Shown here: in pieces, positions 1 through 64,000 of the stretch | How positions within the stretch are numbered: the stretch's first letter is position 1 | Layout: each line of letters opens with the position of its first letter | Source of the DNA: Rhynchopus sp. YZ270_cl-10 | Lineage: Eukaryota | Assembly (NCBI GenBank): GCA_964035575.1 | Contig: OZ037838.1 | Coordinates: 992,001 to 1,056,000 of the forward strand | DNA: 64,000 bases | Reading direction: 5' to 3' | Notes under the pieces: generated by a model | Seen by the model: the letters and a program-made list of their open reading frames with translations, nothing else | Database searches by the model: none | What the model was told of the DNA's origin: nothing | Made by a program: the position numbers and the translations under genes

Positions 1-980
1 TTGTTACGGTACCCTTTGTTCAAACCTTTGATAAAAAAACAACTTGTTGTCAATACTAAAAAGATTGGAGGCAGCGCTGCGGGCAAACAAAACGGATTGA
101 AAAAGACAGAAGCTTGTTTGTTTCTTTGAGTACTCAATTAACCACAACAACCATACTTCAGTTTAACACATTTTTTTTTTTTTTTTTTGGGTGACTAAGG
201 ACGAGAGGCTTAGGATCATCTTATAAACTTCCCCCCCTTTTTTTTTCTTAAGTAAGAGAAAACCGAATGGAGTGGGAACGTTAGTGAGAGCGCAGCGGAA
301 ACGATAGTGGGAACGCAACGAGCTTTTTTCATAATGTTTTATTCTTCCCCACAAAATATGACGCGCAGAGAAACACTCGTTTTTTTCACACCCCCGGTAT
401 CACGTATGATACTGTCTTTCCATGGATACACCTGGAAAGGAGTTCCGTGCTATTCACAGAACTCGATAGGCGATTGAGCGTATCTAACAACAACCAAAAC
501 AAAAGAAAGTACAAAGAAGAGAATAAAAAATGCAGGAAAAATAGACAAAGAGAAAAACAAAGAGATTTGACAAAGGAACAATAAACAACAGATGGAAACC
601 ACGAAATGGACGTAGGACTGTATGGTTGGGTGTCCCCCCGTTCAGCCGGTCATTGTACCAAGGTACACTGTCACGAGAGGGCTTTATATTTCAAGTCAAC
701 TTTCATTTGGAGCCCACATATGAGGCGCTTCAGGTCTGTTCGCGTTGTTCTGCTTTATTATTACTGTGCAATAAGCACAGTCTTTGCTGTGGCAGACTGT
801 TCGAAAGATCAACGTGTATCCATGGCATGCTTGGAAGCATGTCATTAAATGTGTGCACACTGTGTTGTGGTGTCTGGTGTCTATTCTAAGAATGTGCGTA
901 CGTCCACACAGCATCCATGCAAAACAAAACAACCCACACCTCATCTCCCCACAGGGGTAGAGCAAAAAGTAAACAAAACA

Positions 981-2105
981 ATGATGGATGTGACCTTTGT
1001 GCTGGAAGAGTCAGGCGTGACTGCGACAGTGGAGGTGCCGTGCGAGGCGGACGTTGCAGCGGCAAAGGAGGTTGCGTGCACGGCGCTTGCTGTCTCGCCT
1101 GCGTCTGTCGAGATGCGCATCGGCACGCAGGTGCTGGAGGGGACGTGTCGTCTGCAGGACACTGCGTTTCGTGCAGGGATGCAGGTTGTGCTTGCCTGTC
1201 CTCGCTTTGCCGACATCAAGTGTCCTGCTGAGCACAGTGAGATTACACAATCCTTCTCGCTGTCGCGTTGTGGAACGATCTGCGCTTTTGTGGACTGGAC
1301 TGGGCATGTTGGCGGCTTCGACACAGAAACCTTCGACACTGTCTTCTCATTCAAAGTGGATGCTAATGTGATGTGCGCGCCTGCCATCTCACGGTGCAAG
1401 ACACACTGCTACCTGGCGTGCGGGAATCACTTACGCAAGGTTGCGCTTCCGGGTGGGGAGGTGCTCCGCAAAGTCGACCCCTCCTCCGCAGTGTCCTCCT
1501 GTGGCAATGTTGTCGTCTCCGGGAGCATAGACGGCGTCTCTGTGTATGACGAAGACCTGACGTTGCTCCGCTCTCTCTCGCACGAAGGGTGTAAGACTGT
1601 GGCAGTATCGGACTGTGGTGGGTGGGTGATCACCTCCTCCGAAGGGGAAGAGGCACGTCTGTGGGATGTGAACACAGGAGTTGCTGTGGCATGTGTGCCG
1701 GTGGGGTGGTGGTGTGCAGTGGCGCTTTCACGGTCTGCCTCCGTCTTTGCTGCGGTGGGGGAGGACGACACCATGCGCCTCTATGATTGGAGTGGTGCGG
1801 CTCTTCGCAGTGTTGATGTGGATGGGGAAGTCGAGCGCATTCAGTTCACACCATGTGGGAAGTACCTTGTGGTCAAGGTGGCTGTTACCAGAGATGACGA
1901 CGAAGGTAACACACTTCACCACACACAACTGCACCAGTATGATGTGGCGACCATGTCCCGTGTACATGTGATCCCGCAAGCCAGCGGTGGGTCCTTTGCG
2001 ATATCACCGTGTTCCCGTGTGGTTGTGTTCGGGTGTGAGAACGAAAGCAGCGATCCAACAAGCGGCATTGTAACACGGCATCTGTACCCACACAACAGTG
2101 AGTGA
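981..2105 (+). CDS. Ubl + 7-bladed WD40-like beta-propeller protein, copy 1 (374 aa)
   Basis: Starts at the family-conserved ATG (MMDVTFVLEESGVTATVEVP...). N-terminus has a beta-grasp/Ubl pattern, followed by WD-like repeats (GVSVYDEDL, ARLWDVNTG, LYDWSG, QFTPCGKYL). Intronless. Confidence 0.85.
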   Translation: MMDVTFVLEESGVTATVEVPCEADVAAAKEVACTALAVSPASVEMRIGTQVLEGTCRLQDTAFRAGMQVVLACPRFADIKCPAEHSEITQSFSLSRCGTICAFVDWTGHVGGFDTETFDTVFSFKVDANVMCAPAISRCKTHCYLACGNHLRKVALPGGEVLRKVDPSSAVSSCGNVVVSGSIDGVSVYDEDLTLLRSLSHEGCKTVAVSDCGGWVITSSEGEEARLWDVNTGVAVACVPVGWWCAVALSRSASVFAAVGEDDTMRLYDWSGAALRSVDVDGEVERIQFTPCGKYLVVKVAVTRDDDEGNTLHHTQLHQYDVATMSRVHVIPQASGGSFAISPCSRVVVFGCENESSDPTSGIVTRHLYPHNSE

Positions 2106-2743
2106 TGTTCCGCGAGGGGTGGGAGGGTGGTGACTGTATTCTGACAGAAGGGGACAGTGCAAGTGTCTGCAGAGGGTATACCACCAACTGCATAGGCCAC
2201 ACCGTGAATCTAGCTCAAGCGGGACTGCTAACTCCACTTGGGAAGTTTGTGCCCATCACGCAGGCCCAGCTACGTTGTCTTGTCTCCCATTACCCTCCTT
2301 TTTTTTTTTCTTTTTTGTCTTTTTCTCCGTAGTCTTTTCTCCATTATTACTCTAGTAGTCTACAATCTAGTAAAAGATAGTGCCGTAATGTCCACTCCCC
2401 CCGCCCTGCAAAAATACAGCACCACCAACACCACATCCCCTATGATATTGTCTTCCCCCTAACATTTGATTTGGAGCTCAGATATGAGGTGCTTCAGGTC
2501 TGTTCGCGTTGTTCTGCTTTATTATTACTGTGCAATAAGCGCAGTCTTTGCTGTGGCAGACTGTTCGAAAGATCAACGTGTATCCATGGCATGCTTGGAA
2601 GCAGGTCATTAAACGTGTGCACACTGTGTTGTGGTGTCTAGTGTCTATTCTAAGAGTGTGCGTACGTCCACACAGCATCCATGCAAACAAGACAACCCAC
2701 ACCTCATCTCCCCACAGGGGTAGAGCAAGAAGTAAACAAAACA

Positions 2744-3892
2744 ATGATGGATGTGACCTTTGTGCTGGAAGAGTCAGGCGTGACTGCGACAGTGGAGGTG
2801 CCGTGCGAGGCGGACGTTGCAGCGGCAAAGGAGGTTGCGTGCACGGCGCTTGCTGTCTCGCCTGCGTCTGTCGAGATGCGCATCGGCACGCAGGTGCTGG
2901 AGGGGACGTGCCGTCTGCAGGACACTGCGTTTGGTGCAGGGGTGCAGGTTGTGCTTGCCCGCCGCTTTGCTGATATCAAGTGTCCTGCTGAGTACAGTTT
3001 TGAGGGGGCTGTGCCACACGTGTCGCTGTCGCGTTGTGGCACGCTCTGCCTCTATAGCGATAGTAAGCACATTCATGGCTTCGACACAGAAACCTTCGAA
3101 ACTGCCTTCGCTTTTGATATGGTCAACGACTGTTTCCTGTACGGTCCGCCTGTCATATCGAGGTGCAAGACACGCCTCTACATGCCGTGTGGGGAAGACT
3201 TTCGCAATGTAGATGACATACGCGAGGTTGCGCTTCCAAATGGGGAGGTGCTCCGCAAAGTCGACGGCACTTCGATGTCACTGTATGCGTGTGGCAGTGT
3301 TGTCGTCTCATGGTGTGAAGACGGCGTCTCTGTGTATGACGAAGACCTGACGTTGCTCCGCTCTCTCTCACATGAAGGGTGTAAGACTGTGGCAGTGTCG
3401 GACTGTGGTGGGTGGGTGCTCACCTCCTCCTTCAGTGAGAAGAATGCACGTCTGTGGGATGTGAACACAGGTGAAGCTGTTGCATGTGTGCCTGTGGATG
3501 GGTCGCGGTCTTTTGTGGCGCTTTCAAGGTCTGCCTCTGTCTTTGCTGTGGGGCTCTATGTGGACGGGGCACAGAGAATGCAGCTCTACGACTGGAGTGG
3601 TGCAGCTTTTCAGTACACCACTACCTCTGGAAATGTCCTTGACGTGCAATTCACCCCGTGTGGGAAATACTTTGTGGTACATAAGTTTACTGACAATGGA
3701 GAACTACATGCAGAGCTGCGACAGTATGATGTGGCGACCATGTCCTGTGTACTTGCGATCCCGGACGTCAACGGTCTGTCATTTGCGATATCACCGTGTT
3801 CACGTGTGGTTGTGTTTGTATCACGCGAACGTGCCCGCGTTCTGACAAAACATCTGTACCCCCACAACGAGCTCGTACAGGACACTGCGTAA
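2744..3892 (+). CDS. Ubl + beta-propeller protein, copy 2 (382 aa)
   Basis: Same architecture and near-identical 5' Ubl-coding block; intact ORF. Confidence 0.85.
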   Translation: MMDVTFVLEESGVTATVEVPCEADVAAAKEVACTALAVSPASVEMRIGTQVLEGTCRLQDTAFGAGVQVVLARRFADIKCPAEYSFEGAVPHVSLSRCGTLCLYSDSKHIHGFDTETFETAFAFDMVNDCFLYGPPVISRCKTRLYMPCGEDFRNVDDIREVALPNGEVLRKVDGTSMSLYACGSVVVSWCEDGVSVYDEDLTLLRSLSHEGCKTVAVSDCGGWVLTSSFSEKNARLWDVNTGEAVACVPVDGSRSFVALSRSASVFAVGLYVDGAQRMQLYDWSGAAFQYTTTSGNVLDVQFTPCGKYFVVHKFTDNGELHAELRQYDVATMSCVLAIPDVNGLSFAISPCSRVVVFVSRERARVLTKHLYPHNELVQDTA

Positions 3893-4844
3893 CTGGTGTC
3901 GTCAACAGAAGCCTGCGTCTTGCCACCACACACCTATCCAGTGATGGCAGATCTGCACCCACGAGCAAGACACCGCAGACCACGTTGTCGCAGCCGAACA
4001 CCACATCGCCTCCCGCCAACGACATCTCTTTACAACAAAAAATATCTGCGTCACATCGCTGCGTCGATGTGATGCTCGATGGGTTTGTACATTCTCCAGA
4101 CGATACTGCCCATGCATTGCGTAGCTCTGCATCGCACTGTTGGGGCCACGAGGACACACCAGGGAAGGTTCTATGCGTGCTTCGTATTTTAAGACACTGC
4201 AGGGAGCGGGGTGTGGTGGTGGATCCGCCCCAGATACTGCAGGACATATTCAAGGGCCTGATATCGAGCAGCGCAGCACACCCGAAGCTCTGCCAACTTC
4301 TCATGCGCATGGGTGCGGCAGTCACCCTCGATGTCATTCTCTGTGCACACGACGTGCATTTATCGTTTCTTCAGTCCTGCGACATCGCTCCACACATTCT
4401 CCTTACAGGCCCCAGCAGGGGTCTTGCTGGATGGGCGAAACCTTAGACGTTGTGCGAAGCCTTCGTGACTCGTGGTGCAAACGTGTTGACCCCGATGGTG
4501 ACGAAGATGCGCAGTGGTACAGAACGATGTCGCATGTTGCGTTCAGTGGTCGCTGTGCTGATGAACGTATCGTGAAACGCATCTTCGACCTTGCGGTGCA
4601 GCTCAACGCACGACGGTGTCGTGCGCTTCTGTCTGACCATGCACAGCACAGCCCCTCCCTCTGTGATCGGTGCAAGCCGTGTGAACAGTGTCTTCCGTGG
4701 CAACTTTTAGATTCAGCAAAGTGTGTAAGTCACGATCACTTTCGCACGCTGTGCACAATGCCAACGCACGCTCTATCCTGCCCACACCTTGTTCAGTTGG
4801 CAGCATATGCGAGACACATATTGTTGTGTTCTGCAGCCTGGTAA
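3893..4844 (+). pseudogene. Possible frameshifted gene remnant of unknown function inside array 1
   Basis: Two overlapping + strand ORFs (3796-4446 and 4140-4844) read protein-like in succession, with an apparent frame change near 4415-4445. No family recognised. Confidence 0.25.
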
Positions 4845-5300
4845 CTTTGCCTTGGTGTCTGCCGGCTCCCTCTTGCTAACCTGAGCCGCAGGATAGAAAC
4901 GTTGTGTTCTTCATTGTGCCTTCTCTTGTTTCAAAGTGGATGTGTACCAGAAGACATGCATCTGCCAGTTTTTTTCCCTTCATTTTTAGCAATGTTGTTG
5001 TTGTTGTTGTGGTGGTAGCATTTCCTCTCCCCGGCAAGTTTTGTTTTTATTAGGACAAATTTGTGGTGGGAAATGATTGAGACTTTCTGTTTATTCCCCT
5101 GCCCCTTTATTGTGCACTCAACTCGTTTCTGTACAAGGGTTTCTTCCTTTTTGACATTTCTGGGCAGTTTGGATATTTTCAAATTGCTTGCTTTTGTCAG
5201 AGTTTGTTGAAACACATATTTAACCCACCAACCTTCTTATTTGTCGTTGCGAAGTGACACCACCAACCATCACATCAAACACAACAGACCCCTTAACAAT

Positions 5301-6461
5301 ATGATGGATGTGACCTTTGTGCTGGAAGAGTCAGGCGTGACTGCGACAGTGGAGGTGCCGTGCGAGGCGGACGTTGCAGCGGCAAAGGAGGTTGCGTGCA
5401 CGGCGCTTGCTGTCTCGCCTGCGTCTGTCGAGATGCGCATCGGCACGCAGGTGCTGGAGGGGACGTGCCGTCTGCAGGACACTGCGTTTGATGCAGGGGT
5501 GCAGGTTGTGCTTGCCTGTCCTCGCTTTGCCGACATCAAGTGTCCTGCTGAGTATAGTCTGCAGAAGGAAGCAAAAAACATGTCACTATCGCGTTGTGGA
5601 ACGCTCTGTGTCTATGGTGACTGGAGTGGGCATGTTGGCGGCTTTGACACAGAAACCTTCGACACTGTCTTCTCGTTCGAAATGTGGACTAAAGTGTACG
5701 ATCGGCCTGCCATCTCGCAGTGCAAGACACGCTGCTACCTGCCGTGTGGGGGTCTCATTCTCGAAGTTGCGCTTCCGGGTGGGGAGGTGGTCCGCAAAGT
5801 GGACGACACCTCAGAGTCAGTGTTCGCGTGTGGCAATGTTGTTGTCTCAAAGAGTGGAAACGGCGTCTCTGTGTATGACGAAGACCTGACGTTGCTCCGC
5901 TCTCTCTCGCACGAAGGGTGCACGGACACGGCAGTGTCGGACTGTGGTGGGTGGGTGATGACCTCCTCCAACAAGGAGAAGAAGGCACGTCTGTGGGATG
6001 TGAACACAGGTGTTGCTGTGGCGTGTGTGCCTGTATCAACGTCTGCGGGGTTGTGGTCTAGAGTAACTCTTTCACGGTCTGCCTCTGTCTTTGCTGTGGA
6101 GGGGGAGGGAAACACCGTGCAGCTCTACGATTGGAGTGGTGCGGCTCTTCGCAGTGTTGATGTGGGTGGGTACGTCGGGGGCATGCAGTTCACCCCGTGT
6201 GGGAAGTACCTTGTGGTCAAGGTGGATGTCGAGGAATGCACAGATGGTACAGATGATGACGAAGAATATCATGATAACGATGTACACCTGCATCAGTACG
6301 ATGTGGCGACCATGTCCCGTGTGCGTGTGATCCGGCAAGCCCATTCTGGGTCCTTTGCGATATCACCGTGTTCACGTGTGGTTGTGTTCGGGTGTGAGAA
6401 CGAAATCGACAGAACAGGCGGCATTGCAACAAGGCATCTGTACCCACACAACAGTGAGTGA
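5301..6461 (+). CDS. Ubl + beta-propeller protein, copy 3 (386 aa)
   Basis: Same architecture; long acidic loop EECTDGTDDDEEYHDND. Confidence 0.85.
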   Translation: MMDVTFVLEESGVTATVEVPCEADVAAAKEVACTALAVSPASVEMRIGTQVLEGTCRLQDTAFDAGVQVVLACPRFADIKCPAEYSLQKEAKNMSLSRCGTLCVYGDWSGHVGGFDTETFDTVFSFEMWTKVYDRPAISQCKTRCYLPCGGLILEVALPGGEVVRKVDDTSESVFACGNVVVSKSGNGVSVYDEDLTLLRSLSHEGCTDTAVSDCGGWVMTSSNKEKKARLWDVNTGVAVACVPVSTSAGLWSRVTLSRSASVFAVEGEGNTVQLYDWSGAALRSVDVGGYVGGMQFTPCGKYLVVKVDVEECTDGTDDDEEYHDNDVHLHQYDVATMSRVRVIRQAHSGSFAISPCSRVVVFGCENEIDRTGGIATRHLYPHNSE

Positions 6462-7063
6462 TGTTTCGCGAGGGGTGGGAGGGTGGTGACTGTATTCTGA
6501 CAGAAGGGGACAGTGCAAGTGTCTGCAGAGGGTATACCATCAACTGCATAGGCCACACCGTGAATCTAGCTCAAGCGGGACTGCTAACTCCACTTGGGAA
6601 GTTTGTGCCCCACACAGGCCCAGCTACATTGTCTTGTCTCCCCGATTCTCAGTTCTCATTACCCTTTTTTTTATTGTCTTTCTTCTCCGTGATAGTGGTC
6701 TACAATCTAGTAAAAGATAGTGTCGTAATGTCCACCCCCCCCGCCCTGCAAAAATACAGCACCACCAACACCACATCCCCTATGATGTTGTCTTCCTCCT
6801 AACATTTGATTTGGAGCCCAGATATGAGGTGCTTCAGGTCTGTTCGCGTTGTTCTGCTTTATTATTACTGTGCAATAAGCGTAGTCTTTGCTGTGGCAGA
6901 CTGTTCGAAAGATCAACGTGTATCCATGGCATGCTTGGAAGCAGGTCATTAAACGTGTGCACACTATGTTGTGGTGTCTAGTGTCTATTCTAAGAATGTG
7001 CGTACGTCCACACAGCATCCACACTTCATCTCCTCAGAGGTAGAGCAAGAAGTAAACAAAACA

Positions 7064-8182
7064 ATGATGGATGTGACCTTTGTGCTGGAAGAGTCAGGCG
7101 TGACTGCGACAGTGGAGGTGCCGTGCGAGGCGGACGTTGCAGCGGCAAAGGAGGTTGCGTGCACGGCGCTTGCTGTCTCGCCTGCGTCTGTCGAGATGCG
7201 CATCGGCACGCAGGTGCTGGAGGGGACGTGCCGTCTGCAGGACACTGCGTTTGATTCAGGGGTGCAGGTTGTGCTTGCCTGCCCTCGCTTGGCCGACATC
7301 AAGTGTCCTGCTGAATACAGTGGGGATGCAGAATACTTTTCACTGTCGCGATGTGGAGCGCTCTGCATCCATGCTCAAGCCCACAGGGGTAGGCGTGTTG
7401 GCGGTTTCGACACAGAAACCTTCGACACTGTCTTCTCGTTCGAAGCCGCATTCGAAGTGTGCGATCGGCCTGCCATCTCGCAGTGCAAGACACGCTGCTA
7501 CCTGCCGTGTGAGGAAGGCCTTCTCGAGGTTGCGCTTCCGGGTGGGGAGGTGGTCCGCAAAGTCGACGACCCCTCGTACGAAGTGTTCGCGTGTGGCGGT
7601 GTTGTTCTCTCACACGACCCCTATGGCGTCTCTGTGTATGACGAAGACCTTGCATTGCTCCGCTCTCTCTCGCACAAAGGATGCAGGGGCATGGCAGTGT
7701 CGGACTGTGGTGGGTGGGTGATCACCTCTTCCGACAACGAGAACAACGCACGTCTGTGGGATGTGAACACAGGTGAAGCTGTGGCATGTGTGCCTGTGGA
7801 TGGGATGCACGTGGCGCTTTCACGATCTGCCTCTGTCTTTGCTGTGGTGGGGGAGGACGACACCGTGCAGCTCTATGATTGGAGTGGTGCGGCCCTTGGC
7901 AGTATTGATGTGGATGGGGTTGTCTGGGGCATGCAGTTCACCCTGTGTGGGAAGTACCTCGTGGTGAGGGTACAGTTTCCGGAATCTGATGATGACGAAC
8001 CTTTACTTGAGTACGATGTGGACCTGCACCAGTATGATGTGGCGACCATGTCCTGTGTGGATGTGATACCGCAAATTTGGGGTGGGTACTTTGCGATATC
8101 GCCGTGTTCACGTGTTGTTGTGGTTGTGCAACCAAATGGCGACATTGTGACGCGTCATCTGTACCCACACGACAGTGAGTGA
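7064..8182 (+). CDS. Ubl + beta-propeller protein, copy 4 (372 aa)
   Basis: Same architecture; intact ORF. Confidence 0.85.
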   Translation: MMDVTFVLEESGVTATVEVPCEADVAAAKEVACTALAVSPASVEMRIGTQVLEGTCRLQDTAFDSGVQVVLACPRLADIKCPAEYSGDAEYFSLSRCGALCIHAQAHRGRRVGGFDTETFDTVFSFEAAFEVCDRPAISQCKTRCYLPCEEGLLEVALPGGEVVRKVDDPSYEVFACGGVVLSHDPYGVSVYDEDLALLRSLSHKGCRGMAVSDCGGWVITSSDNENNARLWDVNTGEAVACVPVDGMHVALSRSASVFAVVGEDDTVQLYDWSGAALGSIDVDGVVWGMQFTLCGKYLVVRVQFPESDDDEPLLEYDVDLHQYDVATMSCVDVIPQIWGGYFAISPCSRVVVVVQPNGDIVTRHLYPHDSE

Positions 8183-8531
8183 TGTGTGACCAGGGGAGGA
8201 GAGGGAGGTGGTGATGAATATGACCCAGGGTACCAACAAAATAACCCAAGACCCTCAAAGCACCCCCAAGAAACTCCCCGTTTAGCTCTGTTGCTGTTTT
8301 CTCTTGTTTGCCTTCCACAGGTTGCCCACCTCACACGCTGCCCATGCGGCGGTCTCGTGGGTGACAGATCGCGATGCTTAGTGTCATTTTCCATTCGTCA
8401 CCTCTCACAACGAGAACCACCACAAACATGCAACACAGAACAACACCTCTCCCCACCCACCTCATCACTCCCTCCGTTTGTGGTGGAGCAAACGTGCTGA
8501 TTTGCACCTTCTCACGAAGCAACGCAACACA

Positions 8532-9641
8532 ATGGATGTGACCTTTGTGCTGGAAGAGTCAGGCGTGACTGCGACAGTGGAGGTGCCGTGCGAGGCGGAC
8601 GTTGCAGCGGCAAAGGAGGTTGCGTGCACGGCACTTGCTGTCTCGCCTGCGTCTGTCGAGATGCGCATCGGCACGCAGGTGCTGGAGGGGACGTGCCGTC
8701 TGCAGGACACTACGTTTGATTCAGGGGTGCAGGTTGTGCTTGCCCGCCCTCGCTTTGCCGACATCAAGTGTCCTGCTGAGTACAGTGTAGAGGCGCCAAC
8801 GGATGGGCAGGAGACCACTACGAAGCATTTATCCCTATCTCCTTGTGGAGCACTCTGCCTCTTTGCACAGAATGCAGGCTATATCACCGGCCTCGATACA
8901 GACACCTTCAGCCCTGCCTTCAAGTTCAAAGTAGACAATGGGGTGTATGGTCTACCTGCCATCTCACGGTGCAAGAGACGCTGCTACCTGGCGTGCAGGG
9001 AAGCCATGCACGAGGTTGCGCTTCCAGGTGGGGAGGTGCTCCGCAAAGTCGATGGCATCTCGAGAGCAGTGTTCGCGTGTGGCGGTGTTGTTGTCTCAAA
9101 GAGTGGAGACGGCGTCTCTGTGTATGACGAAGACCTGATGTTGCTCCACACACTCTCGCATAAGCGGTGCAGGAATGTGGCAGTATCGCACTGTGGTGGG
9201 TGGGTGATCACCTCCTCCTTAGGTGAAAAGAACGCACGTCTGTGGGATGTGAACACAGGTGAAGCTGTGGCATGTGTGCCGATCGAGTGGGAATGCCACG
9301 AAGTAGCGCTTTCACGGTCTGCTTCTGTCTTTGCTGTGGGGCAGAGGAACACCGTGCAGCTCTATGATTGGAGTGGTGCGGCTCTTCGCAGCATTGATGT
9401 GGATGGGCGTGTCTGTGGCATGCAGTTCACCCTGTGTGGGAAGTACCTTGTGGTCAATGTACTCAATGTGTTGAGCCTCACAAGTGGTTATGAGCTGTAC
9501 CAGTACGATGTGGCGACCCTTTCCTGTGTGCGTGTATTCACGGAAATGACAATGCACTCGTTTGTGATATCGCCCTGTTCGCGTATGGTTGTGTTTCCAT
9601 CCAAAAGCCGCATTGTGACACGCCACCTGTACCCAGAATAG
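8532..9641 (+). CDS. Ubl + beta-propeller protein, copy 5 (369 aa)
   Basis: Same architecture; single-Met start MDVTF. Confidence 0.85.
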   Translation: MDVTFVLEESGVTATVEVPCEADVAAAKEVACTALAVSPASVEMRIGTQVLEGTCRLQDTTFDSGVQVVLARPRFADIKCPAEYSVEAPTDGQETTTKHLSLSPCGALCLFAQNAGYITGLDTDTFSPAFKFKVDNGVYGLPAISRCKRRCYLACREAMHEVALPGGEVLRKVDGISRAVFACGGVVVSKSGDGVSVYDEDLMLLHTLSHKRCRNVAVSHCGGWVITSSLGEKNARLWDVNTGEAVACVPIEWECHEVALSRSASVFAVGQRNTVQLYDWSGAALRSIDVDGRVCGMQFTLCGKYLVVNVLNVLSLTSGYELYQYDVATLSCVRVFTEMTMHSFVISPCSRMVVFPSKSRIVTRHLYPE

Positions 9642-10478
9642 TTGGTGCCTGCGTGTGACGACTAGCTAGCCCTGCGCCACCAGAGTCGTCCACACCCAGG
9701 AGTCGTCACTGGCATGGATGACAGAGCATCGTGGATGGCGAGGGGCGTTCATTAGTCCACACGACTTTGACAATGGAAGTGCGCTCAATGCGGAGAGTGC
9801 ACGGGTAAGACGGAACGCCTGAGGTGTGTTTGGTAGTTCATGCTATTCAAATCAAGGCCGCAGTTACAAAGTTTAGCCACAAACTACGCCCCCCTGCCTA
9901 CTGTCAGATATTGCCAAGCCTGTGTTTATGGTGGTGTGGCGACTTTTTGTCTGAGATTCCAACTTTCGGAAAATAACGTCTGTGCGCCCCTACTTTACAT
10001 CCTCAGGTAAACCGTCATAGAATGTCAGGAGGCGTCACACTCGGTGTAGTTTCTCCCGATGCAATTTAACGTCCAGCCCAGGACGGGTATGGTATGAGTT
10101 GATGGAAGTGCGAAGCAGTGCGGATTTATAATGTGGGTTCCAAAGAGAAAAGCTGCCCACATGAGCCTAAGCGAAGCGTCTCGTGCATGGCTATACAAAC
10201 AGTTCTTTTGATACGGATGTAGGGGTCTTGGTACAGGGTTGTGTATTTCAAGTGACCTTATTTTTAATGGGTGGAGGGTGGAGCGCTTTCTAATGTTGAG
10301 ACTTTGTCATCCTTTTTGCATTCCCATCATATTCACGCACGCGGTAGTTTTTAGGGTTGACGTACTTATGAGATTAAAGTGACCCCACAACCCATTTTTT
10401 ACCAGTTTCAACACCGAACAACTCAAACCCCACCACCCACCTCATCACTACCCGTTAGCAGTGGGGCAAAAAAGAAGA

Positions 10479-11603
10479 ATGATGGATGTGACCTTTGTGC
10501 TGGAAGAGTCAGGCGTGACTGCGACAGTGGAGGTGCCGTGCGAGGCGGACGTTGCAGCGGCAAAGGAGGTTGCGTGCGCGGCGCTTGCTGTCTCGCCTGC
10601 GTCTGTCGAGATGCGCATCGGCACGCAGGTGCTGGAGGGGACGTGCCGTCTGCAGGACACTGCGTTTGGTGCAGGGTTGCAGGTTGTGCTTGCCCGCCCT
10701 CGTTTTGCCGACATCAAGTGTCCTGGTGGGTACACTGCAAAGTCGCAAGCGACAACGTTCGCGCTGTCGCGTTGTGGAACGCTCTGCGTACATAGTTGCG
10801 AGACTGGTCATATTGGCGGCTTCGACACAGAAACCTTCGACACTGTCTTCTCGTTCATAGTGGACAATAAAGTATCCGGTGCGCCTGCCATCTCGCAGTG
10901 CAAGACACGCTGCTACCTGCCGTGTGGGGATCACCTTCTCGAGGTTGCGCTTCCGGGTGGGGAGGTGGTCCGCAAAGTCAAGGGCATCTCAGACGCAGTG
11001 TTCTCCTCTGGCGGTGTTATTGTTTCCCAAGGCATAAACCAAGGCGAAGAAGATGGCGTCTCTGTGTATGACGAAGACCTGACGTTGCTCCGCTCTCTCT
11101 CGCACAAGCGGTGCAGTGGGGTGGCAGTATCGGACTGTGGTGGGTGGGTGATCACCTCCTCCTTCGAGCGGAACGTACGTCTGTGGGATGTGAACACAGG
11201 TGAAGCTGTTGCATGTGTGCCATTGGAGGGGTACGGGAGCTTACGAGTGGCACTTTCGTAGTGTGCCTCTGTATTTGCTGTGGCGAGCTGTGGCACCGTG
11301 CACCGCGTGCACCTCTATGATTGGAGTGGTGCGGCTCTTCGCAGTGTTGATATGGATAAGGCTGTAGCGGGAATGCAGTTCACCCCGTGTGGGAAGTACC
11401 TTGTGGTGGGGGTGGTAATTTTTGATTATGTTAGGTTCGAAACGCTGCACCAGTTTGATGTGTCGACCATGTCCTGTGTGCATGTGATATCGTATAGCGC
11501 AGATGCGCCCTTTGCGATATCGCCGTGTTCACACGTTGTTGTGACTATGTCATATCCTGATTTCATTGCGACGAGACATCTGTACCCACACAACAGTGAG
11601 TGA
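10479..11603 (+). pseudogene. Ubl + beta-propeller copy 6 with one in-frame TAG (11259-11261)
   Basis: TAG replaces the Arg codon (usually CGG) of ALSRSAS. The reading frame continues unbroken to the family-typical end TRHLYPHNSE* at 11603. Confidence 0.8.
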
Positions 11604-11781
11604 TGTTTGGCCAAGGGAGGGGAGGGAAAGTAGTGATGCATTTGACCCTTTTCTCTTGTTTGCCTGCCACAGGTCGCCGGGTGTCAGGTCGCCCACCTCA
11701 CACGTGGGTTCGTTGTGGGTCGGAAACACAAACCTGCCACCGAGCAGTTGTGTCCCTTCCCCCTTCACACCACACGTACGG

Positions 11782-12074
11782 GCAAGCTGAGGTTTCTTTT
11801 CACATCTCCTGTGTATTTGCAGGGTATTTTCAAATTGCTTGTTTTGTCAGAGTTTGTTGAAACACGCATTTAACCCACCAACCTTCTTATTTGTTTTACC
11901 TTTTTCTACCTGTTTTTGAAGAAAAAGAAAATCGACCTTCCCCTTTCGCACCACAGTGCGAGCAAGCTGAGGTTTCTTTTCACATCTCCTGTGTATTTGC
12001 AGGGTATTTTCAAATTGCTTGTTTTGTCAGAGTTTGTTGAAACACGCATTTAACCCACCAACCTTCTTATTTGT
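11782..12074 (+). repeat. 113-bp direct duplication of the upstream module of copy 7 (11782-11894 and 11962-12074)
   Basis: gcaagctgaggtttcttttcacatctcc...aaccttcttatttgt is repeated identically with a 180-bp period. Confidence 0.85.
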
Positions 12075-12130
12075 CGTTGCGAAGTGACACCACCAACCAT
12101 CACATCAAACACAACAGACCCCTTAACAAT

Positions 12131-13234
12131 ATGATGGATGTGACCTTTGTGCTGGAAGAGTCAGGCGTGACTGCGACAGTGGAGGTGCCGTGCGAGGCGG
12201 ACGTTGCAGCGGCAAAGGAGGTTGCGTGCACGGCGCTTGCTGTCTCGCCTGCGTCTGTCGAGATGCGCATCGGCACGCAGGTGCTGGAGGGGACGTGCCG
12301 TCTGCAGGACACTGCGTTTGATGCAGGGGTGCAGGTTGTGCTTGCCCGCCGCTTTGCCGACATCAAGTGTCCTGCTGAGCACATCCAGCGCAAGTTGCAC
12401 AACTTCTCGCTGTCTCGTTGTGGAACGCTTTGTCTCTCTTTCCACAAGACTGGCGCTGCACGTATTGCCTGCGTAGGCTTTGACACAGAAACCTTCGACA
12501 CTGCCTTCACGTTTGACATAGAATGTGCTGGCTTCGGCTCGGGACCTGCCATCTCACGGTGCAAGACACGCTGCTACCTGGCGTGCGGCAAGAGGGAAGG
12601 CCTTCTTGAGGTTGCGCTTCCAGGTGGGGAGGTGCTCCGCAAAGTCGACGGCATCTCGAAGTCAGTGTTCGCGTGTGGCAATGTTGTTGTCTCGAAGGGC
12701 AAAGACGGCGTCTCTGTGTTTGATGAAGACCTGACGTTGCTCCGCTCTCTCTCGCAGGAAGCGTGCCTGGATGCGGCAGTGTCGGACTGTGGTGGGTGGG
12801 TGATCACCTCCTCTGAAATCGATAGCAACGCACGTCTGTGGGATGTGAACACAGGTGAAGCTGTGGCATGTGTGCCTGCGGGTTCGTGGTGTGCAGTGGC
12901 GCTTTCACGGTCTGCCTCTGTCTTTGCAGCGGGGGCAAACAACACCGTGCAGCTCTATGATTGGAGTGGTGAAGCTCTTCGCAGTGTTGCTGTAGGGGGC
13001 TTCGGGGAGATGCAGTTCACACCGTGTGGGAAGTACCTTGTGATACAAAGACATTGCAAAATATCTGTTGATGACTGGCACTTCGAGCTACACCAGTATG
13101 ATGTGACTAACATGTCCTGTGTGCGTGTGATACCAGAACCTTGCAATGCGTTTACGATATCACCGTGTTCACGTGTGGTTATGTTTGGGTCAGGAGAAAG
13201 TGCCCTTAGGACGAGGCATCTCTACCCCTACTGA
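12131..13234 (+). CDS. Ubl + beta-propeller protein, copy 7 (367 aa)
   Basis: Same architecture; last copy of array 1. Confidence 0.85.
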   Translation: MMDVTFVLEESGVTATVEVPCEADVAAAKEVACTALAVSPASVEMRIGTQVLEGTCRLQDTAFDAGVQVVLARRFADIKCPAEHIQRKLHNFSLSRCGTLCLSFHKTGAARIACVGFDTETFDTAFTFDIECAGFGSGPAISRCKTRCYLACGKREGLLEVALPGGEVLRKVDGISKSVFACGNVVVSKGKDGVSVFDEDLTLLRSLSQEACLDAAVSDCGGWVITSSEIDSNARLWDVNTGEAVACVPAGSWCAVALSRSASVFAAGANNTVQLYDWSGEALRSVAVGGFGEMQFTPCGKYLVIQRHCKISVDDWHFELHQYDVTNMSCVRVIPEPCNAFTISPCSRVVMFGSGESALRTRHLYPY

Positions 13235-13839
13235 GTACTGCGGTGTGTTGCTGTCGTGTGTTGCATCAGTATTTGCGTTGCACCCTCGACCTACTCCGTG
13301 ATCTGGGTGAGGAAGCGTTCCAACTTTTCAATCTCTCCTCCATTTTTCTATTCGCGATTTTTCCTACCCCTGTTTTTTTCAGATGTAAACCGGGTTTGGA
13401 GCCACGTCGCATTTCGGGGTCACACGCGTGTGGTGTGCGACCCCGCTTTGACCGCACAAACAAAGATCCTATCTTTTTTTCTTCTCCCGATTGTAAAGTT
13501 CGGTACTCTTTTTTTTACGTTATTATGCCAAAAACTTAAGACGACTTTAGTTTACAAAAGTTCTGATTTTCTCCATGATTTGCTCCTCTGTTTTCTTGCA
13601 TTCCATTTTGCAGTATGCAATACGTCTGGAAATGAAAGACGCGTTCTTCGGTCGCCCCGAGTCTTACCGTTTTCTCCCCCCTTTGTGCTCCACTTTGTTC
13701 ATATAAAAAGAAATTTATTTCTTTACTAATTCTAAAATCCCTCCCCCTTTGTGCTCCACCTCTCCCCCGTACTTCAGGACGCGGGTTTTCGGGGGGTTTT
13801 TCGGGACTTTTGGGGTTTGGAAAAAAAAAACCCCAAAAA

Positions 13840-13900
13840 GTGGAGATTGCACAACTGTGGCAACACTACCGAGGCAACTACACCACTCCAACAATTTATC
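13840..13900 (+). repeat. ~61-bp dispersed element (also 30625-30685, 34189-34250, 40793-40854)
   Basis: gtggagattgcacaactgtggcaacac..ccgaggcaactacac.actccaacaatttatc occurs 4 times in the same orientation, each followed by an A-rich run. Confidence 0.85.
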
Positions 13901-14349
13901 AAAAAAGCGGCTGCTTTCACCAAGGGGTTTTCAAACCACAAAATAAACTGTGTGATTTACCTGAAGTACAGACGAGGATGGATGCCATTAATATACAACA
14001 TATAAAGAAGGTGGTATTTCATTTTTGGGTGATCTATGAACGGGTGGAAGCGTGCAATGCAACAAACGGTCGAGATCTGATCAAGCGAAACGGATATATT
14101 TTCCACTAGCTCTCAGTAGCGTCTCACAGACTCTTCACAACACTCACTAACCCTCTCCTTTTCCCCTCTCTTTTTCATAATCATCTTTGTTAAAACCCAT
14201 CTCCTCTTGGTGGAAATTGCAGACAAACGGACCACAAAAACCAACCCCACACCTCATCTCCTCCTTTACAACACAAAGAATCCACACCAACACCACACCA
14301 ACAGACCACCTGCTCCTCTTCCTCCCCCTCCTCACCTTTGCTCCCGCCA

Positions 14350-16716
14350 ATGGATGGGGTGTCACCGTCGTCACACCCTTTGCGGCGCGCCGTGGCGAAT
14401 ATCACGAAGAAACTGCAGTCGCGGAACAGCTTCTCCGGCACCGTGCGCGCATTGGTTGCGAGCAACCGGGCACGCAACCTCCACGATGAAGTGGCACATG
14501 ACACAGAGGAGCTCCGGGTACTGCAGAACCAACTCCATGCCACCCCCACCGCACAGAGCGCGCCCCTCGAAGCCAAGATCGCATCCCTTACCGAACGCAT
14601 CCAAACCACCACCTCCCAGATCGACTCCTGCGGTACAAACCTAACCGGAACTGCAAAGGTGATGTTCCTCCACTCCACGAAGACGACCGAACTCCGTCCG
14701 ATCGACAAACTCCAAACCTTTGTCCTCACTCGAGGCAAGGAAAGCACGAAGTTCGCCATCCGCAATGTCGCGAAACGTGCCGCGCAAATGTCCCTCCGAC
14801 AGAAGCTCCGTGAGATCGACCGCATCCACCTCGAGAAGGAAGGGGAACGATCACGCCTTCAAAAAGAGCTGGCAAAATTGAAATCTGACATCTCCGAGGC
14901 GAAGACGGTGGTGGCAGGGCATTGCCCTTCTGGGGGGTACGACTGCAGTTTGCAGGAACGGAAGGCTGAGGTATACGTCCTCGAAGAGAGGTCTCGCAAC
15001 GTTCGAAGCGCGATAGCCACTCTTGACGCTGACTTCGCCGACCGCTACCCGCTCCTAACAGTGGAAGAGGAACGCATACATCGAGGCATGCAGGCCGCCA
15101 AACAAGATAAGCTTCGCAAAAAGGAGGAGGCAGTCTCCCGCCAAACCAAGCTGGACGCGCTTCACAAACGGCAACGAAGGCTGGCAAAAAAACGGCGCCC
15201 ACCCGACCCCTCAACCCGATCGACAACACGACCCCTCCCCTCCGATTCTTTGCACCTAAAACTCCAGTTTTTCGAGCAAATCTCCCTCCATAAAGAGCGG
15301 CTTGATGAGACACTGAGGGAATGGACCCAAAAATTTAGTCAAATTTTTGAAACGTTATCTCATTTAGCAGAGCTATTATCTGCCGATGATGCAGAACAAG
15401 AAGATTTACGACACCTTGCGTTACAGGTATGGGAGCATCTCGCAGGCATTCGAAGGGCCGCGAAGAAAGGAACAAAACGTTTCATCTCCGACGTACATCT
15501 CACACAACTGACACCAGCAGAGCGGGAGATACACCGGCAACGCTTTTCCCCGGCAGGGCACGTCAGAGCTGACGGATTCAATACACAAAATTTCAGCGAC
15601 AACATTTCGATCAGGGCGCAAACCTGCAAGCTCCTCGGCACTGCAACTAAAACACCAAACTCACCCCCCCGACACTCCGCGAACATTCTCTCCCCTACGG
15701 AAGTCTTGACCATGCAGCGCATCCTCTCACACAACACTGACACGAACACAGACAACGAGACAGATGAACATCCCGAAGACTTCTTCTACGCACCCTACCC
15801 CTCAATAATCGACGTAGATAGAGCACTCTTCGAGGCCTGCAGGTTCATAGGATTGTTGGAATGTCATTATACTGGGTTGATTGGCGTGGTGTTAAGCGCG
15901 GTGGTGGTATTATCAGAAGGAGTTGGAGTGCTTGATCGAGCAGAGGTGAGGGGAAAGGGAACGGTGGTGACAAGCGCGATTCTATGTATCGCGGGGGCTG
16001 TGTGTTTTCAAATGAGTCTCTCTGCAGGGAAGATGCGGAGTACACTATGTATCTTCGCAGGAAGCCGAAAGAAATCGGCAACACGGTGGGGGTGTCTTCA
16101 AGGAGCGCATTTAGGAAGGAGGGTGGCTTCGTCGCATCAGATTCTTCAGCCGGATACACCGCAGGCTGTTCGAAAAGACAGACAGATACCTCGGGAAATG
16201 CTGATATGGCATCCATCCTCTCCGCTGCCTCATGACCCACCAAAGAAAACGAAACGAAAAACAAACAAATTTTTGGTTTACAAAGCGCGACACCCAACAC
16301 CACTCAAAGAGTGGCGCCCAGTACTCTGCAGTGGGGGGCGGGAGAAGGTGTCCACAAAGGAGCATGTGGACATGATACCACTGGAGTTCGATCTGTCCCG
16401 ACCATATGTGTCAAGGAGTGTGGGGTTAAGGCTTATGCTCAGAGAAGGTGCCACCCATAGGGGCGTGCTGTCGCTTGCGTGGTGTGTTGATGATAGCATT
16501 GTGGTGCCCCGCATCACAACGCTGACTATCTCGGAAGGTAGTGTCCTCGTGTGTGTACCATCGGTGCAGGGGGGTAAGGGTAAAGGTAAAGGTAAAGGTA
16601 AAGGAAGAGAGACAGTGTTGCCAAGGCCGCTGGTTGGGGGAGAGGTGGCGCAGGTACGCAGTATGGCGGCGGCAGCTGGGGTCGCAGTGCGTAGTGTGGC
16701 TGCGACACCAAGTTAG
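14350..16716 (+). CDS. Hypothetical protein with N-terminal coiled-coil region (788 aa)
   Basis: Long uninterrupted ORF. First ATG follows a C/T-rich tract; charged heptad-like stretches in the first half. No family recognised. Confidence 0.6.
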   Translation: MDGVSPSSHPLRRAVANITKKLQSRNSFSGTVRALVASNRARNLHDEVAHDTEELRVLQNQLHATPTAQSAPLEAKIASLTERIQTTTSQIDSCGTNLTGTAKVMFLHSTKTTELRPIDKLQTFVLTRGKESTKFAIRNVAKRAAQMSLRQKLREIDRIHLEKEGERSRLQKELAKLKSDISEAKTVVAGHCPSGGYDCSLQERKAEVYVLEERSRNVRSAIATLDADFADRYPLLTVEEERIHRGMQAAKQDKLRKKEEAVSRQTKLDALHKRQRRLAKKRRPPDPSTRSTTRPLPSDSLHLKLQFFEQISLHKERLDETLREWTQKFSQIFETLSHLAELLSADDAEQEDLRHLALQVWEHLAGIRRAAKKGTKRFISDVHLTQLTPAEREIHRQRFSPAGHVRADGFNTQNFSDNISIRAQTCKLLGTATKTPNSPPRHSANILSPTEVLTMQRILSHNTDTNTDNETDEHPEDFFYAPYPSIIDVDRALFEACRFIGLLECHYTGLIGVVLSAVVVLSEGVGVLDRAEVRGKGTVVTSAILCIAGAVCFQMSLSAGKMRSTLCIFAGSRKKSATRWGCLQGAHLGRRVASSHQILQPDTPQAVRKDRQIPREMLIWHPSSPLPHDPPKKTKRKTNKFLVYKARHPTPLKEWRPVLCSGGREKVSTKEHVDMIPLEFDLSRPYVSRSVGLRLMLREGATHRGVLSLAWCVDDSIVVPRITTLTISEGSVLVCVPSVQGGKGKGKGKGKGRETVLPRPLVGGEVAQVRSMAAAAGVAVRSVAATPS

Positions 16717-17119
16717 GTGTTGAGGATGGAGGTTCTTTGTACGTTCAATGTGCTCTTCTTTTTCCCACAAACCTTCCTTCAACCTCTGTATGTTGAAGTG
16801 CGGTACGGACCATTCACGCCTCCCCACCCTTTGGATGTGCTTGACTGAGATGCGTTTGGGTTTCAATTTCTCTATCCCCACACTTTTTCTTCCCTTTTCT
16901 CCGGGTGGAGGCAGATTTCCATCTCCTCCACCCAAGGTTCTTCGATTGCGAACAGTCAAACACCCACACACTCTCTGTCTGAAAACGTTAAAAAAACACC
17001 CATATTCATTATTTTCATCCCCTCTCTCCCCCCTCCCTGCCTCCCTGCCTCCCTGCCTCCCTGCCTCTCACAATTTTAATCCCCTCCTCCTCCCCCTCAA
17101 AGATAACACAACCCACATA

Positions 17120-18154
17120 ATGGAATTGAGCGCGCTTCTTGGAGGAGGTGATGGTGCACCTGACTTGGGTGATGCATTGTCGTCCCGCACTAGCAAAGGC
17201 GACCTTGTCTTCTCGAAGCCTTTCGGGGACGCCACGAAGTGGCGCACCGAGACCGGCTTCGTCACTGCAACGGTGGTGTTCGATCCGTTCCTGCCGTGGA
17301 GCAGGGAGAACCTGCTGTGCAGCACGACGCCGAACTACATCCAGAACATCCGCAGACGTCTCGGCGAGCACCTCGTCGCTGACGACATGGTGCCACAGGG
17401 CGAGACATTGGAGCAACTCCGTTGGGCAAGCATCGCCAGCGCACTCCCCAACAAGACCCTCGACGAATACCTGCAGGAGAAGGACCCCGCCTCTGAGAAG
17501 GGCGAGAAGCGCCTTGCCGACTACATCCGCCTTCTCATGAAGAACGTCGACGCGCAGTACAAAGAGGACACCTCGCTGCACACCGCGCTGTCCGAGAAGG
17601 CCTTCGACTTCACTTACCACCTTGCCGTTGATATGTACCCCCAAGACAAAGACAACAAAGTTGCAACCAGCAGCGACGCAACCAGCCGTGACAAACGTGG
17701 TGTTCTTGTCTTCAACATTCAAGGGGAAGTTGATATTCCACTCAAATCAGGGAAGGCGAAGGTAGGCGTTGATGCGTTGGACCCTTCAGAAGAGCCGCAG
17801 CCCGCGAAGGCAGTGAAAGCAGCGAAGGTCGCGAAAGGGAAAAAGGCAAAGACCGCAGCGCCAGTCTCCGAGGACGATGGGTCAAAGGATGAAGCCGGCA
17901 AGCACCCCCTCCGCAAGCACCACAGCGCTGTCTCGAAGAAATACCAAAAGGAGCTCGAACAGCTCCTCGACCGTCTCGACCTCGACGAGGCCCGTCTCGA
18001 CGCAAGCCACTGCGAGTGGATCAAAAAATTCCCCAAAACTGCGGACAAATTTTTTGACCAGCTCAGCTCCTGGTTCGACGCTCTGCTTCAGCGAAAACAA
18101 GCCCAGCTTGAACGCGACGGTGAAGCCAGCGGAGCGCAGGGGCTGTACCTCTAA
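17120..18154 (+). CDS. Hypothetical protein (344 aa)
   Basis: ATG follows a polypyrimidine tract; strong C/G-ending codon bias; Lys/Ala-rich linker. No family recognised. Confidence 0.75.
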   Translation: MELSALLGGGDGAPDLGDALSSRTSKGDLVFSKPFGDATKWRTETGFVTATVVFDPFLPWSRENLLCSTTPNYIQNIRRRLGEHLVADDMVPQGETLEQLRWASIASALPNKTLDEYLQEKDPASEKGEKRLADYIRLLMKNVDAQYKEDTSLHTALSEKAFDFTYHLAVDMYPQDKDNKVATSSDATSRDKRGVLVFNIQGEVDIPLKSGKAKVGVDALDPSEEPQPAKAVKAAKVAKGKKAKTAAPVSEDDGSKDEAGKHPLRKHHSAVSKKYQKELEQLLDRLDLDEARLDASHCEWIKKFPKTADKFFDQLSSWFDALLQRKQAQLERDGEASGAQGLYL

Positions 18155-18313
18155 GCTGCCTCTTCCTTCTTCCTTCTTCCTTTCATTCAAAAAACGAAAA
18201 AAAAGGACGACGTGCGTCTATATCGGGCGACATTGAGTACAGATCCTGCAGGAGATTGTCCTCAACAAAAAAAATGCTATTTTTCAGTGAAGTCAGGATA
18301 TGTTTTTTTTTAC

Positions 18314-18356
18314 ATAAGGTGACTAAGCACGAGAGGCTTAGGATCATCTTATAAAC
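18314..18356 (+). repeat. ~40-bp dispersed hairpin element (also 190-228, 18602-18635, 30108-30150, 37734-37772, 40193-40231)
   Basis: (ataa)ggtgactaagcacgagaggcttaggatcatcttataaac, with stem ctaagc/gcttag; six co-oriented copies. Confidence 0.85.
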
Positions 18357-19518
18357 TTTTCTTTTTTTTAATCCTGTTTTTTTTTTTTGCAGATGCACCT
18401 TGAGAAGGAGGCTGAGGATCATCTTCGCAACCCCTTCTTTTGTTTTATTTCCCTCCTTCCAAAGGCGGCTTCGAAGAGCCCCAACATAGTTAGGTTTTGA
18501 TTCTCCTTTTTTGTTGATACATTTGGAACAGAGGAGCGTTTTGCCATTTTCATTATGCAAGCTTTACGTTCTCTCGTATCGTCCATTTCTTTTTTTAAAA
18601 AGGTGACTAAGCACGTGAGGCCTAGGTTCATCTTAGTAATTTTTTGTCGGGGGAATTGCTTTGGTTTGGGTTGGTTTGGTTTAATCCAGGATCTGGGTGG
18701 ACATTAGGACAGCCCCATCCAGGATAAACCAGTACGGTGTGTACTCCAGAATTTTATTTTTTCTTTTTTTATCTGTCTCATCCCTTCTTGGCACTGCATG
18801 TCGTGTGCAATGCTTGTTGGGTACAAAATCGACACTTTGCAACGTTGTTCACTTTTTTCCTCTAAGAACGTATTCAAAAGAAGAAGTGAAAGATGGAAAA
18901 TAAGACAAGTTCTTCCCGTTTTGACAGAATGACAACAAACACCCGGTTCTTTTTGTATAAGGTTGCTTAACAACCAGAGGCTTCGGTCATCTACAAACCC
19001 TTCATTTATCTGCTCAAATTAGCGACTCAGAGCTCCATTTTTGCCTCTCCCATACTGCGAAATGGGCAGAGGCAACTTTTCCACGTGCGCAGCAAGTCAA
19101 AGCGATGGTCGTTGTCAATGTGGCATGTCTTACAATAGGCCAGGAGTGATGCAAGCAGTCTGTGTTCGGAGGAGTCATTTTGGCCTTCCCATCTCTTCAG
19201 ATGCCTACATGGTTTCTGCAGTCGCTTTCGCCATCTCGACGTACCGTCTTCACGCTGATCCTGGGGACTATTTCTCTTGTTCTCGCTTCCTCCATACCAC
19301 CTCAGGTGGTACTGTGCAGTCTTCATCGCCAACTCAAACACCGCGCATGTCAACGTTTGCGGGTTTGACACCACAGACACGTACCCAAAGACGTCGGTCA
19401 CTGCAGCGAGCTGCGCTTTAAACATCGAGTTCTGGAAGTCGTTCCTCACACTGGGCACCTAAACACCCTGTGTTCGCAATGATCCCCGTTCATCCGATGA
19501 GTGGCGGGAGTAGCACAT

Positions 19519-19740
19519 ATGGTTCTTATACCAATTTGTCGGCGCGACGAAGGTGAACAAATAACAACAAATGGTTCTTATACCAATTTGTTGGAGTGGC
19601 GCAGGTGTAGAAGGGCAAAAAATGGTTCTTATACCATTTGTCGGCGTGACGAAGGTGAACAAATAACAAATGGTTCTTATACCAATTTGTTGGAGCGGCG
19701 AAGGTGTGTAAAATGGCAAAAAATGGTTCTTATACCAATG
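19519..19740. repeat. Degenerate ~50-bp tandem repeat, 5 copies of core atggttcttataccaat
   Basis: Cores at 19519, 19571, 19622, 19670 and 19723; the intervening sequences alternate between two related types. Confidence 0.85.
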
Positions 19741-20097
19741 TCCTCGTACGACGGAGAAGCGTCGTGACCGTGAGTATCAGATGTAAACCACAAAAATGGA
19801 TGTAGGACTGAATGGTTGGGTGTCCATCCCCGGTACAGCCGGCCTTTCCACCACCCACCACTCCAGGGTATTTTTTCTCCCCTCCTTTCCTCCTACCCCA
19901 CGGTTTTATTTTCTTTTGCCGTGCTTCGCACTTCACTTGCACCCTGTCACCTGGGGAACCGAACCGAACCGAATCCATTTCTCGACTCAAAAGGAACAGA
20001 AGCGCAAAACCCCCCACCCCTCACACCCCACCCCCATCCCCAACCTCTCCAACGGGGTGCTGACACAATGCGGAGATAGTGCGTGTTTCTATCCTAA

Positions 20098-23000
20098 ATG
20101 GCCGCACCCGAAATCGTTGCAGAATGGACTGCAGGCGGCAAGCGGACGAACCAAGTAGAGGCTTGCTTAGGTGACGTGCTGGAGGGGCTATGGAAGGTGT
20201 CGAAGGAGAACAGGAAGGAGATGGACTTGAGGGAGATGGAGGACTCCGACGGCTCTTCTGAGAGCGATGCGCCGTCTTCGCCGCAGGGCTGCACATCGGC
20301 AGGGTATGAAGATAAGATAACGCTGGTGCAGCTGAAGGCACTGCAACGGGTGTTCATCACTGATGATGGGAGGGAACGGTGTCTCAGCGAGCATGAGTTT
20401 GTGCATGGCTTTTCGAATGTGCTCGGCAGCATGCTCTCGAAGCGGAAGCTGCGCAAGTGGTTTTCGTACATCGATGCGCGAGGCACGCAGCGTGTCGACT
20501 GGAATGGGTTCAGTACCTATATATTGCTCGAAGCGCAGCAGCGTGTTCTGAAAGACTCTGTTCAGTCTGAATACGTCGGGCAGAGCAACCCGACTGCAAA
20601 GGACGTTGATGTGCACCACTCCGACATCATCACGCTGATCCTGGTGCACCCACGGAACGGAAGGTATGCTTTGTGGGTCATGGGGTCTTTTTGTCTGGAT
20701 TTGACTTCATTGTTGTGCATTGAGGATCTAAGACTGTTCTTCGTTGAGCAAGATGCGTTCAGTGTTATGTTTTTCTTTGTGCGCTTTTGAGGCGAAAGGT
20801 GTTGGCATTGTTTTGTTTCCGTTGTTTTGGTTTAAAACACCCTATTCTATTTCCACAGATACTACACCTTCTCGCGGGACGGTACAGTGAAGCTGTGGAG
20901 TGCTGCCGACCTGCAGCACGAACGTGTCCTATATAACGGCACCTCGTGGATCTCGGATGCGTGCTTCATGAAGGGCGCAAGCCGTATCATTCTGTGCTCT
21001 ACGGACCGGAAGCTGTGTGTGCTAGACTCCACCAGCGGGGAGATCCTGCGAGCCTTCGTCGGGCGCGCCCATGCTAAGCAGGATGTGCGAGAGTCGATGC
21101 ACCTCCGCAATCTACAGGACCGTCGGAAGTACGGCGTGGCACTGGACATGGAGAAGGCGTGGGGCGACGGCGCACCCGCTGCGAAACAGTGCAAGACGGA
21201 TAGGACCACTTCGTTTGCGGACTTCAAACAGCAGATGGAGCAGAGCCATAAGGACCGCACCAAGAAGCGCAAGATCGAAGTAACTGCACTGAAGGACCTG
21301 ACAGAGCCGCCAACGGCACTGGACTGCTTTGTGTCGGAGGCTGGGCAGGAGAGTGTACTGCTAGGACTCCGCAACGGGCGCATGCAGCTCTACAACCTGT
21401 CCTCCGCACTCTCGGGCACACGCACCGTGCTGCACCTCACATACGACTACCAGGCGCACGGCTCCAAAGCCGCCCCCTCCTCTGCAGCCGCCATCACAAA
21501 GATCCGCCTCTCCAAATACCTCCAGTCTGCCATCACGGGCTCCTGGGATGGTACCGTGCGCGTCACAAACCTAGATACAGGATCCGCAGTGCGCGAGCTC
21601 TGTGGCCACGCGAAGTCCGTCTTCTCTTTGGATTGGTCCGAAACACTAAAGGTAATAGCCACCTGCGGGACAGAACGCCACGTCTTGATATGGAACCCAT
21701 TCATCAAGAAACCTGTGTTTTCTTTGCAGGGACATACGGCAAGTTTGTTGCATGTTCAGTTCCATGATCAGGACAACCAGATTGTGACGGCGGGGTATGA
21801 CCGGTGTGTCAAGGTGTGGGATGTGCGGACATTCCGATGCATGCAGACGCTGTGGGATACGGGGCAGGGCACGCAGGGTGAGCACCGCCACCTGGCGCTG
21901 TCGTACGATGCAGGGCGGCACACCATTGTAACGGGCACGACGTATCCTTCTGCCTTCCCGATGCGCTCCACCTCTGCCCTGCGACCCACGACCACCTTCG
22001 AGGGGCACTCTGCACAGTGCCTGGGGCTCTTCGCGGCAGGCTCCCACGAGAGCAAGCCCCTCCTCGTCAGCGTCGATGCCGAGATGGTCGTCGTATGGGA
22101 GGCGTGGACGGGTGTGCGCCTCTTTGGCTTCAACGCTGTGCGCATGATGCCAGACACATCCACACGCATCACAGCCGTCGCAGTAGACGAGCCAAAACGC
22201 CGTCTCTTCACCGGTGCCCACGACGGCACGCTCATGCAGTGGAACTACATCAACGGGCAGCCCCTGGGTGACTTCGAGAAGACCTCCTCAGAGCAGGTCA
22301 AATGCCTCTGCCAATGCAGCGACAGGGGCACCCTCGCAACGGCCTTCGTGCTCTCCGCAGTGGGTGACAAACTCAACGGCTTTGCAGACGAACCAAAACC
22401 CACCGTCAAACAGCAGTCCACCTTCACAACAGACAAACAGCCGCACTCACCGCAGAACACCGAAGCCGGGGAGCCCAGCCCGCTTGCGATTCAGTGCGTA
22501 GGGAGGCTCGACCGCCGCGTCGCGCTGGGTCTGAACAACGGTGCGATCGTTGTATACAACGTGCAGACGCAGAACCAAGAGGGAAGTGTACTGCACTTCT
22601 CTCGCGTCCTTCAGCATCCACAGCTTCGGAGACGGGCGGAGCTGGAGCGTCTGCGGCGGAAGCCTTATCGGGTCGACGCGATTGTGTCGTTAAGTTCCCT
22701 CATCCCCGATGTGATTGCTGTGAGCACGAGCGACGGCTTCCTTGAGTTTTGGAACGTCCTGACAAAGCGCCTGGTACACCTCTGCCAGGTACGGTGCGCG
22801 CCTGCTGGGAGCGTGCAGGCACCACCTTCCCCTTCCCCTTCCCCTCGACCGCATACACCTGTCCCTACGTCACCACGACGTTCCCCACGCGCAGGCCCCG
22901 TGCGCAAGAAGAGCACCGTCTCCATTCTCCTGAAGGACCACGCAGCTGTGACACACCTCGCCACCAACACCACCCACAGCACGCTCATCGCCGGCACCGA

Positions 23001-24562
23001 GCACGGTGCCATTGCCGTCCTCAACCTCACCCCCCTCTCCACAGGGAACCCCATCCGCGATGGGACCGGCTTCCAAGCGCACACCCACAGCATCACCAGC
23101 CTCGCATGGCTCAGTGCAGGAGGCGGGCTCATCGCATCCTCCTCCGCAGACTGCAGTGTGAAGCTGCATCATGAGAGCGGCCTTTTGGTGGGCCTCTTTG
23201 GGGTCCACAAATGGAAGATCAAGGATATGGACACATGGCAAACGAAGGTGCCTGCTGCGCCGTGTAGTGTAGATGTGCTTCCGGTGGATGTTGAGGAGAG
23301 TCCCATCGAGGTCCCCGATGTACATCATTCCGAGAGCGGGACGGAGGTTGGGGAGGATGACGCGTCATCTTCACATACGGGGCGGTCGCAGCAGTCAGAG
23401 GGCTTTCTTCCATTCCCCCTTAAGTACCCGACGGCCGCATGCTACCAGAAGACGACAACCTTTGCCCACGCTGCGTCGTCCAGTGGCAAGGTAGGCACGC
23501 TAGCAGGCACCACGCAGGTGCCTGTGATCCCTTCCCTAGGTGCGCTCCCGGAGAACGTCATCTCACCACCCGAGACGCCACGTCGCGCGCAGACGCAAGG
23601 CTCGCTCTCAGCGCGCATGGTGCAAGAGGCAAGAAGGGCAGGACCACAGCCGCCACAGACAGCGCGCAAGAATGGTATGCAGTCAATGCGTTTTTTTAAG
23701 GTCCTCTAGGTGGTATTGTTTTCGGGGGCTTCTGCGGTTCTGAGAATCAAAAACCGAAAAAAACAGTATTTGTTATGAGTGTCTGGGTCCCCTCCCCTCC
23801 TACCCCTTACGCCCTACCCCTCCCCATGGAACCCCCCCCTTTTCAGACTCCGTCTCTGTCTTCTGCGGTAGCGACGACGCCTTCGACCCTCGAAGCGTGC
23901 TTGGCCCTCACATCTCCTTTCAGAGGGCCTCACGCACCTCCTTTGTACGCGCACACCGCCCTGGGAGCGCTGCACACGAGCGGAAGAAGCGGCACAACCG
24001 CGCCCCGCCAACAGTGGACACCCGGCAGGACGTGATGCCGACCGTGTTCGATGCCTTCGACTCGCTGCGGGCAGAATCGCCACGGCGGGTTTTGAGCGTG
24101 GTTTCGGCACCACAGGAGCCGACACCGAAGAAGGTGGGGCTGACTGCGGAGCAGCTGGAGGCGAAGATCGCGAAACTGGGCACCGGGGTGCGGAAGGGGG
24201 GAGTTGTGCGGGATAGGTCAAAACGGCTGCGCCGAGAGGAGGTGACACTGCACAAACAGCTCCAAGAGTCTGCCAGCGAGCGCCGCCGAGACGGCAACGT
24301 CATGCGCTGTGGCGTCTGGAACACCCTCCAATGCCTCTCACCAGGGCAGGCCAAGCCGCCCCCCTCCTTCCACAGCAACGCCTCTTCAGCGCGCCCCGAC
24401 GCCAAAAAATGGCGTTCCTGCCGTCTCTGCCGCGACTGGGAAACAACAGAGGAAAAGCTAGACCGTACTCGAGGGCTATCCAAACCAAGCGACGTCCGGA
24501 AAAACGCAAACACCACAATAAAATGGGCGAACAGCGACCTCCACTCTGAAGGTATAAGATAA
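20098..24562 (+). CDS. EF-hand + WD40 repeat protein (WDR49/WDR64/EFCAB8-like architecture), 3 exons, ~1365 aa
   Basis: Exons 20098-20663, 20859-23674 and 23847-24562; GT-AG introns 20664-20858 and 23675-23846 join the frames (HPRNGR|YYTFSRDGTVKLW). EF-hand-like FSYIDARGTQRVDWNGFSTY precedes canonical WD repeats (GHAKSVFSLDW, GHTASLLHV, TAGYDRCVKVWD). Confidence 0.8.
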
Positions 24563-25573
24563 GAGGAGAAAAAGGGGGTGTAGCACTGTATGTTATTCTG
24601 TTAAAAAGGATGGGTGTTGTGTGGTCGGTGTTGTGTCTGGCTATTTTTTTTTTTTTTTTGGTAAGGGTACTCACACTTTTTCTTTTGTTTCTTGTCCTTG
24701 GGTTTCCCAAAAATCCGAGCGGGCGGGCGGGAAAAAAAAAGTGAAGCAAAAAAAAAAAAAAGTGGAGGAAAAAAAAAGTGAAGGGGGAAAAAAAACCTGT
24801 GCGGTATTTTTCCGCCCAAGAGGGCGTTTTGTTGCAGTTCCGAGTCAATCCCGGCTTGTGGTGGGGGATATTCGGAAAAATGGACAAAATTTCAGTGACT
24901 TAAATTTTTGCAAAATATGAACCCATACTCGTAAACAAGGGTCATTTTCAGTCTAATTCTGGGAATTTTCCGGAAAATTCGGAAAATTCCGACATTTGGA
25001 AGCAATTTTTTCCCCTGAAAAAAGTGGGTGTTCAGCCCCAAAACGTACCACGGGTGGCATTTCCGGAACCCGTCCGCGCTGTGGTGGCCAGGGTGGGGTC
25101 ACTTTACCGAAATGGCCAAATTCTTGGTTTTGGTCAAAATCCATGTAGGGAAATCCCAAATCCAGATTTTCTCTCCCTGATCCTCGGCGTCAAAATACGA
25201 AAGTGCCCGAAAACACCGGCATTTGCATTTCCGGAATCCGTCCGTTGTGTGATGGGGTCAATTTTCCAAAATGGACAAGTTTTTGGTTTTGGTCAAAACC
25301 CGTCAGTGTAAGGTAAAGGGGAGCCGAGTGTTCGCCTGTAGAACTGATAGAAAAAAGGCAGCGCCGCAGGCGCACTTTACCAACTTTTTTTACTCGTGCC
25401 ATTTTCTTTTGATTGCACGAGCCGATTGCTCTCCGCCGTGGGGCTCAGATTGGAGCGTGCAGTTCTCTACCTTGTGGGGATGTTGCAGTAGTCAGCAACA
25501 CAGCGCCGCAGGCGCACGGTACGCTACTTTTTCCTTTTTTGAAAACTTGCACGGTGGCCCATTCCTACCCTTA

Positions 25574-25716
25574 GGGTAGGGTCCGCGGGGGGTACCCCAT
25601 GGGGTACCCCCCAGACTACCCCATGGGGTACCCCATGGGGTACCCCCCAAATCTGAGGGGTACCCCATGGGGTACCCCCCAGACTACCCCCGGGGGTACC
25701 CCATGGGGTACCCCCG
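25574..25716. repeat. GGGGTACCCC palindrome array (left)
   Basis: Repeated ggggtaccccatggggtacccc units; 25574-25597 is an exact reverse complement of 28510-28533. Confidence 0.9.
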
Positions 25717-25720
25717 GTAC

Positions 25721-26039
25721 AGGTACACAGGTACACAGGTACACAGGTACACAGGTACACAGGTACACAGGTACACAGGTACACAGGTACACAGGTACAC
25801 AGGTACACAGGTACACAGGTACACAGGTACACAGGTACACAGGTACACAGGTACACAGGTACACAGGTACACAGGTACACAGGTACACAGGTACACAGGT
25901 ACACAGGTACACAGGTACACAGGTACACAGGTACACAGGTACACAGGTACACAGGTACACAGGTACACAGGTACACAGGTACACAGGTACACAGGTACAC
26001 AGGTACACAGGTACACAGGTACACAGGTACACAGGTACA
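25721..26039. repeat. Perfect 8-bp microsatellite (AGGTACAC) x ~40
   Basis: 39 perfect units plus a 7/8 unit, read directly from the sequence. Confidence 0.97.
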
Positions 26040-28310
26040 GCCAGAGTGCCAGAGTCAAGGGTCCGCGCGGGGTCCGCCCCCCGATGACATAACGAAGTAT
26101 CGCTTGAAAATACCGTTCAATATATGTTGCTTGGTGTGCATGAAGAAGGACACACAAGGTATATCAAACGATAAATCAATCAGATAAACGTTACATCATC
26201 GGAAAATTGTTGGCACCGCCCCCCTGTCTTCGTATTTATTACCCCGTCGACAGGCCAAACAGCGTTGGGCTCAGAAGAAGCAGTGCAAGACAGTCACTGG
26301 GGATCAACATGAGAACCAACTCCCAACAACACAGGCTACCGAAGTAGCAGGTGGGGTGTTGCGGGTGTTTGGGGTGAGAAAATCGATTTTGGTAAGTTGC
26401 AGCAGAACATTCTTAAGTTCGCACTAGTCGAGAGAGGCTTACCCGCTGCAGTGAAGCAGTGCACCCATTTAAGGGTGGAGAAGCGTGACACGCACATACA
26501 AGTATGTACGTTACTTCAACAAAGGCTGAATTCTGGTAATTCTAAGGGATGTGAATTCAGCCACCACGCAGGTAGTGTTTTAAGGTTCCTCGCTTTGTGC
26601 TACACAGCGGACTCATGACACAAAGGAGTTGCCCCCGCTCTCTTTCGCGCAAACTTAAGAAAATTCTGGAGTCACTACAACCTGGCGTGCGGGTACAGAT
26701 GCATTGCTTTGTTCTTTCCTCAAAGTCATATCTGATCTCTCGGGTCTGTACTAAAGTCAGTGTTTAGATAAGCATCCACTTGACTCGTTCTAACAACCGT
26801 TGAAATCTAGAACAAAACAATACACTGCCCCTTCTCACACCAAGCCGCCATGCTTCAAGAGCATGCCCTGGGCAAAAATTACTGTGACAAAAATTGGTTT
26901 TCTGGGGGAACGCGATATTTTCTTGTGCCTACTGTAGTCCTCCGCAAGAGCAGAGGACAGACTTTCCGGATCCCGAAGTCGAATTTTTTGCACTAGCTAT
27001 GCTCCCTGGGTTAAATGGCTATAGCAGTGACTGACTAAGAGTTTCATAATAATTGGGGCGGTCTATGGGGTGGGTTAATGGAAAAATTGGTTTAAAAACC
27101 CAACTTTTGCGGTCCCCACCCGGTTTGCAATAATTGCACCAGCTCTTCCATCGGCACTGTTTCGCTGTCACGATGAAGGGTCGTCGGTTCGGGTACCTGT
27201 TGAGAGAAATTGAGTGCAAAAGTAGAGACTACAACAAAAAAAATCAAACAAACAAACAAGAAGCCGCTCCGTACCTCTTCCATGCAAAAAAGAAAGTAAA
27301 AGACTGCCCTTCCTCAGTCCGGAAGTAGCACCTCATCCGGTTCCCTGACGTAAAAGAGTTGTAGAGGTTACGAGATGCCATGATAAAAAAGTAAAAGTGA
27401 CAATTTTGACAATAAAAATATGCTTCGATTTACATCCGAGCGGGACAAAGGCGAAAAGGGGGAGCGGGGGGGTGTAAAAACCGGGGCTTAAAAACATACC
27501 TTGCAGCACTCGCTCGGCCTACTCTCCAGGTACGAGAACATCACTGCACGAACAATCCCACTGATACTGATACCTGCATTCTATTTGTTGCCACATGGTA
27601 AAAATGACCAAAACTTCGACCAATTTTTTTTTTCTTCACAATTTGCTCATTGAGGCTTTGTATTTTTTGGGCCATTTATGACCCACCACGCCCGATTTTG
27701 GCGAGAAGAAAAAAAAATTTGGGTCAAAAATCGACGCGTCTTTGGTAAAATCACGACTTTTCGGGCGCGAAACCACGTTTTAGACCCCCACAGATGCTCA
27801 AAAGTGCCAAATTTTGCTTTTAATGGCCTCAAAGGATCACGGGAGCACCCCTCGTAATTACGAGGGCTCCCCACGCCGTGACGTCGTCATTGCGCGCGTA
27901 ATTTCCCACGTATGCGGGCGTGGTTGGTCATAAAATGGCCCAAAAACCCCAAACAAAACCTCAGATTGACCAAATCGAGGAAAAATTGTCAAGTCGAAAT
28001 TTCAGCCAAAATACGGTCATTTTGGTTATACCCCGCGGTGTATGCAGTAGCTAGAACACGTACACAGCTAAGTTCCTAAGCGATTTCCTTCACATTTTTC
28101 ATGAAAAATTGGTCAAAAATCGACTTGTCTTTGGTAAAAAAACCACGAAAAATCGGCTGCGCAAAACCACGTTTTAGACCCCCACAGATGCTCAAAAGTG
28201 CCAATTTTTGCTTTTAATGGCCTCAAATCGTCGAAATTAGGCCTATATAGGGCAAAAAAAAAATTTTTGAGAGTCCCTTTCCCTGGGAGGCAATAGCCAC
28301 CGGGTGTGCA

Positions 28311-28603
28311 GGGGGTACCCCGGGGGGTACCCCCCAGGGTCCGCGGGGGTACCCCATGGGGTACCCCCGCGGACCCTGAGGGGTACCCCATGGGGTACCC
28401 CCGCGGACCCTGGGGGGTACCCCTCGGGGTACCCCAAACCCCCCAAAGGGTACCCCGCGCGGACCCTACCCAACCCTGTGGGGTACCCCCTGGGGTAGCC
28501 CACGCGAGGGGGTACCCCCCGCGGACCCTACCCTGTGTGGTACCCTACCCTGCGGGGTACCCCTTTTGGGGGTACCCCCGGGGGTACCCCCAAAAGGGTC
28601 CGC
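28311..28603. repeat. GGGGTACCCC palindrome array (right)
   Basis: Many GGTACC-centred palindromes with gggtccgcgg/ccgcggaccc arms. Confidence 0.9.
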
Positions 28604-29143
28604 TGGGCCACCGTGTGGTTGTATTAGTGTAGACACCCGAGGATGAACTCCACTACTTGCCCGGCTACAACGTGCCAAATGCTCTGGTCGCATGACCACG
28701 GGGGGTCATCAACCTCCAAACCCCATTTTTCTCGGGGGTCACCATGTAGAACCCTGTGAAAATCCGGAGTTTTCTGGAAAAAATAATGGGGTGGACATGG
28801 TCCCACCCCGGTCCACCTTGGTGGAAACCCTGTACATTTTTTTTTTTTGCCCACTTTTTTTTTTTCCCCTCCCTGAAAAATCCGAGCGGGCGGGGACAAG
28901 AAACAAAAGAAAAAGTGAGAGTACCCTAAGTGGTGTTTGAAATTGGTTATGGTGGAATGTTGCGTACATTCGTTTCTCAAGTTTTTCTTCTATTTTCTTT
29001 TCTCCTTCTTGTGTCTATGTTTTGAAGGCTTCTACACCGACTTTAACCCTTTTCCTTCTCTTGTCATTATTTTTGGTGCACTGTCACAAGAGGGTTTTTG
29101 TATTTCAAGTCAACTTTGTATATTTTTTTTTTTTTTGCACAAC

Positions 29144-29885
29144 ACAGGGTTTTATCCAGGATTCTGGGTTTTTGGGCCTCAGGGGGTACATTTCCCCCCC
29201 AAAAAAAAATGAAATTTTTACTAGTGCTTGATGTAATGAAGAAAATTTTTTCCCCCTGCGGGGAAAAAACTACGCTGATCTTCTCAAATTGTTCTCGCAC
29301 GGCTTCGTATGAGCCGTCCCGAAGTTGGTTCTCCGATTTGCCCGTCTCATGAACTTATCGATCCTACCATTGGCATAACTTCAACTGCCACGGCTACGTA
29401 CGGGAGTGTTTCTCACACGCAAACTTCAGTACGGAAGAGAAATCATTATCGCTGCAACTTGTTATCGCTGTTTTCGCAGTCCTGGCTGATAAGAGACAAG
29501 AGCTGAGGTATCTGCACGTTCACTTTGCTCTTAGACCGTCTGACCACAGCCTTGGTGTAACTTTGTCGGGTAAACCTATTACACCAATTGTCTGCTTAGA
29601 GTACCAGTCGCAAAAAACTTTGAGCAACTAGACATCATGTTTGTTGTCGTGGAGGGGTAGCATGGGGACACTGTCTAACCTTTTTTTTTTTTTTTGGCTT
29701 CTTTTGACCGAGCGAGCCAATTGCTCTCCACGGTGGGGTCACATGTGATATAGGACCTCCCTCCTATGTACCCCCAAAAGACAAAATGTACCCCCTGACA
29801 GGGGGTACATTTTTCAAAAAAAAATCTGGAAAAATCCTCAGGGGGTACAATGTACCCCCTGTACCCCCCCTGGATAAAACCCTGT
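29144..29885. mobile_element. Putative MITE with 17-bp perfect TIRs
   Basis: acagggttttatccagg (29144-29160) and cctggataaaaccctgt (29869-29885); subterminal cagggggtaca repeats at both ends. CAAC flanks both sides, but there is no clean 8-bp TSD. Confidence 0.6.
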
Positions 29886-30705
29886 CAACAAAAACAGCGC
29901 TTTTACAAGCAATATGTTCATTGTGCTTTCAAACAACAGTTTTTTCTGTTTTTCTATTATTCCTACGAAGCTTGTTTTAAAAGGAGAAATAGTATTACCG
30001 GGTACGGCCAAATCATTCCTCAAACAGGAGGGATTGTGTAATCAACGCAACAACGTCACCTACCCTACTATTTTTTGCGCAGCTGAAGCTGTGCGATAAC
30101 GAATATGATAAGGTGACTAAGCACGAGAGGCTTAGGATCATCTTATAAACCTTTCTTCTTTTTTTACCGCACGTAGGTCAGTCGGAGCCCTTGCTGTTCT
30201 ATTAACCTGGTCCGTGTCATGCCAAAGGAACCCTCTAGGTCTTACCCCCTTAGGTGGGGTTCTAGTAGACACACAAATTATGGTGTGACACATGCCTCGA
30301 GTGTTACACTGAATGGCCAAATTTTTGAAGTTTTTTTGACGCATGGTGCATCAGGTCCTATCCCCTTCCTCTTACGGGGTGAGGGGTATCCCCAGCTGGG
30401 GTAACGCAAAAAGAAAAAGTATAGCGGAGCGTTCTCTTGGCTGACGCTAATACAACCAAAGTATTTCAAAAAAAAAAAGGGCGTTTTCTTTTTCTCCTTT
30501 TGGTAACCCAACCCCAATCCCTTTTTCTTATGACACTCCGGGGGGTTTGATAACCCGTGGAGTGTCAGTGCCTGAGTCTCAGAGGCATTTTGCACTATAT
30601 CAACTTCACATTTCTTGACAGAAAGTGGAGATTGCACAACTGTGGCAACACAACTGAGACAACTACACTACTCCAACAATTTATCAGGAAAAATAAAACA
30701 TAAAT

Positions 30706-31782
30706 ATGCCTCTTCATCGTGCATTTGTTTCGGAGGCGGATGAGGTGAGGAAGGCTATCTTGGAGATTGAAGGGGAGTTGGGGAGGCAGAGGAGGAGGCT
30801 TGCCTCACTTGCAACCACGCCACCCGCACCCGCACCACCCACACCCACACCCACATCTACCCGCAAATTCCTTGACATCGCTGTCAACTTCACGGACCCT
30901 ATGTTCCGTGGGGAGTACCGTGGCAAGCAGGCGCACGCAGATGACCGTGACCTCATCCTCGCCCGCGCTGCTTCCGTTGGATGCACACAATGGCTCATTA
31001 CCGGAGGCAACCTTGAAGAAAGCCGTGCTGCAGTGCAGCTCTGCAAGGACTACAAGCACAACCCCCACGGCATTGAAATGCGTTGTACAGTGGGCTGCCA
31101 CCCTACTCGCTGCTCTGAGTTTGAAACAGGGGAAACAACGATTGATGGGTTGAAGGAGGTGATCGTGTCTGGTCTGGCTGAAGGGGTGGTCGCGGCGATA
31201 GGAGAATGCGGGCTAGACTACGACCGCGAGGAGTTCTGTCCTCGCGAGGTGCAGAAGAAGTGGTTTGAGGCGCAGCTTCAGCTGGCACACAGCTTTCAGC
31301 TTCCGTTGTTCCTTCATAATCGGAGTACCGAGGGGGATTTTGAAAAGGTGCTTCACGCAAACAAAGCGATTTTTACGAGAGGCTGTAGTCATTCCTTCAC
31401 GGGAGATGCAACAGAACTGCAGAGTCTGCTCGCAACAGGGGTAGCAGTTGGCATTAACGGTGCGTCGCTTCGAGCGGAGTACTCACAGGAAATGATCACA
31501 TCGCTTCCGATGGATCGTATTCTTCTGGAGACAGATGCTCCGTGGTGCGACATCCGCGCGACCCACCCAGGGCATTCGTTGGTCAAAACAACCTTCCCGC
31601 AGGTTAAAAACGAAAAAAAGTTTGAGCTTGGAAAGACAGTAAAGAACCGTCAAGAGCCCTGCCACATCGTTCAGGTCTTTGAAGTGCTGTGTGGGTGGAA
31701 GGGTGTCACCGATGCAAGCGAAGTCACCAAGGCGGAAACACTCCTGTATAATAACGCAGCGAAGATGTATTGGGGGGCTTGA
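30706..31782 (+). CDS. TATDN1: TatD-family DNase (TATDN1-like), 358 aa
   Basis: Motifs DIAVNFTDPMFRG, TVGCHPTRC, AIGECGLDYDR, LPLFLHNR, HSFTG, ILLETDAPWC, NRQEPC. Confidence 0.93.
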   Translation: MPLHRAFVSEADEVRKAILEIEGELGRQRRRLASLATTPPAPAPPTPTPTSTRKFLDIAVNFTDPMFRGEYRGKQAHADDRDLILARAASVGCTQWLITGGNLEESRAAVQLCKDYKHNPHGIEMRCTVGCHPTRCSEFETGETTIDGLKEVIVSGLAEGVVAAIGECGLDYDREEFCPREVQKKWFEAQLQLAHSFQLPLFLHNRSTEGDFEKVLHANKAIFTRGCSHSFTGDATELQSLLATGVAVGINGASLRAEYSQEMITSLPMDRILLETDAPWCDIRATHPGHSLVKTTFPQVKNEKKFELGKTVKNRQEPCHIVQVFEVLCGWKGVTDASEVTKAETLLYNNAAKMYWGA

Positions 31783-32290
31783 TCTCAGATTCGAAAAAAG
31801 AAGGAACATCACATGAGGAGGAGGAGCTCATTACAGTATGATGGACAAAGCATTGGTGGGGTACAATACATGTACATAGGGGAGGGAAAAACACCGGAGG
31901 GGTAAAAAAACTAAGGTAAGGAGGGTTTGTACGCCGATGTTATGTTGTATTCTAAAGGTACACTGTCACGAGAGGGCTTTTGTATTTCAAGTCAACTTTA
32001 AAATCTTTGCGGAAGCTGGTTGTACAAAAGGTGGACATCTTCTCCCCCTCCCAGCATCTCCTTTGATTAGAAGGAAACCATGCGGGCCCAAAAGGTGTTC
32101 TTGATCATTTTCAAAATTTCAATTTTCTCCCCCAGATGAAATGCACCAAACGACGAGTTTTCCACACCCTACTACAGTTTTCTTTTTACACAGTCAAAAC
32201 CTTCACCTTCACCTTCCTCTTTCGACTCTTTTCTTTTCACAGCGCCCCTCCCCTCCCTTCTCCCCCCCTACCCCCTTCCTTCCCCACAAA

Positions 32291-34109
32291 ATGGTTGAAA
32301 AGCGTAAAGGAATGGCATTTGAAGATGCGTTTTCAAACACCCCTTTGAGCCCCGTCTCTCAAATCAGCAACAAGAAGAAGGCGGAGTTGAAGGAGGATGA
32401 AGAGTCACTGCTTCCCTCCGCACCTGCTCCCCACAACAGATCTTCCACTGCAGACGACGACCCGCTTCTGGAGAAGAAGAAGCTCGAGACCGGGACCTTC
32501 ACGATATTTTGCATGACGATCTTCAACTTCGCCTATGGGTGCGTATCAACGACAATGGGGCTGTTCATTTTACCAGCCGAAGCAGTTCGCCTTTTCCCTG
32601 AAGACGAATCCATGGCTTTAGGCTGTTTTCTTTTGGTCATTGGAGTGTCACAACTTATCTGCCCTTACACAGGGTTGGTCTCAGATCGATGCACTTCACG
32701 TTTAGGAAGACGGAGGCCCTATATCCTGGGAGGCACCGCGTTGGCGTTGATGAGCGTTTCGGTGATGCATTACGCGTCGCTGCATTTGTTCCGTTGGGCG
32801 TTCGGTGTCGCATTGTTCTTTGCGATGACTGCCTTAAACGTTATATACTCCGCGCAATGCTCCCTAGTTCCTGATTTGGTTTCAGAAAGCAGACAAGGTG
32901 CTGCCTCAGGGATTGTTGCTGTACAACAGCTTATGGGGTCATTCTGTGGTTTCGTTATCGTAATGTATTCTGCGGGTACTGATATTCACCTCGCATATTT
33001 CCTTTACCAGGTTTTATTAACGGGAGTGATCTTTGTGGTCTGCATGGCCGCAAACGAAACACCATTGGAAGGAAAGGTATCACAACCAACAGCAAAGGAG
33101 ATCATAAAGAGCTATTCCATTGATACGTCGAAGGATATGGACTTTTTTTGGGTTTTTGTGAGCAGAACGTTTTTCTATGCTGCGGTGTCTTGCCAAGCTT
33201 TTATGATGTTTTATATACGAGACGTCGTTGGGACCAAAACAGAGAGTCAAGCGAGGGAGCAAATGGCAGCGATTGCGATGATCGGTCAGATCACTGCGGC
33301 GTCTGTCGCATTTCCGGTAGGGCGTGTTTCGGATACCCAAGGGCTGTCGCGGAAGTCGATGATATACTTTGCGTGCGCAGTGATGACGGTCGTTTACGTT
33401 CTCTTCGTCGTGGTGCCTCTCATAGCCCCCGCAGAGTCTGTAATCTATTATATCTATGGGGTAGCTGCGTTCTATGGTGTGGGGAACGGATGTTATCTTG
33501 CAGTGGACTATGCGCTTGCCCTGGATGTCATGCCCTCCAAAGCAACAAGCGGGCAAGACCTAGGTGTATGGGGTATCGCAGCGTTCATTGGATCAAGTCT
33601 AGGCCCCATGGTGTGGGGGTTTGTGCTAAAGGCAGGAGGAAAGTCGGGGCAGCTTGATGAGTATGTGGAAAAGGGGGGGCATTTTTGTGTTTTGTTGTCA
33701 TGTTTACTAATTTTTTTTTGTGGAAGCGTCAACGCATCAAACAAGAAGAAGGGGGGGGGGGGGGGGTGAGGGAACGACAGGTGGCACCTTTTTAAAAAGG
33801 GTGAGAGTGAAGGCTTACGTTCTGGCAGTGAATTGGAGGGAATGTGGTTTGGTTGCGGCGGTTGAGCAGCCAAATGGCGAAGGGTTTTATCTTTATGAAA
33901 ATATTCTTTGTGACGCAGACTCAGTGTACCGTACAAAAAAAATGCAACCTCATTGGCCATGTTCACAAAAATACCCCCTTATTCGTTATCAAAACACCTC
34001 ACACAACTACAGGTATCTATTCAGGGGTTATGTGCTGATGCTGGCTGGAGGTTGTCTCGCCTCTTTTGCCTCTGGGTGGTTTGTCAAGTTCGTGAAAGGG
34101 AGCAAATGA
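32291..34109 (+). CDS. Major facilitator superfamily transporter (sugar/SLC45-like), 2 exons, ~488 aa
   Basis: Multiple hydrophobic helices; MFS motif GLVSDRCTSRLGRRRPYIL and a second GRVSD. Intron 33661-34012 (GTATG...ACAG) supplies the last TM exon YLFRGYVLMLAGG...KGSK*. Confidence 0.88.
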
Positions 34110-34370
34110 TATTGCTTGTCAAATGCGTATTTCGATGAAGGTGGGTGTGGGGACGGTCGAGGGGAGGGGGGGGAAAAAAAAACGACAGGTGGAGATTTGC
34201 ACAACTGTGGCAACACAACCGAGGCAACTACACTACTCCAACAATTTATCAAAAAAAGGTTGTCGGATTGTCAAAACGTTTTTTTTTGAGACGTGAAATG
34301 CATGGTGGTTTTTGTCCGATATTTGTTGCTGCTTTTCTTTTGTACAATGTGTGCGCGCGAGAAGGAACAG

Positions 34371-35126
34371 CAGTGCTCTCAAGATCCTCCACGTAGGGGA
34401 GGATATTTCCTCCAGGGGCTTTTTTTTTTTTTTTTTCAGGCTTTTTTGGTGGAGGATTTCCTCCACTTTTTTTTTTTTTTTGGCGGGCTCGGGTGGAGGA
34501 TTATCCTCCTAGGGGTTTTATAGTGGGGGGTCACTTTGTCTCCCCCGAGGGAGCCAATATTTTCCCGAGCCTGTATGCACCGTCCAGGGCTGCACCTTAA
34601 AAAAAATTTGCTTGCGGCGCCATTTTCATTTTTTGCTACTCAAAAAAAGGGTTCGTTGAGTGATTCTGTAGTGTAAAAGGAAGCATTTTTACACCGTACC
34701 CCAATTTTTTTTCGCCTGCGGCGCCATTTATATTATTTTTTTGCTCCGCAAAAAAATAGTTGGCAATGTCTTTGGATACCCTTGTATTTTGCAGCCAAAA
34801 AATGCAACGTGACCAAAGCTGCAAAAGTTTTGCCATTTAAAAAAAATTACCCGCCGTTGCATCAGCCCCTGCTTCTGGAAGACGTATTGGTTTTGTACGG
34901 TTCGTGGAGCGTACGGTGCAAGAGAAAGGATTAGATTTCCGTTTTTTGTTATCTCGCAAAATTGACCCGCCTCTCCGCTCTGTGGCTGTCAGGGAGGCGC
35001 GCGCGAAGCGCGCGACGACCGCTTGTTGCGGGGGAAAAATTTTTTTTTGGGGGGTTTTTTTTGCAAAAACGAATCCTCCTCATTTCGAAAATTCTGCTTT
35101 TTTCGTGGAGGATCTTGAGAGCCCTG
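34371..35126. mobile_element. Non-autonomous hAT-type element (MITE), 756 bp
   Basis: 23-bp TIRs cagtgctctcaagatcctccacg / cgtggaggatcttgagagccctg (1 mismatch); exact 8-bp TSD AGGAACAG at 34363-34370 and 35127-35134. Confidence 0.88.
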
Positions 35127-38100
35127 AGGAACAGTCGCTTTCAAGTTTTTTTTTTGTCACAACGAGCCCGAGGTTTTTATATCCCTCTGCCTCTCTGCCC
35201 CCTTGCCTCCCCTGACGTGATAGAAGTCAAAAAAAAACATTTTTGAATCGGAGGTGAAGTTTTGTTTTTGTGTGGTATTTCCTCTCATTCGGGATAAATG
35301 AAGCTGGGCTGGTCTGGTCCCCCCCCTCACTCCTGACATGTCCTAGAAATCTTTCTCCAACCTGTAGCTGCTAAAAACACCCCCTTTTTTGTTTGCGTGT
35401 GCACAAAAAGTGCATTCATCATTGAATTCTTCTTCTCATGATTTTTTTTCCACCTCCACTTTTCTTTTCTTTTCTTTTTTTGTACAAACTTCAAACTACA
35501 TTTTTTATCTTTGTGTATGGCTACGAACCTCCAATGTGCAGTGGAGGCGCTATCCATTTTTTGTTTCAATAATGGGGGTGGCACGGGGGGCTTGTACGAC
35601 ACCGAAAAAAAACCACAAAAAAATCTGGAGGGAACCATACACAAATATTCACAAATAATCCTGAAGGTTTTCTGTGGGGGCCATACACAATAGGGTGTCA
35701 GCGTGGCATGACAGAAGAATGGACATGAGATGTGGTTTTTTTTTTTTTGACATGTCATCGTTTTCACCATATGGCATATGACGTGTCAATTCTGGCAGGT
35801 CACGCCTCGTATGGGGATTCGCAAAACCTGCAAACCCCCTAAGGCCAATTTCGATAAGGTGCGTCTGTGCACGTCGTTCGCTCCCCAACAATGCCACCGC
35901 TACTATGGTGTGGAGGTAGTGTGTGGAAGCGGCAAGCACCTTCTCTCCCCTTTCCCCCTTTCCCCATTCCCCATTGTTTTGAAAATACAGAGCGAGGTCT
36001 TACGTGACAAAAAAAAAAAAAAAAAAATCTGTTTGTGAAGAGTCCCAAAAAAAAAAGAGGACGGCCGATGCCTCTCTCTACCTTCCGAAGTGCAAAGACT
36101 TCGGTCAATATATTGGATACCGTTTTTGTGGAAGCATTTTTTTGTACAATTTTTTTGCAGGCTGTTTTGTTCGGGGAGGTAGCGTCGCTTTGCTTTTATC
36201 CGATTCTCATGTATTCGTGTTGGCGTTTTGTGCTTTTTTTATTTAAGATGGCCAAGCGGAGAGAGAGAGAGATTACCCCCACTTAGGTTCACCACACCAA
36301 ACCCTTTTTCTCTCTTGGTGTTTCTGGTCACACCAGTCAGGTCCACTTTTTCTTATCTCATCTCAAAATGGATGTGGGAGACTGATTGGGGTCCGCCCGG
36401 GTGCTCCAGGTCATGAAACCAAGAGGGCAGTAGTATTAGGTCAACTTTGTCAGATTAGTGTTAACTGCCGCACATAGTAGTTTTTCACTAATACACGGTG
36501 TTGATGTTACTAAGGTTTTTTGGCGATATATTATGTTACATGACGTGCTCCAGTTATATCATCAAAAACCCTAGTAACATCATCACCGTGTACAATGTCA
36601 AAACCCCCCCACCCCACCCCACCCCCTTGAATAAATGTGACACATCATTGTCGTCGTTCAATTCTCTCTTTTTTTTCTGTCGTTGGCCACCAGGGAAGTT
36701 GTGGCTTCTTTCGGATGGCTGGCGTCGTACAGTGTGCCATCAGCATCAACGACCACCATTTTATTTTATTTTTCTAAGCTTAGCCTGACATGTGGCAAAC
36801 AAGAAAACATTGCAACAAGTTGGCGACTATTAAATATCACCAACATGCACCTTTGTTCATCCAAGATAAAAAAAACAAAAGAAACAAACAGATGTAAGCA
36901 ATCAAGACAGCGCTTCTGCATAACAAATGATAGAGTCGATGTCGATAGCTAACTTTTATATTTTACTTCGTGCCTGATAGACAAGCAATGGCGAGTATGG
37001 GCAGCCAACCCATTCCGACCAAGGGCAAGCTTGGGCGATGAACCCATTAAGACCCACAGGGCGAGCCGGGATATATACCCGAGCCGACCCTGCCCCCAAC
37101 CCCCAACCCCCTGCCGAGCCGAGCCGAGCCGAGCGAGTGTGCCGAGCCGAGCCGAGCAGAAAAGACTTGATCAACCAGAGTTACAAAGTTTCTTCATAAA
37201 AAAAGCTAAAAAAATGGTTGAAGATTAAAATCTACTAACAACCTGCAAACCACCTGTGTCACTATTATGCTGACTATCGACCCACGTGGCGAGTCAGTAG
37301 TGGCGTTATATTTGACCTTTTTTTAACAAAGTACCCTGCTATATGCAGAGTAACTGCCTTGGATGAGGTGAGCTACGATCATCCGAAAATATAAAACAAG
37401 TTTTTTTTGAACATGATCCACTTTTATTTTTGCAATTTTGATTTTTTCATTCTTTTACAATGTAGGTTTCGAAAACTGTCTGGGCCTTGAGCGACAGCGG
37501 AACACTATCTACAAGTCCACAGAGGGTCATGCACTGATGAAGTCCACCTCTGTTTACAACTAATGTATGCGTTTAGGACTGAAACATGGACTTGTGGTAC
37601 AGATGTACCACCCTACAAAAACTTTTGAATATGCATATTTACAAAAAAACAAAAACAAAACAAAAAGGATCCAAAAATACAACAAAAAAGATTGATGAAT
37701 AACCAATGTTCAAAACATTAAGTAATCTAATCAGACTAAGCAGTCCGAGAGGCTTAGAGTCATCTTATAAACTTTTCGTTCTTATGTCTGCTTGAGGCAA
37801 ACAGGAGAGGCGGGGTGAGTTTTTTTTCCCTTTCCATCCCTCGCCCCTTTTATTCAGCCTTCTGCCGCCGTGTGTTTTTTTGTGTGTTTGCCACCAATTT
37901 GTCTCCTTACATCCTTTGAACCGTGTTGCGAAGGACAGTGAGGCTGGATTCAATTTTCTTTTTGCAAAAGTTTGGTTTTTGAAAGAGATGCACCAGAGAC
38001 GCTGTCTCATCTTTCCCCCATGCTGTGGCATAGTAGTGTTCGCTGTGTGAAGGTTTTAATAGGAGTTGGTTTGTTTGTTTTTTTTTGGCTAATTCCTGTC

Positions 38101-38711
38101 GGAATCTGGCCCAAAATATGGATGTGTACGTGTATTCCTAATGCACGCTTTCTTTTTGTGTGCTCTGGAACCCTCTCCTCCCTCCCCCCCCCTGTCGTCC
38201 AAGAACCTGGACTGAGAATTGCGTTGTGCCTCCTGGTATCTATCTTGCTTTTTTTTGCGTGGCCTACAAAGAAAAGAAAGAAAAAAAACTGAGAAAGGGA
38301 AACAGGAGGTGTTATTATATTTTTTCTTAGGAGTTGAAAGTAAAGTACGAAATCTGTGTACAAAACGTCGACAGGGGTGGCCGTCGGTACAATGTATAGA
38401 AAAAAAAAAGATCTTTTTTTTTCCAGTCGGGGGTAGGAACAAAGTGATTGTCAATACAAAAAAGAAAACAAAAGAAAAAGGAACAGAAACCCATGAAAGA
38501 AAACTGTAATGAAAAGAAGGTGTTGTGTTTTTGCTACTTGTTTTGAAAAACGAGTTTATTTTTTTTATGCGTCGTCTTTCTGTTGCGAACAGTGAACAAT
38601 ACAAATAGACCCTCCCCCCTTTTTTTCGACCCCTTCGCATCGTTATCCGCACCACTACCACCGACACAACTTATCGAAAAAAAAAAAATAGAAAAAACAC
38701 TCACTTCAACG

Positions 38712-39804
38712 ATGTTCCGCCGTTCCGTCTGCATGCTGTCTCTTGTGAACACCAAGGTGGTGGGCCGTGTTGGTGTGATCAGCTTGAACCGCCCTGAGGC
38801 ACTCAACGCGCTGAGCACCGCCCTCGTGAAGGACCTTGCCGACCAGGTGGAGGCCTTCGACCAGAGCAGCGACATTGGCTGCATTGTGCTGACTGGCGAG
38901 GGCAAGGCCTTTGCGGCGGGGGCCGATATCAAGGAGATGGCGTCGATGGATTTCCCTACCGTCTACAAGACGAACCTGTTTGGCGACATGGTGAAGGTGC
39001 AGCGTGCCAAGACTCCGATCATCGCAGCAGTGAACGGATTCGCCCTGGGAGGAGGATGCGAGCTGGCCATGCTCTGCGACATCATCTACGCCTCCGAGAA
39101 GGCTAAGTTCGGCCAGCCCGAGATCAAGCTTGGAACCATCCCCGGCATAGGAGGTACCCAGAACCTCACAAAGCTCATCGGGAAGTCGCGTGCCATGGAG
39201 TGGGTGCTCACCGGCAAGGTCTACTCCGCAGCAGATGCAGAGAAGGCAGGGCTCGTTGCGCAGGTGTACGCACCCGAGGACCTCCTCCCCAAGGCCATCG
39301 AGTCTGCCACCACCATCGCAGGCTACTCTGCAGTCACCACCGAGCTCGCGAAGGTTGCTGTGAACCAGGCGCTTGAGACCGGAATCAGGTATGGAGATGG
39401 GGAGTCGAGGAATGATGTGGGCTCATTTACGTGATACCATACAAAACGGATTGAAAAAAAAGACAGAATGCTTGTTTCTTTGAGTACTCAAAGTAACCAC
39501 AACAACCTTCAGTTTAACACATTTTTTTTTCCACCTTTTTGTTTTCCGGTTTTGATCGCACAAAAAGTGAGCGTAGTGGTCGGTAATTTGTTTTGTTTTT
39601 GTCCAGAAACCATTCAATCAAGGCGAGCCTAGAAGGGGGGGGGGTGTATCAAACGTCTGTTCTAAAAAAAAATAATCTCAAATCTACAGCGACGGACTTC
39701 ACTTCGAGAAGCGCCTTTTCCAGTCCACCTTCGGAACTGCCGACAAGATTGAGGGGATGTCCGCCTTTGTCGAGAAGCGTGAGCCCAAGTGGACCCACGC
39801 ATAG
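38712..39804 (+). CDS. ECHS1: Short-chain enoyl-CoA hydratase (crotonase), probably mitochondrial, 2 exons, 263 aa
   Basis: [57 protein letters not shown]. Intron 39389-39689 restores the C-terminus [38 protein letters not shown]. Short Arg/Ser presequence MFRRSV. Confidence 0.95.
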
Positions 39805-39828
39805 ACGTCGTGTCTGTGCCAAGGGAAG

Positions 39829-39866
<38 letters not shown>

Positions 39867-40891
39867 GGGGGAATGACGGAGAAAGGATAGGAGTTCAGAG
39901 ACCGCCTGTTTTATTCTACAGTGATTTCGAGCCAACGTGAGTTTTATTCTTATTGTGGAGGGGGGGGGTGGAAGGAGGCGAGGAGATAGGCGCAGACGAC
40001 GTCTCGTGTATGTTATGCTCTCTTACTACAGCAATATCCATACAAAAATAAACGAGATTTTTTTTTTTTTTTTTTTGAAAAAATAAATTAGCGAGAGAGG
40101 CTTTGGTCGCATCTGAGCCAACCTTTTCCTTTGGTTGCTTTTCTTTCTTTTTTGAGAGGAAAAACCTGAGGGGAGGTTTTTTTTTGGGGGGGGGTGACTC
40201 AGCACGAGAGGCTTAGATTCATCTTATAAACTTTTCTCTTTTTTTTTTGCATCACCAAAAATAGGGGTGAAGTGAAGGCCGTGTGTATTTTTTCTATTTT
40301 CTATATTTTTCTATTTTGTTTACCCTCCTCCCCGGCTACATGCAAGAAGAAACGAATCTTTTATCACTTTCCCTTTCTCCCTCCCCTCCCCCTCTCGCCC
40401 CTTTCTTACCTCCGTAGCCCACCGTAGTAGACTGTAGCAGTTAAACGCAGCATTTCTCAAGCTCTCTTCCTTCTCCGTGTGATATGTGAGTGCATCCCAG
40501 CCTCCATGTTGCCCTTGGTGAATGTTTATCTACAGACGTCTTAGACTCCTTCCCTGCTTTCTCACCCGCCCCTTCATCTGAGCTATCAGGCGCTGCCACT
40601 CCTGCAGCAGATGCGAAACGTTGGCTCGGACACTGCCACTTCGTTCCTGTTTAACCTTCTGCGCTTGTAAGCGCGGGGATACGGGGCGGGAGCTCCCTGG
40701 TGTAGGTGGAGGAGAGATGTGTTCTACAGGCAGTGGTCGTGCGGGAAAACGACTGTTTCTCTCGAAGAAAAAATAGCTATTTTCAAAAGACAGTAGAGAT
40801 TGCACAAACTGTGGCAACACAACCGAGGCAACTACACCACTCCAACAATTTATCGAAAAATATTCACTCAAAAGGAACATCGATACACGAT

Positions 40892-43667
40892 ATGGAAGGG
40901 CCTCCACCGGACCATATCAAGCTTAAAAATGAATTGTTGTACCTTGCTCAGAAGCAGCGTTCGCGTATTGAAAAGCTTCGGCACGACTCTGACGTGCAGG
41001 TCGCACGCTATGCTAATGTGAAGCGGAAGGACTTGGAACAACGACGCGAATCCATCACACGAGACACTCGCGAGCTTCTCCCCACCATCAGCGACATCCG
41101 CCGAGAATGGCAACGCCTTAAAATCGCCGACAACGAACAGGAAGCCATTTACCAGAAGCTGTCCGAGAAGTACCTCGTCAAATCGGCACGGGTCAAGGTC
41201 CTGCAAGACGCTATTGCGGGCGCATACCAGGGCATTGGCGAAGGGAAGCAAAACGTCCACTCCACACGCGAACGCTTGGCAGAGGTCGACCGGGACAAAG
41301 CGGACCTGCGGGCGAAGATCAAACGCGCGATTGAATGCGTCGTGATTGACGAGAACATGCTGCAGACACGTCTGCGTGAGGAGCAGGAGTACAACGTCGA
41401 AATCCGCGACATGCTCAAAGCTGTCGAGTCCGAGGTGGCTGGGTTCGACCGGAGCAATGACACACGGCAATACCTGGAGGAGCAGGTACGGCTGGGCGAG
41501 GACGCGCTAAAGGAGATGAAGCAGCGCACCAACGACCTGCACAACGCCTACACGGAGATCACGAAGCGCCGCCGCGAGATGGCAGATGAGTTCCTCGCCG
41601 CAGCCGGCCGCGCCATGCAAGAGCTGCAGCAGGCGCACACCCTCCTCGCCATCAAAACCCACTGCGCACGCGACCTCCAAACCAAAGTGGACTACCTCAA
41701 GAAGAACGTCCAGCCCGTCACGCAGCAGCAGTCCACACCCGAGGTCTGGCTGTCCAACAAGCTCGAGGTGATGGACACCCTGCTCCAAGACCTCGGGCCA
41801 ATCAAGGAGCAGTACCAAGTCAGGCCAGAGGACAACGCTGCACTCAAAGAAACAACAAACAACTGCAGCAAGGCGCGTGCCGAGCTTACTGCCATCGAAC
41901 AGAAGATGGACGGCCCGAACCAGTACCGCAAGAGCCTGGTCGACGAGATCTCCGACATGCGCTTCCTCATTGACGAAAAGCTCAAGCAGGAGGACGTCCT
42001 GCAGGAGAAGCTGGACCAGCTTTTGGCAAAGCTTGGCGAGGACACAGGGCACGTCAGGGAGATCATGGACAAAGTCGGTATGCCACCCCACTCACACAAC
42101 CCTCTTTTAGCTCTCCTTCAAAACGATTTCGCTGTCCCACGAGACCTCTGAGCAGCTACTACAGGACGCTTCATGCATCTGCTTTCTATTCTCCAACGAA
42201 CAAACTTGATCGTTGTTTTCTTCCCCTTCCACATACGCACACATCACACCACACCACATCACACCCACCCAAAAGGCTTCGACGACTACATCTCTTCCGA
42301 CTCGGAGCTCTCAGATGAGGAAATGCTTGTCCTCGATGAGGAGGGTGCTGCCGACGTCGATGTCATCACAACGACACTCGACTTCCACGCGGACGACCCT
42401 GCAGGTGCAGATGCCGTGCAGCGCTTTGGCCACAGACAGCAAGGCCCGCTACGTGCCTTTGCCGAGGCGCGCGCCGCACAGCTCTCACGGAGGAGACAGC
42501 CAGGTACGCAAAACACACACACCCCCCTAGCACCCTCCCCCGAAATCCCTCAAAAATCAGTGACAACAACCTCTCAGATATTTTGGAGGAATATGACACC
42601 GTGTGGGTTATTCTCCTTCGTTTTGCACACATCCCACCGCCCCCTCATTTCTCCCTTCTTATTTACCACCAGCTTTTCTCTTTACCCTTTAAAAACAACC
42701 TTCAGGAATTGGCGAGCGTCTTCTGCCGAGGAGGAAGGAGGCCACACCAGAGGTGGCGCTCGCAGCATACCAGGAGCAGGCAGTCAACTCTGCTATCGAA
42801 ACCTACTCGAACCGGCGCCACGCAATGCAGATGGGCACACACGATCCCAACATGGAGGTTGTGGAGCCCGACCCGAACCAGAGTGCACGCATCGCAGCAC
42901 TGCAGGCAGAGGTCGAGCTGTGGAAGCAGCAGCAACGTGGTGGGGTCCGCCACCACGACGACCCTGGGCACGCCCTCAGCCCCGTCGGGGCTTCCCCCGG
43001 GGATATGGCCTCAACAAACGCGGCGCTTTCCCTCGGCTCCCGCGAGGAAATCGCTGTGCAATACCTACAGATCATGCTGCAGGGGTTCTCCTGCAGCATG
43101 TTCTTCGGTGGCCCCGAAGGGCCTATGGGGCCTAACCCTCGTCAAATGTTTATGACAAAGGATCTGAAGAGGTTGGCATGGCGCCCGCCGCAGCGTGACG
43201 GAGAAATCTTCGATGACGAATCTGTTGCGATTAACGACATTGTGACTGTAGTGACAGGGCACAGGACAGGGGTCTTCAAGGCACATCGTGAAAGCAGGAC
43301 CGTGCCGCTTCGGCCGCACGCAGCGCTGTCGGTCATCTTGCAGCAAAAGACATCCATCGACATCGAGCTTGACACAGAGGACGAACGGAACTACTGGCAC
43401 CAGATCCTCTCAACGGTCACCTCGGAGCTCAAGGCAGGTGGCATCATCGCTGCGGTGGTTGCGAGCAACAGTATTGTGGTATGGGCAACACCCATCTTCG
43501 AGTCTCTCTTTTTATTGGAAGAGACTTAGTCGTTGGCTAGTAGGTAGTGGTCAAATTTTTTTATAACTTCACTTTTTATACAGGTAAGCGATGAAAGCCA
43601 GCCCGACCAACGTTCCCCAGCAGACGAGCCATACGACCGCTCCCGTATCAAGGCCATGATTCGATAG
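40892..43667 (+). CDS. Long coiled-coil protein with C-terminal PH domain (PLC-type PH-like), 4 exons, ~756 aa
   Basis: Exons 40892-42077, 42276-42503, 42706-43478 and 43584-43667; GT-AG introns keep the frame. PH-like segment RQMFMTKDLKRLAW...INDIVTVVTG..T..F...SIDIELDTEDERNYW. Confidence 0.75.
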
Positions 43668-44540
43668 GACAAAAAAAAAAAAAAACTAGATCCGGGGAAC
43701 AAAAAAGAACGTTTTTTTCCCGTCCACAATTTTCCCCACTCCATGCAACGTTATTTTGCCATAGATCCTAGACTCTTTGCAATCTTTGCTTTTTTCTTGC
43801 AGGGAGGCGCGCGCGAAGCGCGCGGCGACCGCTTTTACTTTGGGGACATTTGTTTTTGTAGGCCGCAGGGTACTTTGTGCTTTCATCCATGATGGCTGGC
43901 ATCGTATGTGGGTCAGTCGGAGGTGCCTGCATCAGCAACTACAGTTTTTTTTGGGGGGTCTTTTGATCCCTCCTGAAACTCCCAAGTCCTAGCGAGAACC
44001 CTGCCAATACAAAAAAGAAGAAAAAATGTAACAAAAAAAAGTATAGTCAGGTGGAGTTCATCCTCGGATGTCTGCACTAATACGACCAAATTTTCAAAAA
44101 AAAAAAGAAGATAAAATAACAAATGGATCGCTTACCTATAGATAGTTCTTGGTGTTTTTGCAACACCATCACCTCACCTCACCCTTCCCCTTCCTCCCCC
44201 CCCTCATTTGAGCATTTTAGAGGGCGATCCCCCCCCAAAAAAAAAGTTAGTTTCTACCCCCCTCTTCTATGCATTTGGCTGTTCATACACTGCTTCCTGA
44301 GCTTTCTAAACACATTTGTCAACAACACAAACACTGCCATTTCATCCACCCCCGCTTTTTTTTTTTCCACTCATCCCGGGATTTCTATTTCAAATCAAAT
44401 GTTCTGTTTCTTTTGAAACGCCCTCTCTCTCTCTCTCTTCCCTCTCCTTCACCCCCACATAGCAACACAACACAACACACACCCATATTCTGCGCAAGAA
44501 TTACCCTCACTTGGCATTCAAACACAACACACACCTTCCC

Positions 44541-45791
44541 ATGGAGGTATTCTATGAGGGCAAAAGCTGTGGACGGACCGGCTGTGTGGAGGTCCCCCTT
44601 GACGCCACCCTTGGCGACTTAACTGCGCTTATCGCGGACGACGCGGGGATGCCTCGGCACGGTGTAGACTACTTCCTGGGCGACACACTTCTCAAGAACA
44701 ACACCACCCTGCTGAAGGACACACGCATCGCACAGCAGGATTGCGTCTACTTCGGTAGGGCACACTACCCTGAGAAGAACACTCCGATTGTGCGGAGCCA
44801 GAAGCAGGCGTGTCTGGATGTCGTGATAAGCCCCGATGGCGCGAAGGTTCTGGTCACGACGTCTGGAGATAAGGCAGTCGTGTACGACATACACACGGAG
44901 GGGATGCTTCGTGAATATGACACAGGATGCTCTGAGTTTAACGGCTTCGTGCTCTCACACTTTGGTGCGGACAATGCCACAGTGTTCTTTATGGACGACT
45001 CTACGATGCAGTTGCATGCTGCCAACTATAAGACAGATGCTACTTCACGGGTCTTTCCTTTGGAGGGCAAGGTGCGTGGGATAGACGATGTGGGGGTTGA
45101 TCAGGTTGCGGTCATTGCTACCGACGAGGAGGCGCTGACCAGCACGCTTGCCATCTGGGACGTCACGACGTTCACTGTGCTGCGTGTCATCACCACCTCC
45201 CCGCTCAATCAGCATGAAGACTTCAGCTTCCTCCGCGTCTCGGTGGCCCCCTCTGCTGAATACTGCATCATGGGTGGGCAGTCGGGATTACGCCGATGCG
45301 ACCTGACGAGCAATGATGTTGTCGTCTTTGGTGAGTTGAGCAACGAAGAGGACAGCGAAGAGGACAGCTCCGAGGTGTGTCCGGTGTATCTCCACGTCAA
45401 GGCGCTTGAGGGGGAACGCTGTTTGACGACCTTGAACGGTATCATACAGCTCTGGGACGTAAAGTCGCGGACAAAGATTCGATCACTAACGGACGGCTTC
45501 AGCACCCCTCACACAGACGACGACACAGTGGACAGCAGTGAGGTGGAGATCCTGTCCTGTTCCGTTGCAGGGGATATGTGTGTCGCCACGCAGCTCGGCA
45601 CGTCCCGTATCATCATATGGGATCTCGAGACAGGGCAGGTCAAGAAAAGGCTTGAGAGCGCAATTTCCGCCTTAGTGGCGGTGTGCGTCGGCCCCTGCGG
45701 CACGTTCTTCATCTCAGGAGGGTCTTCAAGTGAAGAGGAAGACAGCGAAGACATCCCAGACTCATTCTGTGCGTTGGAAATGTGGAGATGA
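44541..45791 (+). CDS. Divergent Ubl + WD40 beta-propeller protein (416 aa)
   Basis: N-terminus MEVFYEGKSCGRTGCVEVPLDATLGDLTALIADDAG...YFLGDTLL...LKDTRI aligns by eye with the family Ubl. WD repeats follow (VISPDG, LAIWDV, IQLWDV, IIIWDLETG, VGPCG). Confidence 0.8.
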   Translation: MEVFYEGKSCGRTGCVEVPLDATLGDLTALIADDAGMPRHGVDYFLGDTLLKNNTTLLKDTRIAQQDCVYFGRAHYPEKNTPIVRSQKQACLDVVISPDGAKVLVTTSGDKAVVYDIHTEGMLREYDTGCSEFNGFVLSHFGADNATVFFMDDSTMQLHAANYKTDATSRVFPLEGKVRGIDDVGVDQVAVIATDEEALTSTLAIWDVTTFTVLRVITTSPLNQHEDFSFLRVSVAPSAEYCIMGGQSGLRRCDLTSNDVVVFGELSNEEDSEEDSSEVCPVYLHVKALEGERCLTTLNGIIQLWDVKSRTKIRSLTDGFSTPHTDDDTVDSSEVEILSCSVAGDMCVATQLGTSRIIIWDLETGQVKKRLESAISALVAVCVGPCGTFFISGGSSSEEEDSEDIPDSFCALEMWR

Positions 45792-45819
45792 GTAGGCCTA
45801 TCCACGGGATTGCTTTCTT

Positions 45820-46404
45820 CAGGGTTGTTTCTAGGGGGGTCGGGGGGGGTCAATTTTACCCCCAGAATCTGGCACGGTGCGCTGGTCAGCCTCACCCCCC
45901 TGTAAAAAATTACATAATTTCCCCCCGAACTACACGTTTTCCACCCACCACCAGTGTTGGCACTGGTAAAGAGCGACAACACCCGCACCGACTACACCAC
46001 GTGGAACGGTGATGGGAGTGTGAAAAAAGATTTGGCGAAAAGAATAAAAGCAGCGTACCGTGCGCCTGCGGCGCAAGCTTACATCACATTTTTCCCATGA
46101 CATAGTTTGGCTGTACAATAGTGCAATTTTAAGCGCAATTTTAGAAATGTTGCGTACCGTGGCTTCGCCAGGAACCATGGCCACCGTTTCTTTACCTGTT
46201 TCATACCCGCACAGAAGCTACATACCACCATGATATTCTGAAGCTTTGGGGTTTTCTTGGTGAGATCGAGGCTTCGTCGAGAAAGCTCGGAATTCACCCA
46301 AAAACCCTTGAAAGACCATTTTTTCCCGGCGGAAAAAAATTTTTTTTTGGGAAAAAAATTGACCCCCCCCGAGAAAAAAAAACGAGATCCTAGAAACAAC
46401 CCTG
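45820..46404. mobile_element. Non-autonomous hAT-type element (MITE), 585 bp
   Basis: 16-bp perfect TIRs cagggttgtttctagg / cctagaaacaaccctg; exact 8-bp TSD GCTTTCTT at 45812-45819 and 46405-46412. Confidence 0.9.
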
Positions 46405-46467
46405 GCTTTCTTTATAAAAAAAAAAAAAAACACTCGAATGCATAAACAAATAAAAGCGACTTTCCAG

Positions 46468-46569
46468 AGTTGAGGACGACCTCCGTCTATATCTTTTAAG
46501 TACAATAGCCTTCGGGCGACATTGAGTACAGATCCTGCACCAGCAGGTGATTGTCGACACAACAAAAAA
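46468..46569 (+). repeat. ~100-bp dispersed element (also ~51038-51140; partial ~18205-18270)
   Basis: gttgagga.g.cctccgtc.ata...taagtacaa.agcctt.ggg.gacattg.gtacagatcct...aggtgattgtcga.acaacaaaaaa, co-oriented with an A-rich end. Confidence 0.7.
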
Positions 46570-47853
46570 CTTTTTTATGTTTTTGTGTGATTCCCAAAAA
46601 ATACTAAAGTAGAAGGTACCAAATGTTCAAAGGAACATCGGTTTCACGACATACACCTCAAATAAAAGGGAAATCAAGCTGTCCACCCTTTCAAATACAA
46701 CTGCATGATTCTGAGGACTGAAAACAGGGTTAATGTCCAACCAATCTATTGAAGTTTCAATTTGTGTACCTTTTTTTTACGTTTTTCAAAACATACCAAA
46801 GGATGGGGACATTTTTGATCCCTATAACCTATGCGATCAGTTCATTGAATGCATATGTTGAAATAATTTACATTTTTTTTTTTGCTCGAAGCTTGCTTCC
46901 ATCCCCTTTGTGGAAGCTAGCAAATACTTCCTTTTTTTTTGCTTTTCTTTTTCCCTGACATCTACTGCAAAGGCTGCTTCTCTTTCTCTAATGATCTCCT
47001 GAAGAAAAAATTGTGGCTATCCTAATTGTAGCCCAAAAAAAAATTAAAACAAAAAGTATTGCCCCAGAATTAAGCAATAAGAACGCAATATTGTGATTGC
47101 AAATCAATCACAAGGATAGCACCACAGCCCATCGTTACGATGGCTCCCCCACGTATGTGGTTTCCTGAGGCTTTTGTTTTGTGCTTCTACCAATCTACTG
47201 AAGTTTCAAATTGTGCACGAAGCATTTTATTATTCTTTTTTACCTTTTGCAAAACATACAGAAATATGGGAACATTTTTTGTCCCTCCTATGCTATCAAT
47301 TTGATTGCATATGTTGAAATACTTTCTGCTTTTTTTGCATCCTGTCGAGGGTGTGTCCTTCAGTGAAGTGTCCCGCATTGCCTATTGCCATTGATTAGCA
47401 TTGCACATTACCCCCACAGCGCATTGAATTGCTGCTTTGGGGAGAGCTGTAATTGCAAAGAGCAAAATGCCAAAGGGAAGCGAACATCGAAGAATTTCCC
47501 TTCGCCTTTTTTTTTATTTAAAAGCAGCACCCTCGCACATATTTTTCTTCTTCGTATTCGTGTTGGTCACGTCATCAGAGCAATGTCGTTGTGCTGTGTT
47601 CGTGTTGAAGCTGATTGAAGATGCTTCTCGTGAAGCAGTGCCTCATCGGTCTCCCCTGTGGAAACGAAGCTCAACCACTGTCGCCACCTTCCTCAGTGTG
47701 TTGTACAGATAGGCAAGCTGCATGTTCCTGAGGCGTCTTCGTAAAATTTGCTTTTGTGATTCGCAACGAAAACCACCACCACCAGGCAGGACAGAACAAC
47801 ACCTCTCCCCCACACCCTCAACACTGCCCCAGAGCAATAATAAGCCAAAAACA

Positions 47854-48948
47854 ATGATGGATGTGACCTTTGTGCTGGAAGAGTCAGGCGTGACTGCGAC
47901 AGTGGAGGTGCCGTGCGAGGCGGACGTTGCAGCGGCAAAGGAGGTTGCGTGCACGGCGCTTGCTGTCTCGCCTGCGTCTGTCGAGATGCGCATCGGCACG
48001 CAGGTGCTGGAGGGGACGTGCCGTCTGCAGGACACTGCGTTTGATTCAGGGGTGCAGGTTGTGCTTGCCTGTCCTCGCTTTGCCGACATCAAGTGTCCTG
48101 CTGAGTACACTGCAACGCATGTGGGACCCTTGTCGCTGTCGCGTTGTGGAACGCTCTGCGTCTATTGTAGCCTCGATGGGCGTGTTGGTGGCTTCGACAC
48201 AGAAACCTTCAACACTTGCTGCTCTTTTGAAGTGGACGGTGACGTGCGCGGTCGGCCTGCCATCTCGCAGTGCAAGACACGCTGCTACCTGGCGTGTGGG
48301 GGTGATGTACGCATGGTTGCGCTTCCGGGTGGGGAGGTGCTTCGCAAAGTCTACGGCACCTCAGACTCAGTGTTCGCGTGTGGCAATGTTGTTGTCTCAA
48401 AGAGTGGAGACGGCGTCTCTGTGTATGACGAAGACCTGACGTTGCTTCGCACTCTCTCGCACGAAGGGTGCTGGGACATGGCTGTGTCGGACTGTGGTGG
48501 GTGGGTGATCACCTCCTCCGAAAACGAGAGCAACGCACGTCTGTGGGATGTGAACACAGGTGAAGCTGTGGCATGTGTGCCTACGAGTGGGTGGTGTATG
48601 GCGCTTTCACGGTCTGCCTCTGTCTTTGCTGTGGGGGTGGAAAACACGGTGCGCCTCTTTGATTGGAGTGGTGCGGCTCTTCGCAGTGTTGATATGTATG
48701 GGGATGGAAGGGGTATGCAGTTCACCCCGTGTGGGAAGTACCTTGTGGTCAGGGAAGTCGGGGATGATGATGGTGCTTACTATGCACAACTGCACCAGTT
48801 TGATGTGGCGACCATGTCCTGTGTGCGTGTGATACCGCAAAACTCAGGTGTGTCCTTTGCGATATCGCCGTGTTCACGTGTGGTTGTGGTTTTGCAATCA
48901 GATGGCGTCATTGCGACAAAGCATCTGTACCCACACAACAGTGAGTGA
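47854..48948 (+). CDS. Ubl + beta-propeller protein, copy 8 (364 aa)
   Basis: Same architecture; first copy of array 2. Confidence 0.85.
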   Translation: MMDVTFVLEESGVTATVEVPCEADVAAAKEVACTALAVSPASVEMRIGTQVLEGTCRLQDTAFDSGVQVVLACPRFADIKCPAEYTATHVGPLSLSRCGTLCVYCSLDGRVGGFDTETFNTCCSFEVDGDVRGRPAISQCKTRCYLACGGDVRMVALPGGEVLRKVYGTSDSVFACGNVVVSKSGDGVSVYDEDLTLLRTLSHEGCWDMAVSDCGGWVITSSENESNARLWDVNTGEAVACVPTSGWCMALSRSASVFAVGVENTVRLFDWSGAALRSVDMYGDGRGMQFTPCGKYLVVREVGDDDGAYYAQLHQFDVATMSCVRVIPQNSGVSFAISPCSRVVVVLQSDGVIATKHLYPHNSE

Positions 48949-49303
48949 TATGTGACCAGGGGTGGGGAGAGGAGGGGAGGCTGGTGATGAATATAACTCA
49001 GGGTACCAGCAAGAAAACCCAAGACCCTCAAAACACCCCCAAGAAACTCCCCTTTCAGCCCTGTTGCTGCTTTTCTCTTTGCCTCACAGGTCGCCCACCT
49101 CACACGTTGCCCATGCGATGCTCTCGTGTGCGTGACAGATCGCGATGCCGAGTATCATTTTCCTTTCGTCACCTCTCACAACGAGAACCACCACAAACAT
49201 GCAACACAGAACAACACCTCTCCCCCACCCACCTCATCACTCCCTCCGTTTGTGGTGGAGCAAACGTGCTGATTTGCACCTTCTCACGAAGCAACGCAAA
49301 ACA

Positions 49304-50425
49304 ATGATGGATGTGACCTTTGTGCTGGAAGAGTCAGGCGTGACTGCGACAGTGGAGGTGCCGTGCGAGGCGAACGTTGCAGCGGCAAAGGAGGTTGCGT
49401 GCACGGCGCTTGCTGTCTCGCCTGCGTCTGTCGAGATGCGCATCGGTACGCAGGTGCTGGAGGGGACGTGCCGTCTGCAGGACACTGCGTTTGAGGCAGG
49501 GGTGCAGGTTGTGCTTGCCCGCCCTCGCTTTGCCGACATCAAGTGTCCTGCTGAGTACAGTGCAGAGGCGCCAACTGGTTGGGAGTGGACGTCGCTAAAT
49601 CACGTATTGCTATCTCCTTGTGGAGCACTCTGCCTTTTTACACAGAGGGCAGTCTATGTCACCGGCCTCGATACAGAAACCTTCAGCACTGCCTTCAAGT
49701 TCAAAGTAGACATTGAGATGTGCGATAAGCCTGCCATCTCACGGTGCAAGACACGCTGCTACCTGGCGTGCAGGGAAGAAGGTATGCACGAGGTTGCGCT
49801 TCCGGGTGGGGAGGTGCTCCGCAAAGTCGACGACCCCTCGTACGCAGTGTTCGCGTGTGGCGGTGTTGTTGTCTCCCAAGGCAAAGACGGCGTCTCTGTG
49901 TATGACGAAGACCTGACGTTGCTCCGCTCTCTCTCGCACAAGGTGTGCCGCAAATCAGAAGTGTCGGACTGTGGTGGGTGGGTGATCACCTCCTCCATCT
50001 TGCAGAAGGACGCACGTCTGTGGGATGTGAACACAGGTGAAGCTGTTGCATGTGTGCCTGCGGATGGGAGGCACGTGGCGCTTTCAAGGTCTGCCTCTAT
50101 CTTTGCTGTGGTGTGCTCTGACAAAGTGAAGCTCTATGACTGGAGTGGTGCGGCTCTGGGCAGTTTTGAAAAGGAGCAGTCTCGCGTCGATGCCGTGCAG
50201 TTCACTCCATGTGGGGAGTACGTCGTAGTTGGCTTTAGAGAGAGTGGGAAAATATATTGTGAAGAGTACACTCTGCACCAGTATGATGTGGCGACCATGT
50301 CCTGTGTGCGCACGTTCTCTGGCGTCGCACTCTTGACATTTACGATATCGCCGTGTTCGCGTGTGGTACTGTTTACGACCTCGGGTCGAGAGACCATTGA
50401 GACGAGACATCTGTACCCCTACTGA
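49304..50425 (+). CDS. Ubl + beta-propeller protein, copy 9 (373 aa)
   Basis: Same architecture; intact ORF. Confidence 0.85.
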   Translation: MMDVTFVLEESGVTATVEVPCEANVAAAKEVACTALAVSPASVEMRIGTQVLEGTCRLQDTAFEAGVQVVLARPRFADIKCPAEYSAEAPTGWEWTSLNHVLLSPCGALCLFTQRAVYVTGLDTETFSTAFKFKVDIEMCDKPAISRCKTRCYLACREEGMHEVALPGGEVLRKVDDPSYAVFACGGVVVSQGKDGVSVYDEDLTLLRSLSHKVCRKSEVSDCGGWVITSSILQKDARLWDVNTGEAVACVPADGRHVALSRSASIFAVVCSDKVKLYDWSGAALGSFEKEQSRVDAVQFTPCGEYVVVGFRESGKIYCEEYTLHQYDVATMSCVRTFSGVALLTFTISPCSRVVLFTTSGRETIETRHLYPY

Positions 50426-51623
50426 GTGATGTTTTGCGAGAGGTTGTGTTTGTGCAGCTTCTCGCAGGCGGTCCACAATACACAAAAAGCGTTGTTGTTG
50501 TATATTTTTTTGCATTGGTATCGTTTCTTGTTGACTCTTTCGCGACCTGCATCCAAGCATGTGATCAACTTCACTTTGTTTGTTTTCATTATTCATGAGG
50601 ATCCAGTGAACCTTTTGACCCTACTCTCTGCCTGGGCAGTCCTAGCGGCGGTGTTTGCTTGGTTGCACTTGCGCAAAATATGGTCCCAGTGTACCATTGG
50701 TAAGCAATGTTATTTCAATGATGATACAGGTGAGTGACGACACCTCCCCTTTTGCCAGTTGGAAAGGTGTGCACGTTAGGCAATTTCCAGCATAATAGCA
50801 ACAGTGGCTTAATCTCTTTACATCACGGAGGGTCTTGCACTGACGATGTCCCCTCTGTTACAACCAATGTATGCAGTTAGGACTGAAACATGATGTACTG
50901 AAATTTTTGCCAACTACTTTATTTTCTTCACGTGACCCCTTTTAACCCACCCCCTTACCCTGAAACTTTGAAGATGCAACTTTTGTGTACAAAACAGCAC
51001 TTTTGAATGCAAATCAACAAATAAAAGCTACTTTCTAGGGTTGAGGATGGCCTCCGTCCATACCGATTAAGTACAAAGCCTTAGGGTGACATTGTGTACA
51101 GATCCTACCTCGGTAGGTGATTGTCGATACAACAAAAAAAGGTTTGCTTGTGTGTGTGTGTTTGATAACAGATTTAGAGTGGGTAACGCCTAAACGTAGT
51201 GGCCCACTTGTTTGTGTGTTCTGACATAGTGTCACTTACGGTGCCGAAAAATCGGCAGGGACCTAAAGCTCGGTCGTGCATGCCAAAGGGAAAAACCCGT
51301 GTTGGTGGGTCCCGCGTTAAAGAACAAAGACTCCAGGTCTCATGGGCGTTTGCTTCTAAGAGTGTGTGTGTTGTTCTGCTCTTGTGGGTTGCCGTTAAAC
51401 AGAAACACAAGCCTACCGACGAGCGGTTGTGTCTTCCCGTTCACACAACAGTACGGGCAGGTCATGAGGTTTCTTTTCACGTCTCCTGTGTGTTTGCAGG
51501 GTATCTTCAAATTGCTTGCTTTGTCAGAGTTTGTTGAAACACGTATTCAACCCACCAACCTTCTTATTTGTCGTTGCGAAGTAACCCCACCAACCATCAC
51601 AACACAACAGACCCCTTAACAAT

Positions 51624-52715
51624 ATGATGGATGTGACCTTTGTGCTGGAAGAGTCAGGCGTGACTGCGACAGTGGAGGTGCCGTGCGAGGCGGACGTTGC
51701 AGCGGCAAAGGAGGTTGCGTGCACGGCGCTTGCTGTCTCGCCTGCGTCTGTCGAGATACGCATCGGCACGCAGGTGCTGGAGGGGACGTGCCGTCTGCAG
51801 GACACTGCGTTTCGTGCAGGGGTGCAGGTTGTGCTTGCTCGCCGATTTGCCGACATCAAGTGTCCTGCTGAGTACAACGTACAGGAAGGAGTGAAGCACT
51901 TGTCGCTGTCGCGTTGTGGAACGCTCTGTCTCTCTTGTGATAAAAATCATACTATTAGTGGCTTCGACACAGAAACCTTCGACACTACCTTCGCTTTTAG
52001 TGTAAGTCAGCTTCGTTTCTGCGCTTCCCCTGCTATCTCGCAGTGCAAGACACGCTGCTACCTGGCGTGTGGGGAGGACTTTCGTGTGCTTGCGCTTCCG
52101 GGTGGGGAGGTGCTCCGCAAAGTCGACGGCCCTTCGTATGCAGTGTTCGCGTGTGGCGGTGTTGTTGTCTCCCGAGGCACAGACGGCGTCTCTGTGTATG
52201 ACGAAGACCTGACGTTGCTCCGCTCTCTCTCGCATGAAAGGTGCAGCGAGGTGGCAGTGTCGGACTGTGGTGGGCGGGTGATCACCTCTTCCGACAAGGA
52301 GAAGAACGCACGTCTGTGGGATGTGAACACAGGTGAAGCTGTGGCATGTGTGCCCGTGGCAGGGGGCAATGTGGCGCTTTCACGGTCTGCCTCTGTCTTT
52401 GCTGTAGAGGGCTCTGACAAAGTGCACCTCTATGATTGGAGTGGTGCGGCTATGGGCAGCTTTGCCCAGGACTCAGGCACTTACTTCTGCGGCATGCAGT
52501 TCACCCCGTGTGGGAAGTACCTTGTGATTAACAGTCTGGATGTACAGTGCGGTGCCTGGTCCCTGCTTCAGTATGATTTGTCGAGCATGTCCTGCGTACG
52601 TGAGATACCGAACACCAAAGGTTCGCCCTTTACGATATCGCCATGTTCGCGTGTGGTTGTGTTTGAAAACCAGTCTGGCAACACTATACTAACAAGACAC
52701 CTGCACCCCTACTAG
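51624..52715 (+). CDS. Ubl + beta-propeller protein, copy 10 (363 aa)
   Basis: Same architecture; intact ORF. Confidence 0.85.
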   Translation: MMDVTFVLEESGVTATVEVPCEADVAAAKEVACTALAVSPASVEIRIGTQVLEGTCRLQDTAFRAGVQVVLARRFADIKCPAEYNVQEGVKHLSLSRCGTLCLSCDKNHTISGFDTETFDTTFAFSVSQLRFCASPAISQCKTRCYLACGEDFRVLALPGGEVLRKVDGPSYAVFACGGVVVSRGTDGVSVYDEDLTLLRSLSHERCSEVAVSDCGGRVITSSDKEKNARLWDVNTGEAVACVPVAGGNVALSRSASVFAVEGSDKVHLYDWSGAAMGSFAQDSGTYFCGMQFTPCGKYLVINSLDVQCGAWSLLQYDLSSMSCVREIPNTKGSPFTISPCSRVVVFENQSGNTILTRHLHPY

Positions 52716-53299
52716 GGTCTGAGGTGCGTCCCTCTTTCTTGCCTAATAGCTTCTTCATTTGCGCAAAGGCGAAATGTCAAAGATGAAACATCATCAAGGA
52801 GCTTTCTTCCCCTAAACACCCTGGTTTTGTCGTGCGATTAATGTTAAGTTTCTATTTTGCTTACTTTTCCATGAGGATCCCATCCGTTAAACGGAAACAC
52901 AACCCGCTGACGAGTGGTTGTGGACCTTCCCCCTTCACACCACAGTAAGGGCAGGCCATGAGGTTTCTTTTCTTCAATGCGCTGTGCTTGTGTGCACAGC
53001 AGTGTACATACCCTTGCAAGCTTTCTTAGAAGATGACCACCAGCCTTTGTGCAATGTCCCGCTCTGAGGTAGTGCACAACTGCTGTTCATACACGACACA
53101 CAGGACTTTCCACCCCACACCAAGATGTTTACCTTCGGTTGCTGTCTGACGTCTCATGAGGACCAGAGTAAAGTGGACAGAGATACACTCCTCTCCATTG
53201 ATCGAGACAACATGATCAGCAGGGGCAGTCGGCACAAAGTCAGCGCAACCACCATGTCATCCACCATCTACACCTTCCACGAGGAGCCTCTTGGCACGG

Positions 53300-54511
53300 A
53301 TGGGTGCACAGCCGCTCTTGGTGAGGCGCTTTCGTTGCCTCTGCGCACCACAGAGGGCACAGCAGGCACATGCTTCGTCGCATACGACCCAGCAAAGTGC
53401 TTTGAGCCGAGGCACACTGGAGGTTGCCAAGCGTGTCATGGAGGCGGGCTTTGCAAAGAACGTCAGGTTTTCGATGGCGGCGTTCCTACTCGAAGACAGC
53501 AGTGCAGTAGACGTGTTCTCCAATAAGCCTATGGAGCTGCCGAAGGTGGTCAACGGTGCGCTTGAAGGCGCCACTACGAAGGAGGTGGCGACGTGGGCCG
53601 CAGCAGCGAGGTTGATTGACGATGTGCACAAGATGCCAAGGAGCGAAGACACATCGACGTGCATTCACTTTATGAAGGGAAACGACCGTGCGTCTTCCTT
53701 CTATGTTGTGGCCATACCGACTGGAGAGAAGGGTGACGCGTTTGCAACCTGTATCACAATGGCTGCGAAGAAGAAGAAGAAACCGACTCCCTTCAAAAGG
53801 TCGCTTCTGACACAGATGCTGGCAGAGGTGTTTGTCAGTGGCAGCACTGCGATGTGCACGTTCCTGCCGCCCACCATAGACAAGGCGGAACCCGTCATCA
53901 GTTATGCTGAGAGCTGCGGCGCTATGGAATATGCACATCCATTCGGCATAAACGTGTATGAAGACGGCAAGCATTCCGAGGTGCGAGTCTTCCTGAATCA
54001 TATGCCCAGGGACGATCTTGGGTGTTTACGCAGCAAGGTTGCTTTGAAGTGTGGACTGCCGGAGGGGCGAGTCCGGTTGGAACATAGCACAACGCACAAA
54101 TGCCTGACTGATCCCAACAAGGAGGCCCCTTTTTTCACACCACCTCATAATATTGTGTTGTACGCTAACATACGTGTGCTGCCGGTGCTGCAGCAGGGGT
54201 GGTGGGTTGAGGTGTTGGAGGATGCGGGGGAGGGCCCATCTGTCCGTGCCGCACAGATCACGGATGTGGACGGTGACTACGTGGTGTCGGTCGAGAAGGC
54301 GTCGCATGGCTTCAAACCAGAGGAGCTGTGCATAGCACCGATCAACACACACAAGGCAAGACCGGATCTGCCCTTCTCCTTCCATCGCAGCGACGGCCAG
54401 ACAGGCCTGGGGCTCGAGCAGTACCTCACGGAGAACGGGCACGTGGCAGCACCGATCGGCTGCTTCGTGTCGGACACTGCAGAGGACTTCTTCCCGACAC
54501 CCACGCCGTAG
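53300..54511 (+). CDS. Hypothetical protein inside array 2, with possible internal Ubl-like and Tudor/SH3-like domains; start uncertain
   Basis: ~400-codon ORF with coding-like composition. An upstream ATG at 53254 in another frame suggests a possible frameshifted 5' end. Confidence 0.55.
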   Translation: MGAQPLLVRRFRCLCAPQRAQQAHASSHTTQQSALSRGTLEVAKRVMEAGFAKNVRFSMAAFLLEDSSAVDVFSNKPMELPKVVNGALEGATTKEVATWAAAARLIDDVHKMPRSEDTSTCIHFMKGNDRASSFYVVAIPTGEKGDAFATCITMAAKKKKKPTPFKRSLLTQMLAEVFVSGSTAMCTFLPPTIDKAEPVISYAESCGAMEYAHPFGINVYEDGKHSEVRVFLNHMPRDDLGCLRSKVALKCGLPEGRVRLEHSTTHKCLTDPNKEAPFFTPPHNIVLYANIRVLPVLQQGWWVEVLEDAGEGPSVRAAQITDVDGDYVVSVEKASHGFKPEELCIAPINTHKARPDLPFSFHRSDGQTGLGLEQYLTENGHVAAPIGCFVSDTAEDFFPTPTP

Positions 54512-55399
54512 TGCGGGAGCGACGGTGCTGAGATGTGTGTGCTGCCTTCGCATGCGGGTTTGGCATTCGGTATGTGGGTGCGCTGCTGCTCCACACGGCA
54601 GAGTTCTTCTGTGTCCACTGTCGCAGCTGTGTGGTGCCACCTTGCTTCCGCATCGGTTGCGCGCACTGATGTGGCTGCCATCAAGCAACCCTCACGACGA
54701 ACGACACATGTCATAACATGACAAGCACATGTTATAAGCACAATAACAAACACAAAACGTTATCACATAACTGCTTGGGTTCGGTAGGGGAGCAGGTTGC
54801 TATTAGGTCCTGTTCCAAAATTTATTCTTGATAAGACGTGTGCATTTCTAAGTAAATTTTTCAGTAACCACGAGTCGTTCTTTTCCCTCCCGTGCTCCCC
54901 ATCTCACTCACACACCAGGAAAATTGTCAAAAAAAAATCGTTCATTATTGTGAGCAGCGTTTGGTGATAAAAAAGTGTACCTGAGTGTGGGGATGCGTTC
55001 AAGAGTTAAACACTTCCCCCCGAACCCCCTTTCGTCTTTTTTCTTTATCCAAACGGCAAGTGGATGCGTAATGTTCATTTTGCATAATGTTAAATTAAAC
55101 AATACAGCATACGATACACGCCCCCATAAAAAGTCTCGAGAAAACACATTTTTTTTGACAACCGCACTCGGCTGTGCCCTTTTTTCTTTCAGGTATATTA
55201 GGGCAATGTGACAGAGGTCGGACAAGTTGGAACTCGCACTGTTCTGTGCTTGAGATCCCATCCTTCACTGATCCGTGTTGGAGACCGTACACAGCACTCC
55301 CTCCCTCGTTCTTTGCCAATCACAGAGACGAACTCACTCCACGAGTTGCGAAGTGACCCCACCAACCATCACATCAAACACAACAGACCCCTTAACAAT

Positions 55400-56602
55400 A
55401 TGATGGATGTGACCTTTGTGCTGGAAGAGTCAGGCGTGACTGCGACAGTGGAGGTGCCGTGCGAGGCGAACGTTGCAGCGGCAAAGGAGGTTGCGTGCAC
55501 GGCGCTTACTGTCTCGCCTGCGTCTGTCGAGATGCGCATCGGCATGCAGGTGCTGGAGGGGACGTGCCGTCTGCAGGACACTGCGTTTGATGCAGGGGTG
55601 CAGGTTGTGCTTGCCTGTCCTCGCTTGGCCGACATCAAGTGTCCTGCTGAGTACACTGCAGAGCCGCAAGCGACGTCGTTGACGCTGTCACGTTGTGGAA
55701 CGCTTTGTGTCCACAGTAACGAGAGTGGGCATGTTGGCGGCTTCGACACAGAAACCTTCGACACTGTCTTCAAGTTCAAAGTGGACAATGAAGTGTTCGG
55801 TCCACCTGCCATCTCGCAGTGCAAGACACGCTGCTACCTGGCATGCAAGGATTGCCTTCTCGAGTTAGCGCTTCCGGGTGGGGAGGTGCTCCGCAAAGTC
55901 GACGGCCCCTCCGTTTCAATACGGACCTGTGGCAGTGTTGTTGTCTCGAAGGGCAAAGACGGCGTCTCTGTGTATGACGAAGACCTGACGTTGCTCCGCT
56001 CTCTCTCGCACGAAGAGTGCAGGGACCTGGCACTGTCGGACTGTGGTGGGTGGGTGATGACCTCCATCACCTGCTCCTCCGAAGAGGACAACGCACGTCT
56101 GTGGGATGTGAACACAGGTGAAGCTGTGGCATGTGTGCCTGCGGAGGGGTGGTGGTGTATAGTGGCGCTTTCACGGTCTGCCTCTGTCTTTGCTGTGGGG
56201 AGCGATAGCAGTGTACGCCTCTATGATTGGAGTGGTGCGGCTCTTCTCAGTGTTGATATAGATGGGGATGTCCAGCGCATGCAGTTCACACCATGTGGGA
56301 AGTACCTTGTGGCAAAGGTAGAGGTATATATGGCTGATGAGGACACCGATGATACTGATGGCAGCAGCATTTACTCCGATTTCAAGTCATACCTGCACCA
56401 GTATGATGTGGCGACCATGTCCTGTGTGCGTGTTATGTCGCAAACCGAGCATGCGGAATTTGCGATATCGCCGTGTTCACGTGTTGTTGTGGTTATGCAA
56501 TCAGACGGCGTCATTGTGACACAGCATCTGTACCCATACTCTGGTGAGCAGTGTGTCAGTAGAGAGGAGGGAAGCGGTGGGGAGGGAGGGGAGGGGGAGT
56601 GA
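55400..56602 (+). CDS. Ubl + beta-propeller protein, copy 11 (400 aa; extended C-terminus)
   Basis: Same architecture; the family stop is replaced, giving the tail QCVSREEGSGGEGGEGE. Confidence 0.85.
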   Translation: MMDVTFVLEESGVTATVEVPCEANVAAAKEVACTALTVSPASVEMRIGMQVLEGTCRLQDTAFDAGVQVVLACPRLADIKCPAEYTAEPQATSLTLSRCGTLCVHSNESGHVGGFDTETFDTVFKFKVDNEVFGPPAISQCKTRCYLACKDCLLELALPGGEVLRKVDGPSVSIRTCGSVVVSKGKDGVSVYDEDLTLLRSLSHEECRDLALSDCGGWVMTSITCSSEEDNARLWDVNTGEAVACVPAEGWWCIVALSRSASVFAVGSDSSVRLYDWSGAALLSVDIDGDVQRMQFTPCGKYLVAKVEVYMADEDTDDTDGSSIYSDFKSYLHQYDVATMSCVRVMSQTEHAEFAISPCSRVVVVMQSDGVIVTQHLYPYSGEQCVSREEGSGGEGGEGE

Positions 56603-56929
56603 TGATGAATATAACTCAGGGTACCAGCAAGAAAACCAAAGACCCTCAAAACACCCCCAAGAAACCCCCCTTTCAGCCCTGTTGCTGCTTTTCTCTTCTT
56701 TGCCTGCCACAGGTCGCCCACCTCACACACCTCACTCCTGTGTGTTTGCCAGGGTATCTTCAAACTTTCCTTACTCTTGCAGTGTGTCCTTACTGGACGG
56801 TTTGGGTATCTTCAAATTGCTTGCTTTGTCAGAGTTTGTTGAAACACGTATTTAACCCACCAACCTTCTTATTTGTCGTTGCGAAGTGACAACAACCATC
56901 ACATCAAACACAACAGACCCTTTAACAAT

Positions 56930-58024
56930 ATGATGGATGTGACCTTTGTGCTGGAAGAGTCAGGCGTGACTGCGACAGTGGAGGTGCCGTGCGAGGCGAA
57001 CGTTGCAGCGGCAAAGGAGGTTGCGTGCACGGCGCTTGCTGTCTCGCCTGCGTCTGTCGAGATGCGCATCGGCACGCAGGTGCTGGAGGGGACGTGCCGT
57101 CTGCAGGACACTGCGTTTGGTGCAGGGGTGCAGGTTGTGCTTGCCCGCCGCTTTGCCGACATCAAGTGTCCTGCTGAGTACGATGCCCGTGTAGAAGGAT
57201 TGTCGCTGTCGCGTTGTGGAACGCTCTGCATCTTCACAAAAAGTGGTTTCCAGGGGCGTGTTGGTGCCTTCGACACAGAAACCTTCACCACTGCCTTCGA
57301 CTCCACACTATCCTACATAGCGTTATACCCCCCTGCCATATCGCAGTGCAAGACACGCTGCTACCTGGCAAGCGAGCAAGGCCTGCGACAGGTTGCGCTT
57401 CCGGGTTGTGAGATGATCCGCAAAGTCGACGGCTCCTCGCACTCAGTGTTCGCGTGTGGCAATGTTGTTGTCTCACGGGACAGAAGCGGTGTCTCTGTGT
57501 ATGACGAAGACCTGACGTTGCTCCGCTCTCTCACACATGAAGGGTGCCGCAATGCAGCAGTGTCGGACTGTGGTGGGTGGGTGATCACCGCCTCCGAAAT
57601 CGATAGCAACGCACGTCTGTGGGATGTGAACACAGGTGAAGCTGTGGCATGTGTGCCTGCGCCAATGTGCGCTGTCGCACTTTCACGGTCTGCCTCTGTC
57701 TTTGCTGTAGCGGACTCTGGCAACGTGCACCTCTTTGATTGGAGCGGTGCGGCTCTTCGCAGTGTTGATATGGATGCACCTGTTGGGGCTATGCAGTTCA
57801 CACCGTGTGGGAAGTACCTTGTGATACTAAGACATTGCACGGGACCTGGGTTTGATTGGAACTACGACCTTCACCAGTATGATGTGGCGAACACGTCCTG
57901 TGTGCGTGTGATTAAGAATATCAGTGGTTCATCGTTTGCGATATCCCCATGTTCACGTGTGGTTGTGTTTGGCCAAGGCTCGTCCATTGTAACAAGGCAT
58001 CTCTACCCATACAACAGTGAGTGA
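56930..58024 (+). CDS. Ubl + beta-propeller protein, copy 12 (364 aa)
   Basis: Same architecture; intact ORF. Confidence 0.85.
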   Translation: MMDVTFVLEESGVTATVEVPCEANVAAAKEVACTALAVSPASVEMRIGTQVLEGTCRLQDTAFGAGVQVVLARRFADIKCPAEYDARVEGLSLSRCGTLCIFTKSGFQGRVGAFDTETFTTAFDSTLSYIALYPPAISQCKTRCYLASEQGLRQVALPGCEMIRKVDGSSHSVFACGNVVVSRDRSGVSVYDEDLTLLRSLTHEGCRNAAVSDCGGWVITASEIDSNARLWDVNTGEAVACVPAPMCAVALSRSASVFAVADSGNVHLFDWSGAALRSVDMDAPVGAMQFTPCGKYLVILRHCTGPGFDWNYDLHQYDVANTSCVRVIKNISGSSFAISPCSRVVVFGQGSSIVTRHLYPYNSE

Positions 58025-58440
58025 GACTTTGCTTTGCAAAGACCCCTTTGCTTTGCAGCTTTGCCCTGTGGTGCGGCTTTGATGGGAGGGAATGGGTGTT
58101 GCGTTTGCTTCTTGTTGGACGTAGTTAAAAAAAAAAGAAGCAAGCACATTTTTTTCTTCGTATTCGTGTTTGTCACGTCATCATGTGGAAAAGAAAACCG
58201 ACTACAATAGGTTGTGGGAATTAGCAGGTTAGGAATTACTACCTGACAAGCAACCTAGGGTGTCATACTTCAGCTGTCAAGCATTTTTCTGTTTTTTCTT
58301 CTTCTCTTTTGTTGCGTGGGTCTGGTTTTTCACTAAAAAAGCTGCAACGGGAGCAATGTGGCTCGGGTCGACGTATTTTATCTCTAATTTTTTACCTATG
58401 TAACCCCTGTGTGTTATTTTAAATTTGTGTGTTATGTCAC

Positions 58441-58686
58441 CAATGCGTCATCGGGAGCAGGGCGACTCGTGGTCGACTGCGAGAGATTTGTTGATAGTGT
58501 GCGCGCTCAGCCGACACGCAATCTCTGTTTGGACCGTGCGCATGGTTTAGCGTATTATTGTCCTGCTTTTAGCTTTGTAGCTTTTCCTGCTTGTGTTTTG
58601 TCGCCAATGTGTCATCGGGAGCAGTGCGACTCGGGTCGACTGCGAGAGGTTGTTGATAGTGTGCGGGCACAGCCGACACGCAACCT
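58441..58686. repeat. ~85-bp imperfect direct repeat, 2 copies (~165-bp period)
   Basis: caatg.gtcatcgggagcag.gcgactcg.gtcgactgcgagag..tgttgatagtgtgcg.gc.cagccgacacgcaa at 58441 and ~58606. Confidence 0.75.
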
Positions 58687-59291
58687 GATGTGCTTCAAAC
58701 ATGCAGATGCTACTTTCTTGTTTCTTCCGTGGGGGTGATTTCTCTCTTTGAGCTATTATTGACTTAGCGTTATTTGTCTTTATTGTTGTTTAAAAAGTCC
58801 CATTTCCTGGTCGCGATAGTTCGCGAACGTTCCTGCAGTCAACGCAGGGAAAGCATAATCAACGATGTGATACAGGATATGGGTGGTTCAGTGATTCCAC
58901 AGAACCGACACCATTGATGTGTCTCAACCAAAACCAAATAATTTAAAAAGAGAGAGTTGAAGTAAGGAAAGAAAATGAAGATGTGCGTGCACGAGAGTCA
59001 TATTCAGCCCCAAGTTTTCTTTGCTTTCTTTTCCATGAGTATAATCCGTTAAACCAAAACACAAACCGGCCTTCGAGCGGTTGTGTGGATACCTTCCCCC
59101 TTCACACCACCGTACGGGCAAGCCATGAGGTTTCTTTTCACATATCCTGTGTGTTTGCCGCAGGGTATCTTCAAATTGCTTACTTTTTCAGAGTTTGTTG
59201 AAACACGTATTCAACCCACCAACCTTCTTATTTGTCGTTGCGAAGTGACCCCACCAACCATCACATCAAACACAACAGACCCCTTAACAAT

Positions 59292-60401
59292 ATGATGGAT
59301 GTGACCTTTGTGCTGGAAGAGTCAGGTGTGACTGCGACAGTGGAGGTGCCGTGCGAGGCGGACGTTGCAGCGGCAAAGGAGGTTGCGTGCACGGCGCTTG
59401 CTGTCTCGCCTGCGTCTGTCGAGATGCGCATCGGCACGCAGGTGCTGGAGGGGACGTGCCGTCTGCAGGACACTGCGTTTGATGCAGGGGTGCAGGTTGT
59501 GCTTGCCCGCCCTCGCTTTGCTGACATCAAGTGTCCTGCTGAGTACAGTCTAGAGGTGCCAACTGGTGGACAGCAAATGAATGTGATTCGTTTATCCCTG
59601 TCTCCTTGTGGAGCACTCTGCCTCTTTACACAGAAGCAAGGCTATATCACCGGCCTCGATACAGACACCTTCAGCACTGCCTTCAAGTTCAAAGTAGACA
59701 TTGATGTGTACGGTGTGCCTGCCATCTCACGGTGCAAGACACGCTGCTACCTGGCGTGCAAGGAAGGCGTACACGAGGTTGCGCTTCCGGGTGGGGAGGT
59801 GGTCCGTAAAGTCGACGGCACCTCATACACAGTGTACGCGCGTGGTGGTGTTGTTGTCTCCTGTGGTGAACAAGGAAGCGTCTCTGTGTATGACGAAGAC
59901 CTGACGTTGCTCCGCACTCTCTCACACGAAGGGTACAGCGAGGCAGTGGTGTCGCACTGTGGTGGGTGGGTGCTCACCTCCTCCAATACTGAGAAGGACG
60001 CACGTGTGTGGGATGTGAACACAGGTGAAGCTGTTGTATGTGTGCCTGCGGATGGGAGGCACGTGGCGCTTTCACGGTCTGCCTCTGTCTTTGCTGCGGT
60101 GTGCTCTAATGAAGTGCAGCTCTATGACTGGAGTGGTGCGGCTCTTGGCAGCTTTGATAAACCGGGGTATCTCTTTGTCTGTTCCATGCAGTTCACTCAG
60201 TGTGGGAAGTACCTGCTACTTGAGTTGGTGCACGCTCAACAATATTTACTGCAACAGTATGATGTGGCGACCATGTCCTGTGTGCGTGAATTTTCAGACT
60301 TCGCTGTGTTTTCATTAAAGATATCGCCGTGTTCACGTGTGATACTATTTGCGAATTCGGCACGTGACACCATTGTGACGAGACATCTGTACCCCTACTG
60401 A
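59292..60401 (+). CDS. Ubl + beta-propeller protein, copy 13 (369 aa)
   Basis: Same architecture; intact ORF. Confidence 0.85.
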   Translation: MMDVTFVLEESGVTATVEVPCEADVAAAKEVACTALAVSPASVEMRIGTQVLEGTCRLQDTAFDAGVQVVLARPRFADIKCPAEYSLEVPTGGQQMNVIRLSLSPCGALCLFTQKQGYITGLDTDTFSTAFKFKVDIDVYGVPAISRCKTRCYLACKEGVHEVALPGGEVVRKVDGTSYTVYARGGVVVSCGEQGSVSVYDEDLTLLRTLSHEGYSEAVVSHCGGWVLTSSNTEKDARVWDVNTGEAVVCVPADGRHVALSRSASVFAAVCSNEVQLYDWSGAALGSFDKPGYLFVCSMQFTQCGKYLLLELVHAQQYLLQQYDVATMSCVREFSDFAVFSLKISPCSRVILFANSARDTIVTRHLYPY

Positions 60402-60910
60402 GTGATGTTTTGCGAGAGGTTGTGTTTGTGCAGCTTCTCGCAGGCAGTCCACCCCAGAAGAACCTATCCCCCCAAAAGAGTCCCCATTTTGGCATAGAAT
60501 TCTCACATACCTTCCCGCGGTGGTTCAAACCCCCCACCACCAAACCTCCATCACCCATTTCTGCCATGCTCGCCGTGGCCAGAATCTAGTAATTATAACG
60601 GATGTTTTGTTTGTTTCTCCCTTTTGTTCGAACACTGTATTTCATCTGCATTCCGTAACCACACACCACTTCGAGTCAGAGACGCCTGCAAGGTGCTTGC
60701 CTGGTCTGTTGGTCGGGAGGGTCAGGGAACAGAGGTGTGTCTGGGTTGCTTTGTTGGCGTCTATCGGAGGCTTCCATATCAATGTGAGCACAGTGTTGCC
60801 TTCCCATTCTTTGAATGTCGTTGACCTGAACACTCGAGTTGCGAAGTCATACAATACATCACATCAAACACAATATTCAATTGCATTCCACCAACACAGC
60901 TCTTGAAACA

Positions 60911-62020
60911 ATGATGGATGTGACCTTTGTGCTGGAAGAGTCAGGCGTGACTGCGACAGTGGAGGTGCCGTGCGAGGCGGACGTTGCAGCGGCAAAGGAG
61001 GTTGCGTGCACGGCGCTTGCTGTCTCGCCTGCGTCTGTCGAGATGCGCATCGGCACGCAGGTGCTGGAGGGGACGTGCCGTCTGCAGGACACTGCGTTTG
61101 ATTCAGGGGTGCAGGTTGTGCTTGCCTGTCCTCGCTTTGCCGACATCAAGTGTCCTGCTGAGTACAGTGCACAGGGGACAGTGTACGACTTGTTGCTGTC
61201 GCGTTGTGGAGCACTCTGCCTCTATAGGAATCGTACGTCTGTTCATGGCTTCCATACAGAAACCTTCGAGACTGCCTTCGCCATTGATGTGCATTGTGCG
61301 TCCAGCGCACCTGCCATCTCACGGTGCAAGACACTCTGCTACGTGCCGTGTAGGTATTACTTTCTCAAGATTGCGCTTCCGGGTGGGGAGGTGCTCCGCA
61401 GAGTCCACGTCGCCTCAGAATCAGTGTTCGCGAGTGGCAATGTTGTTGTCTCCCAAGGGGATGACGGCATCTCTGTGTATGACGAAGACCTGACGTTGCT
61501 CCGCTCTCTCTCGCACGAAGGGTGTAATGGTGTGGCAGTGTCGGACTGTGGTGGGTGGGTGATCACCTCCTCCTACAGTAGCAAGAACGCACGTCTGTGG
61601 GATGTGAACACAGGAGAAGCTGTGGCATGTGTGCCATCGGATGGGTATTCCGCGGCACTTTCACGGTGTGCCTCTGTCTTTGCTGTGGTGGACAATGATC
61701 AGGCACGCAGAGTGCAGCTCTACGACTGGAGTGGTGCGGCTCTTCAAAACGCCACTATCTCTGGATGTTTCTGTGACCTGCAATTCACCCTCTGTGGGAA
61801 GTACCTCGTGGCCTATGTAAAGCGTACTGACGATGGAGCATTACGCGCAGAGTTGCACCAGTATGAGGTGGCGACTATGTCCCGTGTACTTGTGATCCCA
61901 GACGTTTCTGCCACCTATGATGAATCATTTGCGATATCACCATGTTCGCGTGTGGTCGTGTTTGTATCATCCAACAACACCACCATTGCGACAAAATATC
62001 TGTACCCCTACTGCGAGTGA
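60911..62020 (+). CDS. Ubl + beta-propeller protein, copy 14 (369 aa)
   Basis: Same architecture; intact ORF. Confidence 0.85.
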   Translation: MMDVTFVLEESGVTATVEVPCEADVAAAKEVACTALAVSPASVEMRIGTQVLEGTCRLQDTAFDSGVQVVLACPRFADIKCPAEYSAQGTVYDLLLSRCGALCLYRNRTSVHGFHTETFETAFAIDVHCASSAPAISRCKTLCYVPCRYYFLKIALPGGEVLRRVHVASESVFASGNVVVSQGDDGISVYDEDLTLLRSLSHEGCNGVAVSDCGGWVITSSYSSKNARLWDVNTGEAVACVPSDGYSAALSRCASVFAVVDNDQARRVQLYDWSGAALQNATISGCFCDLQFTLCGKYLVAYVKRTDDGALRAELHQYEVATMSRVLVIPDVSATYDESFAISPCSRVVVFVSSNNTTIATKYLYPYCE

Positions 62021-62850
62021 TGTTTATGCTTTGCCACCATGTGAAATGGGTGTGGTGACTTGCCCCCTTGTATTCCGTGGAGGCGGAAGAACTGGTGTCA
62101 ACAGAAGCCTGCGTCTTGCCACCACACACCTATCCCGTGATGGCAGATCTGCATCCACGAGCAAGACACCGCAGACCACCTTGTCGCAGCCGAACACCAC
62201 ATCGCCTCCCGCCAGGCCGCCCTCGTCACCCTCCACACAGAGATGTGCGCCATGGTGAGACCTATTCATATGCTCACTGCTGTTCATTTTTGTTGAACAA
62301 GATAAAACAAAAAGCTTGCGTTTCTTTTATCGAACAGATTTTATTCTCCGCCCCGTACCCAAAACATAAACACCACTGTGAATCAGAAAAAATATTTTCC
62401 CTTTTCTTTTTTCTTCCACACACGCTTGTTTTTGTGCTTCGTTCATTTTTTATTAAAAAAGCTTTTGTTGCTTTCCTTGTGAACTATGCCTGCGGTCTAT
62501 ACGTTGCACCATGCCTCTTGTTTCCCCCCTTTCCCCCCTTGTTTCGAGTGCGAAACGTTTCTCCATGTATTGCACGGGAAACAACATGACAAACAGGTGC
62601 AGGGTGGTTCCGTGCTTACCATAGAACCTGGCACCTTGTGTGTCTCCCAAAAACCAAAAAAGCGTTGTGTGTGAAGTTTTGAAGGAAGGAAAAATATAAC
62701 CTGTACCCCAGAACTTCTACCCCAACCCAAAACAACGACCCCCATCCCTCGTCCCCTCTTTCCACGTGTCCACCCTCTCAGCTCCTTCAACTGTCCACCC
62801 AACAGAACATTAAATTGCATCACACCAACACAGCTCTTGAAATAACGACC

Positions 62851-63987
62851 ATGGATGTGACCTTTGTGCTGGAAGAGTCAGGCGTGACTGCGACAGTGGA
62901 GGTGCCGTGCGAGGCGGACGTTGCAGCGGCAAAGGAGGTTGCGTGCACGGCGCTTGCTGTCTCGCCTGCGTCTGTCGAGATGCGCATCGGCACGCAGGTG
63001 CTGGAGGGGACGTGCCGTCTGCAGGACACTGCGTTTGATGCAGGGGTGCAGGTTGTGCTTGCTCGCCCTCGCTTTGCCGACATCAAGTGTCCTGCTGAGT
63101 ACAGTCTAGAAATGCCAGATTTAAAGTATCAAGCGAATATAGTTCACGTATTGCTGTCTCCTTGTGGAGCACTCTGCCTCTTTACACAGAAGCAAGGCTA
63201 TATCACCGGCCTCGATACAGAAACCTTCAGCCCTGCCTTCAAGTTCAAAGTAGACTTTGAAGTGTACGGTGTGCCTGCCATCTCACGGTGCAAGACACGC
63301 TGCTACCTGCCGTGCAAGGAAGGCGTACACGAGGTTGCGCTTCCGGGTGGGGAGGTGCTCCGCAAAGTTGACGGACCCTCCTCCGCAGTGTTTGCGTGTG
63401 GCGGTGTTGTTATCTCGTTTGAAGGCGACATTGGCGTCTCTGTGTATGACGAAGACCTGACATTGCTCCGCTCTCTCTCGCACAAAGGCTGTGAGGGAGC
63501 GGCAGTGTCGGACTGTGGTGGATGGGTGATCACCTCCTCCGATTCCGAGTCCGACAACGATGGCACCGCTCGTCTGTGGGATGTGAACACAGGTGAAGCT
63601 GTGGCATGTGTGCCTGCGGAGGGGTTATGCCAAGTGGCTCTTTCACGGTCTGCCTCTGTCTTTGCTGTGGAGGGGGAGGAAAACACCGTGCAGCTCTATG
63701 ATTGGAGTGGTGCGGCTCTTCGCAGCGTTGATGTGGGTGGGGATATTGAGAGCATGCAGTTCTCCCCGTGTGGGAAGTACCTTGTGGTCAATATCTCGAA
63801 CATGATGTCTGATTTTTGTTGGGACTTCGACCTTCACCAGTATGATGTGGCGACCATGTCCTGTGTGCGTGTGATTAAGAATGCAAGCAGTTCATCGTTT
63901 GCGATATCCCCATGTTCACGTGTGGTTGTGTTTGGCGAAGGCTCCTCCATTTTCACCAGACATCTGTACCCACACAACAGTGAGTGA
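62851..63987 (+). CDS. Ubl + beta-propeller protein, copy 15 (378 aa)
   Basis: Same architecture; the array probably continues beyond the window. Confidence 0.85.
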   Translation: MDVTFVLEESGVTATVEVPCEADVAAAKEVACTALAVSPASVEMRIGTQVLEGTCRLQDTAFDAGVQVVLARPRFADIKCPAEYSLEMPDLKYQANIVHVLLSPCGALCLFTQKQGYITGLDTETFSPAFKFKVDFEVYGVPAISRCKTRCYLPCKEGVHEVALPGGEVLRKVDGPSSAVFACGGVVISFEGDIGVSVYDEDLTLLRSLSHKGCEGAAVSDCGGWVITSSDSESDNDGTARLWDVNTGEAVACVPAEGLCQVALSRSASVFAVEGEENTVQLYDWSGAALRSVDVGGDIESMQFSPCGKYLVVNISNMMSDFCWDFDLHQYDVATMSCVRVIKNASSSSFAISPCSRVVVFGEGSSIFTRHLYPHNSE

Positions 63988-64000
63988 TGTTTCGCGAGGG

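Follow-up and report, generated by a model that had tools for sequence, protein, structure and literature searches.

Near-identical ubiquitin-like blocks and one variable predicted propeller face in a large tandem gene family of Rhynchopus sp.

The window analysed here (64,000 nt of Rhynchopus sp. YZ270_cl-10, contig OZ037838.1, positions 992,001 to 1,056,000) carries 15 copies of a gene whose family numbers well over a hundred members; in this family, the part coding for a ubiquitin-like domain (Ubl) is nearly letter-identical and one predicted face of the following WD40 propeller is highly variable. Silent divergence rises along the gene as a gradient, variability is restricted to the predicted top face, the propellers are mosaic and the 5' flanks are uncoupled from them. 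The near-identity of the Ubl part is probably the product of frequent short-tract gene conversion between copies, those conversions that erase the variable top loops being rejected by selection for different binding surfaces; we infer this mechanism from sequence patterns and not from a directly observed conversion event.

Gene arrays, protein architecture and family size

The window contains the motif ATGGATGTGACC 15 times, always on the + strand, against 0.30 occurrences expected by chance; with the exception of copy 6, it stands each time at the start of an intronless frame of 362–399 codons. The copies, 14 of which are intact, form two arrays 35.7 kb apart, copies 1–7 at nt 984–13234 and copies 8–15 at nt 47857–63987. 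In copy 1 (+ strand), the homogenised block corresponds to Ubl codons 1–62 (nt 984–1169), the equivalent 186 nt opening all 15 copies according to motif, alignment and fold; it is followed by a transition zone of intermediate silent divergence, covering codons 63–83 with the last Ubl strand and the linker (nt 1170–1232), and by a seven-bladed WD40 propeller with hypervariable top-face loops (nt 1233–2105), as placed by the structure model made on copy 8. The first array continues on the + strand with copies 2 (nt 2747–3892, 381 aa), 3 (nt 5304–6461, 385 aa), 4 (nt 7067–8182, 371 aa), 5 (nt 8532–9641, 369 aa) and 6 (nt 10482–11603), the latter with an in-frame stop at nt 11259–11261 (259 aa) and propeller sequence onward to nt 11603, and ends with copy 7 (nt 12134–13234, 366 aa). 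The second array, also on the + strand, opens with copy 8 (nt 47857–48948, 363 aa), used as reference for folding and contig comparison, and proceeds with copies 9 (nt 49307–50425, 372 aa), 10 (nt 51627–52715, 362 aa), 11 (nt 55403–56602, 399 aa), 12 (nt 56933–58024, 363 aa), 13 (nt 59295–60401, 368 aa), 14 (nt 60914–62020, 368 aa) and 15 (nt 62851–63987, 378 aa). Despite its stop codon, copy 6 has a Ubl block just one base off the majority, which is what a recent lesion or the continued conversion of a pseudogene would give.

Other features were observed around the arrays. A distant gene with a Ubl-like start and a WD40 propeller (nt 44541–45791, + strand), ~23–26% identical in short stretches, lies outside the homogenised family. 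An apparent frame-broken coding relic with no Pfam match is found 3' of copy 2 (nt 3870–4850), the end of copy 2 shows a 13-nt match to the Ubl block, and, in the second array, a 406-codon frame with no Pfam match (nt 53291–54511) lies between copy 10 and copy 11. The gene-poor stretch between the gene arrays contains a perfect 8-nt tandem array of ~330 bases beside palindromic repeats GGGGTACCCC (nt 25570–26040), and a second palindromic cluster 2.3 kb from the first (nt 28310–28440). Dispersed intergenic elements of two kinds (56 and 73 nt), 73–96% alike, were found at nt 190–235, 18314, 18598, 30108, 37730 and 40189, and at nt 13834, 30619, 34184 and 40788, the copy at nt 190 having been recognised by eye, and are possibly SINE-like or regulatory. 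The window also encodes an enoyl-CoA hydratase with 73% identity to that of Diplonema papillatum and 76–89% to four transcriptome proteins. The host is thus likely a diplonemid; gene clusters on one strand fit this group, as described in the accessible part of PMC10161547.

In the model of copy 8, the C-terminal part is a seven-bladed WD40 propeller of 28 strands with pLDDT mostly >90, having G-beta, WDR5 and PkwA as matches (E ~1e-16); in the window copies the blades are unlike one another. The N-terminal 72 residues folded as ubiquitin once diverged relatives were in the alignment (pLDDT 85; TM ~0.79 and rmsd 1.3–1.7 Å against ubiquitin structures), the first fold having given a Ubl pLDDT of 30–50 because the alignment had no variation there. 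The family's own Ubl was not recognised by Pfam in the window copies, and Pfam ubiquitin was matched, below its cut-off, by 3 of 10 diverged relatives. A C-terminal Gly-Gly is absent in 15/15 copies, where the Ubl ends VVLARR/ACPR and continues into the propeller, and a conjugatable ubiquitin-like modifier was rejected on this ground. The Leu8-Ile44-Val70 hydrophobic patch is the functional surface of proteasome-shuttle Ubls of the Rad23/Dsk2 type. In the gap-free alignment with ubiquitin (offset 1), Glu9 takes the place of Leu8 and Arg45 that of Ile44, and extending the alignment by one residue puts Ala71 at Val70, so that a proteasome-shuttle Ubl was also rejected. The missing Gly-Gly and the Glu9/Arg45 replacements thus point to an integral Ubl devoid of the usual hydrophobic patch. 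Since the proteins begin directly with the Ubl, they are taken as intracellular. In the Pfam scan neither F-box nor BTB was found in the window ORFs and diverged relatives, nor NACHT in the window ORFs.

Homology search with copy 8 retrieved 419 clusters at E <= 0.001, a figure that counts protein clusters and not genes genome-wide. The best 120 of these 419 are 69–100% identical over the full length; 85 map on the window's own 2.71-Mb contig (5 of them within the window itself) and the remaining 35 on six further contigs, which we take to be part of the same genome. Residues 1–62 are identical in 72 of the best 120 proteins, with 4 out of register in trimming. A ladder of more diverged Ubl-propeller proteins was recovered by profile search, and the search with the diverged alignment gave 109 matches, of which 3 are family-like and the rest generic WD40s. 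Among the matches listed in the copy 8 and diverged-alignment searches none was a named relative of the family, no related locus or array was found in the scanned JGI metagenome contigs, and the Atlas matches were all <=0.85. In the family member P0123, the propeller runs into the out-of-frame Ubl block of the following copy; this is apparently a deletion joint between neighbours and may be a sign of ongoing rearrangement.

The homogenised block and the silent gradient

The original prediction held that the Ubl-coding block is nearly identical in all 15 copies, silent sites included, and this was borne out by the alignment, each copy being 0–3 bases off the majority over the first 186 nt. Codons 1–62 show 12 differences from the majority at 10 sites, with none in 7 of the 15 copies; of the 105 pairs, 21 show no difference, and no pair differs by more than 5 bases. 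The changes it had named, D23N in copies 9, 11 and 12, M44I in copy 10 and silent changes in copies 1, 5, 9 and 13, are correct, and A61T (copy 5), T33A (copy 6) and A36T with T48M (copy 11) have to be added. The identity spans both arrays, as had been claimed, block distance being 0.0081 within and 0.0084 between them. When dS was compared along the codon alignment, as the prediction had proposed, it amounted to 0.011 in the block (dN 0.007; codons 1–62, 15 copies) versus 0.20 at the amino-acid-invariant propeller codons, an ~18-fold contrast. Likewise, segregating fourfold sites at invariant codons are 3/37 in the block versus 24/48 in propeller strands and bottom loops (Fisher p = 4e-5).

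The borders of the block were less sharp than first thought. An abrupt divergence after the block had been described; amino-acid divergence is indeed sharp at codons 84–86, but codons 63–83 are already intermediate, with dS 0.10 and a 3-nt deletion in 4/15 copies. Similarly, the frozen block covers most of the Ubl domain, but is not equivalent to it, the predicted Ubl fold reaching approximately residue 71. Residue 23 (nt 47923 in copy 8), inside the block, can be D, K, N, T, G or A among the best 120 proteins, and residues 63–64 (nt 48043–48048 in copy 8), immediately behind it, are D/G/R/E and A/S. Variation at these residues, which align to ubiquitin Thr22 and Gln62-Lys63, is almost exclusively amino-acid-changing, and together they may constitute a small patch under selection on the Ubl.

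To locate the variation on the propeller, entropy was calculated on 105 aligned proteins, namely 14 window copies and 91 of the best 120 matches, leaving out window duplicates and most proteins with long N-terminal extensions, and loop classes were assigned from the strands of the copy 8 model. In the d-a loops, seven in number, entropy averages 2.13 bits, and in the equally numerous b-c loops 2.42 (lowest 1.09), as against 0.31 bits for the a-b loops and 0.24 for the c-d loops (highest 0.62). Section 10 of PMC1805685 assigns the d-a and b-c loops to the binding face at the top. Hypervariability is thus found in 14/14 top-face loops and 0/13 bottom loops of the predicted propeller, and 44 of the 53 most variable positions fall within or adjoin the top loops.

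Silent divergence follows this arrangement as a gradient and not as a switch between constant and variable parts. The fourfold-site difference is 0.010 in the Ubl block, 0.068 in codons 63–83, 0.149 in bottom loops, 0.181 in strands and 0.368 in top loops; at conserved codons, dS is 0.40 at 1 codon from a variable column, 0.06 at 8–19 codons and 0.010 at >=20 codons. As successive top loops are only 11–20 codons apart, the Ubl is the sole long stretch away from them. The earlier argument that protein-level selection alone is insufficient to freeze the block was supported by the diverged relatives, which lose Ubl identity as fast as propeller-framework identity: in 12 of them, Ubl/framework identity goes from 0.92/0.89 down to 0.27/0.40 (2 of the 14 relatives lacked the Ubl).

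Exchange between copies and alternative explanations

Propeller segments are mosaic, nearest neighbours switching between segments and segment distances being weakly correlated (−0.27 to 0.54), and the same discordance between segments was found in the 105 aligned proteins. In recombination tests, which exclude copy 6, four-gamete incompatibility is 0.35 under 10 nt and 0.40–0.52 beyond (PHI-like p = 0.007). An identical run beyond the longest shuffled run was observed in 1/91 pairs (copies 13 and 15, 46 polymorphic sites), indicating that long recent tracts are rare. The 5' flanks fall in approximately seven classes, 88–98% alike within class, and knowing the class of a flank does not help to predict the propeller behind it (p = 0.31 and 0.68). 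Divergence was compared in nine pairs with homologous flanks, picked by hand. It is 3–7% in the flank, a value from local alignment and biased low, 0–2% in the block, 4–10% in the bottom loops and 34–50% in the top loops; the flanks thus differ more than the Ubl block, implying that the copies are older than their Ubl. Copies 4–5 and 8–9 align as one 2.4-kb unit, and copies 4 and 8 differ at 49/73 top-loop residues and 0/186 block bases.

These data modify the idea that the block serves as the homology anchor for exchanges swapping the downstream part. The uncoupling of 5' flank and propeller agrees with exchange in the block, but within the propeller, too, linkage is lost over distances above ~10 nt; short framework stretches would therefore be anchors as well, the variable part being shuffled piecewise and not swapped whole. 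Gene-wide conversion, which the Ubl alone fails to resist, should take the place of the single-anchor model, the Ubl being one exchange anchor among several. In such a process, conversion would act along the whole gene at one rate; it would succeed in the Ubl because this is the only stretch of more than ~20 codons without a variable loop, and would succeed partially in the 11–20-codon frameworks between loops, where loops would be reshuffled into new combinations. Purifying selection on the protein would keep the homology needed for conversion, and the effect would consequently not reach beyond the start codon into the flanks, which have drifted apart to form several classes. Such a pattern is given by conversion opposed by selection in the accessible parts of PMC3924837 and PMC3966226.

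A toy model followed 30 copies within a single clonal lineage, with a single conversion rate, a homology requirement for initiation, purifying selection everywhere except in the loops, and no indels. With 60-nt tracts and 97% loop rejection it gave 0.011/0.041/0.15/0.35, and without loop rejection it was flat (0.011–0.016). The model was hand-tuned, 2–3 of 8 settings falling near the data, and its earlier versions had failed, either being too short (6 settings) or, without purifying selection, letting the frameworks escape (6 settings); it thus speaks for sufficiency only. Since diversity in the model scales approximately as copy number x mutation / conversion rate, 400 copies at 0.011 would require overwriting of each base ~30,000–40,000 times more often than its mutation. 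The model would also want a clonal or low-diversity population, which fits the identity of the unique flank in contigs of two sequencing runs (over 516 nt in X2 and 397 nt in X4).

The competing explanations of the frozen block concern the data themselves, the nucleotide sequence and the history of the family. That the 186-nt identity is an assembly or polishing collapse is hardly credible and already largely refuted. The original prediction had called for long reads; independent Logan contigs of four runs from three studies (X1 and X2, a possible source of the assembly; X4 and X7, other studies), compared with copy 8 at 80% likeness, were used instead. They agree with the block, making a consensus artefact unlikely. 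Alternative letters at >=1% are listed at 11/186 block positions, mostly at a few percent, the largest being the codon-23 G>A (4–27% in three runs), whereas variant letters would be numerous after a collapse; moreover, private block differences are kept in 8 of the 15 window copies. On the side of collapse, the contig tables under-report and drop variants, as indicated by the third base for Lys23, absent from the listing (K23 in 19/120 proteins). Together with the ~18-fold dS contrast, the agreement of these contigs supports the predicted concerted evolution. Very unlikely, too, is a freezing of the 186 nt by nucleotide-level selection, through RNA structure, a small-RNA target or a trans-splicing or translation signal. 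The identity does begin exactly at the start codon, third positions included, as such a signal would have it; however, folding is unexceptional (z = −1.31, 22/200 shuffles folding as well), no Rfam match is present in the window, and fourfold-site GC is ordinary (28/41 in the block vs 60/93 in the framework, p = 0.70), these same window copies giving no sign of GC-biased conversion either. Moreover, amino-acid and silent changes are similarly rare in the block (omega 0.42–0.48 by likelihood, 0.4–0.7 across estimates, as obtained on recombining sequences), a better fit to recent common ancestry, and the silent gradient extends into the propeller.

Just as improbable is a recent expansion from one gene, the dS of 0.011 being its age, followed by a targeted mutator acting on the propeller in the manner of diversity-generating retroelements or somatic hypermutation. 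The Ubl variants are star-like, with singletons at 9/10 variable sites and for all 4 silent variants, and the base change is G>A or C>T at 9/10 variable sites; a top-loop omega near 1 would also fit randomisation. Against it, variation at variable codons affects A, C, G and T to a similar extent (0.37–0.50), with no adenine bias, for which reason a diversity-generating retroelement target was rejected; 24/47 silent framework variants are common to 2–7 copies, the non-coding flanks of the most alike pairs exceed the Ubl block in divergence, and a scan of the window's 16 larger ORFs gave no reverse transcriptase. Somewhat less remote, although still unlikely, is that conversion homogenises the Ubl and the top loops are merely unconstrained, indels and drift having made them too unlike to convert, with no diversifying selection or recognition role. 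Indels are indeed located in the top loops, ordinary loop residues (D, E, N, G) abound at the hypervariable positions, with a mild enrichment of Y, H and W, and top-loop omega, estimated like all omega values on recombining sequences, is 0.92 by counting and 1.15 (MG) or 1.29 (GY) by likelihood; twice the log-likelihood gain over omega = 1 is 1.9 (MG) and 5.6 (GY), significant under one model only, so that the excess of amino-acid changes is modest. On the contrary, the bottom loops of the same propeller have omega 0.26–0.30 and are almost invariant while all top loops vary, nearly all window copies have remained intact, the toy model lacking rejection (and indels) is flat, and raised dS together with dN is predicted by conversion plus selection in the accessible part of PMC3966226. 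Conversion opposed by selection on the top loops is thus preferred.

The contigs offered further observations. Summed contig depth over the block is ~thousandfold or more that over the flank in X2 and X4, which is not a copy number and serves as a hint only; X4 has almost no contig cover directly upstream of copy 8, a hole that proves nothing. Runs X6 and X7, with small shares, carry no information about habitat. Contigs joining the block to unrelated sequence at codon 49–53 or codon 70 (nt 48002, 48015 and 48066) were also detected, suggesting truncated copies or the same Ubl placed before other sequences.

Comparable systems and possible function

The evolutionary mechanism is already known from protocadherins, fish NLR-B30.2 and HET-E; the very large family is apparently undescribed. 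In clustered protocadherins (accessible part of PMC3966226), like here, one domain is homogenised across tandem paralogues and the rest is diverse, a pattern read as conversion selected against elsewhere; the proteins are unrelated, and the genes described here are intronless, intracellular and of a protist, with far more copies on several contigs and one variable propeller face. The zebrafish NLR-B30.2 family, as far as the accessible text of PMC4852459 goes, resembles the present one in its ~400 genes, mostly on one chromosome arm, in a constant-domain within-group dS of a few percent, in conversion that acts differently on two domains and in a surface-variable recognition domain. Here, however, NACHT, LRR and B30.2 are missing, recognition-domain dS is high (0.2–0.8) and not low, and the protein has two domains in ~370 aa. 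Podospora HET-D/HET-E (HNWD) share the variation of d-a and b-c top-face loops, kept by concerted evolution and reshuffling, but exchange near-identical 42-residue repeats among ~10 NLR genes (PMC1805685, accessible part), whereas here blades are unlike, whole genes exchange and a Ubl is N-terminal; membership in the HNWD fungal NLRs was rejected, NACHT and near-identical WD repeats being absent. Nematode F-box and MATH-BTB adaptors, reported second-hand in the accessible part of PMC4334554, combine a constant ubiquitin-system handle with a substrate-binding domain that evolves fast; for this large family, of the birth-and-death type, a role in recognising foreign proteins has been proposed. 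The family described here differs in the absence of F-box and BTB among its Pfam matches, and its link to a ligase or the proteasome would be hypothetical.

The order of domains recalls a further group. The first Atlas match, a lead only, is an NLE-WD40 cluster at 0.85. Rsa4/Notchless and Ytm1/WDR12 are conserved single-copy genes. We take the conserved MIDAS-binding glutamate of the NLE domain to lie in the loop before the last Ubl strand, a loop which reads D/G/R/E-A/S-G in the present family and varies among copies. This varying loop, and the absence of the NLE family PF08154 among the matches listed for the window ORFs and diverged relatives, led us to reject membership in the Rsa4/Ytm1 (NLE-WD40) group. 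The same UBL + WD40 order is nevertheless found in these ribosome assembly factors, whose UBL is a handle for the AAA ATPase Rea1/Midasin (PMC6920918, accessible part). By analogy with the docking of the Ytm1/Rsa4 UBL on Rea1, the constant Ubl of the present family would most likely dock on one common partner and, judging from its surface residues, this shared partner would probably not be one of the usual Ile44-patch ubiquitin receptors.

A constant handle and one variable face in a large family have, by comparison with the systems above, the build of a recognition repertoire, and we infer that the family may act as an intracellular recognition repertoire in which each propeller would bind a different target. 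Our guess is that invading bacteria or viruses as targets are the likeliest driver. It is conceivable, though we hold it doubtful, that a free-living protist has here an antibody-like intracellular immune repertoire, with several hundred propeller 'paratopes' on one Ubl effector handle, conversion-reshuffled loops giving new specificities within clonal lineages, and bound pathogen proteins passed to a single destruction or signalling machine. In the openly searchable literature, with subscription papers outside the search, no paper on this family was listed under diplonemid WD40 or ubiquitin-like expansions, WD40 repertoires or protist Ubl-propeller expansions. WD40, ubiquitin and gene conversion are not mentioned in the main texts of PMC10161547 and 10.64898/2026.01.29.702485, whose supplementary gene-family tables may bear on the family, and the accessible part of PMC8061765 holds nothing further on it.

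The recognition of intracellular bacteria and viruses by free-living protists is largely open, and the family has the anatomy of a recognition repertoire, with its constant handle, one hypervariable face and constant reshuffling; none was found described in this lineage by our literature search. It also names a testable target, that is one shared Ubl partner plus copy-specific ligands. Finally, the family sets conversion against selection in an unusually clean natural setting: four levels of silent divergence are present within a 1.1-kb gene and allow the estimation of both conversion rate and tract length.

Follow-up and report, generated by a model that had tools for sequence, protein, structure and literature searches.

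This locus raises the question of whether the clustered paralogues of a likely marine diplonemid, Rhynchopus sp. YZ270_cl-10, are patchworks of one another and, if so, in what units they exchange DNA and what the exchange may serve. The window, meaning the whole 64,000-nucleotide stretch analyzed (contig OZ037838.1, positions 992,001 to 1,056,000), holds 15 intronless gene copies encoding a UBL domain and a 7-blade WD40 propeller, 14 of them with intact frames (Table 1). The copies lie in two arrays, copies 1-7 at 984-13234 and copies 8-15 at 47857-63987; seven of the 15 fall outside 47854..63987, the region from which the original prediction was drawn.

Family architecture and genomic setting

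The C-terminal part is predicted to form a seven-bladed WD40 propeller of four-stranded blades with velcro closure (AlphaFold2 pLDDT mostly 70-95). Foldseek matches the propeller to G-beta and PkwA (E about 1e-15), and the Pfam WD40 score on the family is below the curated cut-off. The N-terminal domain is modeled with a ubiquitin (beta-grasp) fold: the UBL model has a pLDDT of 81.5 and matches ubiquitin in Foldseek (TM 0.77, rmsd about 1.5), a UBL profile search matches polyubiquitin at positions 5-71, and Pfam ubiquitin is detected in 3 of 22 members (best 7e-5). An ESM Atlas search with the UBL returned a single uninformative match at 0.79. As a C-terminal di-glycine after the last UBL strand is absent in 15/15 copies, the UBL appears to be an integral domain and not a cleavable or conjugated modifier. 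Pfam gave no NACHT match in the four copies scanned, the protein being fully covered by UBL and propeller, and no F-box or BTB domain among the matches shown. Reading of the sequence and models made neither a signal peptide nor a GPI anchor evident; the protein opens with the UBL and stops just after strand 7c.

Beyond the window, at least 120 close relatives are present among the matches listed, 98 of them on the same 2.7-Mb contig. Protein relatives were taken as the best 120 of 420 matches; because these 120 were the ones examined, the tail of the 420 may include unrelated WD40 proteins. The DNA-level analysis covered the 15 window copies, with the remaining members compared as protein. The family-wide set of 122 proteins left out 10 proteins identical to window copies, P0005 (internal duplication), and P0091, P0098, P0105, P0114 and P0120, which are without the DVTF start; alignment A1 comprised copy 15 and 99 of the 120 listed matches. 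The family genes are located amid ordinary housekeeping genes. For a TatD gene near the array the best named match is with Diplonema papillatum (51%, 419 bits; outside the top six the next score is 305), which makes a diplonemid host likely. The ORF at 44541-45791 gave no hhalign match to the family (probability 1.7), and no homologue of the ORF at 40892-42151 was found except itself.

Table 1. Coordinates of gene copies, spacers and shared tracts in the window.
Feature	Position	Strand
Copy 1, UBL + 7-blade WD40 gene	984..2105	+
Spacer 1-2, 95% identical to spacer 3-4 though copies 2/4 are 77%	2106..2746	+
Copy 2: 5' flank 1/4-like; propeller and 3' flank 14-like; crossover probably in UBL	2747..3892	+
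Copy 3; tract common to copy 15 at 6066-6209 (133/144 nt)	5304..6461	+
Spacer 3-4	6462..7066	+
Copy 4	7067..8182	+
Spacer 4-5, 94% identical to spacer 8-9 of the other array	8183..8531	+
Copy 5, mosaic: blades 1-2 (about 8826-9038) 9/13-like; around 9348-9455 3/4-like	8532..9641	+
Copy 6, full-length frame, single in-frame TAG 11259-11261, likely pseudogene	10482..11603	+
Copy 7; 12770-12880 common to copy 12 (identical run 66 nt)	12134..13234	+
Copy 8	47857..48948	+
Spacer 8-9	48949..49306	+
Copy 9; overall sister of 13; 49793-49936 common to copy 10; 5' flank copy-5-like	49307..50425	+
Copy 10	51627..52715	+
Copy 11	55403..56602	+
Copy 12; 57869-58003 common to copy 15 (121/135 nt)	56933..58024	+
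Copy 13; 59589-59801 common to copy 15 (203/213 nt); 5' flank 3/7/10/12 type, propeller 9-like	59295..60401	+
Copy 14	60914..62020	+
Copy 15, clearest mosaic	62851..63987	+
Copy 15 UBL (residues 1-72), near-invariant among copies, silent sites included	62851..63066	+
Copy 15 tract 1, 13-like, residues 99-169, blades 1-2	63145..63357	+
Copy 15 tract 2, 3-like, residues 263-310, blade 5 into blade 6	63637..63780	+
Copy 15 tract 3, 12-like, residues 328-372, mid blade 6 through blade 7	63832..63966	+

Mosaic ancestry of the copies

The window copies have mosaic ancestry, as the original prediction had proposed from motifs shared between them. Every motif it quoted was found in the copies. The blade-1 variant common to copies 5, 9, 13 and 15 groups with UFBoot 99 and the C-terminus common to copies 12 and 15 with UFBoot 98; copies 13 and 15 both carry FTQKQGYITGLDT, and a blade-5 stretch is common to copies 3 and 15. 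Three further motifs are present but are not signs of shuffling or are not distinctive: that of copies 9 and 13 needs no shuffling because these copies are overall sisters (86%, UFBoot 100), and for those of copies 7 and 12 and of copies 4 and 9 other pairs are equally similar in the motif columns. Along its length copy 15 resembles first copy 13, then copy 3 and finally copy 12, with nucleotide identities of 90-95% and identical shared codons. The same three-part composition recurs in P0001, on another contig (456,684 b), which is 94% alike.

Several statistics place the pattern as a whole beyond chance. The PHI test gave p=0.0005 on 337 informative sites, and a GENECONV-like search for conversion tracts was globally significant in 14/105 pairs with mismatches allowed and in 5/105 without. 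Trees built per segment reject a single shared tree: the summed segment ΔlnL is 307.8, whereas 56 clonal simulations averaged 29.5 and peaked at 60.3, and seven of the eight segments exceeded every simulation. Plain AU tests, which reject the leave-one-out tree in 8/8 segments, were set aside as biased and therefore replaced by this parametric simulation test. In the triplet test nine of the 15 copies pass at the nucleotide level. Because the nucleotide simulations were too polymorphic (about 580 polymorphic sites versus 499 in the data) and without codon structure, the test was re-run on gap-free codons, where copies 5 and 15 (2/15) pass family-wise and one of 100 clonal simulations gave a higher maximum z (8.07 versus 7.84). 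Tracts have 90-95% nucleotide identity versus 71-81% across the remaining propeller, minority residues in common use the identical codon in 47/47 cases (from eight pair-tracts, which are not independent), and the longest identical run within the propeller is 68 nt. On silent sites only, neither PHI (23 sites) nor the tract search (45 sites) was significant. Differences between close protein pairs were significantly clustered in only 1/11, with p=0.076 for copy 15 versus P0001.

Probable exchange and its units

The layout of the locus supports exchange between paralogues, also across the two arrays, by segmental gene conversion or unequal crossover. Propeller identity is 0.738 within arrays and 0.739 between them, spacers 4-5 and 8-9 retain their 94% identity across about 40 kb, spacers 94-95% alike adjoin genes only 77-85% alike, and 5' flank types cross propeller clades. 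UBL variants and 5' flanks are unlinked from propellers: a linker indel, split 68:54 among the 122 proteins, takes 37 changes on the propeller tree versus 40.2 when shuffled, and its state differs in 5/11 close pairs. The control sites of the linker-indel test are circular because they helped to build the tree. UBL residues 1-62 are identical to those of copy 15 in 77/122 proteins (minimum 95%), and UBL DNA is identical over 186 nt in 21/105 copy pairs.

The blade, proposed as the unit of shuffling, is not that unit. Linkage between adjacent loops is 0.20 across a blade border versus 0.18 within a blade, and the tracts of copy 15 span two blades or stop mid-blade. Tracts ignore blade borders while blades never change position, exchange being position-matched. 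Nor is a combinatorial pool of loop cassettes supported: the 14 loop modules each have 95-121 distinct forms among 122 proteins, so that loops are mostly unique and no small pool exists. The placing of breakpoints in framework blocks is weakly favored, r2 being 0.042 with an intervening conserved block versus 0.084 without one (10-14 aa), a comparison confounded by region and breakpoint resolution. Family-wide (122 proteins), linkage of neighboring loops gave a lag-1 r of 0.18 versus 0.05 for clonal descent and had vanished by lag 3; framework length had no clear trend with linkage over 13 junctions, judged by eye, and a phase test aimed at patches the size of a loop gave a weak result (cis/trans 1.13).

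Silent divergence and the variable face

At silent sites the variable loops have diverged about 40 times as much as the UBL: dS is 0.92 in top loops and 0.18 in bottom loops, against 0.023 in the UBL. We here follow the convention of calling the side of the d-a and b-c loops the top face and the opposite side the bottom face. Variability is limited to the d-a and b-c loops and adjacent strand ends, i.e. to one face: all 59 hypervariable positions, defined on 105 non-window proteins, lie in d-a or b-c loops or strands a-c, and 0/59 in a-b or c-d loops. The top surface is described as the main interaction surface of WD40 propellers in a published account (PMC4383882).

Bottom loops have an omega of 0.32 and are without indels; top loops have an omega of 1.0-1.5 and many indels. 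The M2a omega of 4.5-5.0 was not accepted at face value, as the model assumes a uniform dS and that assumption is violated. With the loops' own dS scale the top-loop omega is 1.4-1.5 (p 0.013-0.002), on alignment-safe codons it is 1.0-1.15 (n.s.), and across codon sets and frequency models the top-face omega ranges over 1.0-1.6. Top-loop pN/pS is 0.95 overall and 0.44 within recent tracts, inside which silent changes number 8.5/40 in top loops versus 1/78 in bottom loops. Base-specific rates in the loops (A 0.21, C 0.17, G 0.26, T 0.22) give no particular spectrum. Selection on the loops may lie anywhere between relaxed and diversifying.

Proposed mechanism and alternatives

Taken together, it is likely that the UBL-WD40 family consists of DNA patchworks, probably made by position-matched conversion and unequal crossover, and that its members are diversified putative substrate adaptors for ubiquitin-type turnover. 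The starting points of exchange would be the UBL, near-identical over about 200 nt, and the frameworks of 40-60 nt, both of which the same exchange may keep uniform. Any copies, regardless of distance, would exchange tracts of roughly 50-300 nt or entire propellers. Loops would escape homogenization, changing by substitution and indel while selection on them is relaxed to diversifying, and their diversified versions on the putative top binding face would then be recombined by conversion. Diversity would thus accumulate across many generations and not be programmed. The variable face is a putative binder of targets such as viral or symbiont proteins, the constant UBL a putative docking module whose single shared partner might be, for example, the proteasome, p97 or a ligase, and the copies may serve as varied sensors for foreign or unwanted proteins. 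More tentatively, and with considerable doubt, the family might be an intracellular immune-like repertoire, built by a free-living marine protist, of hundreds of UBL-propeller receptors, whose constant tag and frameworks, near-identical at the DNA level, would act as recombination handles that reshuffle an antibody-like 14-loop face, and whose captured viral or symbiont proteins would go straight to the proteasome or p97.

An omega of about 1 on alignment-safe loop codons, the top-loop pN/pS of 0.95 and the one broken copy in 15 could also reflect neutral turnover, in which a tandem family recombines merely through its UBL and framework near-identity and unconstrained loops drift with no recognition role; any array of this kind should undergo ectopic conversion. 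We regard this as unlikely, as variability is strictly one-sided in both omega and indels, 14/15 frames are intact despite heavy loop indels, and at least 120 different copies are retained. It is very unlikely that the top loops are actively rewritten, possibly within a clonal lineage, by a mutation rate raised locally or by frequent templated patches of loop size. Such programmed diversification would suit the concentration of silent changes in top loops even in recent tracts, the runs of multi-base codon changes there and the near uniqueness of the loops; however, the tract edges were picked post hoc, the loop-patch test is weak, no reverse transcriptase or recombinase was matched in the 12 window ORFs scanned, and the loops have no base-specific spectrum and so are not adenine-directed as in diversity-generating retroelements (DGRs). 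A DGR itself was rejected for want of an A bias in the loops and of a reverse transcriptase match in those ORFs.

A recombination-free history on a single tree, in which amino-acid convergence and uneven rates would produce the pattern, is largely refuted and highly improbable. In its favor are the lack of significance in the silent-only tests, a star-like tree and loops close to saturation. Against it, no clonal simulation run with site-specific rates came near the observed ΔlnL, shared minority residues have identical codons (47/47), and the linker indel and non-coding flanks are unlinked. That the copies are assembly chimeras from reads of similar paralogues is barely credible. A short-read join could swap flanks in the UBL because of its near-identity, but the tracts are alike and not identical, with no identical propeller run beyond 68 nt, P0001 repeats the make-up of copy 15 on a separate contig, and the contig is 2.7 Mb long.

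Comparison with known repertoires

By analogy, the family is best read as resembling NLR-B30.2 or F-box repertoires, and neither HET nor VSG genes. The zebrafish NLR-B30.2 family (PMC4852459) likewise has hundreds of clustered genes, one domain homogenized by conversion (seen as low synonymous divergence), and recognition-domain variants spread and recombined by tracts shorter than the domain. Its members are animal NACHT-LRR-B30.2 receptors with exons (PMC4852459), whereas those here are single-exon UBL-WD40 genes of a unicellular protist, in which homogenized and variable parts alternate 14 times within one domain. Nematode and plant F-box and MATH-BTB adaptors (PMC8120010) are similar in forming large tandem families whose N-terminal module belongs to the ubiquitin system and is conserved, whereas the C-terminal domain binds substrates and is diversified; a defense role has been proposed for these families. 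The same pairing of a docking-type module with a diversified domain is found here (UBL minimum identity 95%, 59 hypervariable propeller sites). Unlike in F-box or BTB proteins, the N-terminal module has a modeled ubiquitin fold and is homogenized also at silent sites, which indicates conversion and not purifying selection alone.

The HET analogy of the original prediction fails on internal repeat identity. Podospora HET-E/HET-D (NWD) genes share with this family a WD40 propeller, exchange between genes and variable interaction-face residues in a conserved frame, but within one of those genes the repeats are 80-100% identical, their number varies, and exchange can join repeats from any two positions (PMC1805685, PMC13449251). 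Blades within one gene here are 10% alike (mean 0.10, maximum 0.21; best off-diagonal DNA match 21 nt, E 0.015), exchange is position-matched, extra blades, sought as a duplicated framework motif in a search limited by length, occur in 1/144 proteins, and no NACHT or HET domain was matched in the four copies scanned. The VSG analogy fails on the largely pseudogene archive, as 14/15 copies are intact. Trypanosoma brucei VSGs are surface coats, and a mostly pseudogene archive feeds a single expression site. Their Euglenozoan host group and the mosaics formed by segmental conversion between related genes are points of likeness; unlike them, the genes here begin directly with the UBL, are mostly intact and lie among housekeeping genes.

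The recombination mechanism itself is of an already known kind. Animals, plants, fungi and parasites all provide known examples of diversified recognition repertoires shaped by conversion; in the literature searched we found no description of one in diplonemids, and "WD40", "ubiquitin" and "gene conversion" have 0 occurrences in the main text of a diplonemid genome paper (PMC10161547). The abstract of that paper places diplonemids among the most abundant marine eukaryotes. The family offers a concrete handle on how diplonemid cells may recognize viruses or symbionts, a natural library of putative propeller binders on a fixed scaffold, and a clean natural case of conversion at an alternating 30-60 nt scale inside one domain.

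A propeller gene family in two arrays

One gene is present in 15 single-exon copies in the 64-kb window, all on the plus strand, and ordinary genes (TatD, an MFS transporter and a WD40 protein) separate the arrays of copies 1-7 and 8-15. DNA identity between copies is 76-86%. A single in-frame TAG interrupts copy 6, whose frame is otherwise intact up to 11603; beyond its remainder, tblastn of the window found no extra copies. From a 100-sequence alignment, AlphaFold2 predicts a seven-bladed propeller (residues about 82-371) that structurally matches G-beta and PkwA, with the register fixed by the LWD motif, which closes strand c. Residues 1-72, modelled with distant relatives, have a predicted ubiquitin fold (pLDDT 81.5; TM 0.77 to ubiquitin), and this ubiquitin-like domain (UBL) has no di-glycine.

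A protein search with copy 15 returned 420 matches. Among the 120 matches listed, all are at least 61% and all but one at least 67% identical to copy 15, and at least 98 are on one contig of 2,712,987 bases that also encodes the window's own proteins. Remoter full-length relatives of the same architecture sit on other long contigs. The UBL of the divergent relatives P0130, P0132-P0134, P0137, P0160, P0162, P0169, P0221, P0232 and P0271 has not been homogenised, its identity to copy 15 being 33-79%; those that were located are on other contigs, and they are likely copies that departed from the exchanging pool. For the window TatD, the best named relative belongs to Diplonema papillatum (51%, 419 bits), a match within the top six; the next match is far lower (305 bits). 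On the strength of this one gene, the host is likely a diplonemid of a different species.

Coordinates of features within the window
Feature	Position	Strand	Remark
First array	984-13234	+	Seven copies
In-frame TAG of copy 6	11259-11261
Direct duplication	11755-11894, 11936-12074		Two units, 96% alike, of the 5' flank element preceding copy 7
Second array	47857-63987	+	Eight copies
403-aa ORF	53300-54511		Unrelated, within second array; no credible Pfam match
416-aa ORF	44541-45791		Weak UBX-like N-terminal match and WD40 region
419-aa ORF	40892-42151		Coiled-coil-like; protein search returned only itself
8-mer array and palindromic repeats	25589-26039, 28311-28562		Perfect 40-copy array adjoining G/C-rich palindromes
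Dispersed 70-90 nt repeat	13819-13906, 30619-30695, 34172-34257, 40785-40862		89-94% alike
Second short repeat family	175-230, 18303-18369, 30108-30165, 40193-40245

The propellers are mosaics

The original prediction held that the copies are patchworks assembled by shuffling, and the motifs it quoted are all present. Across the 15 copies, PHI was significant on 337 informative sites (p=0.0005) and equally on 141 third positions; on 23 strictly silent sites it was not (p=0.18). In a GENECONV-like scan, global significance was reached by 14 of 105 pairs when mismatches were tolerated and by five when they were not; on 45 silent sites no pair reached it. Segment trees gave supported but conflicting groups: {5,9,13,15} in blade 1, {7,12} in blade 4, and {12,15} and {9,13} at the end. 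Because site permutation overlooks rate clustering, one-tree alignments were simulated using site rates and gaps taken from the data. Fitting each segment with its own tree raised the likelihood by 307.8 in sum, against a clonal mean of 29.5 and maximum of 60.3 in 56 simulations, all of which were exceeded by seven of the eight segments. In a triplet test nine copies passed at the nucleotide level (200 simulations) and only copies 5 and 15 at the codon level over 298 gap-safe columns, where 60 of 1422 triplets had z>4 (null mean 2.8, maximum 34; 100 simulations). Recombination as such is very likely, and the mosaicism is real.

Copy 15 is the clearest patchwork, resembling copy 13 at residues 99-169 (203/213 nt), copy 3 at 263-310 (133/144 nt) and copy 12 at 328-372 (121/135 nt), with 71-74% identity to these partners over the remaining propeller. 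The motif shared by copies 9 and 13 instead reflects their overall sisterhood, and those of 7/12 and 4/9 are plausible short tracts but no more alike than other pairs in those columns. Convergence as the source of shared tracts is ruled out, since all 47 minority residues common to tract pairs use the identical codon, which points to common descent. An assembly artefact is also unlikely, as the tracts are not identical and P0001, a family protein from a different contig (456,684 b), repeats the make-up of copy 15 at 94%. That contig also encodes P0022, a near-counterpart of copy 13 (88%); the two proteins could represent another haplotype or else a duplicated segment. Copy 15 and P0001 differ at 21 positions, ten of them within residues 108-163, where copy 15 matches copy 13 and P0001 matches copy 5 (7/10 each). 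The named donors are stand-ins, given that more than 100 other copies exist and that the best family-wide match is usually outside the window.

Unit and reach of exchange

The blade is not the exchange unit, contrary to the original prediction: among 122 proteins, neighbouring variable loops are as strongly correlated on either side of a blade border (0.20) as inside one blade (0.18). Nor is there a small combinatorial cassette pool, each loop module having 95-121 forms in the same set. Linkage between loops is stronger than in clonal simulations at lags 1-2 and is gone by lag 3. Two linked blocks run from blade 1 to early blade 2 and from late blade 5 to blade 7; the central loops are nearly free of linkage. 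A preference of breakpoints for frameworks is suggested, as r2 is about halved across a conserved block at equal distance, although frameworks lack markers and regions differ. Exchange is position-matched, since the blades of one gene are only 10% alike and have no DNA repeat in common. The exception among 144 proteins is P0005 (439 aa), with an exact in-register two-blade duplication whose halves are two different variants, likely from unequal crossover between two paralogues. Among window copies, propeller similarity is independent of array (0.738 vs 0.739) or distance (rho -0.02).

Homogenised UBL and variable face

Three points were missed by the original prediction, namely uneven silent divergence, the unlinking of UBL variants and 5' flanks from the propeller, and the confinement of hypervariable sites to one face. 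dS rises from 0.023 in the UBL through 0.18 for bottom loops (a-b and c-d) and 0.27-0.46 for strands to 0.92 for top loops (d-a and b-c), a range of about 40-fold in which the loop values are possibly inflated by misalignment. Silent uniformity results from repeated overwriting, not protein-level selection. UBL and linker variants are few and show no linkage to the propeller: a three-base indel whose two states divide the proteins 68:54 requires 37 changes on the propeller tree versus 40.2 with labels shuffled, three further UBL sites act likewise, and 5 of 11 pairs about 85-95% alike are discordant for the indel. The 5' flank types ({3,7,10,12,13}, {1,2,4}, {5,9}, {14,15}) cross-cut the propeller groups ({1,3,4,6,8,11}, {2,14}, {5,9,13,15}). 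Spacers 1-2 and 3-4 are 95% identical, and 4-5 and 8-9, from different arrays, 94%, while the adjoining genes are only 77-85% alike.

Family variation is one-sided. By WD40 convention, the d-a and b-c loops make up the top face. Among 105 non-window proteins, 59 positions are hypervariable: the d-a loops hold 19, the b-c loops 18 and strands a-c 22, and the a-b and c-d loops hold none. Indels are restricted to the same side. The top surface is the most active interaction surface of propellers, according to PMC4383882. M2a was favored over M1a (LR 187), assigning omega 4.5 to 16% of 221 codons and calling 27 sites, all outside bottom loops, a result that rests on assumed uniform dS. With dS scaled separately, omega in top loops is 1.37-1.51 (p=0.013, 0.002), or 1.01-1.15 (n.s.) over 21 alignment-safe codons, against 0.32 in bottom loops and 0.18 at conserved sites; top-loop pN/pS inside nine recent tracts is 0.44, from small counts. 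The variable face is at least unconstrained and likely under diversifying selection. The loops show no adenine bias such as a DGR would leave.

Probable mechanism and related systems

Ectopic homologous recombination probably initiates in the near-identical UBL and in framework runs of 40-60 nt; the longest identical propeller run per copy pair averages about 45 nt. Such recombination would hold the UBL and frameworks uniform and transfer either tracts or entire propellers among copies, with the loops continuing to diverge. The proteins may be substrate adaptors whose UBLs all dock on one partner and whose targets vary; that the putative targets are foreign seems rather unlikely.

The family works most like the zebrafish NLR-B30.2 genes, in which one domain is homogenised by conversion and the other recombined (PMC4852459). 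Its architecture is comparable to F-box adaptor expansions (PMC8120010). The HET and VSG parallels originally drawn were not borne out: the defining features of HET/NWD systems, as given in PMC1805685 and PMC13449251, fail here, as do those of VSG systems. A search of the openly accessible literature brought up no description of the family. The main text of the D. papillatum genome paper (PMC10161547) mentions neither WD40, ubiquitin nor gene conversion.

Other features of the window

The 416-aa ORF may be a remote representative of the UBL-WD40 architecture; hhalign of this ORF against the family gave no match. The palindromic repeats beside the 8-mer array reappear about 2.7 kb off in both orientations and are possibly mobile-element ends. 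The dispersed 70-90 nt repeat lies mostly a short distance upstream of ORFs.
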